Assembly: GCA_035642095.1 (NCBI GenBank)
Contig: DASQTB010000136.1
Span: 1-62,034 of the forward strand
Direction of reading: 5' to 3'
DNA: 62,034 nt
From: Actinomycetota bacterium
Lineage (GTDB): Bacteria > Actinomycetota > UBA4738 > CALAEC01
The notes below the pieces were generated by a model, which saw only the letters and a list, made by a program, of their open reading frames with translations, searched no databases and was not told the origin of the DNA. This document shows positions 1 to 62,034 of the stretch, in pieces (positions within the stretch are counted from its first letter, which is position 1; each line of letters opens with the position of its first letter). Position numbers and translations under genes: made by a program.

Positions 1-433
1 GGCGACGGAGAACGCGCCTCGACCGGTCGAGGGCGGACGCCGGGGCCTCGGGGATCACCGCCTCCGTGAAGTGACGCATCCCGGCCAGGTCCCGGAGCGG
101 CTGAGGCCGCTGGCCGAGACTCCGAGCCAGGAGCCGGGTCCGGGGAATGAGGCACGACGCCAGCGAGATCAGGAGGAGCAGATAGGTCAACGTGAACCAC
201 CACGACCCGTAGACGTCGAACAGCCCGACCGCCCGGTAGACACGGGCCAGCAAGGGGTGCTCCACGAAGAGGTCGGCCACGGCTCTCGGGGCGATCGGGG
301 CCTGGGGCACCAGTGAGCCGAACACGCTGGCCACCGCCACGACCAGAAGAAGGATCAGCGCCGTGCGCATCGAGCGCAGCGTTCGCCACACGGCGACCAG
401 GGAGCGGTACAGCGACTCGGAGGGGGACGCCAT
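1..433 (-). CDS. resB: cytochrome c biogenesis protein ResB/Ccs1, N-terminal part (gene runs off the window start)
   Basis: Absent from the ORF track because it is truncated. My minus-strand translation from ATG 433 is MASPSESLYRSLVAVWRTLRSMRTALILLLLVVAVASVFGSLVPQ..., which matches the conserved ResB N-terminus plus TM helix. It lies 31 nt downstream of ccdA. Confidence 0.75.
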   Translation of the reverse strand, partial: MASPSESLYRSLVAVWRTLRSMRTALILLLVVAVASVFGSLVPQAPIAPRAVADLFVEHPLLARVYRAVGLFDVYGSWWFTLTYLLLLISLASCLIPRTRLLARSLGQRPQPLRDLAGMRHFTEAVIPEAPASALDRSRRVLRR

Positions 434-464
434 CAGCCGGCCCGGCGCATCGTACCGCGACCGC

Positions 465-1220
465 TCAGATCGGGGGCGTGAACCCCTGCACCCACCGGAG
501 GATCCCCAACCGGGAGAGGAGCGGGAGCCACAGGTTCGCGGCCAGCAGGACGCCGATGCCGACCAGGAGTCCCCCGCCGACGCCGGCGAACCAGTGGTAG
601 TTCCGCTTCACGAACCCCAGGGCCCCGGTCAGTCGGCGGAGGCCCAGGCCGATTAGGACGAACGGGAGGCCCAGTCCCAGCGAGTAGGAGAACAGGAGGA
701 ACGCTCCCCAGGCGCCCCCGCCCTGGACCGCGGCCAGCGTCAGGATCCCGGCCAGGACCGGCCCCAGACAGGGCGTCCACCCGGCCGCGAAGGCCATCCC
801 CAGGGGGACGGCCCCCCACCTCCCCGGGCGGACCCGGCTGAGCAGGGGCCGCCACTCCGAGAACAGCCCCGCGTTCCCCAGCCGGAACGCGAACAGGAGC
901 ATCAGCACGCCGATGCCCACCACCACAACTCCGGCGATCCTCTGGCCGGCCGGGGAGGTGAGCGCGGGCCGGAACACCTTCGAGAACGCCCCCGTGAGCG
1001 TGAACACCACGGCGAACCCGAGGACGAACGACAGCAGCGGCATCACCGGCCGGCGCCCCTCCTCCTGCGAGCCCGAGACGAAGCTCAGGTATCCGGGAAC
1101 CAGGGGAAGCACGCAGGGAGAGGCGAAGGACACCACGCCGGCGGCGAACGCCAGCGCCGGGGCCCACCACGAGGACAGCGCCTCCGCCACGCCCACGGGC
1201 CACAGTGTGGCACTTGCCAA
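465..1220 (-). CDS. ccdA: cytochrome c biogenesis protein CcdA (DsbD-family thiol:disulfide transporter)
   Basis: 251 aa polytopic membrane protein with the FASPCVLPLVPGYL motif typical of CcdA/DsbD. TTG start. Followed by resB. Confidence 0.9.
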   Translation of the reverse strand: MASATLWPVGVAEALSSWWAPALAFAAGVVSFASPCVLPLVPGYLSFVSGSQEEGRRPVMPLLSFVLGFAVVFTLTGAFSKVFRPALTSPAGQRIAGVVVVGIGVLMLLFAFRLGNAGLFSEWRPLLSRVRPGRWGAVPLGMAFAAGWTPCLGPVLAGILTLAAVQGGGAWGAFLLFSYSLGLGLPFVLIGLGLRRLTGALGFVKRNYHWFAGVGGGLLVGIGVLLAANLWLPLLSRLGILRWVQGFTPPI

Positions 1221-1257
1221 CCCGGACCCGTTGGGGAAGAATCCGGTCCGGTGCTTG

Positions 1258-1275
1258 TGAATCGGTTCACAAGGA
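1258..1275. promoter_or_regulatory. Rex operator (ROP) site, perfect inverted repeat TTGTGAA-TCGG-TTCACAA
   Basis: The 18-bp sequence read directly matches the published Rex consensus TTGTGAAnnnnTTCACAA at every specified position. It lies in the divergent ccdA / cytochrome-operon intergenic region. rex itself is at 11474-12163. Confidence 0.6.
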
Positions 1276-1327
1276 CGACGCCGGCCCCCCGGGGCCGGAC
1301 CGGGCCCCTCGGGCCCCGGGACCCCGT

Positions 1328-1336
1328 TGGTAGAAT
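1328..1336 (+). promoter_or_regulatory. candidate extended -10 promoter element (TGGTAGAAT) for the cytochrome b6-type operon
   Basis: TGnTAGAAT-like motif sits about 22 nt upstream of ATG 1358, followed by GGAG 8 nt before the start. No clear -35. Confidence 0.3.
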
Positions 1337-1357
1337 CAGAACTGGAGTGGCCCGACC

Positions 1358-1720
1358 ATGAGACTCCCCATCCCGAAGGCGGTCGAGCGGAGATTGCGAC
1401 CGCTCATGCGCCGGGGCGAGCAGTTCCTCCGGACCTTCGAGTGGACCTGGACCTCGGCCTTCATCGCCGGGCTGATCATCTCGTTCGTGGCCCTGACCAC
1501 GCTGGCGGTGATCCCGTCCTGGATGCTCTATTTCTCCGAGCAGTCGCTGGGCATCTCGCCCGAGAACCGCATCACCCTGGCCATCCGTGACCTGGTGGTG
1601 ACCGGCTGGCTCGGGGTATGGGCCGGGATCTTCGTGGTGACCTTCTACAAGTTCCAGGTGATCCGGAAGCGGCTCCGCGGCGAGCAGCAGGCCGAGCGCT
1701 ACTCGGGCGGATACCGCTAA
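1358..1720 (+). CDS. small 2-TM membrane protein, first gene of the Rieske/cytochrome b operon, function unknown
   Basis: 120 aa with two hydrophobic helices ([19 protein letters not shown] and [18 protein letters not shown]). GGAG SD. The next gene starts 12 nt downstream. Confidence 0.6.
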
Positions 1721-1731
1721 GGAGACGAGCG

Positions 1732-2136
1732 ATGCCGTTCCAGAAGACCGAGGTCGACATCCGAGAGGACTACACCCTCGAGGCCGTCGACCCCGTCTGG
1801 TTGAAGGAGGGCGTGAAGTCGCCCAAGCACCTGATGCTCGACCCCGAGCCGTGCATCCTGTGCCGGGCGTGCGAGGACGTGTGCCCCTGGAACTGCATCT
1901 TCATGTTGGACACGGGCATCATCCAGACCATCGAGGACCCGGCCACCGGCGAGCTCGTCCAGCAGGCCGAGGCGGTGTTCGTGGTCGACGACAACGCGTG
2001 CACCCGGTGCTCCGTGTGCGTGGAGCGCTGCCCGAGCGACTGCCTGTACTACGCCCGGCTGCCCGAAGGAGGCGATGGAGGGCAGCGGACGATGGGCTCC
2101 GTGCCGATGTCGCAGAAGGCCGAGGAGCCGGCGTGA
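1732..2136 (+). CDS. 2x[4Fe-4S] ferredoxin-type protein
   Basis: Two complete CxxCxxCxxxCP motifs ([12 protein letters not shown] and [12 protein letters not shown]). AAGGAG SD 5-10 nt upstream of ATG 1732. The stop overlaps the next start (GTGA). Confidence 0.85.
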
Positions 2137-2906
2137 GGATCCCCCGCCCCCCGAGCCCGACGCAGGTCCTGGACTACATCCAGGACACCGAGGTGTGGCG
2201 TTCGATGTTCCGGCCCGGATCGATCTTCCGGAAGGGGTACAAGGACACGCAGCGGGACCGGGCCCTGGCCGCCATGAACAACGTGCTGTACCACCTCCAC
2301 CCGGTGAAGGTGAAGCGCCACGGGCTCAAGTTGACATACACGTTCTGCCTGGGCGGCCTGTCCTTCTTCCTGTTCATCCTGCTCACCGTGACCGGCATCT
2401 TCCTGATGTTCTTCTACCGTCCGTCGGCCGAGCTGGCCTCCGGCCAGGCGTACACCGACATCGAGACGATCCGAAACAGCGTGGCCTTCGGGGACCTGGT
2501 CCGGAACATGCACCGGTGGGGGGCGCACCTGATGACGATCACGGTGTTCCTCCACATGACCCGGGTGTTCTACACCGGCGCCTACAAGCCGCCCCGGGAG
2601 TTCAACTGGGTGGTCGGCGTGATCCTCCTCCTGATCACCCTGCTGCTGGCCTTCAGCGGCTACCTGTTGCCGTGGGACCAGCTGTCGTTCTGGGCCTTCA
2701 CGGTCGGCACGAGCTTCGGGGCGTACTCGCCGCTCGTGGCCAGGGAGGTCCAGTTCATCCTCCTCGGAGGGCTCGAGGTGAGCGGAGAGACCCTCCTCCG
2801 GTGGTACGTTCTCCATGTCCTGGCGCTTCCGTTCGTGATCACCATCTTCCTGGCCGTGCACTTCTGGAGGATCCGGAAGGACGGCGGGATCTCGGGACCG
2901 CTCTGA
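2133..2906 (+). CDS. petB: cytochrome b6-type subunit (cytochrome b N-terminal domain, 4 TM)
   Basis: Both His pairs are present: [16 protein letters not shown] and [30 protein letters not shown] aligns with the b6 heme-ci cysteine motif (YCLGG). GTG start overlaps the ferredoxin stop. Confidence 0.85.
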
Positions 2907-3751
2907 TGGCCGAGTTCGCCGAGAACCTGAACCCCGAGACCTTCAACCGAGTCCGTGAGGAGCTGCTCGGCCAGGGGGTGCCGCCCCGGGTGGCCGAGGG
3001 CCGGGCCCGGCGGGTGGCCATGGTCGAGTACAACCGGCAGCACGGCGAGGAGGAACCCGCCGGGGCGGCCACCCGCCCACCGGAGGGCGGCGACGGCCAG
3101 GCCGCCGCCCCTGCGGCCGCGGCTCCCGCGGCCCCGGCCGCACCCGCCGCGGCCCCCGGCGCGCCGATGGCCGCCTCGGTGGCCGTGGCCGCGCCAGCCG
3201 CCCCATTGACCGCGCCGCCGCCCACCGGCAAGCTGCCCACACCGAAGGCCGGGGCCCCCGACAAGCACCGGCTCCTGGCGCTGGTCCAGCCGGAGGGGGT
3301 CCAGCGGGTCGAGCGGGAGCAGGGCGACCGGATCAACACGTTCCCCCACCTCCTGCTGGAGGAGCTGCTCTCGCTGGTGATCGTGACCGCGGCCCTGATC
3401 GTGTTCTCGACGTTCGTCAACGCGCCGCTCCGGGAGCTGGCCAACCCGAACCTCACGCCCAACCCATCCAAGGCACCGTGGTACTTCCTCGGCCTCCAGG
3501 AGCTGCTCCGGTACTTCCACCCCATGGTGGCCGGCGTCCTGGTTCCCACCCTGTTCTTCGCGTTCCTGTTCGCCCTGCCCTACGCGGACCGCAACCCCAG
3601 CTCGAAGCCGGGCGACCGGAAGCTGGCCATCGTGCTCTTCACGATGCTCCTCATGTTCTTCGCCGTCCTGACCATCATCGGGGCATTCTTCCGAGGGCCG
3701 GGGTTCAACTTCATCTGGCCGTGGGTGGACGGGGTGTTCTTCGACCTATGA
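2906..3751 (+). CDS. petD: cytochrome b6f subunit IV-like protein (cytochrome b C-terminal domain) with a long Ala/Pro-rich N-terminal extension
   Basis: C-terminal 130 aa carry [19 protein letters not shown] (a PEWY-type Qo motif, variant APWY) plus 3 TM helices. The ATG overlaps the petB stop by 1 nt. Confidence 0.8.
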
Positions 3752-4482
3752 GCCCGCAGACGTTCGCCATCATCATCGTCGCCGGGCTCTTCGCCCTGTT
3801 CGTCCTTCTGGTGATTGCGGCGTTCGTCCGGTCGCGACGAGCGGCCACCGTGTTCCGGGAGGCGGCCCGGGGCGCCGTCCCCAGACCCCCCACGCCGGAG
3901 CGCAGGGAGGGGGCCGCGAAGCCGAGGCCCGTCTCCCGCCGTGACTTCTTCCGGGGGGCGCTGCTGACGTCCTTCGCCGTGTTCGGGGCCGAGTTCGGCT
4001 TGGCCAGCCTGGCCTTCATCTGGCCGAACCTCCAGGGAGGGTTCGGATCGTTGATCGACCTGGGGCTCCCCGCCAGCGCGGTGAAGAGCCAGATCGAGGG
4101 AGACCGCCTGCCGTTCTATTTCGGCGCGGGACGCTTCTACCTGGTCACCTACGACGGCGAGGGCGCCGACACGGAGTACCAGGGTCTGGTCGGCGAGGGG
4201 CTGATGGCCCTGTACCAGAAGTGCGTCCACCTCGGGTGCCGGGTCCCGTTCTGCCAGGCCAGCCAGTGGTTCGAGTGTCCCTGCCACGGCTCCAAGTACA
4301 ACCGAGCCGGCGAGTACCGTGACGGCCCCGCGCCCCGGGGCATGGACCGATTCGCCGTCCGGACCCAGGGCGGAACGGTCCAGGTCGACACGACGCAGAT
4401 CGTCCTCGGACCGCCCCGCGGAATCGACACGATCAAGCAGGAGCCAGAAGGCCCCTTCTGCGTCAACATCGGCGGGGAATGA
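3748..4482 (+). CDS. Rieske [2Fe-2S] iron-sulfur subunit
   Basis: CVHLGC...CPCHGS cluster-binding boxes. N-terminal TM helix followed by an internal twin-arginine-like [11 protein letters not shown] and a second TM helix. ATGA overlap with petD. Confidence 0.9.
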
Positions 4483-5279
4483 CCGACCTCCTGGCGCTCT
4501 CCACCCCGGTGACCATCGCCCTGGTGGCCGGCGTCCTGATCGGCCTGGGCTTCGTGGCCTGGCTGATCGCCCTGGCCATCCGGAAGCGAGGCGACCGCGG
4601 TCCGGACATCCCCCCGGGGATGCGCCCCGGTCCCTCGGACGAGGTCCTGGAGCGGCGTCAGCGGGAGAAGGTCATGGGATGGGGGGTCCTGTTCGTCCTC
4701 CTCTCCGCGATCTGGCTCCCGGCGCTGTGGTTGGGGGAGCCGGGCCAGAACGTCGACGACGCTATCGAGCTGATCTCGCGGTCGGAGCAGCGTGGATCCC
4801 AGTGGTTCCAGGAGACCTCCGAGGAGAACCCGACCGGCTACGGCTGCGCCCGGTGCCACGGCGAGGAAGCCCAGGGGGGCAGCGTGCCGTTCACCCCCGA
4901 GGGCGAAGAGGAGCCCATCGAGTATCCGGTGCCGTCCCTGTCGGACGTGTGCGGTCGGCTCGACGTCGAGGAGATCAGGACGACGATCGAGCAGGGCCGG
5001 GAGGGGACCCCGATGCCCTCGTGGAGCGTGTCGTACGAGGGACCGATGAACGACCAGCAGATCCTGGACCTCATCAACTACCTGGTATCCATCCAGACGG
5101 TGACCGGTGACGCCAACCTGTGCCTGAACCCGCCGGTCGCCGACGAGGAACCGGCCCCCGGCCCGACCGCGTCCGTGACTCCCGGCGCGCCGACCGGCGA
5201 GGAGCCCCAGCAGGGCGGGGCCGGCCAGGGCGGCGGGGGTTCGTCGCCCGGACCCGAGGCCTCGCCGGGGAACGCCTGA
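4479..5279 (+). CDS. membrane-anchored mono-heme c-type cytochrome
   Basis: Two N-terminal TM helices, a single CARCH (CxxCH) heme motif with a distal Met region (GTPMPSW), and a Pro/Gly/Glu-rich tail. ATGA overlap with the Rieske gene. Confidence 0.8.
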
Positions 5280-6001
5280 TGGAGCTCCTGGCCCTCACCC
5301 GGGACAACATCGAGGGTGTCCTGGTGGTGGTCTCCGCGTTCGTCATCTTCGGCGGCAGTGTGCTGCTGCTCCTGGGAGCGGTGTTCGGCCTGCGCATGGC
5401 CTACCTCCTGGTGGCCACGGGGTTCTTCGCCTTCATGATCATCCTGTCCGCCCTGTGGTCCTTCGGCGCCGAGCTGTTCGGTGTCGGGACCCCACCGTTC
5501 CTGGGACCGAAGGGGGAGATCCCCACGTGGATCGCCCTCGACGCGGGGAGAGACCTGACCTCCCCCACGTTCCCCGTCCTCGACCGATATCCGGACGATC
5601 CGTGGACATCGGCCGAGGAGGACCCCTCCCGCACCCCCGAGGTCGAGTCGGTCACCCTGGCCGTGCAGGAGTTCCTGACCGAGGAGGCTCAGGCCGAGCT
5701 GGCCCGAGCTCGGATCGAGGGCGAGGTGACGCCGGAGGACTTCCAGGTCACCGACATCGAGTTCACCACGGTCGACGACACGCCGCTGGCCGCGGCCCGA
5801 GCGTTCGCCTCCGGGGGAGGTCCGGAGGTCGAGGTGTTCGCGTACAAGGATCCCGGGAACGAGCCCCTCCCCTCGTACCTGTTCCTGGCGGCCTCGGTGA
5901 TCGGGTTCGTGGTCCACCTTCCCTTCCTCGATCGGGCGGAGCGGAAGCGGAAGGACATCCTCACCGGTGGCCAGCAGGCCCCGTGGCGGGGACCGGCGTA
6001 G
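5279..6001 (+). CDS. membrane protein of unknown function (3 N-terminal TM helices plus 1 C-terminal TM helix), operon member
   Basis: 240 aa. The ATG overlaps the cytochrome c stop by 1 nt (TGATG). Hydrophobic segments flank an acidic soluble domain. Confidence 0.6.
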   Translation: MELLALTRDNIEGVLVVVSAFVIFGGSVLLLLGAVFGLRMAYLLVATGFFAFMIILSALWSFGAELFGVGTPPFLGPKGEIPTWIALDAGRDLTSPTFPVLDRYPDDPWTSAEEDPSRTPEVESVTLAVQEFLTEEAQAELARARIEGEVTPEDFQVTDIEFTTVDDTPLAAARAFASGGGPEVEVFAYKDPGNEPLPSYLFLAASVIGFVVHLPFLDRAERKRKDILTGGQQAPWRGPA

Positions 6002-6011
6002 GAAGGGACGG

Positions 6012-6128
6012 ATGGAGGCGCTGGGGTTCATCGTCGCGGCGGTGGAGGAGGGAGGGCTGTCGTTCATCCTCTTCTCGGTGATGGTGGTCGTCGTCTTCGT
6101 GGCCATGCTGATCACGATCGCCCGGTAG
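6012..6128 (+). CDS. 38-aa single-TM micro-protein, possible small subunit of the complex
   Basis: Below the ORF-track size cutoff. Translation is MEALGFIVAAVEEGGLSFILFSVMVVVVFVAMLITIAR. Nearly all third positions are G/C. GGAAGGGA precedes the ATG. Confidence 0.45.
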   Translation: MEALGFIVAAVEEGGLSFILFSVMVVVVFVAMLITIAR

Positions 6129-6137
6129 GGGGACGAC

Positions 6138-7421
6138 TCAGCCGGCCAGGACCCGGGCCGCCTCCCGAACCGCGGCCACGGTCCGGTCGACCTCGGCGGG
6201 CCGGTGGGCGGTGCCCGGGAACCAGGCCTCGTAGCCGGACGGCGGAAGGTACACGCCCCGATCGAGCATGGCGTGGAAGAAGCGGGCGAATGCCCGGTGA
6301 TCCGCCCCCTGGGCCGACCGGAAGTCGGTCACGGGGTCGGGGCCGAAGAACACCGAAAGGAGTGGACCGACCCGGTTCACGGTGTGGGCGATGCCAGCCC
6401 CGCGGAGGGCGTCCGACACGCGGTCGGCCAGCTCGGCCGCGGCTCGCTCCAGCGCGTCGTAGGGATCCAGCCGGTCGATCAGATCGAGGACGGCCAGCCC
6501 GGCGGCCACGGCCACTGGGTTCCCCGACAGCGTTCCGGCCTGATACACCGGTCCTGCCGGGGCCAGGTGGTCCATCAGGTCCGCCCGACCCCCGAAGGCG
6601 GCGGAGGGGAAGCCCCCGCCCATCACCTTGCCCATCACCGTGAGGTCCGGAAGGATGCCCAGCCGCTGCTGGGCGCCGCCCGGGGCCAGCCGGAAGCCCG
6701 TGATCACCTCGTCGAAGATCAGCACGGCGCCGTGCTCCCGGGTGAGGCTCCGGAGCCGCGTCAGGAACCCCTCCGAGGGAGGGACCACTCCCATGTTGGC
6801 GGCCACCGGCTCGACGATCGCCGCGGCGATCGAGGTCCCCGATCGCTCGAACGCCGTGCCCAGAACATCGGCCTCGTTGTAGGGGACCACGATGGTGTCG
6901 GCCACGGCCCCGTGGGTGACCCCCGGCGTGCCCGGGATCCCCAGCGTGGCCACCCCGGATCCCGCCGCGGCCAGCAGGGCGTCGGCGTGGCCGTGGTAAC
7001 AGCCCTCGAACTTGACGACCTTCGTCCGGCCGGTCGCTCCCCGGGCCAGCCGGACGGCGCTCATGGCCGCCTCCGTGCCGCTGGAGACGAGCCGAACGGC
7101 GTCCACGGACGGGACCATCTCCACGATGCGCTCGGCCAGGCGAACCTCACCCTCCGTCGGCGCCCCGAACGACGTCCCCCGTCGGGCGGCCTCGGTTGCG
7201 GCGTCGACGATCTCCGGCCGGCCATGACCGAACAGGAGCGCACCCCAGGACTGCACGTAGTCGAGGAGGACGTCCCCGTCCACGGTCCGGAGATACGCCC
7301 CGTCCCCCGAGGCGACGAACCTCGGAGTTCCCCCGACCGTCCGGAACGCGCGGACGGGCGAGTTCACGCCGCCGGGAACCACGTCCCAGGCCCGGTCGAA
7401 CAGCTCCTCGGAGGTGCTCAG
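6138..7421 (-). CDS. hemL: glutamate-1-semialdehyde 2,1-aminomutase
   Basis: [11 protein letters not shown], the class III aminotransferase body and a PLP-lysine region (VMGKVMGGG). The start is uncertain. The conserved N-terminus begins at CTG 7421, which overlaps the hemB stop. The only upstream ATG (7529) adds an Arg/Gly/Pro-rich 36 aa that lies inside hemB. Confidence 0.85.
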
Positions 7422-8401
7422 GCCAGGGCCTCGGCGGCCTCGCGGGCGAAGTACGTCAGGATCAGATCCGCCCCGGCCCGGCGGATCGAGGTCAGCACCT
7501 CGACCATGGCCTGGGGACCGTCGAGCCATCCCCGCTCCGCCGCGGCCTTGACCATGGCGTATTCGCCCGAGACGTTGTACGCGGCCACGGGGACACCGCC
7601 CGCTTCCACCCTGGCCCGCCGGATCACGTCGAGATACGGGAGCGCGGGCTTGACCATGACGATGTCGGCCCCCTCGTCGACATCCTGCCGGATCTCCAGG
7701 AGGGCCTCGTCGGCGTTGGCCGGATCCATCTGGTACGCCCGGCGGTCACCGAATCGCGGAGCACATTCCGCGGCGTCCCGGAACGGGCCGTAGAAGGTGG
7801 AGGCGAACTTGGCGGCGTAGGCCAGGATCCCCGTCTCGGAGCGGCCTTCGTCGTCCAGCGCCGACCGGATCGCAGCGACCTGACCGTCCATCATGCCCGA
7901 CGGCGCCACCAGGTCGGCGCCGGCCGCGGCCTGCGACACGGCGATCCGGCGGTAGCGCTCGAGGGTTCGGTCGTTGTCGACCATGCCCCGATCGTCGAGC
8001 ACCCCGCAGTGGCCGTGATCGGTGTACTCGTCCAGGCACAGGTCCGAGATCAGCACCGCGTCGTCCCCGAACTCCTCCCGGAGCGCCCGGAGCCCCTCCT
8101 GGGCCACACCCCGGTCGTTCCACGCCTCGCTCCCCTCGGCGTCCTTCCTCTCCGGGATGCCGAACAGCACGAAAGCGGTGACCCCCACCGCGTGGATCTG
8201 CCGGGCCTCCTTCCGAAGAGACTCCAGGGTGTGCTGAACCTGGCCGGGCATGGACCGGATCGGTGCCGGCTCCTCGATCCCTTCCTTCAGGAACATCGGA
8301 GCCACCAGGTGCCGGGGTGACAGATCGGTCTCCCGGACCAGTGCCCGGATGGACACCGTGCGCCGGAGCCGCCGGGCCCGGTGGTGGGGGAACGCGGCCA
8401 T
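7418..8401 (-). CDS. hemB: porphobilinogen synthase (delta-aminolevulinate dehydratase)
   Basis: 327 aa with a typical ALAD sequence (RRLRRT..., PMFLKEG, active-site region [11 protein letters not shown]). Confidence 0.92.
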
Positions 8402-8571
8402 GAGGCGATGCTACACGAGGGTGGCCCGATCCCATCCGAAGGGCTCGGTGGCGATTCAGGTCGGCCTCGCAGGAGAAGTCCTGGCCGAGGCCGCCCGAGG
8501 GGGACAGGGAAGCTCGAGCCGGTACGACTCCCCCGGTTGGATGCCTGGTGCCGACGTCGAGCTGCTGGCTA

Positions 8572-9318
8572 CTACCCGAGGGCCCGGCCGAGCGCCTCCA
8601 CCAACCCCTCGGTCGTGTGTGGGTCGGCCACCGCGGCGACGTCGAAGCCGGCACCCCGGGCCGCCTCGGCCGTCACGGGCCCGATGCACACGATCGATGG
8701 CCGCCGCGGCACACCGGCCAGTGTGACGAACCCCTCCACCGTGGATGGGGACGTGAACGTGATGGCGTCCACTCGTTCCTCCTCCAGGGCTCGACGCGCT
8801 CTCGCGGGAAGCGATTCGACCAGAGACACGTGGTAGGCATCCACGCGGACAGGTGACCACCCCTTCCCGCGGAGAGCCTCCTCCAGCTCATCCGTGGCCA
8901 GGTCGGCACGGGGGAGCAGCACCGCTCCGCTGCCTCTGGGGAACGCTTCAGCGAGGGCAGCCGTGGTGAACGCCGGGGGGACCAGATCCGGCTTCCTGAT
9001 GGCGGCTCGGACCGCCTCGGCCGTCGTTCGACCGATCGCCGCCAGGCGGGCGGGGACGGCGGCGGGGGCGACGGCGGCGGCCCGCTCGGACCACCCCGTC
9101 ACCCCAGTCGCGCTGGTGAAGACGATCCAGGCGTACCGCCCCGCTGCCACCCCTCGGATCGCCGCGTCCAGGTCGCCCCCGGCCTCCGGGGGGGACAAAC
9201 GGATGGTGGGGGCAACCAGCGGGTCCGCTCCCAGCGCCCGGAGACGGGCGGCAAGGTCCTCGGCCTGTTCAGCCGGGCGGGTGACCAGGACGACCCGGCC
9301 CTCCAGGGGCCCGGTCAC
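8572..9318 (-). CDS. hemD: uroporphyrinogen-III synthase
   Basis: GRVVLVTRPAEQAEDLAARLRALGADPLVAPTI is a typical HemD N-terminus. GTG 9318 overlaps the hemC stop (GTGA). The longer track ORF lies inside hemC. Confidence 0.8.
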   Translation of the reverse strand: MTGPLEGRVVLVTRPAEQAEDLAARLRALGADPLVAPTIRLSPPEAGGDLDAAIRGVAAGRYAWIVFTSATGVTGWSERAAAVAPAAVPARLAAIGRTTAEAVRAAIRKPDLVPPAFTTAALAEAFPRGSGAVLLPRADLATDELEEALRGKGWSPVRVDAYHVSLVESLPARARRALEEERVDAITFTSPSTVEGFVTLAGVPRRPSIVCIGPVTAEAARGAGFDVAAVADPHTTEGLVEALGRALG

Positions 9319-10196
9319 TGCTCCAGGGCCCGGAGTATGTCCTCGGCGCCGGCCGAGCGGAGGATCTCCGCCGCCTCGGCCGCGGCGTCCTCGGCCGTAT
9401 CGGCTTCGACCTGGCTCCACAGGAGATCCGAGCCGTCGGGTCGCACGACCACGGCCAGGAGCCGAACCGCATTCCTCCGGGTCTCCGCGTACGCCCCGAG
9501 GGGCAGACGACAGCCGCCGCCGAGGAGCGACACGACCCGGCGTTCCGCCTCGAACGCGGTCCTCGATGGGAGATGGTCGATCTCGGCCGCAGCCTCCCCG
9601 GCCGGCCCGACCCGGCCCTGAACGGCCAGCGCCCCCTGGCCGGGGGCGGGAACCATCTCGTCGACGGGGAGCGGGTGGACGTGCGTCGGGGTCACCCCCA
9701 GCCGGGCCAGTCCGGCCGCGGCCAGGATCAGCCCGTCGATCGGGCCGTCTTCCAACCGGCGAAGCCGGGTGTCGACGTTCCCTCGCACGTCCCGGACGTC
9801 GGCGTCCCCCCGGATCCGCAGGTACTGGGCTCGCCGACGGAGGCTGGACGTCCCCACCACAGGCCGTTCCGGCAGCCCCGGCTCCCGGGTGACCAGGACG
9901 TCGTACGGCAGACCTCGCTGGGGAACCGCCACGACCTCGACACCCGGCGGATCGTTCGACGGCAGGTCCTTGGCAGAGTGCACGGCCAGATCGATCTCGC
10001 CCCGAACCACCGCCTCAGTGATGTCTCCCACGAACAGGCCCTTGATGCCGTACGCCTCCGGCGAGGCGCCCCGATCCCCCGCCGTGGTCATCGGCGCCAC
10101 CTCCACGAGGTGACCCCGGGCCCTCAGGAGGTCAGAGACCTCCTCGGCCTGGGCCAGGGCGAGGCGGGATCGCCGCGTGCCGATGCGGAGCCTCAG
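9315..10196 (-). CDS. hemC: hydroxymethylbilane synthase (porphobilinogen deaminase)
   Basis: The conserved N-terminus LRLRIGTRRSRLALAQAEEV lies upstream of the track start (GTG 10106). There is no ATG/GTG/TTG between it and the hemA stop, so I place the start at CTG 10196. Confidence 0.85.
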   Translation of the reverse strand: MRLRIGTRRSRLALAQAEEVSDLLRARGHLVEVAPMTTAGDRGASPEAYGIKGLFVGDITEAVVRGEIDLAVHSAKDLPSNDPPGVEVVAVPQRGLPYDVLVTREPGLPERPVVGTSSLRRRAQYLRIRGDADVRDVRGNVDTRLRRLEDGPIDGLILAAAGLARLGVTPTHVHPLPVDEMVPAPGQGALAVQGRVGPAGEAAAEIDHLPSRTAFEAERRVVSLLGGGCRLPLGAYAETRRNAVRLLAVVVRPDGSDLLWSQVEADTAEDAAAEAAEILRSAGAEDILRALEQ

Positions 10197-10199
10197 GGC

Positions 10200-11462
10200 C
10201 TACTCCGGAGGCTCGAGGCCGAACAGCTCGGCCAGCGTCCGGGCGGAATCCTCACCGACTCCTCTCCCGGCCCGGTCCTTGAGCCTGGTCACCGGGTCGT
10301 GGAGCAGCCGGCGAACGATCCGTCGGGTCAGCGCATCCACCGCGTGTCGATCGCGCTCGGTCCCCAGCCTTCCGGCGATCCGGCGGACCTCCTCGGCCCT
10401 GATGGCCTCTCCCCGGGCGTGGAGAGCCTCGATCAGCGGTGCCAGCCTCGCCGCCCGCCGGGCCACGGCGTACCGCCGGGTCTCCTCGGCCACGATCCCG
10501 GTGGCTCGGTCAACCTCGGCCGCGATCTGACCCCGCCGCCGAGCGACTACGTCTCGCAAGTCGTCGATGTCGACGAGGGCCACCCCCGGGAGCACCGCCA
10601 CCTCCGGGTCCACGTCACGAGGGACCGCCAGGTCGAGGAGGAACGTCCGGCCGGCCCGGCCCCCCAGGGCCCGACGAACCATCGGGACGTGGACCACCGA
10701 TCCGGTGGACCCGGTCGACGACACGACGAGCTCCGCACCCGAAAGGGCCGCCTCGATCTCCTCCATCGAACCGTGCCGCCCTCCAATCGTGGCCGCCAGG
10801 CGCTCCGCTCGATGAGCCCGCCTGGACAGGACCACCACCTCACCCACCTCGCGGTCCCGAAGGGCCCGGACAGCGAGCGCGCCCATGTCCCCGGCCCCGA
10901 TCACCAGCACGGATCGTCCCGGGAGCCCCCCCAGGTGCTCGGCGGCCAGCTCCGCGCCGGCTTCGACGAACGCGGCCGGGCTGGCCCCGATGGCCGTCTC
11001 GGCCCGAACACGCCTTCCCGCCCGGACCGCCCGGCGGAACAGGTCGGCCAGGGCCGGGCCGGCGGCACCCTCGGCATCGGCCCGCCGGAACGCCGCCCGG
11101 ACCTGGGCCAGGATCTGAGGCTCTCCCAAGACCATCGAATCTAGCCCCGACGCCACGGCGAAGAGGTGCTCCGAGGCATCGTCCTCGTAGTGCGAGTACA
11201 GGGGCTCGGCGAGCTGCTCGGCCGGCACTTCCGATTGTTCCGTGAGGAAACGCTTCAGGTCCAGGAATCCCTGGTGGTACAGGGTCACGTCCGCGTAGAC
11301 CTCGATCCGGTTGCACGTCGACAGGATCACGGACTCCCGGATCGACTCCAGCCCCTGGAGACGCCGGTATGACTTCGACTCCTGCTCCTCGGGGATGGTC
11401 AGCCGCTCCAGGAGCTCGACCGGAGCCGCCCGGTAGGAGACTCCCAGCGCCAGGACGGGCAT
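10200..11462 (-). CDS. hemA: glutamyl-tRNA reductase
   Basis: 420 aa with ILSTCNRIEVY (catalytic Cys), the VLVIGAGDMG NADPH fold and a C-terminal dimerisation helix. Confidence 0.92.
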   Translation of the reverse strand: MPVLALGVSYRAAPVELLERLTIPEEQESKSYRRLQGLESIRESVILSTCNRIEVYADVTLYHQGFLDLKRFLTEQSEVPAEQLAEPLYSHYEDDASEHLFAVASGLDSMVLGEPQILAQVRAAFRRADAEGAAGPALADLFRRAVRAGRRVRAETAIGASPAAFVEAGAELAAEHLGGLPGRSVLVIGAGDMGALAVRALRDREVGEVVVLSRRAHRAERLAATIGGRHGSMEEIEAALSGAELVVSSTGSTGSVVHVPMVRRALGGRAGRTFLLDLAVPRDVDPEVAVLPGVALVDIDDLRDVVARRRGQIAAEVDRATGIVAEETRRYAVARRAARLAPLIEALHARGEAIRAEEVRRIAGRLGTERDRHAVDALTRRIVRRLLHDPVTRLKDRAGRGVGEDSARTLAELFGLEPPE

Positions 11463-11473
11463 GGCTCAGCTCC

Positions 11474-12163
11474 TCAGGAACGGGGCCCGACCTCGGCCAG
11501 CTGCCGGCCCCGGCCGCCCTTCACGTCGGCCAGCACCGCCTTCCGCTGCTCGTAGAAGCCGAGGATCTGAAGCTCGATCGACAGGTCGACCTTTCGAAGG
11601 GATACCCCGGGCGGCACGGCGATCACCGCGGGGGCGAAGTTCAGGATCGATCGGATGCCGCCCTCGACCATCCGATCGGCCACCTCCTGAGCCCCGGAGG
11701 CGGGGGTGCAGACGATCCCGATGGCCACATCATGGCGGCGAACCAGCCGCGGCAGGTCGTCGACGGAGCGGACCTGGATGCCGGCCACGACCTCCCCCAC
11801 CTTGCCCGGATCGGAGTCGACCAGGGCCACCACCCGGAACCCACGCTCGGCGAACCCCTTGTAGTTGGCCAGGGCCTGGCCGAGGTTGCCGATGCCGGCG
11901 ATCAGCACGGGCCAGTCCTGGGTCAGGCCCAGCACCCTCCGCACCTGGTGGATGAGGTAGGCCACGTCATAGCCCACCCCCCGGGTCCCGTAGGAGCCGA
12001 GGTAGGAGAGATCCTTCCTGACCTTGGCCGAGTTCACCCCGGCCGCCTCGGCCAGGTCCTCTGACGAGGTCGTGGTCCTGCCCCCCTCGGCCATCTCCAC
12101 CAGGGCCCGGAGGTAGACCGGGAGCCGCCCCACCGTGGCCTCGGGGATGGCTCGCCGCCTCAC
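11474..12163 (-). CDS. rex: redox-sensing transcriptional repressor Rex
   Basis: RLPVYLRAL winged-helix N-terminus and the GIGNLGQALANY Rossmann motif. Located 11 nt upstream of hemA, as in the Streptomyces rex-hemACD arrangement. Confidence 0.9.
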   Translation of the reverse strand: MRRRAIPEATVGRLPVYLRALVEMAEGGRTTTSSEDLAEAAGVNSAKVRKDLSYLGSYGTRGVGYDVAYLIHQVRRVLGLTQDWPVLIAGIGNLGQALANYKGFAERGFRVVALVDSDPGKVGEVVAGIQVRSVDDLPRLVRRHDVAIGIVCTPASGAQEVADRMVEGGIRSILNFAPAVIAVPPGVSLRKVDLSIELQILGFYEQRKAVLADVKGGRGRQLAEVGPRS

Positions 12164-12235
12164 CCCATCCCCCGCCGTGCGCTTGTGAACATGCGAATGC
12201 CAGTGTACCGCGGGGCCGTTCAGGTTCTCAATCGC

Positions 12236-12481
12236 TCAAGCGCCTGGGTGTGAGAGGGCCGCCCGGAGTTCCCCGGCGTCGACGTGGAGCTCGAAGCGCT
12301 CCTCGCCGTCGATCAGGACCACGGGCACCCGGAGGCCGTACGCCCGCTCCAACCGGTGGTCGCCGTCGACGAAGACCTCCTCGAAATCGAAGGGAAGCTC
12401 GGCCCGGACGGCGAGGATCGCCTCCCGGGCCTGATCGCACAGGCCGCACGTGGTGCGGGAGTACATGGCCACGTTAGCCAC
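12236..12481 (-). CDS. glutaredoxin-like small redox protein (CxxC)
   Basis: 81 aa with MYSRTTCGLCDQA (CGLC) and ...RVPVVLIDGEE, typical of the glutaredoxin-2/DUF836 family. Confidence 0.75.
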   Translation of the reverse strand: MANVAMYSRTTCGLCDQAREAILAVRAELPFDFEEVFVDGDHRLERAYGLRVPVVLIDGEERFELHVDAGELRAALSHPGA

Positions 12482-13565
12482 CGGTCTCTCGGGCCAGCGT
12501 GTCGAGGTCGAGTCCCTCTTTCCGGACCCGGGCGTCGACGTACAGGAGGCCGATCACCAGGTCGACGAACGGGAGCATGACCGCGAAGATCACGGCCGCC
12601 GAGATGCCCGACCACAGGATCAACCGTTTCAGAACGGCCTCCGAGACCACGTCCGCCGAGGTGGCGAACACGGCGACCACGACGGCGAAGAACACCAGGA
12701 AAACCCCGAACAGGATCAGTCCGGCCAGCACCATGGCTCCCAGCGTGCGCCAGGTCAGTCCCCGGACCAGCGACCAGGACCGGCCGAGCGGCGACAACCC
12801 TCGCCGACCTTCGATGACGACCACGGCGGATCCGAGCAGGAAGCGCATGGCCAGGAACACCGCCGGCACCAGTCCGACCAGCAGAAGGACGGCGCCCCCG
12901 ACGGCAAGGCCGGACGGGCTGGTTCCTTCCCACGTCCCGAACAGCACCGCTCCGGGGAGGATGGGGACGGCCACGGCCAGGCCGCCCCCCAGGGCCACCA
13001 CCAGGAGCGTCAACGCCCGGCGGGCCACGACCCGATATGAGTCGCCGATCGAGGGACGCCGGCCCTGGAGGGCCAGCGCCCCGGCCCGGATCACCGCCCC
13101 GGCCACCAGGGCGAACGAGAGGGCTGAGATCAGGTTGGTGATCACGCTCATCCACCAGGGCACCGTCGCCTGCGCCGGGGCCCCCGGCGGGACGACGACG
13201 CGGACCGTGGCCAGGGTGAGCGAGAGGATGATCGCCTGCGTGGGGACCACCAGGACGGCGGACATGGCCGTGAGGCCCCAGAAGTGACGGCCCCACAGTC
13301 GGAACGCGCCGCCCAGGATCTGTCCCACGGTGAGCGGATAGGGAGCCCCTCCGGCCGGCGCCGCCGGCTCGCCGGCCGCCTCCAGGAGCAAGTACCGCTG
13401 CCAGGCACGACCCCAGCCTTCGATCGACAGGGCGAACTCCTCCACGGGAACTCCCCCCGTCGTTCCGTCCCACAGAGCGTACCGGTCGGCGGTGCGTCCC
13501 AGGACGAATCGGCGACCCCGGAAGTCGACGTGCTCGGCTCCGGTCAGCGGCGGTTGGGCGCTCAT
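12474..13565 (-). CDS. polytopic membrane protein, unknown function
   Basis: About 6-7 TM helices after a soluble N-terminal domain. I prefer ATG 13565 (MSAQPPL) over ORF-track start 13664, to leave a divergent promoter region. Confidence 0.6.
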   Translation of the reverse strand: MSAQPPLTGAEHVDFRGRRFVLGRTADRYALWDGTTGGVPVEEFALSIEGWGRAWQRYLLLEAAGEPAAPAGGAPYPLTVGQILGGAFRLWGRHFWGLTAMSAVLVVPTQAIILSLTLATVRVVVPPGAPAQATVPWWMSVITNLISALSFALVAGAVIRAGALALQGRRPSIGDSYRVVARRALTLLVVALGGGLAVAVPILPGAVLFGTWEGTSPSGLAVGGAVLLLVGLVPAVFLAMRFLLGSAVVVIEGRRGLSPLGRSWSLVRGLTWRTLGAMVLAGLILFGVFLVFFAVVVAVFATSADVVSEAVLKRLILWSGISAAVIFAVMLPFVDLVIGLLYVDARVRKEGLDLDTLARETGG

Positions 13566-13675
13566 CCGGAGGGTCGGGACGCCGAGTCCTGGTCCGTCCC
13601 GGCGTCGGGGGCCCCGCTCACGCGAAGAGGATACAAGGGGGCAGACGCGGGTCCGCATGGTCATACTGCTGACCC

Positions 13676-14221
13676 GTGGCCGAGACCGACCTCGAGCTGA
13701 TCCGCCGGATCGCCTCGCGGGATCCCGGTGCCTTCGAGAACCTGTACCGACGGTACGGGCCCTCGATCTACGGCGTGGCGGTCCGGGTCCTCCGCCAGCC
13801 GTTCCTGGCCCAGGAGGTGGTGCACGACACGTTCATGGCGGTGTGGAACGCGCCCGACGCCTACGATCCCAGCCGGGGCCCGTTCCGGGCCTATCTCCTG
13901 TCCCTGGGCCATCATCGGGCGGTCGACGCGGTGCGCAGGGAGGAGCGGCTCCGGGACCGCGAGCGCCGAGCGAACCCGGGCCCGGACCCCGGCGAAGATG
14001 TGATGGAGAACGTCGTCGAGGAGGCCGACCTGGCCGACCGGCGGCGGGCGGTCCGGGAAGCGATGGATGCCCTCCCCGAGGATCAGCGCCGCCTGGTGGA
14101 GCTCATGTACTTCAGAGGATGGACGCAGTCGAAGATCGCCTCGACCGAGGGGATCCCCCTCGGTACGGTGAAGAGCCGGGTGTTCGCGGCCATGCGCCGG
14201 CTCCGGGAAGCCCTGTCGTGA
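13676..14221 (+). CDS. ECF-type RNA polymerase sigma factor
   Basis: Sigma-70 region 2 (FENLYRRYGPSIYGVAVRVL, DTFMAVW) and region 4 (LVELMYFRGWTQSKIASTEGIPLGTVKSRV). GTG start. Confidence 0.88.
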   Translation: MAETDLELIRRIASRDPGAFENLYRRYGPSIYGVAVRVLRQPFLAQEVVHDTFMAVWNAPDAYDPSRGPFRAYLLSLGHHRAVDAVRREERLRDRERRANPGPDPGEDVMENVVEEADLADRRRAVREAMDALPEDQRRLVELMYFRGWTQSKIASTEGIPLGTVKSRVFAAMRRLREALS

Positions 14222-14937
14222 GCTGGGACCACGAGCGGGTCGAGGAGCTCCTGGCCGGCCGGGCGCTGGGCGGTCTGGACCCCGAGGATGCCGCACTGGC
14301 CGAGCGAGCGTTGCTGGAGCACGTTCCGGAGTGCGAGCGCTGCCGTCGAGCCCTCGACGGCTTCGCCACGATCGCCGGCGACCTGGCCCTGGTCGCTCCG
14401 CCCGTGGCGCCCCCCGAGACTCTTCTCCCTCGGCTCCGTCGATCGGCGCGGCTCCCGTCCCGGCGGCGATGGAGCACGGCGTGGGTCGTGGCCGGGGCTC
14501 TGGCGGTCGTTCTGGCCGGGGCGTCGGGATGGAGCCTGGTCACCGCGGTCGGCCTGTCGGCCCGGCTGGAGGAAGCGGAGATCCAGACCGGATGGCTGGT
14601 CGACGCGGTCTCCACCGCCACCCATCCCAGCCACGAGGTCCTGGCGCTGACGGGAGGCGGCGAAGAGCGCGTGTCCGTCCTGTTCGTGCCGGGTGACGAG
14701 CACTCCTACCTGATGGCCACGAACCTCCCTGACCCCCGGTTCGGATACCACGTGTGGTTCCTGGGTCAGGGGAAGACGTGGCACGCCGGGCGGTTGGAGG
14801 TGACCCACGGGTGGGGGATGATGCCGGTTGACACGAACCCCGACCAGTGGGAGGTCGTGATGCTCACCGACGAGCCCCGGGGCGGGGGACCCCGGCCCGA
14901 GGCCTCCCCGCTGGTCAGCGCCCGGGTCACCGCCTGA
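14218..14937 (+). CDS. anti-sigma factor (zinc-finger HxxxCxxC, single TM helix, RskA-like extracytoplasmic domain)
   Basis: HVPECERC motif, a TM helix (WVVAGALAVVLAGASGW) and a C-terminal domain. The GTG overlaps the sigma stop (GTGA). Confidence 0.75.
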   Translation: MSWDHERVEELLAGRALGGLDPEDAALAERALLEHVPECERCRRALDGFATIAGDLALVAPPVAPPETLLPRLRRSARLPSRRRWSTAWVVAGALAVVLAGASGWSLVTAVGLSARLEEAEIQTGWLVDAVSTATHPSHEVLALTGGGEERVSVLFVPGDEHSYLMATNLPDPRFGYHVWFLGQGKTWHAGRLEVTHGWGMMPVDTNPDQWEVVMLTDEPRGGGPRPEASPLVSARVTA

Positions 14938-14984
14938 CGGCGGCTGCTTGAACCTGCGCGTCTCGCCGGGGACACTCGGCGGCG

Positions 14985-16163
14985 ATGGCCCATCGCTTCG
15001 GCAGTCACGTCCCCCGGCGGATCCGGACCATACTGGCCGGCATCGCCGGGATCCTGGCCGTGGCCACCGTGGTCGCCCTCGTCGCGCTGTGGCCGAGCGG
15101 GGAACGGCGACCGGATCTCTCCGGGCTGGGCTTCATCAGCGAGGTCGCCGACGCCGAGGTCGTCGCGGCCGATGACGTTCCCTGCCAGGGGCAGCCCCAG
15201 GAGGGCGTGTCCTGCCGCCGGGTGACGTTCGAGCTGACCACGGGTCCCGACGCCGGCGAGCTGGCCACCCAGGAGCTGGTCCTCACGGGGACGACGCCGG
15301 AGCTGGAGGAGGGCGACCGGGTCGTCCTGGCCCGGGATCCCCAGGCCGCGCCGGAGTTCCGGTACCGCTTCGTCGATCGTGATCGGGGCGCCGTGCTGGG
15401 GTGGCTGGCCGTCGCCTTCGTCGTGGCGGTGGTCCTCCTCGGCGGACTGCGAGGGATCACCGCGCTGGCGGGCCTGGCCGTCAGCATCGCCGTGTTGCTG
15501 ACGTTCACACTCCCGGGGATCCTCGAGGGGCGGAGCCCCCTGGCGGTGGCCATCGTTTCGTCGGCCGCCATCGCCTTCCTGGCCCTCTACCTGGCCCATG
15601 GCTTCACCACGATGACCACGGTGGCCCTTCTGGGGACGCTGGCCAGCCTGGCCCTGGTTGCCGCGCTGGCCCAGCTCTTCGTCGGCCTGGCCCGGCTCTC
15701 CGGATTCGCCTCGGAGGAAGCCATCGTGGTGCAGATCGGTGCGGCGAACGTCGACCTGGCCGGGATCATCCTCGGCGGCGTGGTGATCGGCGCCCTGGGT
15801 GCCATCGACGACATGACCGTCACCCAGGCTTCGGCGGTGTGGGAGCTCCGGGCGGCCGATCCCCGGATGGGAGCAGCCGCGCTGATCCGCTCCGGCCTCC
15901 GCGTTGGACGCGACCACATCGCGTCCACCGTCAACACCCTGGCTCTGGCCTACGCCGGCGCGTCGATGCCGGTGCTCCTGCTGCTGGTCCTGTCGCGCCA
16001 GTCGCTGGCCACGGTGGCCAACGGCGAGGTGATCGCCACCGAGCTCCTCCGGACGCTGGTCGGCAGCATCGGCCTGGTGACCGCCGTTCCCATCACGACC
16101 TGGCTGGCGTCGCTGGCCGCCCCCGCCGCGCCGGAGGAGGCCCTCAGCCGTCGCCCGGAGTAG
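14985..16163 (+). CDS. YibE/F family membrane protein
   Basis: 392 aa with an N-terminal TM helix plus a soluble domain, then about 6 TM helices. The motifs resemble the YibE/F family (GRSPLAVAIV..., TVNTLALAYAGASMP). Confidence 0.7.
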   Translation: MAHRFGSHVPRRIRTILAGIAGILAVATVVALVALWPSGERRPDLSGLGFISEVADAEVVAADDVPCQGQPQEGVSCRRVTFELTTGPDAGELATQELVLTGTTPELEEGDRVVLARDPQAAPEFRYRFVDRDRGAVLGWLAVAFVVAVVLLGGLRGITALAGLAVSIAVLLTFTLPGILEGRSPLAVAIVSSAAIAFLALYLAHGFTTMTTVALLGTLASLALVAALAQLFVGLARLSGFASEEAIVVQIGAANVDLAGIILGGVVIGALGAIDDMTVTQASAVWELRAADPRMGAAALIRSGLRVGRDHIASTVNTLALAYAGASMPVLLLLVLSRQSLATVANGEVIATELLRTLVGSIGLVTAVPITTWLASLAAPAAPEEALSRRPE

Positions 16164-16181
16164 CCGACGCAGGTCGGGGTC

Positions 16182-16865
16182 TCAGGATCGTGCCGGGGCG
16201 CGTTGCCGCGTTGCGGTGAGGAAGCCCCAGTACATGACGGCGATGCCGACGGCGTGACCGATCGAGAACACGGCGAAGTTGCCGAACCCCGCGCCGACGC
16301 CGCTGCCGATGGACACGATCGTCGCTCCGACGGCGATCAGCAGGATCCCCAGGAACCGGTCCCGGAGCTCGGGGCGGCCCCCGATCCGGAAGGCCGACCA
16401 GATCGTCCCGGCGATGAGGATGACGTACCCCGTGTAGGCGTAATACTGGCTGAGGCGGTGCGCGGCGGTGCCGTCGCCGAATACCTCTCGGCCCAGCGGG
16501 AACTCCGCGGCCAGCGCCTCCGACACCGGCGCCGTCCGGACGATGGCCGTGGCCGTCGCCGTGGCCACCAGCAGGAGCGCCAGCAGCAGATGCGGAACCC
16601 ACCTGGGCCGGATCAGCAGATAGACCTCCCCCAAGGCCAGGTAGGGAACGGTGAGAACTGCCCCGAACAGCCAGTAGACCCGGAACTCCGCCGAGGACCA
16701 GCCGTCGGCCATACCCAGGATGAGCGCGCCGGTGGCCGTGGCAAACATCAGCATGGAGACGCCCCACACCGCCTCGTGCCACAAGCGACGACGGCCCGAC
16801 CGGATCAGCAGGTGGATGCCGAACGTCAGGGCGACGGCCGCCGCCAGGATCGGGAGGAAGATCAT
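16182..16865 (-). CDS. polytopic membrane protein, unknown function
   Basis: 227 aa from ATG 16865 (MIFLPILAAAV), with an ATGA overlap with the upstream ligase stop. About 7 hydrophobic helices. Confidence 0.6.
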   Translation of the reverse strand: MIFLPILAAAVALTFGIHLLIRSGRRRLWHEAVWGVSMLMFATATGALILGMADGWSSAEFRVYWLFGAVLTVPYLALGEVYLLIRPRWVPHLLLALLLVATATATAIVRTAPVSEALAAEFPLGREVFGDGTAAHRLSQYYAYTGYVILIAGTIWSAFRIGGRPELRDRFLGILLIAVGATIVSIGSGVGAGFGNFAVFSIGHAVGIAVMYWGFLTATRQRAPARS

Positions 16866-18379
16866 CCGCCCGACTCCCGGAGCCGCCGACGGATCACCTT
16901 CCCCGTCACGTGCCTGGGGAGCTCCGTCATGATCTCGACCTCCCGCGGCCACTTGAACCGAGCCAGCCGCCGCCGACACTGCTCCAACACCTCATCCGAG
17001 GTCAGCGTGGCGCCCGAAGCCGGCACCACCAGGGCCTTGACGGCCTCCCCGGTCCGTTCGTCGGGGATCCCGATCACCGTGCACTCCGCCACGCTCGGAT
17101 GCTCGGCGATGGCATCCTCCACCTCCTTGGGGAACACGCTGAAGCCGGACACGATCACCAGGTCCTTGGTCCGATCGACGATGTGGAGGTATCCGTCCTC
17201 GTCGCGGTACGCCACGTCGCCCGTTCGGAACCAGCCGTCGCGGAAGGCGGCCTCGGTCTCCTCGGGCTTCCGCCAGTAGCCGGCGAACACGTTGGGCCCC
17301 CGCACCACGATCTCCCCCGGGTCGCCCTCCTCGACGTCCTCACCGTCCTCGTCGACCACTCGGACGTCCACCCCGGGCAGCGCCAGGCCGATCGAGTCGG
17401 GGCGGGCGTCGTCCCCCAGCGCGGTGGTGGTGAGCGCGGGAGCGGTCTCGGTGAGCCCGTATCCCTCCCAGATCGTCACGCCGAACCGATCCCGGAACGC
17501 TCGGAGCACCCCACCGGGAAGCGCCGCAGCCCCGGAGACGGCGACCCGGACCGAGGACAGATCGAAGGAGCGATCCTCGGCGGCCCGAAGCCACGCCGCG
17601 AACATCGCCGGGGCCCCGAACAGGACGGTCACTCGGTGTCGTTCGACGAGCTCCAGCGTGACGACCGGATCAAACCGCTCCACCAGCACCGCCGTGGCTC
17701 CCTCGCGGAGGGTGATCCCCAGGACGACGTTGAGGGCGTAGATGTGGAACAGCGGGAGCGCGAGGAGCACCACGTCGTCCTCGGCCTCGCGGAGCGTCGG
17801 AACCTGCGACATCTGGTCGAGGTTGGCCGTCAGGTTGCCGTGGGTGAGCATGGCGCCCTTCGGGTTGGCGGTGGTTCCCGCCGTGTATGCCAGGAGCGCC
17901 ACATCGGAGGCGTCCACGGGGCGAGCCGGCCTCGCGGAAGCTCGGGCCAGCAGCTTCTCGTACGAATCGGTCCTCCGGGGCGAGCGTCCTCGAGCGACCA
18001 CCACATGGTCCAGCTCGGCCAGGCGGTCCCGCACCGCCAGGACGGCGGGAAGGAAGGGCCGCTCCGTCACCACCACCTTGACCTCGGCGTCGGCCAGCAC
18101 GTAGCCGAGCTCGTCGGGGGTCAGCATCACGTTCAGGGGAGCCACCACCGCCCCGAGCCGCCAGGCGCCGAGGAGGGCCTCGACGAACTCTGGGGTCGTG
18201 CCCAGGAGGAGGGCCACCCGATCCCCCGGCGAAACGCCGAGGTCGGCCAGCGCGCCGGACGCCCGGGAGACTCGATCGTGCAGTTCGCGGTAGGTCACCG
18301 TGCCGTCGCCGCCGACCAAGGCGGCCGCGGCCGGATGGTCGGCCGCGCCCCTGGCCAGCGCCTCGGCCATGGAGGTCAT
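16862..18379 (-). CDS. fadD: long-chain fatty acid-CoA ligase (AMP-dependent synthetase)
   Basis: AMP-binding motif LAYTAGTTANPKGAMLTHGN, then GYGLTE, then TGDVAYRDEDGYLHIVDR. Start at ATG 18379 with a GAGGTGG SD. The upstream track extension is non-homologous. Confidence 0.88.
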   Translation of the reverse strand: MTSMAEALARGAADHPAAAALVGGDGTVTYRELHDRVSRASGALADLGVSPGDRVALLLGTTPEFVEALLGAWRLGAVVAPLNVMLTPDELGYVLADAEVKVVVTERPFLPAVLAVRDRLAELDHVVVARGRSPRRTDSYEKLLARASARPARPVDASDVALLAYTAGTTANPKGAMLTHGNLTANLDQMSQVPTLREAEDDVVLLALPLFHIYALNVVLGITLREGATAVLVERFDPVVTLELVERHRVTVLFGAPAMFAAWLRAAEDRSFDLSSVRVAVSGAAALPGGVLRAFRDRFGVTIWEGYGLTETAPALTTTALGDDARPDSIGLALPGVDVRVVDEDGEDVEEGDPGEIVVRGPNVFAGYWRKPEETEAAFRDGWFRTGDVAYRDEDGYLHIVDRTKDLVIVSGFSVFPKEVEDAIAEHPSVAECTVIGIPDERTGEAVKALVVPASGATLTSDEVLEQCRRRLARFKWPREVEIMTELPRHVTGKVIRRRLRESGG

Positions 18380-18676
18380 GGTGGCGCCACCTCGAGGTGC
18401 TCCGCCAACGACGTCTGCCCCGGAGAGAGTCCCCCGGCACCCGGGCTCCCCGTCCGCCCCCCGCGGCGGCGCGGGAAACGGATCCACCGCCCGCCCGAGG
18501 CCGAGCTCGTCGGGAACCAGACGTCGAATCGACCACGCCGGCCGTCCCACCGCGGGCGATCGTCGCGTTCGGTCAATCCGGCCGGAAGCATACCCGGGAG
18601 AAGGAGCGGGGGGGTACCGTGGTGAATCTTTTCTCCAGGAGCGGGCGCCGGACGCCCGATACCCTTAGCGAGGCTG

Positions 18677-20725
18677 ATGATGACCGGGCCGCTTCCGGAG
18701 ATGCACTCCCCGGCCGCGCTGCACGAAGCGGTGGCCAGGTTCCGCACGGCGTTCGAGAACGCCCCGATCGGCATGGCCCTGCTCAGCCCGGAGGGCAGGT
18801 TCCTCCAGGTGAACGGGGCCCTGTGCACGGTGCTCGGCCGATCGGAGGAGCAGCTCCTGGCCTCGTCCTGGAGGGACGTCACCCATCCGGACGATCGAAG
18901 TGACCAGGAAGAGCAAGACCAGGCGGTCCTGGCGGGACGGCGCCATTCCTACGTCATCGAGCAGCGCTACGCTCGCCCCGACGGAACCGAAGCGTGGGTC
19001 ATCGCCAGTCGGTCCCTGGTGCGCGACGCGGAGGGGCGTCCCATGTACTTCATCTCCCAGCTGCTCGACATCTCGGATCGCAAGAAGGTCGAGGAGATCC
19101 TTCGGATCCGGGAGGAAGAGACCCGCCGGATCCTGGAGACCGCCCAGGACGCGTTCATCGGAATGGATGCCCACGGCCGGATCACCGACTGGAACCGGCA
19201 AGCGGAGAACATCTTCGGCTGGCCTCGAGACGAGGCCATCGGTCGAACCCTGGCCGAGACGATCATCCCCGAGAGGTACCGCGAACAGCACTGGAGGGGG
19301 TTGAACCGCTACCTGGAGACCGGCCATGGGCCGGTCCTGGGGAAGCGGCTCGAGCTCTCGGCCGTCCAGCGAGACGGCACAGAGTTCCCGGTGGAGCTGA
19401 CGATCTGGCCGACGGGCGGCAAGGAGGGGCATCGGTTCAACGGCCTGGTCCACGACATCTCTGAGCGGGTCCACAGCCAGGAAGAGCTGGCCCGGCAAAA
19501 GCAGGAACTGACCGCGCTCCACGAGACCACGCTCGATCTCATCCGCCGGCTCGAGCCCACCAGCCTCCTGGAAGCAATCCTGGCCCGAGCCGCGGCTCTG
19601 ATGCGTACGGAGCACGCCTACCTCTACGTGGTGGACCCCGGCACCGACGAGCTGATCGCCCGAGTGGGAACGGGCCGGTTCTCCGACCTTCCGGGACGGC
19701 GACTCAAGCGAGGCCAGGGGCTGGTCGGACTGGCCTGGCAGACGGGCCGGCCCGTGGCCGTGGACGACTACCACAGCTGGCCGGGGCGGCTTCCCGAGTT
19801 CGACTGGATGCGGGCCACGGTGACCCTTCCGCTGACGGCCGGATCCGACATCGTCGGCGTGCTCGGGCTGGTCCACGCCGAGGAGGGCCTGGTCTTCCAC
19901 GAGGAGCAGATCGACCTACTGACCCGGTTCGGCCGGCTGGCGTCGCTCGCTCTGGACAATGCCCGTCTGTACCACGCCGGGCAGCAGGAGCTACAGGAGC
20001 GGCGCCGGGCCGAGAAAGAGCTGGAGCGGTCCGCCACGGAGCTCCGCCAGGCCAACGAGGAACTTCGGGCCGCAGACGAGATGAAGAGCCACTTCGTGGC
20101 GGTGGCATCGCACGAGCTGCGGACCCCGCTGACCTCGGTCCTCGGCTTCGCCACGACGCTTCTCAACCACTGGGAACGGATCCCCGACCAGGAGAAGCGA
20201 GAGCAGATCGGCCTGATCGAGGGACAGGCCCGCCGCTTGGCGAGGCTCGCCGATGATCTTTTGATCATGTCGAAGATCGAGGCCGGCGCGCTCGAGGTCC
20301 GGACGGAGCCCGTCGACGTGGGCGAGGCGGCGGAAGGGGTGGTCTCGGCGTTCGCCGACGCCGACCTGAAGGTCCGGGTCGACCCCGGTCTTCGGGCCAT
20401 GGCCGACCGGGACCATCTGGAGCAGATCCTGGTGAACTACGTCACCAACGCCTTGAAGTATGGCCAGTCCCCGGTCCGCATCGATGCCCGCCGCCGGCAC
20501 CGATGGGTGGAGATGGTCGTGGCCGATGAGGGCGACGGCGTTCCGGAGGAGTTCGTCCCCCGACTGTTCGAGAAGTTCGCCCAGGCGGGACGGATCCGGA
20601 GCGGGAGCGGGACAGGACTGGGACTATCGATCGTCCGAGGCCTGGCTCGGGCGCAGGGCGGCGAGGCATGGTACGAACCGGGCGAGCCAGGGGCCCGGTT
20701 CTGCGTACGGCTGCCCGCTTCCTGA
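18677..20725 (+). CDS. sensor histidine kinase with PAS-PAS-GAF-HisKA-HATPase architecture
   Basis: Two PAS-like repeats (FENAPIGMALLSPEG... and ILETAQDAFIGMDAHG...), a GAF-like segment, the H-box FVAVASHELRTPL, and the G-box GSGTGLGLSIVRGLA. Confidence 0.88.
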   Translation: MMTGPLPEMHSPAALHEAVARFRTAFENAPIGMALLSPEGRFLQVNGALCTVLGRSEEQLLASSWRDVTHPDDRSDQEEQDQAVLAGRRHSYVIEQRYARPDGTEAWVIASRSLVRDAEGRPMYFISQLLDISDRKKVEEILRIREEETRRILETAQDAFIGMDAHGRITDWNRQAENIFGWPRDEAIGRTLAETIIPERYREQHWRGLNRYLETGHGPVLGKRLELSAVQRDGTEFPVELTIWPTGGKEGHRFNGLVHDISERVHSQEELARQKQELTALHETTLDLIRRLEPTSLLEAILARAAALMRTEHAYLYVVDPGTDELIARVGTGRFSDLPGRRLKRGQGLVGLAWQTGRPVAVDDYHSWPGRLPEFDWMRATVTLPLTAGSDIVGVLGLVHAEEGLVFHEEQIDLLTRFGRLASLALDNARLYHAGQQELQERRRAEKELERSATELRQANEELRAADEMKSHFVAVASHELRTPLTSVLGFATTLLNHWERIPDQEKREQIGLIEGQARRLARLADDLLIMSKIEAGALEVRTEPVDVGEAAEGVVSAFADADLKVRVDPGLRAMADRDHLEQILVNYVTNALKYGQSPVRIDARRRHRWVEMVVADEGDGVPEEFVPRLFEKFAQAGRIRSGSGTGLGLSIVRGLARAQGGEAWYEPGEPGARFCVRLPAS

Positions 20726-20788
20726 ACGGGGCGAGTCGATGTTGACGATGCCGGCCCTGCGGTACGATGCCAGCCGGGTACGAGACGG

Positions 20789-21586
20789 ATGAACCAAACG
20801 CCTCGGCTGCTCCTGTCGACGGCCCCTTTCTATCGGTACCCGCTCAGAGAGGCCTTCCGTCACGCCCGGGAGGCGGGCTTCGAGGCCGTGGAAGTCATGG
20901 TCACCTCGGATCCCGCCACCCAGGACGCCAGGTCGCTCTCAGAGCTGGCCGATGAGTTCGGGCTGCGGATCGGCGCCCTGCATGCGCCGTTCCTGCTCCT
21001 GTTCCGGCGCGTCTGGGGGGCGGATCCCGTCGGAAAGATCTACCGCGCCACGCAGGTCGCCGAATCGGCCGACATCCCTCTGGTCGTGGTTCATCCGCCG
21101 TTCAAGTGGCAGGTTCGGTTCCGGCAATGGGTCGACGCCAGCCTGGCCGAGTACTCCGCCCGGGCCGGCATCACGATCGGCGTGGAGAACATGTTTCCAC
21201 TCAAGCTTCGGGGCGACCGGGGGCTCCGGTTCCACGCCAGCCAGGACTTCGAGGACCTCGACCGGTACCCTCAACTGGTCCTGGACACGAGCCACCTGGC
21301 GGTGGCAGGGTTCGACATCGTGGACGCGTACCGGCGCTACCGGACGAAGGTGGTTCACTTCCACGTGTCGAACAACGCCGGACGAGGATGGGACTCGCAT
21401 CTCCCGGTGGATGAGGGGATCCTGCCGCTGGCGGACCTGCTCGACGAGGTGGCCACCGACGCGTTCGGGGGGACCATGGCTCTGGAGCTCGATCTCCGGT
21501 CGTACCTCGGTGACGACGAGGCGGTTCGGGAGGTCCTGGTCAGGAACCGAAAATTCTGTGAGCGACGGCTGACAGCCCGAACATGA
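20789..21586 (+). CDS. sugar phosphate isomerase/epimerase (xylose isomerase-like TIM barrel)
   Basis: 265 aa with the fold pattern VEVM..., LHAPF, VVHPP, IGVENM, DTSH and HVSN, characteristic of AP endonuclease 2/TIM-barrel proteins. Confidence 0.75.
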   Translation: MNQTPRLLLSTAPFYRYPLREAFRHAREAGFEAVEVMVTSDPATQDARSLSELADEFGLRIGALHAPFLLLFRRVWGADPVGKIYRATQVAESADIPLVVVHPPFKWQVRFRQWVDASLAEYSARAGITIGVENMFPLKLRGDRGLRFHASQDFEDLDRYPQLVLDTSHLAVAGFDIVDAYRRYRTKVVHFHVSNNAGRGWDSHLPVDEGILPLADLLDEVATDAFGGTMALELDLRSYLGDDEAVREVLVRNRKFCERRLTART

Positions 21587-21954
21587 GCGTTCGACTGCTG
21601 ATCGCCGAGGACACCGAGCACGTTCGGAAGATGCTCGTCGACATCCTGTCCTTGCACGGCTTCGACATCGTCGGGGAAGCGGAGGATGGCGAGGCCGCCG
21701 TGGGGCTGGCGGAGGCCACCGATCCGGACGTCGTGGTGATGGATCTCAGGATGCCACGCCTGGACGGGCTGGAGGCCGCCCACCGGATCCGGGCCATCCG
21801 GCCGGATCAGCAGGTCGTCCTGTACTCGGCGTTCGTGGACGAGATGGTGCAGGCTCGGGCCCGGCAGGTGGGCGTGGCCGTGTGCATCCCGAAGATGTCC
21901 GGCGTCGAGGCCCTGGCCCGGGAGATCTCGGCCGTGGCCATGGACCTGGCGTGA
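21583..21954 (+). CDS. single-domain response regulator (CheY-like receiver)
   Basis: LLIAEDTEHVRKML...VVVMDLRMPRLDG...K in CIPKM. 123 aa with no output domain. ATGA overlap with the upstream gene. Confidence 0.88.
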   Translation: MSVRLLIAEDTEHVRKMLVDILSLHGFDIVGEAEDGEAAVGLAEATDPDVVVMDLRMPRLDGLEAAHRIRAIRPDQQVVLYSAFVDEMVQARARQVGVAVCIPKMSGVEALAREISAVAMDLA

Positions 21955-21999
21955 CCTGACGCCGCGTTCCCGATCGCGCGGCGACGCTAGCATCATCCC

Positions 22000-22134
22000 G
22001 TGCGGCGGTGGACGCTGGTCACCCTGATCCTGCTCTTGGTCCTGCTGGCCATCGCGGCCGTGTACCAGCTCCAGCTCGCCGAGCGCCGGGGCCGCCTCCC
22101 TGAACCGACGACGACGCCAAGCACGGCCTCCTAA
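22000..22134 (+). CDS. possible 44-aa single-TM micro-protein
   Basis: Translation from the GTG start is VRRWTLVTLILLLVLLAIAAVYQLQLAERRGRLPEPTTTPSTAS. High GC3. No clear SD. Its TAA stop overlaps the first base of the AAGGAG SD of the next gene. Confidence 0.3.
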   Translation: MRRWTLVTLILLLVLLAIAAVYQLQLAERRGRLPEPTTTPSTAS

Positions 22135-22149
22135 GGAGCGTCTTCCGAG

Positions 22150-24186
22150 GTGCCGATATCCGGCTCCAAGGGCCCCCCGAGGAGACGGCAGATGCAAGGA
22201 CCCAGCCTGCTCAGGCGGTTCGCCGTGTTGAGCGCCGTGGTGATCGCACTCATGGGCGCGTTCCTGACGTACCTCCTCGACCGCGGCGTCCGCCACCGAA
22301 CGCTCGGCGAGGCCGAACGAAGGGCCACCCTCATCGTCCGGCTGAGCGTCCGACCGCTGCTCACGCCGGACGATCTCGAACGAGGGCTCGACGCCGCCGA
22401 GTTGGAGGACCTGGAGCAGACCCTGGGGCCCGCCAGAGCCGGCGGTGTGGCCCGGATCAAGATCTGGAACGAGGAGGGTCGGGTCGTGTACTCGGACGAA
22501 CCGGGCCTGGCCGGCCGGTCCGACCGACCCGTTGGAGAGCTGGGCGTGGCGCTCCGGGGCCGTGTGGCCTCCCGGGTATCGGACGGGGAAGGGTCCCGAG
22601 AACGGACCGAACCGGATCCGGGGGAGGTCCTCCTGGTCTACGTCCCGATCCGGTTCTCGGCGACGGGAGGTCCCGCCGGGGCGGTGGGGGTGAGCCTGCC
22701 GTACGAACCGATCGAGACGTCGATCGCCGGCGGCACTCGAGGGCTGTACGCCGTCCTCGCCGTGACGCTCGTCGTCCTGTACGCCAGCCTCTTCCGGCTG
22801 GTCGGTCGGATCTCGCGGACCATGCGCCAGCAGGCCCAGGAGCACGAGCGGCTGGCCCTCCGAGACCCACTGACCAAGCTCCCCAACCGGGTGCTGTTCC
22901 GGGAACGAGCCGAGCGGGCCATCCGGAGCGCTCGTCGGGGCGGCTCCCGCGTGGCGATCATGATCATGGACCTCGATCGGTTCCGAGTGATCAACGATAC
23001 GCTGGGGCATTCCGCCGGGAATGCGCTCCTGTCCAAGATCGGGTCCCGGCTCCAGACGGCCCTCAGGGAGACCGACACGGTGTCCCGTCTCGGGACCGAC
23101 GAGTTCGCGGTGCTCCTCCCCGAGGTGGCCGACGCACCGGCGGCCTCGCTCACCGCCGACCGGCTCCTCAAGACACTGGAGTTCCCGTTCCCGATCGGCG
23201 GCGTCTCCGTCGAGGTAGAAGCCAGCGTCGGCATCGCCATGTTCCCGGATCACGGCGAGGATGTCGACGAGCTGCTCCAGCGGGCCGACGTGGCCATGTA
23301 CGTCGCCAAGGACTCCGGCTCCCGGTACGAGCTGTACGTCGAGGGGCGGGACCGATACAGCCCGGAACGCCTCTCGTTGCTCTCGGAGCTCCGTGGGGCG
23401 ATCCAGCGCGGCGAGCTGATCCTCCACTACCAGCCGAAGGCCGATCTTCGAAGCGGCAGGGTGGTGGGGCTGGAGGCCCTGGTCCGGTGGGACCATCCAG
23501 ACCTTGGCCTCCTTCCCTCAGACCGGTTCGTGCCCCTGGCGGAGCCCACGGCGCTGATCGGGCCACTGACCAGACACGTGATCGACCAAGCGCTGCGCGA
23601 GTGTCGAACCTGGCGGGACTCCGGCCTCGATCTTCACGTAGCGGTCAACCTGTCAGCCCGCAACCTCGAGGACGCCCGACTCCCCGATCAGGTGGCCAGG
23701 TCGCTGGACCGGTGGGGCGTCGAGGCGGACGCGCTCGAGCTGGAGATCACGGAGAGCGCCATCCTCCAAGAGCCGATTCGCGTGCTCGAGGTGGTCAAGC
23801 GGCTGGCGAACATGGGAATCCGGCTCATGATCGACGACTTCGGGACCGGCTACTCCTCGCTGGCCTACCTCCGACGCCTGCCGGTTCAGGCCCTGAAGAT
23901 CGACAAGTCCTTCGTCATGGGGATGCTCCACGAGGAGAACGACGCGGTGATCGTACGGTCGACCATCGATCTCGGCCGGAACCTCGGCCTCCAGGTGATC
24001 GCCGAGGGGGTTGAGTCAGCGGAGCTATGGACTCGCCTGGGCACCCTGGGCTGCGACGTCGCCCAAGGCTTCCACCTCAGCGAGCCGATCCCGGCGGCGG
24101 CCGTGCCGGCGTGGCTGGAAGCCTGGGCCGCCAGGCTCGACGAGGGGGTCGGCGTCCCCGGACCGGTCCGGCAGCTGGCCCGCTAG
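22150..24186 (+). CDS. membrane-associated GGDEF/EAL protein, probably a c-di-GMP phosphodiesterase with a degenerate cyclase site
   Basis: N-terminal TM/sensor region. The GGDEF domain reads RLGTDEF (GTDEF). The EAL domain looks intact (QPKADL, LEALVRW, DDFGTGYSSL, KIDKSF, EGVE). AAGGAG SD before GTG 22150. Confidence 0.88.
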   Translation: MPISGSKGPPRRRQMQGPSLLRRFAVLSAVVIALMGAFLTYLLDRGVRHRTLGEAERRATLIVRLSVRPLLTPDDLERGLDAAELEDLEQTLGPARAGGVARIKIWNEEGRVVYSDEPGLAGRSDRPVGELGVALRGRVASRVSDGEGSRERTEPDPGEVLLVYVPIRFSATGGPAGAVGVSLPYEPIETSIAGGTRGLYAVLAVTLVVLYASLFRLVGRISRTMRQQAQEHERLALRDPLTKLPNRVLFRERAERAIRSARRGGSRVAIMIMDLDRFRVINDTLGHSAGNALLSKIGSRLQTALRETDTVSRLGTDEFAVLLPEVADAPAASLTADRLLKTLEFPFPIGGVSVEVEASVGIAMFPDHGEDVDELLQRADVAMYVAKDSGSRYELYVEGRDRYSPERLSLLSELRGAIQRGELILHYQPKADLRSGRVVGLEALVRWDHPDLGLLPSDRFVPLAEPTALIGPLTRHVIDQALRECRTWRDSGLDLHVAVNLSARNLEDARLPDQVARSLDRWGVEADALELEITESAILQEPIRVLEVVKRLANMGIRLMIDDFGTGYSSLAYLRRLPVQALKIDKSFVMGMLHEENDAVIVRSTIDLGRNLGLQVIAEGVESAELWTRLGTLGCDVAQGFHLSEPIPAAAVPAWLEAWAARLDEGVGVPGPVRQLAR

Positions 24187-24572
24187 TCGCTCGAGCGGGT
24201 CCGTCCCCGTCCGATCCGACCCAGATGCGTGTCCCCGAACCCGCTCGCACGCTTGAGGCCGAAGCCCATCATCCGATCCATCCCGAGGTGAGTCAGCCAC
24301 ACCAGGGCGACGGAGAGGACGAGCTCGTTGCTGCCGATCACACCGCCCAGGAGCAGGCCCAGCGGGAGTACGGTGGTGTGGCCGAGGTTGTAGACGACCG
24401 CTCCGGTCCCCGGCCCGGCCAGGTACCCGACCATCGAGATATCCGGAGCCAGGATGAGCAGGGCGAACAGGAGCCATCCGTTCCCGTACCGGGCATACAG
24501 GAACACCGTCGCCACCAGGAGAGCGGCGCCCTCCACGCGGAGGATCAGGGTCGGGAGATCTCGGTGAGCCAT
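24183..24572 (-). CDS. DUF4260-like small membrane protein
   Basis: 129 aa with 4 hydrophobic segments and an HLGMDRMMGFGLK...DTHLG tail, resembling the DUF4260 family. Confidence 0.6.
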   Translation of the reverse strand: MAHRDLPTLILRVEGAALLVATVFLYARYGNGWLLFALLILAPDISMVGYLAGPGTGAVVYNLGHTTVLPLGLLLGGVIGSNELVLSVALVWLTHLGMDRMMGFGLKRASGFGDTHLGRIGRGRTRSSD

Positions 24573-24576
24573 CCCG

Positions 24577-25563
24577 CTAGAAGAAGACGGACCGCCGGGT
24601 CATCACGTTCCGGTCCAGGGCCTGCTGGATCTCCTCCCGCACCCGGTCCGTCATCTCGAACACGGTAATCGGGTCCTGCCAGGCATCGACGGGGAAATCG
24701 TCCGTGGATATCGGTGGACCGAACTCGACGATCCACTTCGACGGCAACGGAATCATCCCCAACGGCCCGAGCCAGGGAAAGAACGGCGTGATCGGGAAGT
24801 AGGGGAACCCGAAAAGCCGGGCCATCGTCTTCGCGTTGTGGATCATCGGATAGATCTCTTCCGAACCGACGATCGACACGGGGACGATCGGGCACCGGGC
24901 CCGGAGGGCGATCTCGATGAACCCACCGCGACCGAACCGCTGGAGCTTGTAGCGCTGGCGCCACGGCTTGCCCACGCCCTTGAACCCTTCGGGAAACACG
25001 CCCAGGACCTGCCCCCGGTCGAGCAACCGGAAGGCGTCGTCCGCGGCGGCCAGGGTATTGCCGGACTTGCGGGCCTGGGCGCCCACGAAGGGCATCTCGA
25101 ACGCCAGGTCGGCCGCCAGAAGCCGGACGTGACGGTGGGCCGGGTGCTCGTCCAGCACCCCGAACTTCATCATCAGCGCGTCCCACGGAAGCGTGCCGGC
25201 GTGGTTGCTGACCAGGAGGGCCGCACCCGTCGAGGGCACGTTCTCCAAGCCGATCCAATCGACCCGCCACCAGCGCCGGTGGAAGAACCGAGCAAGCGGC
25301 GCCAGGACCTCCTCGGTGAGCTCGGGGTCGAATCCGAACTCGTCCACTTCGTACTCACCGGTCAGCCGGCGCCGGACGAAGCGCAGCAGCCCGCCCAGGC
25401 GGTCGGCGTCCGGAGGCGCTTCCCGACGAGGCCGCCGATGGACCCCGCAGTAGCCGTCGGATCCAGTGACCCGATTGCGACACCGGCGTCCCGAGGTGGT
25501 CAGCGCGCGGCAGCTCGCCTGGTGGTCACCCTGGCCGGTGATCGGGATGACCTCCGCCATCAC
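24577..25563 (-). CDS. lysophospholipid/1-acyl-sn-glycerol-3-phosphate acyltransferase family protein
   Basis: NHAGTLPWD (HxxxxD acyltransferase motif) and FPEGFKG. The N-terminus carries a Cys-rich CxxxxxxRCRN...YC segment. Confidence 0.75.
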   Translation of the reverse strand: MMAEVIPITGQGDHQASCRALTTSGRRCRNRVTGSDGYCGVHRRPRREAPPDADRLGGLLRFVRRRLTGEYEVDEFGFDPELTEEVLAPLARFFHRRWWRVDWIGLENVPSTGAALLVSNHAGTLPWDALMMKFGVLDEHPAHRHVRLLAADLAFEMPFVGAQARKSGNTLAAADDAFRLLDRGQVLGVFPEGFKGVGKPWRQRYKLQRFGRGGFIEIALRARCPIVPVSIVGSEEIYPMIHNAKTMARLFGFPYFPITPFFPWLGPLGMIPLPSKWIVEFGPPISTDDFPVDAWQDPITVFEMTDRVREEIQQALDRNVMTRRSVFF

Positions 25564-26621
25564 CGCCTCCCACTGCGTTCGAACCGCTCCTGGTTCTTCC
25601 GGCGGAGGAACGCGTAGGCGTCCCGTTCCCAGCCCTCGAGCTGTCCGGTGGACACCAACCGCCGGACGTCGCGCCCTCGAGCGAAGTCCAGGAGCGCCTC
25701 CCGGGTCGAGTACCGGGGTGTGTATCCGAATCCTTCGCGAAGACGGACGATGTCGGCCACCCGCCCGTACAGGAGCAGACGCAGCTGGTCGGTGGGAAGG
25801 TCGACCACCCCCAGCCGGCGCACCACCGAGGCCAGCGGGGCGACCAGAGGGACGATCACCGGGACGGAGGCCCGTCCCAGCAGCCGGATGGCCTGGGACA
25901 GGAACACGATCCCTTCGGCGGCCGCATTGAACACCCCGGGGTGGTCCTGGCGCACGGCGCGGTAGAGCACCTCCACGGCGTCGTCCTCGTGGAGGAACTG
26001 AAGCCGGGGATCGAAACCCATCGGCGTGGGGACCACGGGGAACGAGAGGTACCGGGTGAACGGCGTCTCGATGCCGGGCCCGATGAAGTTCGCGAAGCGA
26101 AGAAGCGTGAGGGCGACATCGGGTCGACGACGGGCGAAGCTCCGAGCGTACCGTTCGATCTCCACGGCGTCCTTCGTGTAGCCGTGACGGGGTTCGGTCC
26201 GAGCGGTCATGTCCTCCGTGAAGAGGGCCGGGTCCCGCGGATCGGCACCGTACACCGCCGTGGTCGACTTCATGACAACCTTCCGCACGAGTTCGGCACG
26301 TTGGCAGGCCCCCAGGAGCTGCATGGTGCCGATCACGTTGACCTCCTTCATCTGGCTCCGGCCACCGGCACGGGCGGGGGTGGTCAGGATGTGGAGATGG
26401 ACCACCGTGTCGACGTCGGTGGTCTGCAGCACCTTGACCGTGAGCGGGTTCCGGATGTCCGCCCGGACGAACTCGGTCCGATCCAGGTCGGCGTGAGGTT
26501 CCTCGAGACCGACTCCGACCACGTATTCCACGCCCGGGTCCTGCTCCAGACGGCCGGCCAGCCTCCCGGCCAGGTACCCGGAGATCCCGGTGATCAAGAC
26601 CCGCTGACCCACGAGCCTCAC
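25560..26621 (-). CDS. NAD-dependent epimerase/dehydratase family protein
   Basis: VLITGISGYLAGRLA (GxxGxxG) and a YTKDAVEIE (YxxxK-like) region. GTG 26621 overlaps the upstream stop (GTGA). Confidence 0.8.
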   Translation of the reverse strand: MRLVGQRVLITGISGYLAGRLAGRLEQDPGVEYVVGVGLEEPHADLDRTEFVRADIRNPLTVKVLQTTDVDTVVHLHILTTPARAGGRSQMKEVNVIGTMQLLGACQRAELVRKVVMKSTTAVYGADPRDPALFTEDMTARTEPRHGYTKDAVEIERYARSFARRRPDVALTLLRFANFIGPGIETPFTRYLSFPVVPTPMGFDPRLQFLHEDDAVEVLYRAVRQDHPGVFNAAAEGIVFLSQAIRLLGRASVPVIVPLVAPLASVVRRLGVVDLPTDQLRLLLYGRVADIVRLREGFGYTPRYSTREALLDFARGRDVRRLVSTGQLEGWERDAYAFLRRKNQERFERSGRR

Positions 26622-27427
26622 CCTACCCGGCTGTGGAGCTCCACCGCGTCGCCGCGACGAAGCGACAGGGCATCGGCGGCACGGGAACCGTTCCGGACCA
26701 CGGCCAGCCATCCGGCCGAGTCGACGACCAGCCCGACCTCTTCCCTCCCCAGGGCGCCGAAGGTCGCCACTCGCCGGACCGGGATCTGGGTGTCCTCCCG
26801 AAGTAGCACCAGGTCGCCCCCCGCCAGGCCCGCCGCCTCGAGATCGGCCGGGCGGGCTCCCAGGCGGACGTTCCCGAAGCGGTCGACGCCGATCACCGTG
26901 GTGGCAAGCCGCTCCCGCTCCACCAGCGGCTCGCCGAGGAGGAGCTCGGTGAGCGTCTCGACGCCGATCTCCCCTCCGACGTCGGCGAGATCCGCCCCTC
27001 CCGCCAACCGAGCGGCCGCAGGAGCGAACACGTCCCGGCCGTGGAACGTGTTCGAGACCGGCCACGACACGACCCGGCCGGGCTCCAGCGAGACGGCCCG
27101 CCGGATCCCCCCGAGGGCCTCGGCGGCCAGCATCAGGACGCCGTTATCGGGACCGACCAGGATCGCCGGACCCGCCTCCACGGCGACGCCTCGCCGCCCC
27201 GTCCCAACACCGGGATCGACCACCGCCAGCACGACAGCGTCCCCCGGCCCGTAGGTCACCGCCTGGACCAGGGTGAGCGCTCCCGTGGCGATGTCCTGAG
27301 GGGGGATGCCATGGTGGACGTCGATCACCCTGGCGTCCGGCGTGACGCGGGCCATCACGGCGTGGCACAGCCCGACGTACTCATCCTCGAGGCCGAAGTC
27401 GGACAGGAACAGGATAGGCCGGATCAC
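26618..27427 (-). CDS. S-adenosyl-L-methionine hydroxide adenosyltransferase family protein (DUF62)
   Basis: ILFLSDFGLEDEYVGLCHAV..., VVDPGVGT and NTFHGRDVFAP are hallmark motifs of the SAM hydrolase / halogenase-like family. GTGA overlap with the upstream hydrolase. Confidence 0.8.
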   Translation of the reverse strand: MIRPILFLSDFGLEDEYVGLCHAVMARVTPDARVIDVHHGIPPQDIATGALTLVQAVTYGPGDAVVLAVVDPGVGTGRRGVAVEAGPAILVGPDNGVLMLAAEALGGIRRAVSLEPGRVVSWPVSNTFHGRDVFAPAAARLAGGADLADVGGEIGVETLTELLLGEPLVERERLATTVIGVDRFGNVRLGARPADLEAAGLAGGDLVLLREDTQIPVRRVATFGALGREEVGLVVDSAGWLAVVRNGSRAADALSLRRGDAVELHSRVG

Positions 27428-28113
27428 GGCTCGGTATTGGCTCGCAGGAACGTGAGCACGTGCGTCCGGACGATCTGGGCCTGACCGCCCTCCAGCAGGG
27501 CCGTGCCGTGATCGTCCCCGGTGACGATCTCCACTCGCTTGGCCCCCGGAGCCGTGGTGTAGAACTGCTGAGCGGTGGCAGCGGCCCTGCCGTCGCCCTC
27601 CGCCGCCAGGAACAGCTTCGGCTCGTCCACGGCGGCCACAACGTCGGGTGGCGCGGTGATGCCCATGAACGTTGAGGGGGCGGACAGCGTCACCACGCCG
27701 TCGAACTCTTCCCGCGCCGCGGCCACCAGTGCCGCCGTCCCTCCCATGCTGGCCCCGACCAGGACCACGCGACGGGCGCCTCGGGCCCGAAGCTCGTCGG
27801 CCGCGGCCAGGACATCCTCCCAGAGCAGCGACAGGTCCCGGGATCCACCAGACTGACCGTACCCGCGGAAGTCGAAGTTCAGGACGTGGAACCCCTCGGC
27901 CGCCAGCGACTCGGCGAACCCCGTCCACACCGTGCGGTCCGAGGGGAACATGTGGGCCAGGACCACACCGGCTGGGCCCCGTCCCCGGACGTCGCCGACC
28001 AGATCGACGCCGTCCGCGGTGGTGAATCGGGCGGTGCGGGCCGGAGGCTGCGGCTCGGTACCGCACCCGACCGGAAGGACCGCCATCAGGGCTGCCGCGG
28101 CGACGCGGCGCAC
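27424..28113 (-). CDS. alpha/beta hydrolase, probable lipoprotein
   Basis: Signal peptide plus lipobox (AALMAVLPVGCG). GASMGG nucleophile elbow. A dienelactone-hydrolase-like length of 229 aa. Confidence 0.75.
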   Translation of the reverse strand: MRRVAAAALMAVLPVGCGTEPQPPARTARFTTADGVDLVGDVRGRGPAGVVLAHMFPSDRTVWTGFAESLAAEGFHVLNFDFRGYGQSGGSRDLSLLWEDVLAAADELRARGARRVVLVGASMGGTAALVAAAREEFDGVVTLSAPSTFMGITAPPDVVAAVDEPKLFLAAEGDGRAAATAQQFYTTAPGAKRVEIVTGDDHGTALLEGGQAQIVRTHVLTFLRANTEP

Positions 28114-28114
28114 G

Positions 28115-28216
28115 CTACTTGCCGCGCTGACGCCGCTGCCAGCGAGTCTTCTTCAGAAGCTTCTTGTGCTTCTTCTTGCGCATCTTCTTGCGCCGCTTCT
28201 TGATGACCGAGGGCAT
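28115..28216 (-). CDS. 30S ribosomal protein bS22 (33 aa)
   Basis: Below the ORF-track cutoff. Translation is [33 protein letters not shown], which closely resembles mycobacterial bS22 ([25 protein letters not shown]...). It sits next to the conserved excisionase-like HTH gene, as in mycobacteria. Confidence 0.8.
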   Translation of the reverse strand: [33 protein letters not shown]

Positions 28217-28229
28217 GCGTTCCTTTCGA

Positions 28230-29120
28230 TCAGTCGGACCCGAACAGGTTCCGGAGGTCGACCCGCCGGGCACGGAACCCGTCCTCGAGCCGGACCGACC
28301 CTAGGATAAGGGCTTTCGGGGCGTCCGCCACCGGGGAGATCAACCGGAGCGCCCCATCGTCGGCCAGGTGCTCCAGGTAGCCCAGCCCGATGCACCGGCC
28401 CTTCCCGTCCGATAGACCGACCACCAGATGGTCCAGGACGGAGAGGTCGAACAGGGCGGGGAGGGCCGGCATGAACACGGTGGGCTTGACCCGCCACCGG
28501 TGGAGCGGCTCCTGGAAGTACCGGCGCATCGATTCCTCTCTGGTCGCCGCCCGCTGTTCCACGGAGGTCGGCATCACGTCTCGGTGGACATCGACCGCCA
28601 GCACCTCGGCCGGATGGAACCGGCGGATCACGCCGAGCAGCGGCTCGAGCTCGCCGCCGCGAGCCAGGCCCACGACCAGGTCCGGTTGGAGCACCGCGAC
28701 CTTGTGGAACTTGAGCACCTGCCCGTACACACCGGAGACCAGGCCGGTGGTGTCGACCACCACCAGGTCGGCCCCCGACTCCCGGGCCCCATCCAGCAGC
28801 AGCCTGGTCCCGGTGACCAGGGGGAGCAGGTGCCCCTGAGGCGACGTGGCTCCCACGAAGCCCAGCTGATCGGCCCGGGCCAGCGCGTCCGGATCGAGGT
28901 CGGAGGTCAACCGGCAGAGCTTGAGCCCCACCGTGGCGGGCGGCCCGACGGTCGATTGGCCCACGTCGGCGTCGAGGTACCCGGCTACCAGGCCGGCCTC
29001 GACCGCCCGCCGGGCGATGAGGCGGGCCATGGTGCTCTTGCCCGAGTCGAGCCCGCCGAGGAGCATCGTCACCCCGCGACGGCCGAGCGCTCGCTCGACG
29101 ACATCGTCGTACGGATCCAT
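28230..29120 (-). CDS. Clp1/Grc3-family P-loop protein (putative polynucleotide 5'-kinase)
   Basis: Walker A GGLDSGKST followed by YLDADVGQS (the Clp1-type DxDxGQ) and a VVVDTTG Walker B-like motif. 296 aa. Confidence 0.6.
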   Translation of the reverse strand: MDPYDDVVERALGRRGVTMLLGGLDSGKSTMARLIARRAVEAGLVAGYLDADVGQSTVGPPATVGLKLCRLTSDLDPDALARADQLGFVGATSPQGHLLPLVTGTRLLLDGARESGADLVVVDTTGLVSGVYGQVLKFHKVAVLQPDLVVGLARGGELEPLLGVIRRFHPAEVLAVDVHRDVMPTSVEQRAATREESMRRYFQEPLHRWRVKPTVFMPALPALFDLSVLDHLVVGLSDGKGRCIGLGYLEHLADDGALRLISPVADAPKALILGSVRLEDGFRARRVDLRNLFGSD

Positions 29121-29161
29121 CCCGACCTCTCGCAGTCGGGCGATCGATCCGAGAGGCCCTT

Positions 29162-29359
29162 TTACCCCGCTTCGGTGTACCTCAAGTCGAGGTAGCGGTG
29201 GACGTCCTCCTCGCGGAGGCGGTACCCCCGGCCGATCCTGACTGCCGGGAGGTCCCCCTGTTTGATCAACCGGTAGACGGTCATCTTGGACACCCGCATC
29301 ATCTGGGCGACCTCGTTCACGGTCACGAAACGAGCCTCACGGAAAGATCGCTGGGCCAC
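29162..29359 (-). CDS. excisionase-family helix-turn-helix DNA-binding protein
   Basis: 65 aa. VTVNEVAQMMRVSKMTVYRLIKQGDLPAVRIGRGYRL is the canonical MerR/excisionase-type HTH. Confidence 0.85.
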   Translation of the reverse strand: MAQRSFREARFVTVNEVAQMMRVSKMTVYRLIKQGDLPAVRIGRGYRLREEDVHRYLDLRYTEAG

Positions 29360-29457
29360 GCTGAGCGCATCGTAACAGAGGGCCGTCCCCCCGGAGGCCC
29401 CACCGGTCTTGCTCCGGTCACCGTCGGCCCATCCGTCACGCGTGCCAGAATCGAGTC

Positions 29458-30162
29458 GTGGCGGGAACGCTCTACCTGGGGACGTCGGGGTTCGCCTATC
29501 CGGAGTGGAAAGGGTCCTTCTATCCAGAGGACGCCAAGAGCAGCGACTTCCTCCCCCACTACGCTGCCCGATTCCCCTCGGTGGAGATCAACTACACGTT
29601 CCGCCGGTTCCCCGCGGAGAAGACCATGCGCCGATGGGCCGACCAGGCCCCCGAGGGCTTTCGCTTCGCCCTCAAGGCAAACCAGCGGATCACCCACACC
29701 CGCCGGCTGCGAGATGCCGACCAGGACGTGGGGGATTTCCTGGACCGGGCCCGCCTCCTGGGGAACCGGCTGGGCCCGATCCTGTTCCAGTGTCCTCCAT
29801 CGCTGCACTTCGACCGAGATCTCATCCGGTCCTTCCTGGCCTACCTCCCACCCGTAGCGCCGTACGCCATGGAGTTCCGCCACGAGTCGTGGACCGAAGC
29901 CAAGCCGATCCTCCGTGACAACGGGGTGGCCTGGTGCGTGTCGGAGACGGACGAGCGCTCCGCCGACGACGTCCCGACGGAGCCCTTCGTCTACCTCCGC
30001 CTCCGCAAGGAGGAATACGGGGACGAGGACCTCAAGCGCTGGTCGGACATCGTCGAGTCGGCGAGGGTGGGGGGCCGTGACGTCTTCGCCTTCTTCAAGC
30101 ACGAGGAAGGCACCGCCGCTCCCCAGTACGCCCGCCGCCTGGCCGAGCTCCTCGGCGGCTGA
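29458..30162 (+). CDS. DUF72 family protein
   Basis: LYLGTSGFAYPEWKGSFYPE and FPSVEINYTFRRFP are signature DUF72 motifs. GTG start. Confidence 0.8.
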   Translation: MAGTLYLGTSGFAYPEWKGSFYPEDAKSSDFLPHYAARFPSVEINYTFRRFPAEKTMRRWADQAPEGFRFALKANQRITHTRRLRDADQDVGDFLDRARLLGNRLGPILFQCPPSLHFDRDLIRSFLAYLPPVAPYAMEFRHESWTEAKPILRDNGVAWCVSETDERSADDVPTEPFVYLRLRKEEYGDEDLKRWSDIVESARVGGRDVFAFFKHEEGTAAPQYARRLAELLGG

Positions 30163-30166
30163 ACCA

Positions 30167-30985
30167 TCAGTCCCGGAAGCGGGACGCGATGACCTGGAAG
30201 CAGGGCCAGTAGGCTTCCGGCTGGACGTTGTCGTCCATCACCGCCACCGGCCCGCACCGGCCCTGGGCCCGGGCCACGACCAGGGCGGGGTCGTTCACAT
30301 CGGCGATGGCCACCGTGTCGACACCGGCCTCGATGGCCGCGCCGGCGAAACCGTGATCGGCGAAAACCAGGTCGGGAGTCATCTCGTCGAGCATCCGCTC
30401 CATGGCCTCCGGACCGTGGGTGTGGAGGGCGGACGCGCGATCGGTCAGCATGGCCACCCCAGCGAAGAACCGGATCTGCCGGCGCCGGCCCTGGTCCTCC
30501 CACATCTCCCCCTCCAAGGGGCGGATCAGCTTCGCCCCGTGGTCGGCCAGCAGCTTGCCGCTCTCCTGGTAGAGGAGCGGCAGTCCGGTCGGATGGCCTG
30601 TGGCCAGCAGGACGCGTTCCCCTCGGTCCGCCGCCTGCCGGAGCCGGTCGCCGATCCGCTCGAACGCGTCCAGGACCCGGTCGGGATCGACCCGGACCAG
30701 GCCGTGGCGGGCCGACGGATCGGCGTCGATGCCGCCGGCCTCTGCGACCAGCCGGAGGACCTCGGTGGGGGTCATGTCGTTCACTCCTGTGAGCCCGAAC
30801 TGCGAGTCGGGATCGCCGTCGCACAGGCGTTTGATCTTCCACAGGACGTTCGGACGGTCGTGGGAGTTGACCCCGGCGGCGCCGCTGTCCACCAGGGCTG
30901 CTCGGAGCGTGCTCCGCTCGTACGGGCGGGGGATCCAGGCGTCCGGTTCGACACCGGGATGTGCTTTGCTGGCCACCGCATCCAT
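30167..30985 (-). CDS. conserved hypothetical protein (possibly phosphatase-like)
   Basis: 272 aa soluble protein with high GC3. I recognise no motif with confidence. Confidence 0.5.
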   Translation of the reverse strand: MDAVASKAHPGVEPDAWIPRPYERSTLRAALVDSGAAGVNSHDRPNVLWKIKRLCDGDPDSQFGLTGVNDMTPTEVLRLVAEAGGIDADPSARHGLVRVDPDRVLDAFERIGDRLRQAADRGERVLLATGHPTGLPLLYQESGKLLADHGAKLIRPLEGEMWEDQGRRRQIRFFAGVAMLTDRASALHTHGPEAMERMLDEMTPDLVFADHGFAGAAIEAGVDTVAIADVNDPALVVARAQGRCGPVAVMDDNVQPEAYWPCFQVIASRFRD

Positions 30986-31005
30986 CGTACAGGGAGGTCC
31001 GGACG

Positions 31006-31776
31006 ATGCCGGAGCTCGACGGCAAGGTGGCGCTGGTCACCGGAGGGAGCAAGGGGATCGGCCGCGCCGTGGCGCTGGCGTTCGCGGACGCGGGCGCCGA
31101 CGTCGCCCTGGCCGCGCGAGGGCCCGAGGCGCTGGAGAAGGCCGTCCGTGAGGTCGAGGAGCGCGGTCGCCGGGCCCTGGGTGTCCCCACGGACGTCGCG
31201 GACGCTGACCAGGTCGACGCCCTGGTGGAGCGCACGATCGGGGAGCTGGGGTCCCTGGACGTGCTGGTCAACAACGCGGGCGCCGCGCCCTTCCTCTCCC
31301 CGGTGGAATCGATCCGGCTGGACGGCTTCGAGAAGTACTTCCGGGTCAACTTCCTGAGCGCCCTCATCTGCACCCGAGCGGCTGCTCCTCACCTCCTGCA
31401 ACGCGGGGAGCGGGCGTCCGTGATCAACGTGGCCTCGGTGGCCGCGTTCGTGGCCAGTCCGGGGCTGGCGTACTACTCCACCGCCAAGGCAGCCCTGGTC
31501 AACCTGACCAGGACGGTGGCTCGTGAATGGGCCGGGTTCGGCGTCCGGGTGAACGCCATCGCCCCCGGATGGATCGAGACGGAGCTGAACGAGGGTGCCC
31601 GAGAGGACCCGTCGTTCTACCACACGATCAAGGCAACGATCCCCATGGGGCGGTGGGGCCGGGCCGAGGAAGTGGCGGAGGTGGCTCGGTTCCTGGCGTC
31701 CGACGCCGCCTCGTTCATGACGGGTTCGGTGGTGGTGGTCGACGGGGGTCAGACCGTCAGCAACCTGGTCCAGTGA
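31006..31776 (+). CDS. short-chain dehydrogenase/reductase (SDR)
   Basis: TGGSKGIGRAVA (TGxxxGxG), NNAG and YSTAK (YxxxK). GGGAGG SD before ATG 31006. Confidence 0.88.
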   Translation: MPELDGKVALVTGGSKGIGRAVALAFADAGADVALAARGPEALEKAVREVEERGRRALGVPTDVADADQVDALVERTIGELGSLDVLVNNAGAAPFLSPVESIRLDGFEKYFRVNFLSALICTRAAAPHLLQRGERASVINVASVAAFVASPGLAYYSTAKAALVNLTRTVAREWAGFGVRVNAIAPGWIETELNEGAREDPSFYHTIKATIPMGRWGRAEEVAEVARFLASDAASFMTGSVVVVDGGQTVSNLVQ

Positions 31777-32585
31777 GGTCGCTCGAGGGGAAGGTCTGCG
31801 TCGTCACCGGTGCCTCCAGCGGGATCGGGGAGGCCTCCGCCCGGGCGCTGGCCAGGGTGGGGGCCGCCGTGGTCCTGGCGGCTCGACGACAGGACGAGCT
31901 GGCTCGATGCGCGGATGAGATCGGGAACGGGGCCACATGGGTGCGCTGTGACGTGACCCGGATCGAGGAGCTGGAGGCCCTCCGGGAACACGTCGCCGAG
32001 GCGCACGGCAGGTGCGATGTGCTGGTGAACAACGCCGGCGTGCCGGGCGGCGGTCGGTTCGCCGAGCTGTCTCTCGATCGGATCCGCCTGGTCGCCGAGA
32101 CGAACCTCTTCGCCGTCATGGCCTGCACAAAGGTCTTCCTCCCGATGCTCCTCCGGACCGGGGGGCATGTGGTGAACGTCGCCTCTCTGGCAGGGAGATA
32201 CGCCCTGCCCGGCGCGGCGGTCTACACCGCGGCAAAGCACGGCGTGGTGGCCTTCTCGGAGTCGCTGCACCACGAGCTGACGCCCCTCGGCGTCATGGTC
32301 ACCGCGGTGAACCCCGGCCTGGTGGCCACGGAAGGGTTCGTCCCGGCCGACAGCCCGCTGTGGCGCGACCGCATCGCCCGACCGTTCATCATGCCCCCCC
32401 AGCGCGTGGCGAGGGCTATCGTCGACGTGGTCCGACACCGGAAGGGTCCCGAGGTATCGGTTCCGAGATGGCTGGGCGCGCCGCAGGCGGCCCGAATCCT
32501 CGCCCCGCCGCTGTACCGGGCCGCCCTGGGCCGCATCGCGGGGGGACGGGCGGGCACCGCCGAGGCACCCGGCGGCGAGCGCTAG
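31773..32585 (+). CDS. short-chain dehydrogenase/reductase (SDR)
   Basis: TGASSGIGEASA, NNAG and YTAAK. The GTG overlaps the upstream stop (GTGA). Confidence 0.85.
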   Translation: MRSLEGKVCVVTGASSGIGEASARALARVGAAVVLAARRQDELARCADEIGNGATWVRCDVTRIEELEALREHVAEAHGRCDVLVNNAGVPGGGRFAELSLDRIRLVAETNLFAVMACTKVFLPMLLRTGGHVVNVASLAGRYALPGAAVYTAAKHGVVAFSESLHHELTPLGVMVTAVNPGLVATEGFVPADSPLWRDRIARPFIMPPQRVARAIVDVVRHRKGPEVSVPRWLGAPQAARILAPPLYRAALGRIAGGRAGTAEAPGGER

Positions 32586-33310
32586 TCGCGCACGCAGCGC
32601 CAGATGGCCAGCCGCCACAGCACCCGGCTGCCGCGCTGGCGAAGGCGGATCAGGCCGTCGGCCATGAGCTGAGCCAGCGCCCTCGACCGGGCCACCAGGC
32701 CGGGAAGCGGGAACTCCCGCTGAGACACCTCGTCGATATTGGACGGCCCGAAGATGGTCCGGGCCACCTCGAGGACCCGATCCTCGGCCTGGATCGTCCC
32801 GGTCGGCAGGTACATCCGCCCGCCCCGCCGGAGGCGCTCCCGGACGCGCTCGAGCATGGCCACCGGAACCTCGGCCCCGGTGGGTCCACCGGAGTACCCG
32901 CCCGGGAACCATCCGGCCACCGAAGCGATCTCGTCAGGGATCCCTGAGACATCTCCGATGACGAGGTCGGCGGTCACGTCCGGAACCGGGTCGAACAGGT
33001 TCCCGGCCCGGAACTCGGTTCTGTCCGCGAGACCGAGACGACGGGCGTTCTCCGTGGCCACCCGAACGGCTTCCTGCATGATGTCGGTGCCGACCACCCG
33101 ACCGGCGCCGAGCCGGGCGGCCACGAAGCCGAGGATGCCGCTCCCGCAACCGACGTCGATCACGGTCTCCCCCGGCCGGACCTCCAGCGAGTCCGCCAGG
33201 AGCATGCTGGTCGGGGTGGGCCGGAAGACCTCAGGGGTGAGCTCGAGATCGAACGGTCCCGTCCGACCTTTCCACCGGACGGTGTCCACGGGCGAGGGAG
33301 CAAGACTCAT
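32582..33310 (-). CDS. class I SAM-dependent methyltransferase (PrmC/HemK-like fold)
   Basis: VIDVGCGSGILG motif I, GTDI, and an IGDVSGIPDE segment in place of NPPY. Confidence 0.7.
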   Translation of the reverse strand: MSLAPSPVDTVRWKGRTGPFDLELTPEVFRPTPTSMLLADSLEVRPGETVIDVGCGSGILGFVAARLGAGRVVGTDIMQEAVRVATENARRLGLADRTEFRAGNLFDPVPDVTADLVIGDVSGIPDEIASVAGWFPGGYSGGPTGAEVPVAMLERVRERLRRGGRMYLPTGTIQAEDRVLEVARTIFGPSNIDEVSQREFPLPGLVARSRALAQLMADGLIRLRQRGSRVLWRLAIWRCVRD

Positions 33311-33356
33311 GGACGAGACTCTACCTCCTTCGCCATGCGATGCACGCCGCCGACCA

Positions 33357-33719
33357 CTACACCGTGAAGTACTGGCGGGTCGTCGACAGGGCGTAGATGA
33401 GGAACGCGTCGAGGGCCAGATTGATGATCGAGATCGTGCTCCCCTGGATCAGCGCGATCAAGGCGAACACGGCGCCGACGATCGCCAGGATGAGACCGAG
33501 GCTTCGGCCCTGCTCCCGAAGCTGGAGGACCATCCATCCGGCCCAGATCGAGGCAGCGCCGACCGCCAGCCCGATCAGGACGTACAGGATCCCGAGGCCA
33601 CCCGCCAGGCTGAGCAGGATCAGCGCCGAGACGACGCTCAGCGCGCCGGCGATGATGAGGACGATGCCGGCTGCGGTGATCAGCGGGGGACGAGCGGACG
33701 CGGGTTGCACGATTCGAGC
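33357..33719 (-). CDS. small 4-TM membrane protein, unknown function
   Basis: I prefer GTG 33719, which follows an AGGAGG SD by 8 nt. The longer track ORF (start 33776) would overlap pyk. Confidence 0.55.
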   Translation of the reverse strand, partial: ARIVQPASARPPLITAAGIVLIIAGALSVVSALILLSLAGGLGILYVLIGLAVGAASIWAGWMVLQLREQGRSLGLILAIVGAVFALIALIQGSTISIINLALDAFLIYALSTTRQYFTV

Positions 33720-33768
33720 CTCCTGTGCTTGTAGCCAGAGGCACTCTACGGATCGATGAACGTGGGTG

Positions 33769-35157
33769 TCAAACATCGAGGCGATGCATCTTGAGCAGGT
33801 TCGCGTGTGTCCGGCCGGCGGGAGACGACGCCACCATCACCACCGACCCCCCCACGCCGATGTCACGAAGTCCGGTCTCCATCATGGCGATCATCGCGTC
33901 GGTGTCGGAGGGCGGTTCGCATACCCGGGGGGCGACTCCGTGGAAGAGCGTCATTCGCCCGACGGCCCGAGGATCCGGGGTGAATGCGTGGATCGGCACG
34001 CCTGGACGGCACGCCGACAGCAGCCGGGCGGTGAGACCGCTCCGGGTGAAGCAGGCCACCGCTTCGGCACCCCCCCGGAGGGCCAGGACAGCGGCGGCTC
34101 TAGCCAGCGGCAGCTCCTCCAAGTCGAGCGCGCCGGGCTCTCGACCCCGTGGCAGGAAGTCGGCGCCGGCGGTCTCTGCGGTCTCCAGGATCCGTGCAGC
34201 GGTTCGGACCGCCTCCACGGGATAGCGCCCGATGGCGGTCTCCGCGGACAGGAGGATGGCGTCGGCGCCGTCGAACACGGCCTGGGCCACGTCCTGGGTC
34301 TCGGCCCTGGTCGGGCGGGGAGTTCCGATCATCGACTCGAGCATCTGCGTGGCCACGACCACCGGTCGAGCGGTGTCCCTGGCCAGGGCGACTAGGCGCT
34401 TCTGGAGCACGGGGATCTCCTCGAGCGGCGTCTCCACCCCCAGATCTCCCCGGGCCACCATGATCCCGTCCGACGCGTCCAGGATCGCCGCGGCGTCCTC
34501 GACGGCGGGGCGAGTCTCGATCTTGGCCACGATGACCGGCCTGGGGTCGGGGATCATCCCGGCCAGCGCCCGGACATCGCCCGCCCGGCGGACGAACGAC
34601 TGAGCCACCATGTCGATCCCGGCGCGGAGCGCCCAGCGGAGATCCTCCTCGTCCTTCGGCGAGATCGTCGGCATCGACAGCCGCTCGGACGGAACGTTCA
34701 CCCCGGCCCGAGAGCGGACCGTCCCGCCCCGGACAACCTCGGTCATCACCCCGCCGCCGGCCCGCTCCATCACCCGAAGCTCGACGGCGCCGTCGGCCAG
34801 GAGCACGCGGTCTCCCGGCTCGATGTCCGATGCCAGGGCGGCATGCGTCGTGCCGGCGCCTCGAACGTCTCCGATCCCATCGGGGCGAAACTCGAACCTC
34901 GCACCGGTCTCCAGCGTCACCTCGCCGCCCTCCAAGTCGCCGAGCCGGACCTTCGGGCCGGAGAGATCCGCCATCACACCGACCGGCCGGCCGCCCTGGC
35001 CGGATGCCCGGCGGACGGCCTCGAGGATCCGGACCCGAGCGTCCGGCTCGCCGTGGGAGCAGTTGATCCGAGCGACGTCCATCCCGGCGGCGACCAACTC
35101 CCCGACCCGGTGCTCGGAGGCAGGTCCGAGGGTGCAGACCAGCTTGGTCGCCCTCAA
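33769..35157 (-). CDS. pyk: pyruvate kinase
   Basis: TKLVCTLGPAS..., ARINCSHG, MADLSGPKVR, MVARGDLGVE and VATQMLESM. TTG 35157 overlaps the upstream stop (TTGA). The long N-terminal track extension lies out of frame inside the acuC-like gene. Confidence 0.92.
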   Translation of the reverse strand: MRATKLVCTLGPASEHRVGELVAAGMDVARINCSHGEPDARVRILEAVRRASGQGGRPVGVMADLSGPKVRLGDLEGGEVTLETGARFEFRPDGIGDVRGAGTTHAALASDIEPGDRVLLADGAVELRVMERAGGGVMTEVVRGGTVRSRAGVNVPSERLSMPTISPKDEEDLRWALRAGIDMVAQSFVRRAGDVRALAGMIPDPRPVIVAKIETRPAVEDAAAILDASDGIMVARGDLGVETPLEEIPVLQKRLVALARDTARPVVVATQMLESMIGTPRPTRAETQDVAQAVFDGADAILLSAETAIGRYPVEAVRTAARILETAETAGADFLPRGREPGALDLEELPLARAAAVLALRGGAEAVACFTRSGLTARLLSACRPGVPIHAFTPDPRAVGRMTLFHGVAPRVCEPPSDTDAMIAMMETGLRDIGVGGSVVMVASSPAGRTHANLLKMHRLDV

Positions 35158-36275
35158 CGCCGACCCCCCAGCTCGTCCACGACCCGTCTGACGGCGTCCA
35201 GGTCCTCGGCGGCCGATGGAGAGCTTTCGGAGAGCCGGTCGGGCACGCCCCGGCCACCGACCTCCGCAGCGAGGTCCAGCCACTCGACCGGGATGTCGTC
35301 GTCGAGCTCCGCGTCGGCCATCTCCGCGAAGTAGATCGTCCATGCCCGGGGGACCACCCGGGCCCACTGGTAGCCCCCGCCTCCGGTGGCCACCCACCTT
35401 CCGCCGGCGGCTTCGTGGGCCAGCCCGTGAAGCTCCGCCGCCGCTTCGCGATAGGCCCTGGTCGAGAGGGCCAGATGGGCCAGCGGGTCGGTGTGGTGCG
35501 TGTCGCAGCCGAGCTGTGTCACCAGCACGTCGGGCCGGTGGTCGCGGACCCTCGACGGAACCACGGCCCGGAACGCCTCCAGCCAGCCGTCGTCGGAGGT
35601 GTAGGGCGGAAGGGGCACGTTCGCCTTCGTCCCTTCGGCGTCCCCTCCCCCCCGTTCGTCCGGGAAACCCGTGCCGGGGAACAGGTACCGGCCGGACTCG
35701 TGAACCGAGATCGTCAAGACGCGGGGGTCGTCCCAGAAGACCGCCTGAGGTCCGTCGCCGTGGTGGACGTCCACGTCGACGTAGGCCACCCGCTCGACGC
35801 CCCGGCGGAGCAGCCAGGCGATGGCCAGGGCCGGATCGTCGTACACGCAGAACCCCGAGGCTCGCTCCGGCATGGCGTGGTGGAGGCCGCCGGCCGGGCT
35901 GAAGGCGTGCTCCGCTTGGCCGGAGAGCACCTCCTCCGCGGCAACCAGCGAGGCGCCGGCCACGCGGGCCGAGGCCTCGTGCATCCCGGGGAAGATCGGG
36001 TTGTCGCCGGGGCCGAACCCGAACCGGAACCACTCCCCCGGCTCGCCGGCGCCGGCCCGCTTGACCGCGTCGACGTACCGCATGGTGTGGACGAGGTGGA
36101 GCTCCTCGTCTGCGGCGATCCGGGCCGGGAACTCCTCCACCCGCCCGTCGACGATCCCATACGCCCGGATTAGCTCCCGGGTGAGCATGACCCGGACCGG
36201 CTTCAGGGGATGCTCGGGGCCGTGGTCGTAGGCCACCAGCTCCGGCGAGTAGACCAGCACGACCCGCCGGCTCAC
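35154..36275 (-). CDS. acetoin utilization protein AcuC / histone deacetylase-family protein
   Basis: HPLKP..., GGLHHAMPERASGFCVYDD and DVDVHHGDG are class I/II HDAC zinc-site motifs. Confidence 0.88.
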   Translation of the reverse strand: MSRRVVLVYSPELVAYDHGPEHPLKPVRVMLTRELIRAYGIVDGRVEEFPARIAADEELHLVHTMRYVDAVKRAGAGEPGEWFRFGFGPGDNPIFPGMHEASARVAGASLVAAEEVLSGQAEHAFSPAGGLHHAMPERASGFCVYDDPALAIAWLLRRGVERVAYVDVDVHHGDGPQAVFWDDPRVLTISVHESGRYLFPGTGFPDERGGGDAEGTKANVPLPPYTSDDGWLEAFRAVVPSRVRDHRPDVLVTQLGCDTHHTDPLAHLALSTRAYREAAAELHGLAHEAAGGRWVATGGGGYQWARVVPRAWTIYFAEMADAELDDDIPVEWLDLAAEVGGRGVPDRLSESSPSAAEDLDAVRRVVDELGGRR

Positions 36276-36658
36276 CGGGGCATCACGGCGTCGGCCTCGA
36301 TCTCGACGACGTACCGGGCGTCGATCAGCGCCTGGACGACGACCGCGGTCGACGCCGGGCGGATGGCCCCGAACAGCTCACCGTGCACCCGGATGACCTG
36401 TTCGGCATCCTCGGCTCGGGTGAGGTACATCCGGGTTCGAACGACGTCGTCGGGCCCCGCTCCAGCCTCGCCCAACGCGGCGAAGATGATCTCGAAGCAT
36501 CGCCGGGCCTGGCTCTCCGCGTCCGGCGGCGGCTCTGCCCCATCCGGCATCGAGGCCACGGTCCCCGAGACGTGGACGTGCTCCCCGGCAACGACGGCCC
36601 GAGAGTAGCCCGCCACCGGCTCCCAGGGGGCCCCGGAGCTGACCAGCCGCCGCTCCAC
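36272..36658 (-). CDS. RidA/YjgF/UK114 family protein
   Basis: 128 aa. YSRAVVAGEHVHVSGT... and ...VEIEADAV are typical of the family. The GTG start immediately follows the upstream stop. Confidence 0.8.
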   Translation of the reverse strand: MERRLVSSGAPWEPVAGYSRAVVAGEHVHVSGTVASMPDGAEPPPDAESQARRCFEIIFAALGEAGAGPDDVVRTRMYLTRAEDAEQVIRVHGELFGAIRPASTAVVVQALIDARYVVEIEADAVMPR

Positions 36659-38143
36659 CTAATCGATGCCCTGGGCCTTCTGGACCCGGCCCGAGAAGTC
36701 GACCGAGACCGCCTTCCACTCGGTGAACTCGTCGAGGGACTGCGGTCCCGCTTCTCGATGGCCGTTGCCGGTGTTCTTCATCCCCCCGAAGGGCAGCTGG
36801 ACCTCCGCACCGATCGTCGGGGCGTTCACGTAGACAACGCCGAACTCGAGCTCGGTGATCGCCCGGAACACATTCGTGATGTCGTGGGTATAGATCGATG
36901 CCGACAGGCCGTAGCCGGTCGAGTTGGCGATCCGGATCGCGTCGTCCACGTCGCCCGTGCGGATGATCCCGGTCACCGGACCGAAGATCTCCTCTTGGGC
37001 GATGCGCATCTCCGGCGTCATGTCACCGAACACGGTGGGAGCGACGAAGTTGCCCTTCTCGTAACCGTCGCCGGTCAGCTCCTCGCCGCCCGTCAGGAGT
37101 GTGGCCCCCTCCTTCTTGCCGATCTCGATGTACTCCAGGACGCGCTCCTTTTGCTTGGCGTTGATCACGGGGGCCAGCTCGACCTCGGGATCGAGGCCCG
37201 AGCCCACCTTCATCCCCTTCACCCGGTCGAGCAGCTTCGAGGTGAACTCGTCCCGGGCCGCCTGATGGACGACAAGCCGAGAGGTGGCCGTGCATCGCTG
37301 GCCGCTGGTGGCGAAGGCGCCCCACGCCGAGGCCTCGACGGCGAGATCCATCTCGGCGTCGGGCATCACGATCAGGACGTTCTTCGAACCGAGCTCCAGG
37401 GAGCACCGCTTCATCAGCCGTCCGCAGGTCTCGGCGATGTGCCGACCCACCTCGAGCGATCCGGTGAATGAGACCGCGCGGACATCGGGGTGAACGACCA
37501 GGGACTCGCCGCACTCCTCGCCGAAGCCGTGGACCAGGTTGAGCACGCCTGGAGGGAGGCCCACCTCCTCGAAGACCTGGACCAGGATCGTGGCCAGAAG
37601 CGGCGTGTCCTCCGCGGGCTTGAACACGCTGGTGCACCCGGACACGATGGCCGGGGCGATCTTCCACAGGGGTATGGCGATCGGGAAGTTCCACGGCGTG
37701 ATCAGCCCCACCACGCCGATGGGATGCCGGACCGTCATGGAGAACTTGTTCCGGAGCTCCGCGGGGATCGTGTGGCCGAAGTACCGCCGGCCCTCTCCCG
37801 CCATGTAGAAGCAGAAATCGATGCCTTCCTGCACGTCCCCCCGCGATTCCTTGAGCGTCTTCCCCATCTCACGGGTCATCAGCTCCGACAGCTCATCCTT
37901 CCGCCGCTCCAGGATGAGCCCCGCCCGGAGGATGTAGTCGGCGCGCTCGGGGACCGGCGTGGCCATCCATTCGCGGTACGCCTGGCCTGCCGCCTCGACC
38001 GCCCGGGCCACGTCCTCCGACCCGCTCCGAGGGAACGTTCCGACGAGCTCGTCGCGGTTCGCGGGGTTCCTCGATTCGAACGTCTCTCCCGAGCCGGCGG
38101 GGACCCACTTGCCACCGATGTAGTTGCGATGTTCCTCCGTCAT
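36659..38143 (-). CDS. NAD(P)-dependent aldehyde dehydrogenase
   Basis: NYIGGKWV..., FTGS, ELGSKN (catalytic Glu region) and [10 protein letters not shown] (catalytic Cys). AAGGAG SD before ATG 38143. Confidence 0.9.
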
Positions 38144-38244
38144 GGACGCTTCTCCTTCCACTCCCGGTCCGACCATCCTATTCCCGTCACCGTCGCCGTC
38201 GGACGTGAGGCACAATGGCCCCTCCACGGAGAAGGGAGGATCGG

Positions 38245-38610
38245 ATGGCCACAGACCTGACGGTGAACCTGGAGAACCGCCCCGGAGAGCTGGCCCGGGT
38301 GGGCGAGGCGCTCGGCGGTGCGGGCGTCAACATCACCGGCTTCTGCGCCACCACCGCCGGAACCGCCGGCGAGGTCCACGTCATGGTGGAGGACGCCGCC
38401 GCGGCCCGCCAGGCGCTCCAGGCCGCGGGCGTTGCCGTCGCGGCGGAGCGGGAGATGCTGATCGCCTCGGTCCAGCAGAAGCCCGGGGAGCTGGGGCGAG
38501 TGACCAGGGCCCTGGCCGACGCCGGTGCGAACATCGAGCTGGCCTACCCGGCCGAGCGTGGGCTGGCCTTCGGCCTGGACGACCTGGGAAAGGCCCGGGG
38601 CGCCCTCTAG
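38245..38610 (+). CDS. ACT domain-containing protein
   Basis: Two short ACT-like repeats (NRPGELARVGEALGGAGVNI and QKPGELGRVTRALADAGANI). GGGAGG SD before ATG 38245. Confidence 0.7.
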   Translation: MATDLTVNLENRPGELARVGEALGGAGVNITGFCATTAGTAGEVHVMVEDAAAARQALQAAGVAVAAEREMLIASVQQKPGELGRVTRALADAGANIELAYPAERGLAFGLDDLGKARGAL

Positions 38611-39501
38611 GTGCGGCTCGTCACGTACGACCACGAGGGGGGCCGTCGGCTCGGGGCCCTGGTCGACGACGTGGTGGTCGATCTGCCCTCGGCGGTCGAC
38701 CACCCGGGCTTTCCGGTCACCATGGAAGGCCTCGTCGGCGCCGGGCCGGCGACCCTGCAGCGGGCCCGCCAAGCGCTGCGGCCCCGGGGAGCCTCCCAGC
38801 GGTTCGCCGTTGAGGACGCCCTTCTCCTGGTCCCTCTCCTCCCATCGTCGCTTCGTGACTTCCTGGCCTTCGAGGACCATGTCAAGGCCGGAGCGGCCCG
38901 TCGGGGGGAATCGGTCCCGGAGGCCTGGTACGAGATCCCCATCTACTACAAGGGCAACCACCGGTCGGTGATCGGGCCCGACGAGGAGGTCCCCTGGCCG
39001 CCGTTCACCGAGGAGCTCGATTTCGAGCTCGAGGTGGCGGCCGTCCTCGGCGGGCGGGGCCGCGACCTGGACGCCGGCACGGCCGCCCAGCTGGTGTTCG
39101 GCTACACGCTGATGAACGACTGGTCGGCCCGGGACATCCAGCGGAAGGAGATGGCCGCCCGGCTGGGTCCGGCCAAGAGCAAGGACTTCGCCACCTCGTT
39201 CGGCCCCTGCATCATCACGGCGGACGAGTTCGACCCGGCGTCGGTGCGGCTCACCGCCCGCATCGACGACGACGTGTGGGCCGAGGGATCTCTGGCCGAC
39301 GCGTACTGGACGTTCCCTCAGATGATCGCTCACGTGTCTCAGGGCGAGGAGGTGTGGCCCGGCGACGTGTACGGGAGTGGCACCTTCGGCGGTGGGTGCG
39401 GGTTGGATCTGGGCCGCTTTCTGTGGCCCGGCGCAGTGGTCGAGCTGGAGGCGGAGGGGATCGGCGTCCTCCGCAACCGGGTCGGCCCCAAGCCGGGCTG
39501 A
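38611..39501 (+). CDS. fumarylacetoacetate hydrolase (FAH) family protein
   Basis: FEDHV..., ELEVAAVLG, GYTLMNDWSARDIQ and GDVYGSGT match FAH-fold motifs. GTG start directly after the upstream stop. Confidence 0.85.
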   Translation: MRLVTYDHEGGRRLGALVDDVVVDLPSAVDHPGFPVTMEGLVGAGPATLQRARQALRPRGASQRFAVEDALLLVPLLPSSLRDFLAFEDHVKAGAARRGESVPEAWYEIPIYYKGNHRSVIGPDEEVPWPPFTEELDFELEVAAVLGGRGRDLDAGTAAQLVFGYTLMNDWSARDIQRKEMAARLGPAKSKDFATSFGPCIITADEFDPASVRLTARIDDDVWAEGSLADAYWTFPQMIAHVSQGEEVWPGDVYGSGTFGGGCGLDLGRFLWPGAVVELEAEGIGVLRNRVGPKPG

Positions 39502-39543
39502 GAACCCTGGCCTTCCTGGCCGTCGCCGGGACGACCATCCTGG

Positions 39544-40497
39544 TCAGGCGAAATCGGGGCCGAGGGGAAGCAGCTCGTCCAGCTCCTTGAGCGTCGCCTC
39601 GTCGAGCCTGATCTCACCGGCGGCGGCGTTCTGGCGGACGTGGTCGGGATTGCGGCTCCCGGCGATGGCCGCAGTCACGCCCGGCTGGTGGAACGTCCAC
39701 GCCAGGGCGAGTTGGGCAACGGTCACATCGAGGCGGCCGGCGATGGGGCGCATCCCCTGGACCACGGCCAGGCTGCGCTCCTTCTTGCCGGGGGCGAACA
39801 TGTCGCGGTAGTACCCGCCAGACCACCGTCCGCTTCGCCAGTCGCCCCGCTCGTACTCGGTCTCCATGGTGATCGCCCCGGTGAGGAGCCCGTAGGCCAG
39901 CGGCCCGTAGCACACCACGCCGGTCCCTCGCTCGCCGCACCACCGGATCAGATCGCGATGCTCGAGATGCAACATCGAGAAGTGCGGCTGGATCGAGTCG
40001 ACGTGCCGGATCTCCGCGCAGCGCTCGATCAGCTCCCGATCGAAGTTCGACACGCCGATGGCCCGCACCGTTCCCTCCTCCACCAGGCCCGCCATGGCCT
40101 CCCACGTGTCCTCCACGGCCACGTCGTCGTCGGTCCAGTGGAGCTGGTACAGATCGATGTGGTCGGTGCCCAGCCGTTCCAGGCTCCCGCGGCAGGCCCG
40201 CCGGACCTCGTCCGGACGGAAGCCGGTTCCGTCCGGGCGAGGAGCGACCTTGGTCGCCAGGACGACCTGGTCCCGCCTGCCCTCGACGGCTCGCCCGACC
40301 AGCCGCTCGGAGGTCCCGTCCCCGTAGACCTCCGCGGTGTCGATCCAGGTGACGCCGGCGTCGAGTCCGGCCCGGATGGCCTCGACGACTCGCTCCTCCG
40401 ACTCGTTCGGCCCCCAGGCGTCGCCGCCAGCCTCCCAGGCACCGAAGCCCACCACGGAGACCTCCGGGCCCTGCGATCCCAGCTTCCGGGTCTGCAT
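39544..40497 (-). CDS. aldo/keto reductase
   Basis: MQTRKLGSQGPEVSVVGFGAWE, IDTAEVYG, DLYQLHW and AIGVSNF. Start at ATG 40497. Confidence 0.9.
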   Translation of the reverse strand: MQTRKLGSQGPEVSVVGFGAWEAGGDAWGPNESEERVVEAIRAGLDAGVTWIDTAEVYGDGTSERLVGRAVEGRRDQVVLATKVAPRPDGTGFRPDEVRRACRGSLERLGTDHIDLYQLHWTDDDVAVEDTWEAMAGLVEEGTVRAIGVSNFDRELIERCAEIRHVDSIQPHFSMLHLEHRDLIRWCGERGTGVVCYGPLAYGLLTGAITMETEYERGDWRSGRWSGGYYRDMFAPGKKERSLAVVQGMRPIAGRLDVTVAQLALAWTFHQPGVTAAIAGSRNPDHVRQNAAAGEIRLDEATLKELDELLPLGPDFA

Positions 40498-40510
40498 CGA
40501 GATCAGTGTC

Positions 40511-41344
40511 TCATCGGCCGCCGGGGGCGACGAAGCTCCGAACCGCGTGGGGGACGGTAGCCTTGCAGGTGAGGAGCTGTGGGCCGCGCCGGCCGACCTC
40601 GACGTCGACCGCCCGCCGGGTCGTTCCCTCCACGAATTCGACTCGATGGACGCCTCCGCCGACCTCGGCATGGTCGACGAGGACGAGGTCGTCCACCCCC
40701 ACGATCCGGTGGCGACGCCGGATCACGTGCTCGGCGGCCTGGACCGGCGGAGAAAACGCGGATCGTCCCCGATAGAAGGCCAGCTCGATGCGCCCCTCCG
40801 CGTAGGAAGCGGCTACGCCGGCGCCGGCATCCGGGCCCACCCGCCCGAAGTACAGGCCGTGCGGGAAACAGACCAGGTTCCCGGCGAAGCGGTCTCCACC
40901 GATGTGCGTGCATTCCCAGACGTCCGGCGAGGTGGCCATGGCCCGATAGAGCGGCCCGCCGCGACGCGCACAGCACGGATCGTGCTTCCCGTGCGTGCAC
41001 ACCAGATAGCGCGGATCGTCAACCTCTTCGCCCAGGCCGTCGAACCGCCGGCGAGCCGCCCCGGCGATGTCCATATCCAGGATCTGGGCGACATCCTCGA
41101 GCTCGAACGTCCTGAGCAGACGCTGTCGCGCCCCCGTGTACGCCACGAAGCAGCGCCGGGGCCGGCCGCGGGCCCGGCCGCGGCGCTTGATCAGCAGGAC
41201 GCGGATCCGATGACGCCGAGCCAGGGCCCGCAGGCGGATCCCGACCTCGGTGGGAAGATCGCTCTGGACCAGCGCGTCGTGACCCCACGGCCCGGGCTGC
41301 TCCACCATCAGCCAGAACCGGTACCGGGAAGCCGTCCCCGTCAT
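40511..41344 (-). CDS. sucrase/ferredoxin-like (thioredoxin-like [2Fe-2S]) family protein
   Basis: LVCTHGKHDPCCARRGGPL and CTHIGGDRFAGN match the Suc_Fer-like cysteine pattern. Start at ATG 41344. Confidence 0.7.
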   Translation of the reverse strand: MTGTASRYRFWLMVEQPGPWGHDALVQSDLPTEVGIRLRALARRHRIRVLLIKRRGRARGRPRRCFVAYTGARQRLLRTFELEDVAQILDMDIAGAARRRFDGLGEEVDDPRYLVCTHGKHDPCCARRGGPLYRAMATSPDVWECTHIGGDRFAGNLVCFPHGLYFGRVGPDAGAGVAASYAEGRIELAFYRGRSAFSPPVQAAEHVIRRRHRIVGVDDLVLVDHAEVGGGVHRVEFVEGTTRRAVDVEVGRRGPQLLTCKATVPHAVRSFVAPGGR

Positions 41345-41387
41345 CGGCTCCCCCCGGGCCTCGGACCGGTCCGCGCAGCGGGCGGCT

Positions 41388-42590
41388 TCAGCCTCCGGCA
41401 TCCACGACCTCGACCGCGCCCTCCCGGACCAGGCGCCGGGCCAGGACGAGTCTCGAAGGTTCGTCCAGGCCGGGGAGGTCGGAGGGCCGGAACCGCTCCC
41501 GGGCATCGGCCACGAACCGAAGGGCGGTCTCACAGAACGCCGGCATCCGGAGCTCCCGCAGGCCCAGCGATACCACGGCCTCCTTCTCCTCGACGGCGAC
41601 CACGAAAACCGCGCCGGGCCGCCGTCGGCACGCCGTGCCGGCCTCCATCCGCCGGGCCGCTTCGAGTTGATGGAGCTGACCGGAGAGAAGCGGCCGGCGT
41701 CGGGACCAGAACGCTTTGGAGAATGCGGCCACGGCATCCCCATCGACGGCGCGGTCGAGCCAGTGGTGGAGGTCCTTCAGCCGTACACCGAGCTCGGCCG
41801 TGAGCGCCTCGGGATCGCCGGCGAATCCCGGAGGAAGCGCATCACGGAACGGCCGGTGCTCGGCGGCCCGGCGAAACACGTGTCGCCACAGATCCAGCCA
41901 CGTGTGGGCCAGGACACCGATCGTGACGTGGATCGACACCTCCTCCTGGGCCTCGGCGTCGTGGGGGAACCCCCGAGGGAGGTACAGGGCGTCGCCGGGC
42001 TCGAGCTCGGCTTCGAGCAGGGGCGATCCGGGATCGCCCAGCGACTCCTTCCAGGGCTGCTCCGGTCCGGGCAGGTCGATCAGGGGCCGGTAGACCCGCC
42101 ACCGCTTCCGGCCCTTCGTCTGGAGCACGAAGACGTCGTGGGTGTGGTGGTGGACGGCGAAGCCCCGCGCGGTGGGCGGCGTGACGTAGGCGTTCGCCTG
42201 GACGGGATGGGTCAGCGAGAGCTCCAGGTCCCGGCAGAACCGGGCCACCGGAGGCCACTGCCGGTGGAGGGCCTGGAGGACGATGGTGGCGCCGTCCGCG
42301 AACTCGGCCATCACCCGATCCGGCCTAACCGTTCGCTCCACGGGCCGCCCACCGATCCGGATCGTCTGGGTGTAGGAGGACGGCTCCAGGGGAGCGCCAT
42401 CCCGGACCAGGCGAAACGAAGGCATCCGGAGGAGCGTCCCGGTGACGAGGTGATCGACGTCCCCCACATCGAGGAGTCCGTCGAACCGGTCCTGGTCATG
42501 GTGCAGGAGCGGCTCCCTGCCCCAATGGCGGTCCAGGAACGCGCCAGGCTCACCGACGCACCGCCGGAGGGCGGCACCGTCCGCGGTCAT
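41388..42590 (-). CDS. JmjC/cupin-4 domain protein (2-oxoglutarate/Fe(II) oxygenase-like)
   Basis: VHHHTHDVFVLQTKGRKRWRVY and YLPRGFPHDAE fit the HxD...H facial triad context of the cupin_4 family. Confidence 0.7.
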   Translation of the reverse strand: MTADGAALRRCVGEPGAFLDRHWGREPLLHHDQDRFDGLLDVGDVDHLVTGTLLRMPSFRLVRDGAPLEPSSYTQTIRIGGRPVERTVRPDRVMAEFADGATIVLQALHRQWPPVARFCRDLELSLTHPVQANAYVTPPTARGFAVHHHTHDVFVLQTKGRKRWRVYRPLIDLPGPEQPWKESLGDPGSPLLEAELEPGDALYLPRGFPHDAEAQEEVSIHVTIGVLAHTWLDLWRHVFRRAAEHRPFRDALPPGFAGDPEALTAELGVRLKDLHHWLDRAVDGDAVAAFSKAFWSRRRPLLSGQLHQLEAARRMEAGTACRRRPGAVFVVAVEEKEAVVSLGLRELRMPAFCETALRFVADARERFRPSDLPGLDEPSRLVLARRLVREGAVEVVDAGG

Positions 42591-42617
42591 CCGGTCGAGC
42601 GCTTCGCGTCGGGCGCG

Positions 42618-42809
42618 CTACGGGTCGATGGCGTCCGTGTCGCCGCCGGCGTCGTCGGTCGCATCGTCGTCGGCGTCGGTGTCGTCCTTGTCGTCAGTGT
42701 CGGTGTCGTCGACGTCATCGGCATCCGGGTCGGTCTCGCCTCGGATCGTGCCGCCGACCGTGACCGTGCGGATGTCCTCGTCGGTCAGGGTCCTGTCCCG
42801 CTCCGTCAT
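42618..42809 (-). CDS. 63-aa extremely acidic Asp-rich protein, unknown function
   Basis: Translation is MTERDRTLTDEDIRTVTVGGTIRGETDPDADDVDDTDTDDKDDTDADDDATDDAGGDTDAIDP. A strong AGGAGGAGGAG SD lies 4-5 nt upstream of the ATG. Confidence 0.55.
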   Translation of the reverse strand: MTERDRTLTDEDIRTVTVGGTIRGETDPDADDVDDTDTDDKDDTDADDDATDDAGGDTDAIDP

Positions 42810-42867
42810 CGGCTCCTCCTCCTGTCTCTCCGATCAGGCTATGTCCGCCGGCCGGGACACGCAAACC

Positions 42868-43983
42868 TCAGTCGATCAGGCCGAGCCCCCGGGCCCACGA
42901 GGTCGGGTATCCATCCACCTCGACCGTCCCCAGGGCCTGGTCGGCGCTCAGCGGCCGCTCCGCCTCGACCATGATCGCGTACTCGTCGGCGAACTCCTTG
43001 GTCTTCGACGCCTCGATGGCGGCCGCCTGGGGCCCGTGGTGCAGTCCCTGGGGGTGGTGGGTGATGAACGCCTCGCCGATCCCGGCCCGGGAGAAGAACT
43101 GGCCCTGATGATAGAACAGGACCTCGTCCCGGTCGATGTTCGAGTGGAAGAACGGGACCCGCAGTGCCTCGGGGTCGCCCGTCTCCGTCGGCCTGGGGGC
43201 GAACGTCCCGATCTCGAACCCGTCGGAGGCCCAGGTGACGTGGACGCTGGGTGGGACGTGGTAGCGGGGGGACACCACCGGCCGGAAGTCGGCCACGTTC
43301 AGCCGGATGGGACAGAGGTCGCCCTGCCACCCGACCACGTCCAGCGGATGGAACGGGTACAGCAGCGTGGTGTAGCCATGGTCCCGCTTCACCCGGACGA
43401 CGAACTCACCCTCCTCGGTGTGGGGCTCGGGCTCCGGCGTCTCCAGGACGCCGGGGTCGAACAGCGAGTGCTTGCCCAGGATCCCTCGGTCGGGGATCCG
43501 GTACTCTCCTCGCCCCTCGATCACGTACAGGAACGTGTCGCCGGTTTCGGGGATCACCCGGTGGGTCGTCCCCTTGGGGACGATGAGGTAGTCCCCGGTC
43601 CGATATCGGAGGGGGCCGTAGTCAGTCTCCAGCAGCCCTTCGCCGCGATGGACGAAGTAGCAGAGGTCGCCGTCGGCGTCCCGGAGATAGTTCGGAGTGA
43701 CCCCGGCCGGACGGGAGACGAAGATGGCCACGTCGTCGTTCCACAGAATCCGCTGCCAGGAATCGGAGGCGTCGGCCTGGTCCGGGGTCTTGAGCCCCCT
43801 CAGGTCGTACGCTCGAGGCGTCAGGTCCCCCTCGATCCTCACCCACGCGGTGGGCGGGTGAGAGCGGTAGAGATGGGAGGCCCGCCCCTCGAACGCCTCC
43901 CGGCCGTGCTCCTCTTCATAGGTTCCATCGGGCAGGCCGACGTGAGCCTGCTTGGCCACCTTTCCCTTCGACAGTGGGAACAT
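42868..43983 (-). CDS. hmgA: homogentisate 1,2-dioxygenase family protein
   Basis: 371 aa with a cupin core (YLIVPKGTTHRV) and FFHSNIDRDEVLFYH...HHPQGLHHGP, resembling bacterial HGD-family enzymes. GAGGGAGG SD before ATG 43983. Confidence 0.7.
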   Translation of the reverse strand: MFPLSKGKVAKQAHVGLPDGTYEEEHGREAFEGRASHLYRSHPPTAWVRIEGDLTPRAYDLRGLKTPDQADASDSWQRILWNDDVAIFVSRPAGVTPNYLRDADGDLCYFVHRGEGLLETDYGPLRYRTGDYLIVPKGTTHRVIPETGDTFLYVIEGRGEYRIPDRGILGKHSLFDPGVLETPEPEPHTEEGEFVVRVKRDHGYTTLLYPFHPLDVVGWQGDLCPIRLNVADFRPVVSPRYHVPPSVHVTWASDGFEIGTFAPRPTETGDPEALRVPFFHSNIDRDEVLFYHQGQFFSRAGIGEAFITHHPQGLHHGPQAAAIEASKTKEFADEYAIMVEAERPLSADQALGTVEVDGYPTSWARGLGLID

Positions 43984-43996
43984 CCGACCTCCCTCG

Positions 43997-44119
43997 CTAC
44001 GACTTGGCCCGCGACCGGCGGGCGACACCCCGCTCCCCGGTGCTTCGCTTCTCCCGGGCCTTCTTCTTTCGCTCCCGGTCGTGCGCCCAGCGCACCTTGC
44101 GCCTGTCACCCCTACCCAT
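43997..44119 (-). CDS. 40-aa highly basic micro-protein, unknown function
   Basis: Below the track cutoff. Translation is MGRGDRRKVRWAHDRERKKKAREKRSTGERGVARRSRAKS. 35 of 40 third positions are G/C. It is packed 20 nt after the proC stop and 13 nt before the hmgA start. Confidence 0.4.
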   Translation of the reverse strand: MGRGDRRKVRWAHDRERKKKAREKRSTGERGVARRSRAKS

Positions 44120-44139
44120 GTCCACCCCTTCGTCCTCGG

Positions 44140-44973
44140 CTACAGCTGCTCGGCCTCGCTCCCCTTGGCCAGCTCCGTGCTCCGCTGGCGGGCCGCGTCG
44201 ATGGCGTTCAGGAAGGCGGCCCGCACGCCCGCCTGCTCCAGGTGGCGGATCGCGGCGATCGTCGTCCCGCCCGGGGAGGTCACCATCTCCCGGACCTCCA
44301 CGGGGTGCATCCTGGTGTCCCGAAGCATCTTCGCCGTTCCCAGCATGGTCTGGACGATGAGCTCGGTGGCCACGTCGCGGGACAGCCCCAGCAGGATGCA
44401 GCCGTCGATCATGGCCTCGGCCAGCAATGCGAAGTAGGCGGGGCCCGACCCGCTGGTAGCGGTGACCGCATCCTGCGCCGACTCGGACACCCGGATCACC
44501 CGACCCACCGAGCCGAGCAGCTCCTCGGCCACGGCGAGGTGCTTGTCCCCAGCGTGGGTCCCGGGGCTGATCGCGGACATCGCCTCGTCCACCAGGACCG
44601 GAACGTTCGACATCACTCGAACCACCGGGGTCGCCTCCGGCACCCGGGACTCGATGAACGAACACCGGATCCCCGCGGCGAACGTGATCACCAGATGGTC
44701 CGGTGTCACGTGCTGTCCGATCAGGTCGAGCAGGGCGTCCATGTCCTGCGGCTTAACCGTCAGGACGAGCGTCCGGGCCCACGCCGCCGCGTCGGGGTTC
44801 GACAGCGTGGCCTCGACGCCGTGCCGGTCGCGGAGCTCACGGGCGCGTTCCTCCCGGCGGGCGGTGACCGTGATCTCGTCCGCGCTCCGGCCGCCCGACC
44901 GGATCAGGCCCGACACCAGGGCTTCGCCCATCTTTCCCGCGCCCAGGAATGCGACTCTACGCTCGTCCGTCAT
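44140..44973 (-). CDS. proC: pyrroline-5-carboxylate reductase
   Basis: VAFLGAGKMGEALVSGL (Rossmann fold) and VTSPGGTTIAAIRHLE (the ProC signature). ATGA overlap with the upstream gene. Confidence 0.92.
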   Translation of the reverse strand: MTDERRVAFLGAGKMGEALVSGLIRSGGRSADEITVTARREERARELRDRHGVEATLSNPDAAAWARTLVLTVKPQDMDALLDLIGQHVTPDHLVITFAAGIRCSFIESRVPEATPVVRVMSNVPVLVDEAMSAISPGTHAGDKHLAVAEELLGSVGRVIRVSESAQDAVTATSGSGPAYFALLAEAMIDGCILLGLSRDVATELIVQTMLGTAKMLRDTRMHPVEVREMVTSPGGTTIAAIRHLEQAGVRAAFLNAIDAARQRSTELAKGSEAEQL

Positions 44974-45899
44974 CCACCCCTCCGCAGCAGGTTGCTCATG
45001 AAGAACCACATGTTGGCAGGCCGCTCGGCCAGCCGTCTGGTCAGGTACGGGTACCACTGTGAACCGTACGGGATGTAGGCCCGGACCGGGTAGCCCGACT
45101 CGACGTAGCGCTGCTGGAGATCGCGCCGGATGCCGTACAGCATCTGGAGCTCCACCCGCTCCCAGGGGACGCCTCGCCGATCAACCAGCCGGACGGCACC
45201 CTCCAGCAGTCCTGGATCGTGGGTCGCCACGTGGACGGGGTGCTCCCTCTCGACCAGCGTGGCGAACAGGACCGCGTAGGCGCGGTCAACGTCGACGCGG
45301 CGTCGGAACGCCACCGAGGACGGCTCCAGATACGCCCCTTTGACCAGTCGAACCGGGGCCTCGGACGGAAGGCGGAACACGTCCTCGACCGTCCGCCGGA
45401 GGTAGCTCTGCAGCGCCACCCCCACGTTTCGGTGGCGCCGACGAAGGCTCCGGAGGGCCTCGAGGGTCCGATCCACGTACTCGTGACTTTCCATGTCGAT
45501 CATGACCAGGGTGCCTCGAGCCTCGGCGGCCGCCAGCACACGCTCGGTGCTCTCCAGACATAGGTCCATCCCCAGATCGAGGCCGAGCTGGGTCAGCTTC
45601 ACGGCGATGTTGCAGTCGAGGGTCTCCACCTCTTCGATCCGCTTCAGGGCCAAGATGTAGGCGTCCGCGGCGGCCGATGCCTGGGACTCGGACGTCACGT
45701 TCTCTCCGAGATAGTCGAGCATCGCCCGGATCCCGCCACCTTCAAGGTCCCGAGCCGCACGGAGCGCGTCCTCCAGCTTCTCTCCGGCGACGAATCGGCC
45801 GGCCACGGTCCTGCCCAACCCGGTGGAGGTCACCACCCGGCGGACCGGTCGAAGCCCGGCCAGCCACGACACGGGCGCCCGGAGCGGCGCCCCGGTCAC
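44970..45899 (-). CDS. putA: proline dehydrogenase
   Basis: MLDYLGE, IAVKLTQLG, VMIDMES, VRLVKGAY, ATHD and YIPYG...WYPYLTRRLAERPAN are monofunctional PRODH motifs. The start is tentatively GTG 45899. Confidence 0.85.
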   Translation of the reverse strand: MTGAPLRAPVSWLAGLRPVRRVVTSTGLGRTVAGRFVAGEKLEDALRAARDLEGGGIRAMLDYLGENVTSESQASAAADAYILALKRIEEVETLDCNIAVKLTQLGLDLGMDLCLESTERVLAAAEARGTLVMIDMESHEYVDRTLEALRSLRRRHRNVGVALQSYLRRTVEDVFRLPSEAPVRLVKGAYLEPSSVAFRRRVDVDRAYAVLFATLVEREHPVHVATHDPGLLEGAVRLVDRRGVPWERVELQMLYGIRRDLQQRYVESGYPVRAYIPYGSQWYPYLTRRLAERPANMWFFMSNLLRRGG

Positions 45900-45900
45900 C

Positions 45901-46452
45901 TCAGGCCACCCGGGCCCCGAGGATCTTCTCGATGTGGCTGAGAGCCCACCGATTGACCTCCCCGTGTTCGTGGCCCGGAGCGCTGAACGTCTCGCACCCA
46001 TCCCGCCGGACGACCACGTCGTAGTCCCGGTTCCGCAGGTCGGAGGTCGTGTGCAGGACGCAGATGTCTGTGCAGAACCCGCAGACGTGGACCTCATCGG
46101 GGCGGAGGTCCTTGAGGACCTGCTCCAGCTCGGTCTCGAAAAAGGCCGAATACCGATGCTTCTGGATCACCGCGGCGGCGTCCGGCTCGAGGTCTCGGAG
46201 CTCCTCCACCAGGTCGTGCTCGTCCGTCCCAACGATGCAGTGGGGGGGAAACATCCGAAACTCGGCGTCGTTCTCGACGTGGCTGTCCTTGGTGAAGAGC
46301 ACCGGGGTGCCGACAGCGATCTCGTCCTCGACGATCCGCCGGATCCGAGGGATCGCCGCGGTGCATTCCGGGCTAGCCAGGTTCCCCTGTCGGGTGAAAC
46401 CTTCCTGTGCGTCGGTGACGATCAGGACCCGGCCGGGCACACGTTCCTCCAT
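45901..46452 (-). CDS. isochorismatase-family cysteine hydrolase (nicotinamidase-like)
   Basis: LIVTDAQEGF, KHRYSAFF and VCGFCTDICV (catalytic Cys) are present. Start at ATG 46452. Confidence 0.8.
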   Translation of the reverse strand: MEERVPGRVLIVTDAQEGFTRQGNLASPECTAAIPRIRRIVEDEIAVGTPVLFTKDSHVENDAEFRMFPPHCIVGTDEHDLVEELRDLEPDAAAVIQKHRYSAFFETELEQVLKDLRPDEVHVCGFCTDICVLHTTSDLRNRDYDVVVRRDGCETFSAPGHEHGEVNRWALSHIEKILGARVA

Positions 46453-46711
46453 ACGGGACGCCTCTCGACCCAACGAAGTATAGGCCGGAAGTTCCCATTG
46501 ACCCTCCTCACATCCTGGTACGGTCCTGCCGTTCCCGGGCACACCGAGTCCCTCTGAGCGTGCAGGTCCGGATGTGGGAGGAAGTGCCGTCGCTCCAAAC
46601 GGAGCGACGATCTGGGGCGTGGTCGACGCCACCATCAACCAGACCGGCAACTCACTGCACGTTCGCCGGTTTCACCCTGTTCGTCGGTCCGACAAGCGAG
46701 GATCCCGACTG

Positions 46712-46746
46712 AAAGAAGGGGCGGCGCGTACGCACCGCCCCTTCTT
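46712..46746 (-). terminator. intrinsic terminator hairpin (minus-strand orientation)
   Basis: AAGAAGGGGCGGUG-CGUACG-CGCCGCCCCUUCUU followed by UC. The stem has one G.U pair on the minus strand that would be a C.A mismatch on the plus strand. Confidence 0.6.
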
Positions 46747-46764
46747 GAGTCGCGGGGGGATATC

Positions 46765-47056
46765 AAAAGGCCCGAGGGACCTTCGGCTCGCCGCTGGACT
46801 CCTTCCGAGGGCGAACCCTCGTCGGCGCCACGGCCACCGTCAACCCCTCGGGCCAAGTGCTCCGAGCAACCCTTGCGGCCCTTCGAAAGTCCCGGCGGTA
46901 GCCCCTTTCGTTGGGCTTTGGGGCCTCCCGAACTTCCCCTACCGCACAGCCAGTTAGCTGTCCCGACCGTACCAGCAAGGTGCGCCCAGTTGGCCTTACG
47001 GCTTTCCCAGGGGGCCCCACTCGGGCCTCCGGTTCGCCACTCCGGCTGCTCGGAGC
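46765..47056 (-). ncRNA. candidate structured non-coding RNA of unknown family (about 290 nt)
   Basis: No credible ORF and lower GC than the flanks. There are three long-range helices: a 13-bp closing helix 47056-47044/46871-46859, a 10-bp helix 46854-46845/46778-46769 followed by UUUU, and a 7-bp helix 46945-46939/46901-46895. Local hairpins have GUAA and UUCG loops. The G.U pairs are only valid on the minus strand. Confidence 0.45.
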
Positions 47057-47063
47057 GAGGCGA

Positions 47064-47093
47064 AGACTATCGGCCGGGTGGCGGAGGCGTCAA
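47064..47093 (-). promoter_or_regulatory. candidate sigma-70-type promoter TTGACG-N18-TAGTCT for the ncRNA
   Basis: -35 TTGACG at 47093-47088 and -10 TAGTCT (TANNNT) at 47069-47064. The predicted start near G47056 coincides with the 5' end of the closing helix. Confidence 0.4.
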
Positions 47094-47197
47094 CTCGCCA
47101 AAATGCCTGCTCATCCAGTGTTTGCGCAGGTCACAGCGCACATATTTCTTGTCGAACTTCCCCGCGGTGAAGCCTCACGTGCGGACCTGCCGCGGAT

Positions 47198-48457
47198 TCA
47201 CGAAGCCCGGGCCACGTCCAGCAGATCGGGGAGCAGCTCGCCGTAGGCGTCCATCACGCCCCCAACCGTCCGTTCCCAGGAGAATTCCCGGGCCTGCCGG
47301 CGCGCTTCCCCGGAGAGCCGAGCAGCTGCCGGATCCCGCAGGATCCGGATCATGGCCCGCCCGTACGAGGCCGGATCGTGATCGCCCAGAAGGAAGCCGC
47401 TCCGGTTGTCGCGGACCACCGACCGAAGACCGCCCACCCCCGCCGCCACCACCGGAACGCCGCAGGCCTGGGCCTCCAGGGCGGCGAGACCGAACGATTC
47501 GGACCGCGAGGGAGCGACCAGGAAGTCGGCGGCCGAGTAGATCTGCGGCAGGTTCTCATGACGGATCGGTCCGAAGAACCGGACGGCCCCGGCCACGCCG
47601 AGCTCTCGGGCAAGCCGGCGGAGATCTTCGACGTAGGCCGGGCCATTCGGGCCGCTCGGACCTCCCACCACGACCAGGGTGAGGTTGCCGGCGACGTCGG
47701 GCGCCGCCCGGCGAGCCTCGGCCAAGGCCCGGATGGCCACGTCGGGCCCTTTCAGCGGCTGGAGACGGCCCACGAACAGGGCCAGGGGACCGTCGATCCC
47801 CAGCGCCCGTCTCGACGCCGCTCGCGGCCGGGGTGCGAACCACGCCGGGTCCACCCCGGGCGGGACAACCCTGATCCGGCCCCGGTCGGCCCCGTAGAGG
47901 GCGACCAGATTGTTGGACTCCTCCTCGGTGGGGGCCAGGATCAGGTCCGCCACGATAGCAGCGTCACGTTCGCCGGCCATCCGGACCACCGGCTCGGTCC
48001 GCCCGATCTCCGGGGCCAGGTTCTTGACCTCTCCCAGAGTGTGGAAGGAGGCAACGAGAGGAACCCCCCACCGGGCCTTCGCCCTGGCCCCGGCCGGCAC
48101 CGAGAGCCAGTAATGGGCGTGCACCAAGTCGTACGAGCCATATGCCTCCGCCCGGTCGACAAGGGAGTCCACGAAGCCCGGGACCAGGTCCGGAAGAGAA
48201 TCCTTGTCGACGGGCGCGCACGGCCCGGCGGGGATCTGGACGACCCGAAAGAGGGGCCCGAGGACGTCGACCTCGGGAACGCCTCGACCCGCGCATCGCG
48301 TGTAGACGTCAACCGCCACATCGCGGCCGGCCAGTCGCTCGGAGAGCTCCCGGACCTCCACGTTCATCCCCCCCGAATCGCCCGTTCCAGGCTGGTCCAA
48401 CGGTGAGGTGTGGAGGCTGATGACCGCGATCCGTGCGAGAGCCGCCCGGTCGCTCAT
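47198..48457 (-). CDS. mshA: D-inositol-3-phosphate glycosyltransferase (mycothiol biosynthesis, GT4)
   Basis: ISLHTSPLDQPGTGDSGGMNV, HAHYWLS, FVGRLQPLKGPD, PSRSESFGLAALEAQACG and PVVAAGVGGL closely match the MshA signatures. Start at ATG 48457. Confidence 0.85.
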   Translation of the reverse strand: MSDRAALARIAVISLHTSPLDQPGTGDSGGMNVEVRELSERLAGRDVAVDVYTRCAGRGVPEVDVLGPLFRVVQIPAGPCAPVDKDSLPDLVPGFVDSLVDRAEAYGSYDLVHAHYWLSVPAGARAKARWGVPLVASFHTLGEVKNLAPEIGRTEPVVRMAGERDAAIVADLILAPTEEESNNLVALYGADRGRIRVVPPGVDPAWFAPRPRAASRRALGIDGPLALFVGRLQPLKGPDVAIRALAEARRAAPDVAGNLTLVVVGGPSGPNGPAYVEDLRRLARELGVAGAVRFFGPIRHENLPQIYSAADFLVAPSRSESFGLAALEAQACGVPVVAAGVGGLRSVVRDNRSGFLLGDHDPASYGRAMIRILRDPAAARLSGEARRQAREFSWERTVGGVMDAYGELLPDLLDVARAS

Positions 48458-48552
48458 CACATCTATGGTACGGCACCCGCTCGGAGAGGCAGCCCGCAAA
48501 TCGAATGAGGAAGGCCCCGCTCCCGAACGGAGCGGGGCCTTCCGACGTGGTC

Positions 48553-48867
48553 TCAGCTGGCCTTGCGGGTGGAGCCCTTCTTCTGCTCCTCCAGGCCAAC
48601 GGCCTTCCGGAAGCTGGTCACGGCGCCCTTGAGCTGGCGGCTGGCCTGCTTTCCGCCGTCGACGGCGCGCCTGGCTGTCTTCGACCGCTGGATCCGCGTG
48701 ACCAGAGCCTCCCCGCGGCCGGCCAGCCCGTCGTACAGCTTGCCGGCGTCGGTCCGACGAGCCTTCCGACCGAAGGAGGAGGCCTTGCCGTAGAGCTCGG
48801 TGGCCTTCTCGATCGCCAGATCGCCGGTGCCCAGCACCGCGAACGGAGCCTTCTTCCACTGATCCAT
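48553..48867 (-). CDS. small HbhA-like (heparin-binding hemagglutinin N-terminal-like) basic protein
   Basis: 104 aa. KAPFAVLGTGDLAIEKATEL...GRGEALVTRIQRS resembles the HbhA family N-terminal coiled coil, and the tail is Lys-rich. Strong GGAGGTG SD. Confidence 0.6.
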   Translation of the reverse strand: MDQWKKAPFAVLGTGDLAIEKATELYGKASSFGRKARRTDAGKLYDGLAGRGEALVTRIQRSKTARRAVDGGKQASRQLKGAVTSFRKAVGLEEQKKGSTRKAS

Positions 48868-48931
48868 CTGTTTCACCTCCTTGCGAGTCACGTTGATCGC
48901 GGGAGCGTGGAGGGAGCCGGGTGAGGACTGC

Positions 48932-49351
48932 TCAGCCTGCGGACTCCACCCTCCCACGGGGTCGTTCGGGAGCCGACGCCCCGCTCTTCCGGGCCCGCCT
49001 CCGTCTGGCCCGACGGGTCTCGGTTTCCTCTCGGAAGCTCTTGTAGATCTGGGCCAGCACCTGCCTCTGTCGCTCGGTGATGGATCGGTCGGCCATGATC
49101 GCTGCCACGACGTCCTCGGCGCCCTTCCGATCATCCAGCATCCCGGCCTGCACGTAGAGGGTCTCGGCGGAGATCCGCAGCGCCTTGGCGATTCCGTTCA
49201 GGATCTCGGCGCTGGGACGGCGGAGCCCCCGCTCGATCTGGGAGAGGTAGGGGTTCGACACCCCGGCCGCCGCGGCCAGCTTGCGAAGCGACATCCCGAC
49301 CGCACTTCGCTGCTCGCGGATGAACCTCCCCACGTCTCGGACCTTCATCAT
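48932..49351 (-). CDS. XRE-family helix-turn-helix transcriptional regulator
   Basis: GMSLRKLAAAAGVSNPYLSQIERGLRRPSAEILNGIAKAL is a classic Cro/C1 HTH. It is adjacent to the hbhA-like gene, as Rv0474 is to Rv0475 in mycobacteria. Start at ATG 49351. Confidence 0.85.
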   Translation of the reverse strand: MMKVRDVGRFIREQRSAVGMSLRKLAAAAGVSNPYLSQIERGLRRPSAEILNGIAKALRISAETLYVQAGMLDDRKGAEDVVAAIMADRSITERQRQVLAQIYKSFREETETRRARRRRARKSGASAPERPRGRVESAG

Positions 49352-49380
49352 CGCCTCTGACCCTACCAGAATCTGTATAA

Positions 49381-49410
49381 CACTTGCAAGCACTTGCATA
49401 CTCTAGCAAG
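49381..49410. promoter_or_regulatory. AT-richer repeat/palindrome cluster upstream of the XRE regulator (candidate operator)
   Basis: Three 10-bp units: CACTTGCAAG, CACTTGCATA and CTCTAGCAAG. They contain the palindrome CTTGCAAG and the inverted repeat TGCAAG-CA-CTTGCA, 30-60 nt upstream of the start. Confidence 0.4.
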
Positions 49411-49432
49411 CGCGGGCGAAGGTCACCTCGGG

Positions 49433-50383
49433 TCAGGACCGCTCCAGCGAGAAGACGGGCTCCAGGTAACCGACCGGACGACCGCCACCCAGCACGGGGG
49501 GACGGGCGAAGGCGGGGACAGCGGACGGATCGAGGACCCCGAGGAGGTCGAGGACGTGGACGATCGCTGGATCTGACGCTCGCGAGGCACCGTCCTCGAC
49601 CTTGAGGGCCACGCCGATCCCCTGTTCGAGCAGGGCCGCGCACATCATCCCCTCGGCCCCCGTCTTGACGGCCACGTCCGGGGAGGCCTCCATCACCGCC
49701 GTGCAGGCCCGCTTCCGGCCGGCCACGAGGTAGGGCTGGGACCGCATGGCCGCCATGACCCGATCCGCCTGGGCCAGACGGCCCGCCGCGAGCCCGGCGT
49801 ACAGGGTGGCCATCGCTGCCAGAGGAAGGGCATGTACCGGGACGCCGCAGCCATCCACCCCGATCGACTCCGGGGCCCGGCCCGCCCCGCCCTCCACCGC
49901 GTCCAGGACGGCCCGCTGGAGGGGGTGCCCTTGCTCCCGATACCGGTCGACCTGGTATCCACGGCGAGCACACGCCAGAAGCATCCCCGCGTGCTTGCCG
50001 GAGCAGTTGTGATACTCGGGACGGGGCTCGGCCACCTTTCGGGCCGACTCGACGTCGATCGGGCGGTCCGGCGGCGTCCGCAGGTCGCCGACGGCGAGCT
50101 CACCTCGGGCCAGGATCGAGCGCACCGCCTCGAGGTGTACCGGCTCGCCATTATGCGAGGCGGCCATCACCGCGATTTGGGGATCGGGGAGGTCGTCCCC
50201 GGCCAGGTCGAGCGAGACCGCCGCCTGGAGCGGCTTCATGGAGGAGCGAGCAAACGCCACCCTGGCGGGATCACCTGCGAAGGACAGGATCCGGCCGTCT
50301 GCATCGGCCACCACCACGGATCCGAGGTGCACCGATTCCTCGACGCCCGAGCGAACCACTCGGACCAGCGGTACCGGGGGCAT
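49433..50383 (-). CDS. asparaginase (Asparaginase_II family)
   Basis: VVRSGVEESVHLGSVVVAD..., ARSSMKPLQA and NCSGKHAGML match the type II-like (plant/rhizobial) asparaginase family. Confidence 0.8.
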   Translation of the reverse strand: MPPVPLVRVVRSGVEESVHLGSVVVADADGRILSFAGDPARVAFARSSMKPLQAAVSLDLAGDDLPDPQIAVMAASHNGEPVHLEAVRSILARGELAVGDLRTPPDRPIDVESARKVAEPRPEYHNCSGKHAGMLLACARRGYQVDRYREQGHPLQRAVLDAVEGGAGRAPESIGVDGCGVPVHALPLAAMATLYAGLAAGRLAQADRVMAAMRSQPYLVAGRKRACTAVMEASPDVAVKTGAEGMMCAALLEQGIGVALKVEDGASRASDPAIVHVLDLLGVLDPSAVPAFARPPVLGGGRPVGYLEPVFSLERS

Positions 50384-50413
50384 GCCAATGACCCTAGCGG
50401 GAGCGCGCTACCG

Positions 50414-50950
50414 TCAGGAGGCGGGGTTCCCCAGCTCCGCCTTGAGGCGGCGCTTCATCTCCTCCTGGAGCGAGTCGTGAACCCCGATCACCCGCGTCCG
50501 GACGTCGGAGACCTCGCGCTCCTCCCGCTCGATGTTTCCCGCTGCGTCGTCGAGCTCCTGGTCGGAGAGGGCCTCCAGATCCGACAGCCGCGCGTCGGAC
50601 AGCAGCCGCTCGACCCGGCGTCGGGCCATGGCGATCTCGTCCTCCGGCATCGGGATCATCGGCGCCTCGCCGCGGGACGGACCCCGGCTTCCCTCCGCCA
50701 TCACCGAGACCACCCGTTCCACCACGGGCTGGGCCTCGCCGCCGGTGCGGCGGCGGTCGACCTCGTCCCGGAGCAGGTCCCGTCGACCCTGGAGGAGCCG
50801 GCGGAGGAATGACAGGTACTCGAGCTCGGCCCGGGCCAGGTCGCGACGCCGCCGGACCTCGGAGGTGTCCAACGACGCCAGGCCTTCGGTAAATCCGGCC
50901 TCCAGGACCTGATCGATCCGGCGGTTGCCGCCGGCCATCGTGTCGCTCAT
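50414..50950 (-). CDS. RsiG-like coiled-coil protein (candidate c-di-GMP-binding anti-sigma factor)
   Basis: LDTSEVRRRRDLARAELEYLSFLRRLLQGRRDLL, plus a second helix EREVSDVRTRVIGVHD. Both are near-matches to the RsiG motif E(X)3S(X)2R(X)3Q(X)3D. Confidence 0.55.
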   Translation of the reverse strand: MSDTMAGGNRRIDQVLEAGFTEGLASLDTSEVRRRRDLARAELEYLSFLRRLLQGRRDLLRDEVDRRRTGGEAQPVVERVVSVMAEGSRGPSRGEAPMIPMPEDEIAMARRRVERLLSDARLSDLEALSDQELDDAAGNIEREEREVSDVRTRVIGVHDSLQEEMKRRLKAELGNPAS

Positions 50951-51777
50951 CCGCTCCTCCTCGTGATCCCGACGATCTCCCGGGCTCGGTCGGGCGTGGC
51001 CACCTCTCGGCCGACCTCACCGGCGATCCGACTCACCCGGGCGATCAGCTCGGCGTTCGTCTCGGCCAGCCGTCCCTCCCCGTAGTAGATCGTGTCCTCG
51101 AACCCGGTGCGCACGTGGCCGCCCAGGGCCAGGGCGGCCAGCGTCACCGGCAGGTGGGTCCGGCCGATCCCCGTGGCGCTCCACGTCGCCCCGCTCGGGA
51201 GGATCGAGGCCATGTGCACCACCGCCCCGGCGGTCCCGGCCATCCCCCCGGGCACCCCGAGCACCAGGTCGAAGTGCCGGTGACGCGGCTCCGCGTCGTG
51301 CTCTTCCGTCAGCCGGCGGGCGGTCTCCACCATCCCCGTGTCGAACACCTCGAACTCGGGCTGGACACCGATTTCCCGCATCCGGAGGAAGAACCGCTCC
51401 ACCAGAGGGAACGGGTTCTCGAACACCTCGTCGCCGAAGTTGACCGTCCCGGTGGTCAGCGTGGCCATCTCCGGCTTCAGATCGAGCGGCTGGACCCGCT
51501 CCTCCTCCGTCATCCCCACCGATCCCCCGGTCGAGGTCTGGATGACGATGTCCGGCGCAGACCGCTTGATCGCGTCGACGGCCCGGGCGAAGTGGTCGCG
51601 GCTCTGCGACGGGGCCCCGTCCTCGTCGCGGACATGCAGGTGGACGATGGAGGCGCCGGCCTCCCGGCACCGGGCCACCTCCTCCGCGATCTCGTCGGCG
51701 GCGAGCGGCAGATGGGGTTGCCGCTCTCGGGTCAGCTCTCCTCCGACGGGAGCGACCGTGATCACCAGGGGGTCCAT
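50947..51777 (-). CDS. 3-keto-5-aminohexanoate cleavage enzyme family (BKACE/DUF849)
   Basis: VITVAPVGGELTRE...HLPL and ASIVHLHVRDEDG are BKACE signatures. Confidence 0.8.
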   Translation of the reverse strand: MDPLVITVAPVGGELTRERQPHLPLAADEIAEEVARCREAGASIVHLHVRDEDGAPSQSRDHFARAVDAIKRSAPDIVIQTSTGGSVGMTEEERVQPLDLKPEMATLTTGTVNFGDEVFENPFPLVERFFLRMREIGVQPEFEVFDTGMVETARRLTEEHDAEPRHRHFDLVLGVPGGMAGTAGAVVHMASILPSGATWSATGIGRTHLPVTLAALALGGHVRTGFEDTIYYGEGRLAETNAELIARVSRIAGEVGREVATPDRAREIVGITRRSG

Positions 51778-51815
51778 CCGGAGAAGGGTACCGCCTGCGG
51801 GAGACGTCCGGGGCG

Positions 51816-52892
51816 CTAGCAGACGGCGGCGACGTACGGTGTGGGGTTCACCAGGACGCCGTTCGGGTGGTACTCGAAGTGGAGATGGGGCGTTCCGGTG
51901 GCGTTCCCCGTGTCGCCGATATACCCGATCAGGGTCCCGGCGGACACGCTCCCCGAGGCGCCACTGAAGCCCTGGAGGTGGGCGTAGAAGGTGTACGTCG
52001 ATCCGTTGCTCACGTAGGCCTGGTTACCACCCAGCGAGCTCGACGAGTGGCTGACCGAGCCGGAGATGGCCGCGTACACCGGCTGCCCGTAGCTGCCCAT
52101 CATGTCGACCCCGGCGTGGGCCCGCCCGCCCGACCGAGGGGCACCGAAGGTGTCGGAGAACGAGGTTCCCGGCGCGGGACAGGCCTCCAGCCCGCCGCCT
52201 CCGCCCGTGGCCGCGATCGAAGCCGGAGCGCCACCTCCCCCTCCACTGCCGCCCGCCGCCGCAGCGGCGGCCTGCGCCGCGGCCGCCGCGGCCGCCTGCT
52301 CCGCGGCCAACTGGTCCGCCCACTTGTCGCGGATCGCTTGGGCCTCGGCCAGCCGGGACTGGACGATCTCGCTCTGGCGGCGAGCCTTCTCCAGGGCGGC
52401 CTGCTGCTCTTCCTCCAGACGACGCATCCGCTCCTGGTGGCGGCGAAGCTCCTCGGCCAGCACCGAGACCCGGGTGGCCAGGTCGGCGTCGTCCTGGGCC
52501 AGGCGGTCGAGGTAGACGAGCCGGTCCGAGAACTCGGAGAAATCCCGGGCCTCGAGCAGCAGGTCCCACGTGCTCTGGGCCCCGAGCTGGTACGTCTCCC
52601 GGGCCCGGTCGTCCAGCTGGCTCTGGAGGCTGAGGGCCCGCTCTTCGGCCCTGTCGAGCCCGGTCCGCGTGACCTCGATCTCATCGCGGGTGAGGAGCAC
52701 CGCCTCATAGGCCTCCTCGTAGGCGGCGGTGGCCCGCTGGGCCTCCGCCTCGACCTGGGCCAGCCGCCGCTTGGCCTCCTCCAGCTGCTCCTCGGTGCTC
52801 TGGGCGAAGGTGGGGTGGGCGAAGAGCCCGGCCACGAGGATCGCGGCGAGCACGGGCGTGATGTAGGGCGCCTTCCCCTTGCTGACGGTCAA
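51816..52892 (-). CDS. secreted M23-family peptidoglycan metalloendopeptidase with N-terminal coiled coil
   Basis: Signal/TM helix, a long coiled coil, an Ala/Gly linker, then HAGVDM...HLHFE (the M23 HxxxD/HxH motifs). I prefer TTG 52892 after a GGGAGGGAGG SD. Confidence 0.82.
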   Translation of the reverse strand: MTVSKGKAPYITPVLAAILVAGLFAHPTFAQSTEEQLEEAKRRLAQVEAEAQRATAAYEEAYEAVLLTRDEIEVTRTGLDRAEERALSLQSQLDDRARETYQLGAQSTWDLLLEARDFSEFSDRLVYLDRLAQDDADLATRVSVLAEELRRHQERMRRLEEEQQAALEKARRQSEIVQSRLAEAQAIRDKWADQLAAEQAAAAAAAQAAAAAAGGSGGGGGAPASIAATGGGGGLEACPAPGTSFSDTFGAPRSGGRAHAGVDMMGSYGQPVYAAISGSVSHSSSSLGGNQAYVSNGSTYTFYAHLQGFSGASGSVSAGTLIGYIGDTGNATGTPHLHFEYHPNGVLVNPTPYVAAVC

Positions 52893-53104
52893 CCGCCTCC
52901 CTCCCCGAGTCGCGGCTCGGGTACGGCTGGTGGCCTGGGCAAGTTCGGCCGGCACCCTACCAGAGCCCGATTGGAGGTTCAAGGACGCGAAGAGCCCGGC
53001 GATCCGGGCGGTCCACCTGCAGATCGTAGGCCGATCAGGGGACGCTGTTCGCGGCCCCCGGCCGCTCGGTGCGGGGAAGGGCCCGTTGTCGTACCGTCGG
53101 CCCG

Positions 53105-53596
53105 ATGAGCTCCGAGTTCGTGGTGGTCGTGGAGATCCCGACCGGGTCGCGCAACAAGTACGAGATGGATCACGAACGAGGCGTCATCGTCCTCGACCGG
53201 ATGCTGTTCACGTCGACCCACTACCCGGCCGACTACGGGTTCATCGAGGGAACCCTGGGCGAGGATGGCGACCCCCTCGACGCGCTGGTCTTCGTCGGGG
53301 AGGCCACCTTTCCGGGGTGCCGGATCCGGGCCCGGCCCGTCGGCCTGTTCCGGATGACGGACGAGAGAGGACGGGATGACAAGGTCCTGAGCGTCCCGCT
53401 CCAGGATCCGACGTGGTCGCACGTGGACGGCCTCGACGACCTCCGGCCGACGCTCCGCGCCGAAATCGAGCACTTCTTCGCGGTGTACAAGGATCTGGAG
53501 GGCGGGAAAGGAACCCACACCGAGGGGTTCCGGGACGTCGGGGAAGCGCGGCGGGTGGTAGCCGAGGCCCGCCGCCGAGCCCAGCCCGCTCGGTAG
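53105..53596 (+). CDS. ppa: inorganic pyrophosphatase (family I)
   Basis: VVVEIPTGSRNKYE, YPADYGFI and DGDPLDALV. Start at ATG 53105. Confidence 0.92.
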   Translation: MSSEFVVVVEIPTGSRNKYEMDHERGVIVLDRMLFTSTHYPADYGFIEGTLGEDGDPLDALVFVGEATFPGCRIRARPVGLFRMTDERGRDDKVLSVPLQDPTWSHVDGLDDLRPTLRAEIEHFFAVYKDLEGGKGTHTEGFRDVGEARRVVAEARRRAQPAR

Positions 53597-53756
53597 CTCT
53601 CCTGACCCATCTGACGGTGACCGCAGACCCGTCTGCCCGCAGCCGGGTGGCGTCTCGACCCGCAGGGCGACACTTTCTCCGTGCTCCCCTGCGGGAGCAC
53701 CGGCCCCCCGAGGGGCATCGACAGTGGCCCCCCCGGACGGCTAGCCTTCCCCACCG

Positions 53757-54173
53757 ATGGCGGGCGACGTTGTGGACCTCCTGGCCGGCATGGCCCTATT
53801 CGCCGATCTTCAGCGGCCACAGCTCGAGTCGGTGGCCCACACCTTCGACGAGGAGATGTTCTCCGAAGGACAGCGGATCATCCGTCAGGGCTTCCAGGGC
53901 TCGAACTTCTACGTGATCCTGGAGGGCGAGGCGGCCGTGCGGGTCGACGGCAGCGAGCTGGCCACCCTGGGCCGGGGCGACTTCTTCGGCGAGGTCTCGG
54001 TCCTCCTCGGCGAACCCCCCACGGCGGACATCGTTGCCTTGCGGTCGATGCGCTGCCTCGTCCTGGCCGGCGGCGACGTCGCCGAGTTCCTGGTCTCCCA
54101 GCCCCGGGTGATGCTCCGGATGCTCCAGGCGGAGGCCCGCCGGCTGCGGGCCACGATCGAGTGGCGCAGCTAG
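53757..54173 (+). CDS. cyclic nucleotide-binding domain protein (stand-alone cNMP domain)
   Basis: 138 aa. LFADL..., FSEGQRIIRQG and GDFFGEVSVLLGEPPTADIVA (the FGE...R/T-A phosphate-binding cassette). No HTH. Confidence 0.8.
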   Translation: MAGDVVDLLAGMALFADLQRPQLESVAHTFDEEMFSEGQRIIRQGFQGSNFYVILEGEAAVRVDGSELATLGRGDFFGEVSVLLGEPPTADIVALRSMRCLVLAGGDVAEFLVSQPRVMLRMLQAEARRLRATIEWRS

Positions 54174-55663
54174 ACGATCGGCCGTTCCCTCCCGGCCGCT
54201 ATCCCCTGGTGGTGCTGGGGAGCGGACCCGGCGCCCTTCAGCTCAGCCATTCCCTGTCACGGCTCGGCGTGGAGCACGCCGTCCTGTCGGAGGACGAGCG
54301 GTCGGGGGGGATGTTTCGCCGGTTTCCGTTCTTCCAGCGACTGATCAGCTGGTCGAAGCCGTTCGCCGTGGTGAAGCGAGGCACGCGCTGGTACGAGCGG
54401 TTCGACTGGAACTCCCTGGTCAGCGACGACCCGAACCTCCAGGCCCTGGTCCCCGGGTTCATGGACGGGACGTCGTACTTCCCCAGCCGCGCCGAGATGC
54501 AGCGCGGGTTGGAGGCCTTCGCCGAGCGGGGGCACATCCGGGTGCGGTACCGGTGCCGGTGGGAATCGACCCGCCGGGAGGACGACGGCACGTTCACGGT
54601 CCACACCGGCGACGGCGACTATCGGTGCTCGACGCTGGTCGTGGCGGTGGGGATGACGGAGCCGTGGAAGCCACCGGACATCGAGGGGATGGCGGACACC
54701 CCCCACTACGTGGAGACCGAGGCCCCCGAGACGTACGCAGACCGGCGGGTGTTCGTCATCGGGAAGCGCAACTCCGGATTCGAGATCGCCGACGGCCTCC
54801 TCCCCTGGGCCCGCCAGATCGTCCTCGCTTCCCCCCGGCCGGCTCGATTGTCGATCCTGGTCCGCTCCGTCGCCGCAGCTCGGGCCCGGTATCTGCAGCC
54901 GTACGAGGACCACGTCCTCGGCGGGGGCACGTTCGTCCTCGATGCGGCCATCGAGCGGGTCGAACGGCTGGGCGAGGGCTACCGGGTCCACGCCACAGGG
55001 ACCACGGTGCCCGGCAGCATGGTGTTGGACGTCGACCGGGTCATCGCCGCCACCGGCTTCGGCACCCCGCTCCGGGACCTGCCGGACCTCGGCGTGCAGA
55101 CGTTCTTCCAGGGACGCCTCCCCAGCCAGACGCCGTTCTGGGAGAGCCCAGGGGCCCCGGGGATCTTCTTCGCCGGCTCGATCACCCAGGGCTCGATCGG
55201 GCTCAAGAAGTACGGGCGACCCAGCGGATCGGCCGCCGTCCACGGCTTCCGGTACAACGCCAGGACGCTGGCCGGGCACCTGGCCCGGACGCGCTTCGGG
55301 ATCGAGCGGCCGGAGCATTACCTGGAACCCGACCAGGTCGTCGACTTCCTCTGCCAGGAGATGGCCCGGGGCCCCGAGCTGTGGCACCAGCAGGCCTACC
55401 TGGCCAGGGTGGTCTCGTTCGCCCCCGACCGCGGTATCGTGGACGATGGCATCCTGCCTCTCCAGCACTTCGTTGACGAGGGAGGACAGGACGCCGTGGC
55501 GGCGACCGTCGAGACCGGGGAGCACGGCGAGATCCGTCCGGCCGTGTACGTGCGGCAGGGGGGGCGGGTCACCGAGCGGCTCCTGGACGGCGATCCGATG
55601 CACGACTTCGCCACGGCGGAGCACCGGAAGCAGCTATCGGCGGCGTTGGAACCGTTCCTGTAG
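54161..55663 (+). CDS. FAD/NAD(P)-binding oxidoreductase (flavin monooxygenase / pyridine nucleotide-disulfide oxidoreductase-like)
   Basis: VVLGSGPGAL (GxGxxG), a second dinucleotide motif VFVIGKRNSGFE, and ATGF. The start is tentatively GTG 54161, which gives a 13-nt overlap with the cNMP gene. Confidence 0.75.
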   Translation: MAQLDDRPFPPGRYPLVVLGSGPGALQLSHSLSRLGVEHAVLSEDERSGGMFRRFPFFQRLISWSKPFAVVKRGTRWYERFDWNSLVSDDPNLQALVPGFMDGTSYFPSRAEMQRGLEAFAERGHIRVRYRCRWESTRREDDGTFTVHTGDGDYRCSTLVVAVGMTEPWKPPDIEGMADTPHYVETEAPETYADRRVFVIGKRNSGFEIADGLLPWARQIVLASPRPARLSILVRSVAAARARYLQPYEDHVLGGGTFVLDAAIERVERLGEGYRVHATGTTVPGSMVLDVDRVIAATGFGTPLRDLPDLGVQTFFQGRLPSQTPFWESPGAPGIFFAGSITQGSIGLKKYGRPSGSAAVHGFRYNARTLAGHLARTRFGIERPEHYLEPDQVVDFLCQEMARGPELWHQQAYLARVVSFAPDRGIVDDGILPLQHFVDEGGQDAVAATVETGEHGEIRPAVYVRQGGRVTERLLDGDPMHDFATAEHRKQLSAALEPFL

Positions 55664-55679
55664 CGAGGAGGCGAACGAG

Positions 55680-56123
55680 GTGGCCATCACCGACCCGGAC
55701 GAGCTTCGGACGATCTACGAGGAGACCAAGACGATCGCTGTCGTCGGTGCCTCGGGCGACGAGCGGAAGGCGGCCCACACGATCCCTCGCTACCTCCAGC
55801 GACAGGGCTTCCGGATCATCCCGGTCAACCCCAAGGGCGGCGAGATCCTCGGGCAGGAGGTCCGCCGGCGGCTGGAGGACGTCGAGGAACCGATCGACGT
55901 GGTCGAGGTGTTCCGTCCCTCCGAGGAGACGCCGGACGTCGCCCGAGACGCGGTTCGGGTCGGGGCCAAGGTGCTGTGGCTCCAGGAAGGGATCGAGTCG
56001 GAGGAGGCGGAGCGGATCGCCGCCCAGGGCGGGCTCAAGGTCGTGATGAACCGCTGCATGGGCGAGACCCATTTCCAGCTCCGCCTGGGGCCCGGCCCGA
56101 ACGCGGACCGGCAGGACATCTAG
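55680..56123 (+). CDS. CoA-binding domain protein (YccU/YneT-like)
   Basis: [35 protein letters not shown], then [18 protein letters not shown] before GTG 55680. Confidence 0.82.
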
Positions 56124-57280
56124 CGCGGGGCGGACAGCGCCTCGATCAGCACGTCGGCCACCTCGGGCCGGCTGAACTCGGGGGGCGGCCGCTCGCCGTG
56201 GCGAAGCATCTCCCGGACCTTGGTGCCGGACAGGATCAAGCGGTCCTCGTCGCCGTGGGGACAGATCTTCGGCGTGGCCATCCCCTCGCACCGGTGGCAC
56301 CAGAAGGCGTGTTCGAACATGAGCGGCGTGATCCCCAGGTCCTCCGGAGCGAAGCGCTCGAAGATCTTCTGGGCGTCGAACGTTCCGTAGAACGTGCCCA
56401 CCCCGGCGTGGTCCCGGCCCACGATGAAGTGCGTGCAGCCGTAGTTCTTCCGCACCAGAGCGTGGAAGATGGCCTCCTTCGGACCCGCGTAGCGCATGGC
56501 CGCGGGGAAGACCGACAGGAGGATGCGGTCCTTCGGGTAGTAGCTGTCCAGGAGCACCATGTAGCAGCGCATCCGGACGTCGGCGGGGACATCATCCTCC
56601 TTCGTCTCGCCGACCAGCGGGTGCAGCAGGAGCCCGTCGACGATCTCCAGGGCGCACTTCTGGATGTACTCGTGCGCCCGGTGGACGGGGTTCCGGGTCT
56701 GGAACCCCACCACCTTCCGCCACCCGCGCTCGGCGAACGCCGCCCGGGTCTCGGCCGGCGTCCGGCGATGCTCGACGAAGGTGTCGTGCCGGGGCACCGC
56801 GAAGGCCCGGACCCGGCCGCCCAGGAGCCAGTCGCCGGCCCGGTCGAGGGCGGCCACCCCGGGGTGGGAGCGGTCCGTGGTCTGGAACACGGACTCCGCT
56901 TCCGCCTCCCGGTCACGTCGGAACACCTCCTCGACCTGGAGGATGCCGGCCGGCTCATCGCCGATCGTCAGGGCCACCTCGTCCGCCCGGCCGATCCGCT
57001 TCAGGCCGTCATCGTCAACCGAAAGGGAGACCGGGATGCTCCACACCAGCCCGGACGACAGTCGCATGTCGTCGAGGACCGAGCGGTAGTCCTTCTCCGT
57101 GACGAAGCCGGTCAGGGGCGACATGGCCCCGGTGGCCAGCATCTCGAAGTCCGCCTGCTCCCGAGGCCCGAGCGGCACCTTCGGGTGCTGGCGGGCCTCG
57201 TCGGCGGCTCGCTCGGCGTCTGGGCCGGTGACGAGCAGGTCGACGAGGTGGCCGCCGTGAGGAGCGATGGTCTCGGTCAC
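56120..57280 (-). CDS. sat: sulfate adenylyltransferase (ATP sulfurylase)
   Basis: [25 protein letters not shown] and a PUA-like N-terminal domain. Confidence 0.9.
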
Positions 57281-57342
57281 GGCGGGCCGAGCATAAACGC
57301 TCCCCCGGAGCGCCGACCAAGCGGGGGGGCCGATCGACGGCG

Positions 57343-57996
57343 TCAGGCCCGGACCTCGACCCGGGCCCCGGCCAGCGATGCCTCCGCCGTGGCCCGGCCC
57401 TCCTCGACCGTGATCCGGTCGTAGGCCATCCCGGGGACGACCTCCGGGAGATTCACTTCGAACCCGAGCTCGGGGACGGTCTGGGGCGAGAACACCAGCG
57501 CCGAGCCCTCCACCCGGACCCGACCCGCGACCGACAGGTCGAGGGCGGGTTGTCGGACGTCGATGCCGGGGCCGGTGAACTCGACGGCCAGGGGGACGCC
57601 CTGGTCCTGGAGGAACTCGCTCAGAGCGTCGTCGGTGACCGTGACCTCACCGCGCCCGGTCGCCGCGGTGATGGTCCCGCCGGACCCGACGAAAGCCTCT
57701 CGTTCGAACGAGACGTCCCGGAAGCCGAGGTTCACCCGGTCCAAACGCATGCCTTCGACGAGGACGTCCTCCATGGCGATCCCCACCTCGTCGATGTGCT
57801 CCCTGAGGAAGGCCACGATGAACGGGAAGGCCCGCAGGTCGACGTCAGGCTCCGTGGGCAGGTCGAGTGACTTCTGAGCGCTGCGAGCGACCCGCTCCTC
57901 CATGACCAGCCGGAAGCCGTAGTCGGCCCCGACCCCGAGGACGGCGAGGAACAGGAGCGTGGCCAGGAGCGCCGCGCCGGCACCGCCGCGCCTCAT
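57343..57996 (-). CDS. DUF2993 / LmeA-family lipid-binding envelope protein
   Basis: N-terminal TM helix followed by repeated beta-rich segments ([30 protein letters not shown]), typical of DUF2993. Confidence 0.65.
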
Positions 57997-58042
57997 CTCG
58001 GGGAGCCTACACGGAGGACTTCGATTCCCTTCCCGGAGGCCT

Positions 58043-58642
58043 TCAGTCCAGGGCGCCTTCCAGCTCCAGCAGGAACTCCTTGCGCCGCACTCCCCCGGTG
58101 TATCCGCCCAGCCGACCGTTCGACTGGATCACCCGGTGGCAGGGAACCACGATCGGGATCGGGTTCGAACCGAGGGCGTTCCCCGCGGCCCGGTACGCCC
58201 GGGCGCTTCCGGCCCGAGCGGCCACCTGGCCGTAGGTGTGCACGTCGCCGTAGGGGATCCGGGCCGTGGCCCGGAGGACCTTCCGGACGAACCCTCCGGT
58301 CAGGGCCCAGTCGACGGGGATCTCGAACCGGCGCCGCTCTCCGTCGAAGTACTGGTCGAGCTCTCGCCGAACCTGGTCGGTCCGACGGGCCGACCGGAGG
58401 ATCCGGGGCGATACGCGGCCGGCCAGCTGCTGCAGAACCTGGTCCGGGGTCTCGTCCGGGTAGGCCAGCCGGGCCAGCCCCCGGGCCGTGACCGCGACGA
58501 GGAGCGGCCCGAAGGGAGACTCCGCCTCGGCGAAGGCCACGTCGACCTCTCCCTCCACCCGGTCGACCAGCCGGGTCACCGCCTCCTCCACCGCTCCTTC
58601 CGGGGCCGGAACCGAGCGCAGCGACCGCTCGATCTCGCTCAT
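58043..58642 (-). CDS. ogt: methylated-DNA-[protein]-cysteine S-methyltransferase
   Basis: IPYGDVHTYGQVA...NPIPIVVPCHRV (the PCHR active site). ATGA overlap with the upstream sigma gene. Confidence 0.88.
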   Translation of the reverse strand: MSEIERSLRSVPAPEGAVEEAVTRLVDRVEGEVDVAFAEAESPFGPLLVAVTARGLARLAYPDETPDQVLQQLAGRVSPRILRSARRTDQVRRELDQYFDGERRRFEIPVDWALTGGFVRKVLRATARIPYGDVHTYGQVAARAGSARAYRAAGNALGSNPIPIVVPCHRVIQSNGRLGGYTGGVRRKEFLLELEGALD

Positions 58643-59139
58643 CGGATCTCCTCCCGCAGCCGGCGCACCGCCAGCCGCACGTTCTGCCTGGCCGCCACCT
58701 CGCTGGTCCCCATGGTCCGGGCCACATCGTGGTACGGCAGGTCGCCCACGAACCGGAGGACCACCGCCTCCCGCTGCCTCGGTGGGAGGTTCCGGACCCG
58801 GCGCCACACGCCGGGGTCGCCGTCGTCCTCCGGCCGGGCCGGACCTTCCGGGATCTCGTCCACGGGCTCCGGCCGCCGTCTCCGGGACCGGTGGACGTCG
58901 AGCGCCTTCCGGTGGGCGATGGTCATCACCCACGACCGGAGGTTCGAGGCCGGGCGGAGCCGCGGGTAGGCTCGGAGGGCCGACAGGAACGTCTCCTGGA
59001 ACACGTCGTCGGCCTCCCCGGGCCCGACCGAGGCCACGGCGAATCGGTACACCGCATCCGAATGCTCCTCCAGGAACCGCTGGAACGGCGGCAATCCCAC
59101 ATGGGTAGAACGCCCGGGCGGCGTCCGGCGTGAGGTCAT
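58639..59139 (-). CDS. ECF-type RNA polymerase sigma factor
   Basis: Region 2 (VYRFAVASVG...DVFQETFLSALRAY) and region 4 (REAVVLRFVGDLPYHDVARTMGTSEVAARQNV). ATGA overlap with the upstream hydrolase. Confidence 0.82.
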   Translation of the reverse strand: MTSRRTPPGRSTHVGLPPFQRFLEEHSDAVYRFAVASVGPGEADDVFQETFLSALRAYPRLRPASNLRSWVMTIAHRKALDVHRSRRRRPEPVDEIPEGPARPEDDGDPGVWRRVRNLPPRQREAVVLRFVGDLPYHDVARTMGTSEVAARQNVRLAVRRLREEIR

Positions 59140-59909
59140 CGGTTCAGATCGACCAGGATCCGATCGGCCAGGCGGTCGGCGAAGGCCGGTGTGAGGCCGT
59201 CCTCGGCGTGGCCGAACCGGCTGGCCAGCAAGAGGCGCTTCGGTTCGCCGGCCCGGCGGTACAGGCGCCACGCCTCCTCCTCGTCGAAGAAGTGATCGTC
59301 GCGGCCGTGGACGAGCAGGAGCGGCGTGGGGGCGATCCGGTCCACGACGTCCTCGGGGCTCTCCGGCCACCGGTCGAGCCGGCCCAGACGGACGCCGGCT
59401 CGCCGGGCCCATCCCCGGCCCCGCTCGCTCGAGCCGAGCCACCGGAGCCGGGCCACGGCTCTCGACGGGTGCCCGTCCCAGCGAGCGGGTGCGGAGACGG
59501 CCACCGCGGCATCGACGCCGCCCCGAAGGGCAGCGTGGCGAATGACGGCCACCCCGCCCATCGACACGCCGATCGCGGCCACCGGCAGGCCGGGTCGCTC
59601 GGAGCGGGCGTGACGAACCGCGGCATCCACGTCGAGCACCTCGTCGGCGCCGTACGTACACGTCCCGTCGCTGAGCCCGTGCCCCCGAAGGTCAACGGCG
59701 TAGACGACGAACCGCCGAGCAAGGGCCTCCACGAACCGGACGATCCGCAGCTTGCGATGCCATCCCAGAAGGCCGTGGCAGAACACGACCGACGATCCGT
59801 CGTCCCCGACCCTCGAGCCGGTCAGGGTGACGTCGTCCTCGGTGACGAGCGCGAACGGCCCGGCCGCGCGATAGGCCCGGGAACGAAGCAGGGTCGCGGG
59901 GGACGCCAC
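59136..59909 (-). CDS. alpha/beta hydrolase
   Basis: FCHGLLG, DLRGHGLSDG, GVSMGG (nucleophile elbow) and HGRDD. GTG start. Confidence 0.8.
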   Translation of the reverse strand: MASPATLLRSRAYRAAGPFALVTEDDVTLTGSRVGDDGSSVVFCHGLLGWHRKLRIVRFVEALARRFVVYAVDLRGHGLSDGTCTYGADEVLDVDAAVRHARSERPGLPVAAIGVSMGGVAVIRHAALRGGVDAAVAVSAPARWDGHPSRAVARLRWLGSSERGRGWARRAGVRLGRLDRWPESPEDVVDRIAPTPLLLVHGRDDHFFDEEEAWRLYRRAGEPKRLLLASRFGHAEDGLTPAFADRLADRILVDLNR

Positions 59910-59943
59910 GCCGACGAGCGTACCCTGCTACCCTCGCCCGAGG

Positions 59944-60609
59944 TTGCTTCGCATCCTGTTCCTGTCCGACCGCTCCCCCGAGGATGCCCTCCCCGCGGCT
60001 CTCGATCTCGGCGCCGACCTGAAGGTGGAACCGGCCGGCGCGGACGCCCTGGCCAGACTCCCCGACCTCGATCCCGATCTGATCCTGGCCGATGCGGGCT
60101 CGGACCCCGAGCACACCTATGGGGTGCTGACCGCCCTGACGTCGGCCGGCCGGCCGGCCCCGGTGATCGTCGTGCTGGAGCCGGAGACGCTGGACCGGGC
60201 GGCGTGGGCCGAGGTGGCCGACGACGTCGTCCTGGCGGGCGCGTCCGAACCGGAGTTGCGCCTGCGGCTGGCGCTCCTCGCGTCGCGTCGCGGCGAGCAC
60301 GGCGAGGCCGTGGTTCGCCTCGGCGCGGTGGTCATCAACACCCAGAGCTACCAGGTCACGGCGGAGGCCCGCCGGCTGGACCTGACGTTCAAGGAGTTCG
60401 AACTGCTCAGGTTCCTGGCCGAGCATCCGGGCCGGGTGTTCTCCCGGGCCAAGCTCCTCCAGGAGGTCTGGGGCTACGACTTCTTCGGAGGCACCAGGAC
60501 GGTCGACGTCCATGTCCGCCGGCTCCGGGCCAAGCTGGGTCCCGAGCACGAGCACCTGATCGAGACGGTCCGCGGCGTCGGCTACCGCGCCGCCGAAACG
60601 CACGCGTGA
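59944..60609 (+). CDS. glnR: nitrogen regulator GlnR (orphan OmpR-family response regulator)
   Basis: LDLTFKEFELLRFLAEHPGRVFSRAKLLQEVWGYDFFGGTRTVDVHVRRLRAKLGPEHEHLIETVRGVGYR is nearly identical to the actinobacterial GlnR DNA-binding domain. The receiver domain is atypical. TTG start. Confidence 0.85.
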   Translation: MLRILFLSDRSPEDALPAALDLGADLKVEPAGADALARLPDLDPDLILADAGSDPEHTYGVLTALTSAGRPAPVIVVLEPETLDRAAWAEVADDVVLAGASEPELRLRLALLASRRGEHGEAVVRLGAVVINTQSYQVTAEARRLDLTFKEFELLRFLAEHPGRVFSRAKLLQEVWGYDFFGGTRTVDVHVRRLRAKLGPEHEHLIETVRGVGYRAAETHA

Positions 60610-60622
60610 ACGCCCGCTCCGC

Positions 60623-60649
60623 GTAACGCGGAATTTACGAGCCGGAAAC
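60623..60649 (+). promoter_or_regulatory. candidate GlnR box GTAAC-n6-TTTAC-n6-GAAAC upstream of glnA
   Basis: The 6-nt spaced pentamers match the published a-site (gTnAc) / b-site (GaAAc) architecture. They lie about 60 nt upstream of the glnA start. Confidence 0.45.
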
Positions 60650-60709
60650 CAGCGGGCAACGCCTGGTCGGTAGCCTTCCCCCGACCACTCAAGGGGAAAG
60701 GAGGACGCG

Positions 60710-62034
60710 TGGCGAGCCCGAAAGATGTGCTCGACCTGGCCAGGAAGTCCGAGGCCCAGGTCGTCGACTTCCGATTCTGCGACCTGCCGGGACTGATGCA
60801 GCACTTCTCCGTGCCGATCTCCGAGCTGACCGAGGAGGGTTTCGAGGATGGATTCGGATTCGACGGGTCGTCCATCCGAGGGTTCCAGGAGATCCAGGAG
60901 TCGGACATGCTCCTGGTTCCTGATGCGAGCACGGCCTACATCGACCCGTTTGCGAAGCATTCGACTCTGGCGCTGCACTGCTTCGTCAAGGACCCGGTGA
61001 CGGGCGAGATGTACAGCCGCGATCCCCGGGGGATCGCCCGGAAGGCGGAGCTGTACCTGAAGCAGACCGGGATCGCCGACCTCTCCTACTGGGGGCCGGA
61101 ATGCGAGTTCTACATCTTCGACTCGATCCGGTTCGAGCAGAACCAACATGAGGGCTACTACCACATCGACGCGATCGAGGGGGTCTGGAACTCGGGCGCG
61201 GAGGAAGGCGGCCACAACCTCGGCTACAAGCCCCGCTACAAGGAGGGCTACTTCCCCCTCCCCCCGATGGACCACTATCAGGACCTGCGCTCGGAGATGA
61301 TGCTCAACCTCCAGAAGGTCGGCATCCAAGTCGAGGTCCATCACCACGAGGTCGGGACCGCGGGGCAGGCCGAGATCGACATCCGTTACGACACGCTGCT
61401 GAAGACCGCGGACAACGTCCTCAAGTACAAGTACATCGTCAAGAACACGGCCCGAGCGTCGGGCAAGACCGTGACGTTCATGCCCAAGCCGATCTTCATG
61501 GACAACGGCTCAGGCATGCACACCCACCAGTCGCTGTGGAAGGGCGGGGAGAACCTATTCTGGGACGAGGTCGGGTACGCCCAGATCTCGGACACGTGCC
61601 GGTGGTACATAGGTGGGTTGCTGACTCACGCGCCGGCGTTGCTGGCGTTCGCCGCCCCGACCACGAACTCGTACCGTCGTCTGGTGCCAGGCTACGAGGC
61701 GCCGATCAACCTCGTGTTCTCGCAGCGGAACCGTTCGGCGTGCGCCAGGATCCCCGTCTACTACAAGACCCCGGCAGCCAAGAGGATCGAGTTCCGCTCT
61801 CCCGACCCATCGTGCAACCCGTACCTGGCCTTCGCGGCCATGCTCCTGGCCGGGCTGGACGGCGTGAAGAACAAGATCGAGCCGCCGGACCCGATCGACA
61901 AGGACCTGTACGACCTCCCACCCGAGGAAGCGGCGGGGGTCAAGCAGGTCCCGGGATCGCTGGAGGAGGTCCTAGACGCTCTGGAGAGGGATCACGGCTT
62001 CCTCCTGGACGGCGGAGTGTTCACCCAGGACGTC
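60710..62034 (+). CDS. glnA: glutamine synthetase type I (3'-truncated by the window end)
   Basis: Absent from the track because it is open-ended. My translation from GTG 60710, after an AAAGGAGGA SD, is [28 protein letters not shown]...FDGSSIRGF...[14 protein letters not shown]...[18 protein letters not shown]...[13 protein letters not shown]. Confidence 0.92.

What the first reader, a model, noticed from the sequence alone, without database searches (positions are those of the whole stretch)
1358..6128. b6-type (split cytochrome b, heme-ci cysteine) Rieske/cytochrome b operon with a translationally coupled 2x[4Fe-4S] ferredoxin
- **Operon layout:** eight tightly packed genes encode a 2-TM protein, a 2x[4Fe-4S] ferredoxin, cytochrome b6, subunit IV, Rieske, a mono-heme cytochrome c, a 4-TM protein and a 38-aa TM peptide. 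Starts and stops overlap in several junctions (GTGA, TGATG, ATGA, ATGA, TGATG).
- **Departure from the actinobacterial norm:** the canonical actinobacterial complex III is QcrCAB, with unsplit cytochrome b and a di-heme cytochrome c.
- **b6-type features:** here cytochrome b is split. The N-terminal subunit carries TFCLGG, which aligns with the YCLGG cysteine that binds heme ci covalently in b6f and firmicute b6c complexes. The Qo motif reads APWY rather than PEWY or PDWY.
- **Ferredoxin:** a ferredoxin-type subunit coupled directly to the b6 gene suggests an extra cytoplasmic electron entry or exit near the Qi/heme-ci side. This would be formally analogous to ferredoxin-dependent quinone reduction.
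- **Status:** I do not know of a characterised complex with this composition.
Basis: partly seen in the sequence, partly recalled or inferred. Interest (0 to 1): 0.65.

Follow-up and report, generated by a model that had tools for sequence, protein, structure and literature searches.

The report
Split cytochrome b complex with ferredoxin subunit
An uncultured soil actinobacterium, like at least 80 related species, encodes a chloroplast-style (split cytochrome b6) respiratory complex III with an extra cytoplasmic iron-sulfur subunit, probably a pared-down version of the NAD(P)-linked module known from anammox bacteria, whose role is untested.

Summary
Window 1358-6128 holds eight co-oriented genes:
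- a 2-TM protein
- a 134-aa 2x[4Fe-4S] ferredoxin
- cytochrome b6
- subunit IV
- Rieske
- a mono-heme cytochrome c
- a roughly 3-TM protein
- a 38-aa peptide

Cys72 of b6 aligns with the heme-cn Cys35 of solved b6f structures, and the Qo motif is APWY.

The ferredoxin lies directly upstream of b6 in 80 of 80 related Actinomycetota genomes. It is the second most conserved protein of the operon.

The split-b, CxGG, APWY lineage is already described, as the "APWY clade" or "subfamily G". Its link to cytoplasmic FeS-flavoprotein subunits is known from anammox bacteria. In more distant relatives (Acidimicrobiales, Chloroflexota) the same operon slot holds a 480-670-aa GltD-like NAD(P) flavoprotein. 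Its C-terminal dicluster domain is the specific homologue of this ferredoxin.

The window therefore carries a minimal, stand-alone version of that n-side module, here combined with a retained heme-ci cysteine. I found no report of this variant.

A perfect Rex operator, conserved in 51 of 78 related genomes, lies upstream.

Whether electrons enter or leave through the ferredoxin is unresolved.

Verdict: new variant of a known kind, interest about 0.55.

The parts
1214..1242 (+). Promoter-like site (TTGCCA-17-AAGAAT) in the ccdA/g1 intergenic region
   Evidence: Consensus scan found 1 site against 0.1 expected. This is weak evidence only.
1255..1272 (.). Rex operator, the perfect palindrome TTGTGAATCGGTTCACAA, 86 nt upstream of the g1 ATG
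   Evidence: It is the only match in the 62-kb window (0.02 expected). The half-sites are kept and the spacer varies in 51 of 78 related genomes, at the same position. The same loci give 0 background matches in 416 kb. That this sequence is the Rex consensus rests on my own knowledge of Streptomyces and Bacillus Rex operators.
1358..1720 (+). g1: 120-aa 2-TM protein. Both ends are predicted cytoplasmic (positively charged), and the C-terminal GGY[RK] is invariant.
   Evidence: No Pfam or NCBIfam hit. TM segments at 30-59 and 76-97. Found in 64 of 78 loci by tblastn. A diverged 171-aa form ending in GGYK occurs in Nitriliruptorales locus L078. Conservation pattern.
1732..2136 (+). Ferredoxin-like 2x[4Fe-4S] subunit, 134 aa, with no signal peptide or TM segment (cytoplasmic)
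   Evidence: Fer4_7 and Fer4 Pfam hits. The eight ligand Cys (41, 44, 47, 51, 90, 93, 96, 100) are invariant in 80 of 80 genomes, as are W23 and W53; C55 is kept in 79 of 80. It lies directly upstream of b6 in 80 of 80 genomes. Median identity is 69%. It is homologous to the C-terminal dicluster domain of the GltD-like subunits in L084-L087.
2133..2906 (+). Cytochrome b6 (4 helices), with the heme-ci Cys72 in TFCLGG, the b-heme ligands His127/141/228/243, and a conserved n-side N-terminal extension with an invariant His54
   Evidence: Pfam Cytochrome_B, 3e-44. NCBIfam ExtP scores 288.4 bits against a cutoff of 290. Alignment to PDB b6 chains. Invariant columns in alignments A1 and A2.
2906..3751 (+). 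Subunit IV (3 TM, Qo motif APWY) with a roughly 145-aa cytoplasmic N-terminal extension that includes an Ala/Pro-rich linker
   Evidence: Cytochrom_B_C, 1.5e-11. Alignment to 1Q90_D subunit IV. TM segments. Conservation starts at about residue 120.
3748..4482 (+). Rieske [2Fe-2S] protein: an N-terminal TM segment, an internal SRRDFFRG Tat-like motif, CVHLGC...CPCHGSKY
   Evidence: Pfam Rieske and PetC-like NCBIfam hits. The motifs are invariant in 61 genomes. The S-Y signature falls in the 'high potential' class of PMC4122944.
4479..5279 (+). Membrane-anchored (2 TM) mono-heme class I cytochrome c, with CARCH and a conserved MPxW
   Evidence: Pfam Cytochrom_C, and NCBIfam c550/c551-like below cutoff. 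TM segments. CxxCH is conserved.
5279..6001 (+). g7: 240-aa membrane protein of unknown function, about 3 TM, with an acidic domain of roughly 130 aa between TM2 and TM3
   Evidence: No family or PDB hit. Present in 53 of 53 loci that are long enough, at a median identity of 42%.
6012..6128 (+). g8: 38-aa single-TM peptide
   Evidence: ORF and hydropathy. Detected by tblastn in 23 of 52 loci. It is called as a gene in independent assemblies.
11474..12163 (-). Rex, the NADH/NAD+-sensing repressor and probable regulator of the operon
   Evidence: NCBIfam NF003992 scores 337 bits against a cutoff of 226. It lies next to hemA-C-D-B-L.

Best explanation
**What it is.** The locus encodes a menaquinol:cytochrome c oxidoreductase of the b6c type. 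It is probably a respiratory complex III of a soil Actinomycetota lineage that includes Nitriliruptoria-like MAGs.

**Core.** The core belongs to the described APWY / 'subfamily G' branch of Rieske/cytochrome b complexes:
- a four-helix b6 with two b hemes and a cysteine placed to bind heme ci covalently
- a three-helix subunit IV with APWY at Qo
- a Rieske protein with the high-potential S-Y signature
- a membrane-anchored mono-heme cytochrome c

**The added subunit.** On the cytoplasmic (n) side the complex carries a tightly co-expressed 2x[4Fe-4S] subunit. It is the stand-alone counterpart of the membrane-proximal dicluster domain of the GltD-like NAD(P) flavoprotein subunit that occupies the same operon slot in Acidimicrobiales, Chloroflexota and other relatives. 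That is the type of subunit proposed for anammox Rieske/cyt b complexes.

**Inferred mechanism.** The two clusters form a short wire between the n-side end of the low-potential chain (heme bH / heme ci) and a cytoplasmic redox partner that is not encoded in the operon. Electrons could then enter the Qi side from a low-potential donor, or leave it. The ordinary Q-cycle to cytochrome c and the neighbouring aa3 oxidase would run in parallel.

**Other parts.** Three lineage-specific membrane proteins (g1, g7, g8) are accessory subunits. Transcription is probably repressed by Rex and relieved when NADH/NAD+ rises.

**Shown.** Gene content, motifs, homologies, synteny and the operator.

**Inferred.** Physical attachment of the ferredoxin, electron transfer to or from heme ci, its direction, and Rex control.
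For: - **Domains and motifs:**
- **Conservation:** all eight genes are syntenic, and the Fdx lies directly upstream of b6 in 80 of 80 species-level genomes. The Fdx is the second most conserved product, at 69% median identity against 77% for b6, 61% for SUIV and 54% for Rieske. Its eight cluster cysteines are invariant. It is therefore a constrained subunit, not a decaying remnant.
- **Expression link:** the GTGA start/stop overlap with b6 is read directly from the sequence.
- **Same slot in distant relatives:** four more distant b6 relatives (51-55% identity) carry, in the same operon, a 482-666-aa protein with Fer4_20, Pyr_redox_2, NAD_binding_8 and a C-terminal Fer4 dicluster. It lies directly upstream of b6 in three of them and upstream of Rieske-b in the fourth.
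- **Specific homology:** the window Fdx aligns to that C-terminal domain at 31-37% identity, E about 1e-13. An HMM of the Fdx family scores 31-43 bits on these four domains. It scores 12 bits on the only other Fer4-containing ORF of those loci that it hit, and the rest gave no hit.
- **Published parallel:** for anammox complexes the literature describes the same architecture and an FeS path from the n-side hemes to the flavin (PMC12954380). Subfamily G is noted to co-occur with cytoplasmic oxidoreductase subunits (PMC5600118).
- **Genomic setting:** the operon lies between ctaE-ctaF-ctaG/ccsA-resB-ccdA and hemLBDCA-rex. This fits a housekeeping respiratory role.
- **Regulation:** Rex operator and Rex gene.
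- **Rieske class:** the S-Y signature is conserved.
Against: - No experiment or structural model shows that the Fdx binds the complex.
- The flavin/NAD(P) module is absent from the operon, from the 62-kb window and from +-6 kb in the 80 genomes. No redox partner is identified, so the subunit could be purely structural.
- The four sampled relatives with the fused flavoprotein lack the heme-ci cysteine. FeS module and heme ci together are not the rule in the family.
- The conserved b6 N-terminal extension also occurs in relatives with no FeS gene. It cannot be claimed as a ferredoxin dock.
- Sequence identity between Fer4 domains is partly forced by the cysteine motifs.
- No transcript data were found.
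- Whether the genome also has qcrCAB could not be checked.
Confidence: 0.6

Rival explanations
1. The ferredoxin is a structural or vestigial subunit. It is what remained as the docking domain after the flavoprotein part was lost. It stabilises the n-side of the complex, or senses redox state, but carries no metabolic electron flux.
For: No flavin/NAD(P) module or other partner lies in the operon or nearby. The complex keeps a complete canonical core with the heme-ci cysteine and the conserved C-terminal RK...GISGPL, so a normal Qi site is plausible. Supernumerary subunits are common in complex III (established knowledge).
Against: All eight cluster ligands are invariant over 80 genomes, and the protein is more conserved than SUIV and Rieske. 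That is unexpected if the clusters no longer matter. A redox-sensing role would explain it too.
Confidence: 0.2
2. The ferredoxin is a soluble electron carrier or maturation factor that is only co-expressed with the complex. It might keep heme or the b6 cysteine reduced for n-side heme-ci attachment, or serve neighbouring heme-biosynthesis or cytochrome-maturation enzymes. On this reading it is not a subunit.
For: The operon sits inside a heme-biosynthesis and cytochrome c maturation island. No CCB-type heme-ci maturation proteins were recognised among g1, g7 and g8, so an unknown maturation route is needed. The Fdx has no membrane anchor.
Against: In sister operons the homologous domain is fused to a large subunit placed at the same position next to b6. 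In anammox this type of subunit co-migrates with the complex (PMC12954380). Four relatives have the homologous domain but no heme-ci cysteine, so the domain does not exist for heme-ci attachment. The start/stop overlap with b6 suggests matched stoichiometry.
Confidence: 0.12
3. The operon is an Ext-type (ExtOPQ) module for selenite/tellurite or extracellular metal reduction, as the NCBI name given to close homologues implies.
For: b6 scores 288.4 bits on NF040969 ExtP, whose cutoff is 290. Several close homologues are named ExtP by NCBI.
Against: SUIV scores 65.9 against a cutoff of 150 for ExtQ. The Geobacter ext cluster is defined by multiheme cytochromes ExtKL/M/N/S, porin ExtI and rhodanese ExtH (PMC5877670). 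None of these is present here or in the 80 related loci. The context here is aa3 oxidase, cytochrome c maturation and heme synthesis.
Confidence: 0.03

Closest known systems
Anammox (Kuenenia stuttgartiensis) Rieske/cytochrome b complexes Kuste4569-4574 and Kustd1480-1485, with their cytoplasmic NAD(P) oxidoreductase subunit (Kartal 2013; de Almeida 2016; PMC12954380)
   Same: - b6-like split cytochrome b of the same broad branch (subfamily G / APWY), with a heme cN site.
- Rieske protein of high-potential type.
- A chain of [4Fe-4S] clusters sits against the n-side of cytochrome b.
- The FeS part is structurally related to FwdF polyferredoxin, which is also the best PDB sequence match of the window ferredoxin.
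   Different: - Here only a 134-aa dicluster protein is present, with no FAD/NAD(P) domain.
- The cytochrome c is mono-heme, not hexa- or octaheme.
- SUIV has 3 TM, not 5.
- The setting is an aerobic-type actinobacterial island next to aa3 oxidase.
GltD-like flavoprotein-bearing Rieske/cyt b operons of Acidimicrobiales and Chloroflexota MAGs (loci L084-L087), uncharacterised
   Same: - b6 is 51-55% identical, with the same N-terminal extension and invariant His54.
- SUIV carries APWY (AAWY in L086).
- The gene in the same slot ends in a dicluster domain homologous to the window ferredoxin.
   Different: - They have a 350-500-aa Fer4_20/FAD/NAD(P) part.
- They lack the CxGG cysteine (Y or G instead).
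- They lack g1, g7 and g8.
- The Chloroflexota operon adds a molybdopterin (FdhA/NuoG-like) subunit.
Firmicute b6c menaquinol:cytochrome c reductase (Bacillus QcrABC, Heliobacterium PetABCD)
   Same: - Split cytochrome b with a covalently bound heme ci at CxGG.
- A Gram-positive setting in which menaquinol is presumed to be the substrate (the quinone of these MAGs was not determined here).
- Class I mono-heme cytochrome c.
   Different: - The Qo motif there is PDWY or PEWY, and the Rieske protein is low-potential (G-F type).
- In Bacillus the cytochrome c is fused to SUIV.
- There is no ferredoxin subunit.
- NCBIfam PRK03735 'cytochrome b6' scores 199 against a cutoff of 325.
Cyanobacterial/chloroplast cytochrome b6f
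   Same: - b6 is the best match among solved structures (E 7e-44).
- Cys35 corresponds to Cys72, all four His ligands align, and the C-terminal RK..GISGPL is shared.
- Ferredoxin/FNR input at heme cn has long been proposed for cyclic electron flow (PMC5600118).
   Different: - b6f has cytochrome f, PEWY and PetG/L/M/N.
- It has no bound FeS protein.
- It uses plastoquinone.
Actinobacterial QcrCAB (bcc) complex III
   Same: - Host phylum.
- Rieske protein with an extra N-terminal TM segment and an internal Tat-like motif.
- Neighbourhood of cta genes.
   Different: - QcrB is unsplit and about 540 aa (NF050120 scores 110.7 against a cutoff of 500).
- QcrC is di-heme.
- The Qo motif is PDWY.
- There is no heme ci and no ferredoxin (PMC4122944).
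Geobacter ExtOPQ (within extHIJKLMNOPQS)
   Same: The b6 is close enough to almost reach the ExtP equivalog cutoff. It is also a split b in the APWY clade.
   Different: ExtP lacks the 47-residue N-terminal extension (the HMM match starts at residue 48). The operon here has no multiheme cytochromes, porin or rhodanese, and the ext cluster has no ferredoxin.

Membership tests
b6-type (split) Rieske/cytochrome b complex | Cytochrome b split into a 4-helix b6 and a 3-helix subunit IV encoded by separate genes | tested here: met
   Cytochrome_B covers residues 66-250 of the 257-aa product. Cytochrom_B_C lies in the next gene, which overlaps it by TGATG. SUIV has three TM segments.
b6-type (split) Rieske/cytochrome b complex | Four histidine ligands for hemes bL and bH | tested here: met
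   His127, 141, 228 and 243 align with the b6 histidines in the HMMER alignments to 1VF5, 2ZT9 and 7R0W. They are invariant or nearly invariant in A1 and A2.
b6-type (split) Rieske/cytochrome b complex | CxGG cysteine that binds heme ci/cn covalently | tested here: met
   Sequence level only. TFC72LGG aligns with FYC35LGG. The cysteine is invariant in 17 close homologues. Covalent heme itself cannot be tested with these tools.
b6-type (split) Rieske/cytochrome b complex | Rieske [2Fe-2S] subunit with CxH...CxCH | tested here: met
   CVHLGC and CPCHGS are invariant in 61 genomes.
APWY clade (Kao & Hunte 2014) / subfamily G (Dibrova et al.) | APWY at the Qo motif of the C-terminal part of b, or of SUIV | tested here: met
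   KAPWYF aligns with LPEWYF of 1Q90_D. It is conserved in the 58 related genomes aligned and in SUIV of L084 and L085.
APWY clade (Kao & Hunte 2014) / subfamily G (Dibrova et al.) | Associated Rieske protein of Mid+ to high predicted potential (S-F or S-Y signature after CxCH) | tested here: met
   CPCHGSKY gives S-Y, and it is conserved. The potential itself was not measured.
APWY clade (Kao & Hunte 2014) / subfamily G (Dibrova et al.) | Placement inside the clade in a cytochrome b phylogeny | not tested
   No tree was built. Membership is inferred from motifs, the near-cutoff ExtP score and 45-56% identity to Chloroflexota, Acidimicrobiales and Planctomycetota relatives.
Anammox-type Rieske/cyt b complex with an n-side NAD(P) oxidoreductase | Cytoplasmic subunit with FAD/NAD(P)-binding (GltD-like) domains | tested here: not met
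   The product has 134 aa and only Fer4 domains. No GltD-like ORF lies in the window or within +-6 kb in the 80 genomes.
Anammox-type Rieske/cyt b complex with an n-side NAD(P) oxidoreductase | [4Fe-4S] domain adjacent to cytochrome b, encoded next to the b gene | tested here: met
   Homology to the C-terminal dicluster domain of the fused subunits in L084-L087. Physical adjacency cannot be tested.
Anammox-type Rieske/cyt b complex with an n-side NAD(P) oxidoreductase | Multiheme (hexa- or octaheme) cytochrome c subunit | tested here: not met
   The operon has a single CxxCH.
NCBIfam ExtP/ExtQ (selenite/tellurite reduction operon) | Scores above the equivalog cutoffs, and an ext gene context | tested here: not met
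   ExtP scores 288.4, below the cutoff of 290. ExtQ scores 65.9, below 150. ExtH, I, KL, M, N and S have no counterparts here.
Actinobacterial QcrCAB | Unsplit QcrB, di-heme QcrC, PDWY | tested here: not met
   NF050120 scores 110.7 against 500, and NF050121 scores 19.1 against 275. The cytochrome c is mono-heme. The motif is APWY.
Bacterial-type 2x[4Fe-4S] ferredoxin fold | Two CxxCxxCxxxCP motifs | tested here: met
   C41/44/47/51-P52 and C90/93/96/100-P101 are invariant in 80 of 80 genomes. The fold was not confirmed because the AF2 model had low confidence.
Rex regulon | TTGTGAA-N4-TTCACAA operator in the promoter region, and a rex gene in the genome | tested here: met
   Binding and NADH response cannot be tested here.

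The most novel reading that the evidence does not exclude
A respiratory b6c complex whose heme bH/ci end is hard-wired, through a bound 2x[4Fe-4S] subunit, to the cytoplasmic low-potential redox pool. It could act as a direct ferredoxin-type donor:menaquinone reductase at Qi. That would be a natural, stable version of the long-debated ferredoxin-to-heme-ci route of b6f cyclic electron flow. Alternatively, with a high-potential Rieske protein working on low-potential menaquinol, it could be a quinol-bifurcating complex that pushes electrons out to a low-potential cytoplasmic acceptor. An invariant n-side histidine (His54 of b6) may correspond to the ligand of the extra inter-monomer heme b that AlphaFold3 predicts in the anammox complexes. 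That heme would bridge the hemes and the clusters.
Probability: 0.3. Interest if true: 0.8.

Novelty: new variant of a known kind. Interest (0 to 1): 0.55.

Why it matters
- **A minimal test case.** Rieske/cytochrome b complexes are among the best-studied energy converters. Whether electrons can be exchanged directly between the n-side hemes (especially heme ci) and cytoplasmic iron-sulfur carriers is still open, both for b6f cyclic electron flow and for the anammox complexes proposed to make NAD(P)H. This actinobacterial operon offers the simplest natural arrangement I found: a complete b6c core with the heme-ci cysteine plus just one small dicluster protein.
- **Widespread and possibly tractable.** At least 80 species-level genomes of soil and saline Actinomycetota carry it, and more than 580 genomes encode a relative of the b6. 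Some of the 80 belong to groups with cultured members (Nitriliruptoria), so a tractable source organism may exist.
- **Evolution.** Within one b6 lineage the n-side module ranges from nothing, to a ferredoxin, to a flavoprotein, to a flavoprotein plus a molybdoenzyme. That bears on the 'membrane-anchored dehydrogenase' scenario for the origin of bc complexes.
- **Annotation.** NCBI names close homologues 'selenite/tellurite reduction ... ExtP', which the gene context does not support.

Tried and rejected
- **Fusion protein:** P0103 (407 aa) looked like a natural ferredoxin-cytochrome b fusion. The alignment shows a frameshift that destroys the second cluster motif, so it is an artefact.
- **Fused-chain model:** a ferredoxin-linker-b6 chain was submitted to structure prediction to mimic a complex.
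- **AF2 of the ferredoxin:** with 31 homologues that are all at least 73% identical, the model reached pLDDT 36.5 and is unusable. No fold search was made on it.
- **Plasmids:** tblastn of b6 against plasmids gave only distant bc1 or b6 genes below 43% identity.
- **Transcripts:** no RNA run holds the operon. Only soil metagenome DNA runs do.
- **Literature:** Dibrova et al. 2013 (PMC3839093) is not held. Searches for this operon in Nitriliruptoria, or for ferredoxin with the APWY clade, found nothing.
- **b6 N-terminal extension as the ferredoxin dock:** weakened, because relatives with no FeS gene also have it.
- **g1 as the two extra SUIV helices:** g1 shows no similarity to the extra helices of the 5-TM SUIV of relatives.
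- **g7 homologue search:** it could not be made because the database was switched off. g7 therefore remains without an alignment or a model.
- **Second complex III:** whether the genome also carries qcrCAB could not be checked. Only the 62-kb window and +-10 kb of related contigs are readable.

Full report
**1. What is in the sequence**

Window 1358-6128 carries eight genes on the + strand:

| Gene | Coordinates | Product |
|---|---|---|
| g1 | 1358-1720 | 120 aa, two TM segments |
| Fdx | 1732-2136 | 134 aa ferredoxin-like protein |
| b6 | 2133-2906 | 257 aa cytochrome b6, GTG start |
| SUIV | 2906-3751 | 281 aa subunit IV |
| Rieske | 3748-4482 | 244 aa |
| cyt c | 4479-5279 | 266 aa, one CARCH |
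| g7 | 5279-6001 | 240 aa |
| g8 | 6012-6128 | 38 aa peptide |

- The overlaps GTGA, TGATG, ATGA, ATGA and TGATG sit at the Fdx/b6, b6/SUIV, SUIV/Rieske, Rieske/cyt c and cyt c/g7 junctions.
- g1 and Fdx are separated by 11 nt that contain AGGAG.
- Pfam recognises Fer4 dicluster, Cytochrome_B, Cytochrom_B_C, Rieske and Cytochrom_C domains. g1, g7 and g8 hit nothing in Pfam or NCBIfam, and g7 also hit nothing in the PDB.
- Hydropathy gives 2 TM for g1, none for the ferredoxin, 3 for SUIV, 2 for the cytochrome c and about 3 (not 4) for g7.

**2. The b6-type features**

- In HMMER alignments to the solved b6 chains 1VF5, 2ZT9 and 7R0W (E about 1e-43), TFC72LGG lines up with FYC35LGG.
- The four heme-ligand histidines and the C-terminal RK..GISGPL also line up.
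- KAPWYF of SUIV aligns with LPEWYF of Chlamydomonas subunit IV.
- The Rieske protein has CVHLGC...CPCHGSKY. The S-Y signature is the predicted high-potential class of Kao & Hunte. It is conserved in the 61 related genomes aligned.
- The Rieske protein also has an N-terminal TM segment followed by an internal SRRDFFRG Tat-like motif.

**3. Conservation and host**

- A scan of one genome per species found at least 581 genomes that encode a relative of the b6. The best 80 (71-89% identity) are all Actinomycetota MAGs. They include Euzebya, Egibacteraceae, Nitriliruptoraceae and many unclassified soil lineages.
- tblastn with the eight window proteins shows the ferredoxin directly upstream of b6 in 80 of 80 loci.
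- SUIV, Rieske, cytochrome c and g7 are present in every locus that is long enough.
- g1 is found in 64 of 78 loci. A diverged 171-aa form that ends in the same GGY[RK] is present in a Nitriliruptorales locus.
- Median identity to the window proteins:

| Protein | Median identity |
|---|---|
| b6 | 77% |
| Ferredoxin | 69% |
| SUIV | 61% |
| Rieske | 54% |
| g7 | 42% |
| cyt c | 40% |
| g1 | 36% |

- The ferredoxin's eight cluster cysteines, W23 and W53 are invariant, and C55 is kept in 79 of 80 genomes.

The ferredoxin is thus one of the most constrained parts of the operon.

**4. Genomic setting**

An independent assembly that extends beyond the window start shows this order:
- ctaE (COX3), COX4_pro, CtaG, a cupredoxin protein
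- ccsA-resB-ccdA on the opposite strand
- the operon
- hemL-hemB-hemD-hemC-hemA-rex on the opposite strand

This is an aerobic-respiration, cytochrome-maturation and heme-synthesis island. The rest of the window that I scanned holds unrelated housekeeping genes.

**5. What the ferredoxin is related to**

Its best sequence matches among solved structures are modules of the FwdF polyferredoxin. The gene context of more distant b6 relatives is more telling. I took these from a search of 50%-identity cluster representatives.
- In an Acidimicrobiales MAG (b6 51% identical), a Chloroflexota MAG (54%) and one unnamed metagenomic contig (53%), the gene directly upstream of b6 encodes a 482-666-aa protein with Fer4_20, Pyr_redox_2, NAD_binding_8 and a C-terminal Fer4 dicluster.
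- In a fourth relative with an unsplit b (55%), the same kind of gene lies upstream of Rieske-b.
- The window ferredoxin aligns over its whole dicluster core with that C-terminal domain, at 31-37% identity and E about 1e-13. The CPW[ND]C motif is shared with the Chloroflexota protein.
- An HMM built from the 80 ferredoxins scores 31-43 bits on exactly these four domains. It scores 12 bits on one other Fer4 ORF of the same loci and does not hit the rest.

The ferredoxin is therefore best read as the stand-alone counterpart of the FeS domain that lies next to cytochrome b in GltD-like n-side subunits.

This type of subunit is known from the literature.
- Short cytochromes b of 'subfamily G' co-occur with NAD(P)-binding FeS proteins (PMC5600118).
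- In Kuenenia such complexes are reported to be expressed at high levels (PMC5600118) and their subunits co-migrate (PMC12954380). They are modelled with a chain of four clusters running from the n-side hemes to FAD (PMC12954380).

**6. Limits of the association**

- The small ferredoxin was not found next to b6 in any of nine sampled contexts outside the window's clade.
  - Four of these have the fused flavoprotein.
  - The other five have neither: a Planctomycetota long b, an Ext-like operon with multiheme cytochromes, an Anaerolineae long b, an error-rich long contig, and a 1.9-kb fragment that is too short to judge.
- No GltD-like ORF occurs in the window or within +-6 kb of the operon in the 80 genomes.
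- The four relatives with the fused flavoprotein lack the CxGG cysteine. They have Y or G in its place. The window clade and the Ext-like relative keep it.
- The combination seen here is a stand-alone dicluster subunit, a retained heme-ci cysteine, a 3-TM SUIV, a mono-heme cytochrome c, and g1, g7 and g8. It is specific to this actinobacterial clade.

**7. Regulation**

- A perfect Rex-type palindrome, TTGTGAATCGGTTCACAA, lies at 1255-1272. That is 86 nt upstream of g1 and 13 nt downstream of a promoter-like site.
- It is the only match in the window, even when two mismatches are allowed (0.02 expected).
- In 51 of 78 related genomes a box with the same half-sites and a variable spacer lies at the same place. 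The same loci give no match in 416 kb downstream.
- A Rex gene (337 bits against a cutoff of 226) lies at 11474-12163.
- The box also faces the divergent ccdA-resB-ccsA genes.
- That this sequence is the Rex consensus rests on my knowledge of the Streptomyces and Bacillus operators. Binding is untested.

**8. How it most likely works**

Shown:
- a complete b6c-type core
- a cytoplasmic 2x[4Fe-4S] protein co-encoded with b6, overlapping its start and strongly conserved
- homology of that protein to the b-proximal FeS domain of n-side oxidoreductase subunits

Inferred:
- The ferredoxin binds the n-side of b6/SUIV, perhaps with help from g1, whose two ends are predicted cytoplasmic.
- It exchanges electrons with heme bH or heme ci.

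The direction is open.
- **Input is favoured by two observations.** The Chloroflexota operon adds a molybdopterin FdhA/NuoG-like subunit upstream of the flavoprotein. That looks like a dehydrogenase feeding the membrane part. Rex control would raise expression when NADH accumulates.
- **Output is made possible by one observation.** Output here means reduction of a low-potential acceptor, driven by bifurcation at Qo. A high-potential-type Rieske protein in a phylum that uses menaquinone is the argument made for the anammox complexes (PMC12954380). That Actinomycetota use menaquinone is my own knowledge and was not checked for this genome.
- The partner is not encoded nearby.

One more lead: an invariant histidine (His54) in the n-side N-terminal segment of b6 is conserved in all 27 sequences aligned.
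- Its distance to the conserved R248-K249 is 190-201 residues across the family.
- In Kuenenia, His43/His62 to Arg247/Arg266 is 204 residues. Those histidines are the proposed ligands of an extra inter-monomer heme b.
- I could not align the Kuenenia sequences, so this remains a lead.

**9. Rival readings**

- **Structural or vestigial subunit, about 0.2.** It fits the missing partner, but fits the invariant cluster ligands less well.
- **Co-expressed soluble carrier or heme-ci maturation factor, about 0.12.** The homologous domain is fused into a subunit in relatives that have no heme-ci cysteine. This argues against the maturation idea.
- **Ext-type selenite or metal reduction, about 0.03.** This is what NCBI's name for close homologues implies. 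The gene context contradicts it, and so does the ExtQ score.

**10. Novelty**

- The split-b, CxGG, APWY lineage has been described by comparative genomics, and so have its presence in deep-branching Actinobacteria, its high-potential Rieske proteins and its association with cytoplasmic FeS/NAD(P) subunits.
- Kao & Hunte noted in 2014 that no APWY-type complex had been characterised.
- I found no description of the stand-alone ferredoxin variant, of g1, g7 or g8, or of the Rex operator. The library does not cover most subscription journals, and Dibrova 2013 could not be read.
- I rate it a new variant of a known kind.

**11. What failed**

- AF2 of the ferredoxin (pLDDT 36.5).
- The fused-chain trick.
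- The homologue search for g7.
- The search for transcript data.
- The apparent fusion protein P0103, which is a frameshift artefact.

Noticed in passing
window 1255-1272: A perfect Rex-operator palindrome, TTGTGAATCGGTTCACAA, lies between the divergent ccdA and g1 genes. It is conserved at the same place in 51 of 78 related genomes. A Rex gene lies at 11474-12163 (-).
   Followed up: yes
window 465-1220 (-) and 6138-12163 (-); locus L081: The operon is inserted between the cytochrome c maturation genes ccdA-resB-ccsA (with ctaE-ctaF-ctaG beyond them) and hemL-hemB-hemD-hemC-hemA-rex. Together they form one respiration and heme island. From memory, ccdA/resB/ccsA adjoin hemL directly in mycobacteria.
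   Followed up: partly
proteins P0028, P0034, P0037, P0039 (close b6 homologues): NCBI names these actinobacterial proteins 'selenite/tellurite reduction operon b-type cytochrome ExtP'. The related operons examined here have no ext-type multiheme cytochrome, porin or rhodanese genes, so the equivalog name looks like over-annotation.
   Followed up: partly
L084 1-498 (-), partial, next to COX1/COX2: The Acidimicrobiales contig also encodes a 787-aa protein that combines Cytochrome_B, Fer4, FlpD-like and Cytochrom_C hits, adjacent to a heme-copper oxidase. It is a second, fused cytochrome b-FeS-cytochrome c protein, possibly the 'PDWF-FeS' type mentioned by Kao & Hunte.
   Followed up: no
L085 1670-6001: In the Chloroflexota relative, a 941-aa molybdopterin oxidoreductase (FdhA/NuoG-like, with Fer2_4 and Fer4 domains) precedes the GltD-like gene, b6, SUIV, Rieske and two cytochrome c genes. 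CcmE lies upstream. It looks like a dehydrogenase fused into a Rieske/cyt b operon.
   Followed up: no
window 3050-3270 (within SUIV); antisense ORFs 2660-3520 and 2839-3549: An Ala/Pro-rich low-complexity linker in the cytoplasmic N-terminal extension of SUIV is poorly conserved among relatives. This GC-rich stretch produces long antisense shadow ORFs that are not genes.
   Followed up: partly
window 1358-1720 (g1 C-terminus); L078 4980-5495: The C-terminal GGY[RK] of the 2-TM protein g1 is invariant, and it persists in a diverged 171-aa Nitriliruptorales version. It is a possible contact motif on the cytoplasmic side.
   Followed up: partly
b6 residue His54 (window 2292-2294): An n-side histidine 18 residues before the CxGG cysteine is invariant in all close and distant relatives aligned. 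It may correspond to the ligand of the extra inter-monomer heme b predicted for the anammox complexes.
   Followed up: partly
protein P0103: A 407-aa 'Fer4 + cytochrome b' database protein is a frameshifted read-through of the ferredoxin and b6 genes, not a natural fusion.
   Followed up: yes
window 13676-14937, 18677-20725, 22150-24186, 47198-48460: Ordinary neighbours: an ECF sigma factor with an RskA-like anti-sigma factor, a PAS-GAF histidine kinase, a GGDEF-EAL protein, and an MshA-like glycosyltransferase (408 bits, below the 462.5 cutoff) that fits an actinobacterial host.
   Followed up: no

Follow-up and report, generated by a model that had tools for sequence, protein, structure and literature searches.

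A previously undescribed structured RNA family downstream of mshA-like genes in an uncultured soil lineage of Actinomycetota

Introduction

6S RNA forms a rod of ~160-200 nt whose large central bubble imitates an open promoter; it binds to the sigma-70/sigma-A holoenzyme and templates a product RNA. Ms1 (Rfam family RF02566), which corresponds to MTS2823 in M. tuberculosis and to scr3559 in S. coelicolor, accumulates in stationary phase. Contacts between RNA loops have also been described, from kissing loops of the HIV-1 DIS type to the loop contacts found in oligomeric bacterial RNAs such as OLE, ROOL and GOLLD.

Ms1 is ~300 nt long, is transcribed from a sigma-A-like promoter and ends at a rho-independent terminator located at 304 nt; it folds into a long hairpin, in which conservation is highest in the central bubble and in the helices next to it, and this bubble is needed for binding to the polymerase core (PMC4191392). 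The genes found in synteny with Ms1 encode a HAD-IB hydrolase (phosphoserine phosphatase-like) and an oxidoreductase (PMC9130861). In Corynebacterium, CoRP is a lineage-specific, structured and abundant RNA that is bound to RNA polymerase and that shows no sequence similarity to 6S or Ms1 (PMC11077062). This RNA of 516 nt, whose gene has tRNA genes on either side, is cut into two fragments, and the authors of the RIP-seq study that discovered it proposed that each species has one abundant polymerase-associated RNA, which may escape homology searches (PMC11077062).

Here, we describe an RNA gene found downstream of an mshA-like gene in an Actinomycetota genome; "the window" hereafter designates the whole stretch of DNA that was analysed (62,034 nt). 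A sequence-only reading of this window had proposed that the gap following mshA contains a novel structured non-coding RNA, running from a promoter to a terminator on the minus strand, and had pointed to Rfam comparisons, to conservation in relatives and to covariation of the helices as ways to check this proposal. As described below, the RNA has no counterpart in Rfam, it is conserved at many related loci and its helices covary, so that the core of this proposal stands.

Results

The gap downstream of mshA contains a conserved non-coding block

The gap between the mshA-like gene and the downstream operon is ~757 nt long, rather than 745 nt as previously counted. Its GC content (0.665-0.685) had been described as lower than that of the flanking coding sequences, which is correct for mshA (0.70-0.775) but not for the downstream gene (0.635-0.65). 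The best NCBIfam match of the upstream gene product is TIGR03449, with 408 bits for a cut-off of 462.5, and we refer to this product as a putative MshA-like GT4 protein.

A search for MshA-like proteins in GTDB species genomes yielded 80 loci. Using the intergenic region as a query for nhmmer and blastn, a block of ~400 nt was detected in 13 of these 80 loci, with 75-83% DNA identity. Since the MshA proteins encoded at the same 13 loci are only 49-62% identical to that of the window, the non-coding block is better conserved than the neighboring enzyme. All 13 loci come from metagenome-assembled genomes (MAGs) that carry no label more precise than "Actinomycetota bacterium" or "Actinobacteria bacterium". 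A covariance model (R1) built from these relatives found no copy in the other 67 mshA loci (L011 and L014-L080, including Streptosporangiaceae, Trebonia, Nocardioides and Actinoplanes), indicating that the family is confined to one lineage or that it has diverged past recognition elsewhere.

Metagenome contigs were then scanned with a pattern spanning the junction of the two domains of the RNA described below, giving at least 80 loci. R1 matched 68 of the 80 metagenome loci listed, with scores of 72-290 bits, and more members exist. The remaining 12 pattern matches, which lack both partner strands, are attributable to chance, this being approximately the expected number, while a mobile or viral origin was rejected when two pattern matches on viral contigs failed the model. 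The same RNA is thus present at a minimum of 81 related loci (13 in MAGs and 68 on metagenome contigs), which bears out the conservation anticipated by the sequence-only reading.

An mshA-like gene lies upstream of the RNA, on the same strand, at every locus with sufficient upstream sequence. The distance between the two is either 105-291 nt or, when a GNAT or YbjN-like gene is intercalated, ~610-1220 nt (mostly 640-725 nt). No conserved partner gene other than mshA emerged among the family loci.

Searches against known RNA families were negative. The whole 62-kb window had no match in Rfam 15 at gathering thresholds; in E-value mode, the region 46400-47300 gave terminator-like noise only, and so did 17 member loci (E up to 10), none of which matched Ms1 or 6S. 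The Rfam Ms1 model (RF02566) scored 13.8 bits for a gathering threshold of 162 and covered the terminator region only (46706-46786), while the 6S model (RF00013) matched nothing in the window at gathering thresholds, and nothing in the region 46400-47300 or in the 17 member loci when E values up to 10 were allowed. Rfam also returned nothing for 16 mshA loci of other Actinobacteria. The signatures of tmRNA and RNase P, which had not been seen in the sequence, are indeed absent: ARAGORN found no tRNA or tmRNA gene in the window, and the Rfam models of RNase P RNA had no match in it. Full-text literature searches, with conserved strings or for an mshA-linked RNA motif, retrieved no paper describing such an RNA. 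The RNA family is previously undescribed and belongs to a lineage of soil Actinomycetota that has not been cultured.

A near-consensus promoter and a probable terminator delimit the RNA gene

The RNA gene extends over ~292 nt on the minus strand (47056-46765), within the region matched by R1 (46763-47063, 253 bits), and its homologs are 278-306 nt long. Its ends are predicted from the promoter geometry and from the U tract, with the 5' end at G47056 and the 3' end within positions 46768-46765. The promoter that had been read as TTGACG-N18-TAGTCT (47093-47064, minus strand) is present: it consists of a -35 hexamer TTGACG (47093-47088), seen both in the sequence and by a promoter scan, followed after an 18-nt spacer by a -10 hexamer of the TANNNT type, TAGTCT (47069-47064), which ends 7 nt ahead of the first base of the closing helix of the RNA. 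A promoter consensus scan found one promoter-like site here for 0.1 expected, although in the register TTGACG-16-GATAGT. When the 61 distinct upstream regions listed were inspected by eye, all 61 had TTGAC followed by C, G or T as a -35 element, and all 61 had a TANNNT element located 16-18 nt past TTGAC and ~6-8 nt (mostly 7 nt) before the first G of the closing helix (P1). Judged from its sequence, this is a near-consensus sigma-A-type promoter, with a predicted start at, or 1-2 nt ahead of, the first base of the 13-bp closing helix.

Immediately upstream, a hairpin (CCUGC...GCAGG) followed by a T run (47131-47098, minus strand) adjoins the -35 element, and the corresponding block, CTGACCTGCG ... 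CAGG ... TTTTG, is kept in relatives. This hairpin probably terminates transcription of the mshA unit or of the preceding gene.

At the other end, domain 2 of the RNA (46854-46765, minus strand) is an 86-nt hairpin (46854-46769) followed by UUUU, and it probably acts as the intrinsic terminator of the RNA gene, as its hairpin-plus-U-tract form would suggest. The strong terminator hairpin that the sequence-only reading had placed at 46746-46712 does exist on the minus strand and is perfectly symmetric, but it lies outside the conserved RNA, which ends at UUUU. Rfam matches at this position were terminator-like only, on both strands, and comparable second hairpins were found only in the close relatives L102 and L001; this hairpin is an additional terminator limited to a sub-clade and not a part of the RNA.

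Coding potential was rejected: the three codon positions have 75, 78 and 79 variable columns, so that a 3-nt periodicity is absent, and the length of most gap runs is not divisible by three. We consider it almost certain that 47056-46765 on the minus strand encodes a genuine structured RNA that is transcribed independently.

Covariation supports a two-domain structure on the minus strand

Folding of 46700-47070 gave -213.8 kcal/mol for the minus strand, whose z-score was -6.4 versus -4.3 for the plus strand. The structure was analysed on an alignment (A3) of 63 distinct full-length members made with MAFFT, using two models: the RNAalifold consensus of A3, with 77 pairs, and a rod model corresponding to the minimum free energy (MFE) rod mapped onto A3, with 93 pairs including those of domain 2. 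Standard pairs were formed in 97.3% of the cells in the RNAalifold model and in 94.1% in the rod model, while 36 and 49 pairs, respectively, were changed on both sides. For each model, none of 500 shuffles attained the observed values for any of the five measures, and sliding the partner by 1-3 columns as a control brought the paired cells down to 31-50% in both. In addition, the strongest mutual-information pairs fall inside the predicted helices, and the MFE folds of 17 divergent members show domain 1 mostly as one long rod.

Domain 1 (47056-46859, minus strand) is predicted from the MFE fold and from covariation to be an irregular rod of 198 nt with nine helical segments. Its base is the 13-bp closing helix P1 (47056-47044 / 46871-46859) that was first read in the sequence as starting exactly at G47056 and that is now also found by folding and supported by covariation. 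Above P1, the lower rod has a 3-nt bulge and then a series of short helices, while the upper rod, below the apical loop, is a ~17-bp helix. Domain 2 is held by a basal stem of 13 bp (46856-46844 / 46779-46767), which includes the 10-bp helix already noted (46854-46845 / 46778-46769, with strands GGCCCGAGGG / CCCUCGGGCC, followed by UUUU). Its internal loops GGUGG and CGAGCC are conserved, its tip is UUCG, and about a dozen members, including that of the window, have an insertion of ~20 nt near this tip. The domain 2 helices (columns 250-262/334-346 and 266-274/320-329) are paired in 97-99% of cases, with 7 pairs changed on both sides. The closing helix, domain 2 and the rod-like shape of domain 1 are thus all backed by covariation.

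None of the four small hairpins that had been proposed inside domain 1 was confirmed by this comparison, and three of them conflict with helices supported by covariation. In the rod model, the partner of the GGCC in GUAAGGCC is another GGCC, located distally, and compensatory variants of this helix were found in L010 (GGCU/AGCC), L129 (GGCG/CGCC) and L084 (GGUG/CACC), ruling out the hairpin GCC-GUAA-GGC. Similarly, CUACCG pairs with the 5' CGGGG segment, with columns 49-196 and 50-195 covarying, in conflict with a 7-bp GCGGUAG/CUACCGC helix, while the pair 107-122 (UA in 34 sequences, CG in 16, UG in 6 and GC in 4) contradicts the hairpin ACAGC/GCUGU. As for GGCCC-GAGUG-GGGCC, it has no support, since the consensus of most relatives does not allow this hairpin to form.

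Three G.U pairs (columns 18-234, 260-336 and 268-327) are invariant in all 63 sequences, and this fixes the strand as minus. The argument for the minus strand from G.U pairs is therefore stronger than when it was first made from the window, and the minus strand also has the better fold. No pseudoknot or long-range tertiary pair was detected in A3, where the top covarying pairs outside helices lie in gap-rich columns.

A near-invariant central bubble and a palindromic apical loop

The 5' strand of the central bubble, AAAGCCGUAA (47005-46996, minus strand), is near-invariant in the 63 sequences and is flanked by UGGG (47009-47006) and GGCC (46995-46992). On the 3' side, the bubble strand is preceded by GGCC and comprises CCAAAG (46921-46916), CCCA, which pairs with UGGG, and ACGAAA (46911-46906); the segment CCCCAAAGCCCAACGAAAGG of this strand is kept in at least 90% of the sequences. 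The helices that flank the bubble are both supported (columns 59-62/176-179 and 76-79/166-169), the latter with compensatory changes. The central loop measures 10 by 6 nt and is followed by a 4-bp helix and then by a 1-by-6 loop; with the 4-bp helix open, the whole loop would measure ~15 by 16 nt.

At the apex, a loop of 9 nt, GACAGCUAA (46962-46954, minus strand), has a self-complementary AGCU at its center (46959-46956) and follows the pattern G-A-A/C-NNNN-A-A across the family. The tetramers found in the 63 sequences are approximately GGCC 34, AGCU 15, AGCC 8, GGCU 2, GAUC 2, GCGC 2 and AGCG 1, so that ~53 of the 63 loops have a perfect 4-nt palindrome, of four kinds (GGCC, AGCU, GAUC and GCGC). 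Four of the seven tetramer types are thus perfect palindromes, compared to 1 in 16 among random tetramers. When the loop was left out to build a distance tree, the sequences with AGCU fell into at least three distinct clades, beside relatives with GGCC, and GAUC and GCGC arose separately. Since a hairpin of two base pairs cannot close over only two bases, intermolecular pairing would be the simplest reading, and the maintenance of a palindromic tetramer through double changes suggests that the RNA may dimerize.

Discussion

The architecture of this RNA fits the published description of Ms1 in its length, its promoter, its terminator and its bubbled hairpin, and because of this fit we propose that it may be a protein-binding rod of the 6S/Ms1 type, which is the most likely of the readings considered here but which we hold tentatively and rate somewhat below an even chance. 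Both are actinobacterial RNAs of ~300 nt encoded by single-gene units with a sigma-A-like promoter and an intrinsic terminator, and both form a long hairpin in which the central bubble and the adjacent helices are the best conserved, here with support from covariation. There is also a likeness to 6S RNA: domain 1 is a rod of 198 nt, in the size range of 6S, which is closed by a stem, has an internal loop at its center and ends in a stem-loop, and the gene stands alone. If the RNA acts in this manner, RNA polymerase would hold the central bubble and the flanking helices as it holds an opened promoter, and the enzyme bound in this way would be sequestered or stored. Two RNA molecules could pair loop to loop through their self-complementary apical loops, and the 3' hairpin would both end transcription and shield the 3' end. 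The proposal of one polymerase-associated RNA per species (PMC11077062) also counts in favor of a 6S/Ms1-type function. CoRP is a precedent only, since its size, its location between tRNA genes and its cleavage differ, the comparison being made by description.

Against the 6S/Ms1-type reading, the locus has neither the profile scores nor the synteny of Ms1 and 6S. Profile similarity to Ms1 is absent, as its score shows, and no likeness to the S. coelicolor Ms1 sequence was seen by eye; the RNA follows mshA, whereas Ms1 is in synteny with HAD-IB hydrolase and oxidoreductase genes, and the ygfA-type synteny of 6S is absent, as is any match to the 6S model in the region 46400-47300 and in 17 member loci. 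The bubble is smaller than that of Ms1, and the RNA is far more conserved in sequence; compared to 6S, the bubble is also smaller, and it is asymmetric. This small bubble, in which 10 nt face 6 nt and which continues into a 1-by-6 loop past the 4-bp helix, counts against the 6S/Ms1 type. Furthermore, a palindromic apical loop has not been described for Ms1, and the conserved 3' domain of 86-105 nt is an addition compared to 6S. Finally, the conservation is far above what is usual for 6S or Ms1, and it would be just as compatible with a precise tertiary fold or with several partners.

Considering this conservation, the RNA could have a different job, as a self-dimerizing scaffold, as a part of an RNA-protein particle or as a catalytic or ligand-binding RNA, with near-invariant internal loops that would form a precise tertiary fold. 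We regard this as possible but rather unlikely. The loops and the helices are extremely conserved even though the MshA proteins of the lineage differ by 40-50%, the palindromic apical tetramer was kept through independent double changes (GGCC, AGCU, GAUC and GCGC), and similarity to the 6S or Ms1 models is absent, all of which speaks in favor of such a role. The apical loop also resembles that of DIS-type kissing complexes, being a 9-nt hairpin loop with a purine-flanked central palindrome that is maintained by double substitutions, but this palindrome is only 4 nt long, 8 sequences have AGCC instead, and the dimer is a prediction. A loop-loop contact of 4 bp is weak, especially with an imperfect AGCC in 8 of the 63 sequences. 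Moreover, a precise tertiary fold sits uneasily with an alignment in which no pseudoknot or long-range tertiary pair was detected and in which off-helix covariation lies in gap-rich columns, and mshA was the only constant neighbor to emerge.

That the RNA acts in trans as a base-pairing small RNA, using its unpaired C-rich and A-rich segments (CCAAAG, CCCAAC and the apical loop) to pair with mRNAs, seems improbable to us. Actinobacterial small RNAs of the 6C type use C-rich loops, and the RNA does have conserved single-stranded segments as well as its own promoter and terminator; it is, however, much longer and more fully paired than typical small RNAs of this kind, and its helices are as strongly conserved as its loops.

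We find it very improbable that the RNA is a cis-regulatory leader or a riboswitch that would control a downstream proline dehydrogenase, proC or isochorismatase gene through domain 2. Genes encoding proline dehydrogenase (Pro_dh) and P5C reductase are found downstream of the RNA on the same strand at many loci and domain 2 resembles a terminator, but this idea is largely refuted by the organization of the other loci. Indeed, the immediate downstream gene differs among loci (isochorismatase, TetR, Pro_dh or proC) and it is even convergent to the RNA in L155, L002 and L006. After the U tract of the RNA, most loci have a separate -10 element, CCTATACT or GCTACCGTT, followed 6-9 nt further by ATG or GTG, showing that the downstream genes have their own promoters and that many of them are leaderless. 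In the window, the next gene lies 270 nt away from the RNA, beyond the second terminator. In addition, no segment was seen that could compete with the terminator stem and this stem is among the most conserved parts of the RNA, both of which are atypical for an expression platform.

The last alternative, a 3'-end element of the mshA operon (a processed 3'-UTR RNA or a stabilizer produced by read-through, rather than a separate gene), is prompted by the mshA-like gene always found upstream on the same strand where upstream sequence suffices, and it is hardly credible for two reasons: a conserved hairpin with a T run stands between the RNA and the gene upstream, and all 61 upstream regions listed have conserved -35 and -10 elements whose distance to the start of the closing helix is fixed.

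Beyond the comparison with a 6S/Ms1-type rod, we consider it conceivable, although doubtful, that the family represents a new class of abundant housekeeping RNA in a widespread, uncultured lineage of soil Actinomycetota, either a polymerase-sequestering RNA of this lineage that would have evolved independently of 6S, Ms1 and CoRP or a self-dimerizing RNA with a new protein or ligand partner, in which the near-invariant bubble would be the binding site and the palindromic apical loops would pair. Few structured RNAs of ~300 nt are this conserved and covary to this extent, and new biology has usually come from them. The family also provides a testable candidate, from uncultured soil Actinomycetota, for the proposal (PMC11077062) of one abundant polymerase-associated RNA per bacterium, which lacks examples outside cultured genera. 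For this family, 63 aligned sequences are available together with a secondary structure that has support, a defined promoter and predicted ends, and adding it to RNA libraries would keep a ~300-nt gap from being left unannotated, or from being mis-called as an open reading frame, in high-GC MAGs.

A few minor features of the window were also looked at. The 11-nt direct repeat that had been noticed in and near the RNA does occur twice in the window, for 0.03 copies expected, but it is not a feature of the family, since it is absent from all 204 loci that were fetched. One protein encoded in the window is also encoded on contigs of soil metagenome assemblies.

Termination and transcription signals 3' of the RNA

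Using comparisons with related loci fetched from MAGs or metagenome contigs, we found that a -10-like motif, CCTATACT, recurs just downstream of the RNA, beyond its terminator, in the window (46477-46484, minus strand) and at L003, L008, L010, L086, L099, L116, L119, L127, L149, L150 and other loci. In another clade, the motif found at the same place after the terminator of the RNA reads GCTACCGTT or TACCGT. Since an ATG or GTG lies 6-9 nt past the motif in many loci, its position implies that the genes downstream of the RNA would be expressed there from leaderless mRNAs. The copy in the window has a leader of ~30 nt after it, with a GGAGGA ribosome-binding site, ahead of the GTG at 46440.

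A perfectly symmetric hairpin with an A tract along one flank and a U tract along the opposite flank (46712-46746) lies 17 nt past the U tract of the RNA itself, forming tandem terminators. Analogous second hairpins, differing in sequence from that of the window, were found at L102 and L001. In the window, the second terminator is followed by an additional ~270 nt of non-coding sequence (46441-46711) that extends to the isochorismatase gene. This stretch shows no conservation among relatives, in which the gene begins 15-123 nt past the RNA.

Recurrent allele of the apical loop

The apical loop of the RNA (window 46954-46962) corresponds to columns 110-119 of A3, the MAFFT alignment of 63 distinct full-length family members. 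Its allele GACAGCUAA was found in at least three clades, represented by the window, L150/L099 and the L125-L154 group, near which L143 clusters. Each time, the change from GGCC to AGCU comes with an A-to-C change at loop position 3, and these joint changes could reflect convergence, recombination or a further constraint. This allele is also compatible with the alternative ACAGC/GCUGU hairpin proposed in the sequence-only reading.

The 11-nt direct repeat GGGGAAGTTCG, located upstream of the promoter (47153-47163) and inside the RNA (46929-46939), is present in the window only and is missing from each of the 204 related loci.

The mshA-like gene and other sites in the window

The match of the 'mshA' gene (47198-48457, minus strand) to TIGR03449, the MshA equivalog model, is full-length and scores 408 bits, short of the curated cut-off of 462.5. 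The product of the gene is a divergent MshA-like GT4 enzyme of uncertain function. The MshA of L011 (DATLZQ010000013.1, a MAG contig) is 55% identical to that of the window, as near as those of several RNA-bearing loci, and no copy of the RNA was found at L011 within the 2.3 kb available 3' of mshA.

Elsewhere in the window, R1, the covariance model of the RNA family, gave a weak match at 35026-35138 on the minus strand (13.7 bits, E = 0.13), most likely by chance. A few kb upstream of mshA, a minus-strand gene whose product contains a Pfam RsiG domain (50414-50950) has a BKACE gene on one side and an asparaginase-II gene on the other. RsiG is a c-di-GMP-binding anti-sigma factor of WhiG. The same BKACE / RsiG-domain / asparaginase-II gene arrangement is seen in soil metagenome contigs.
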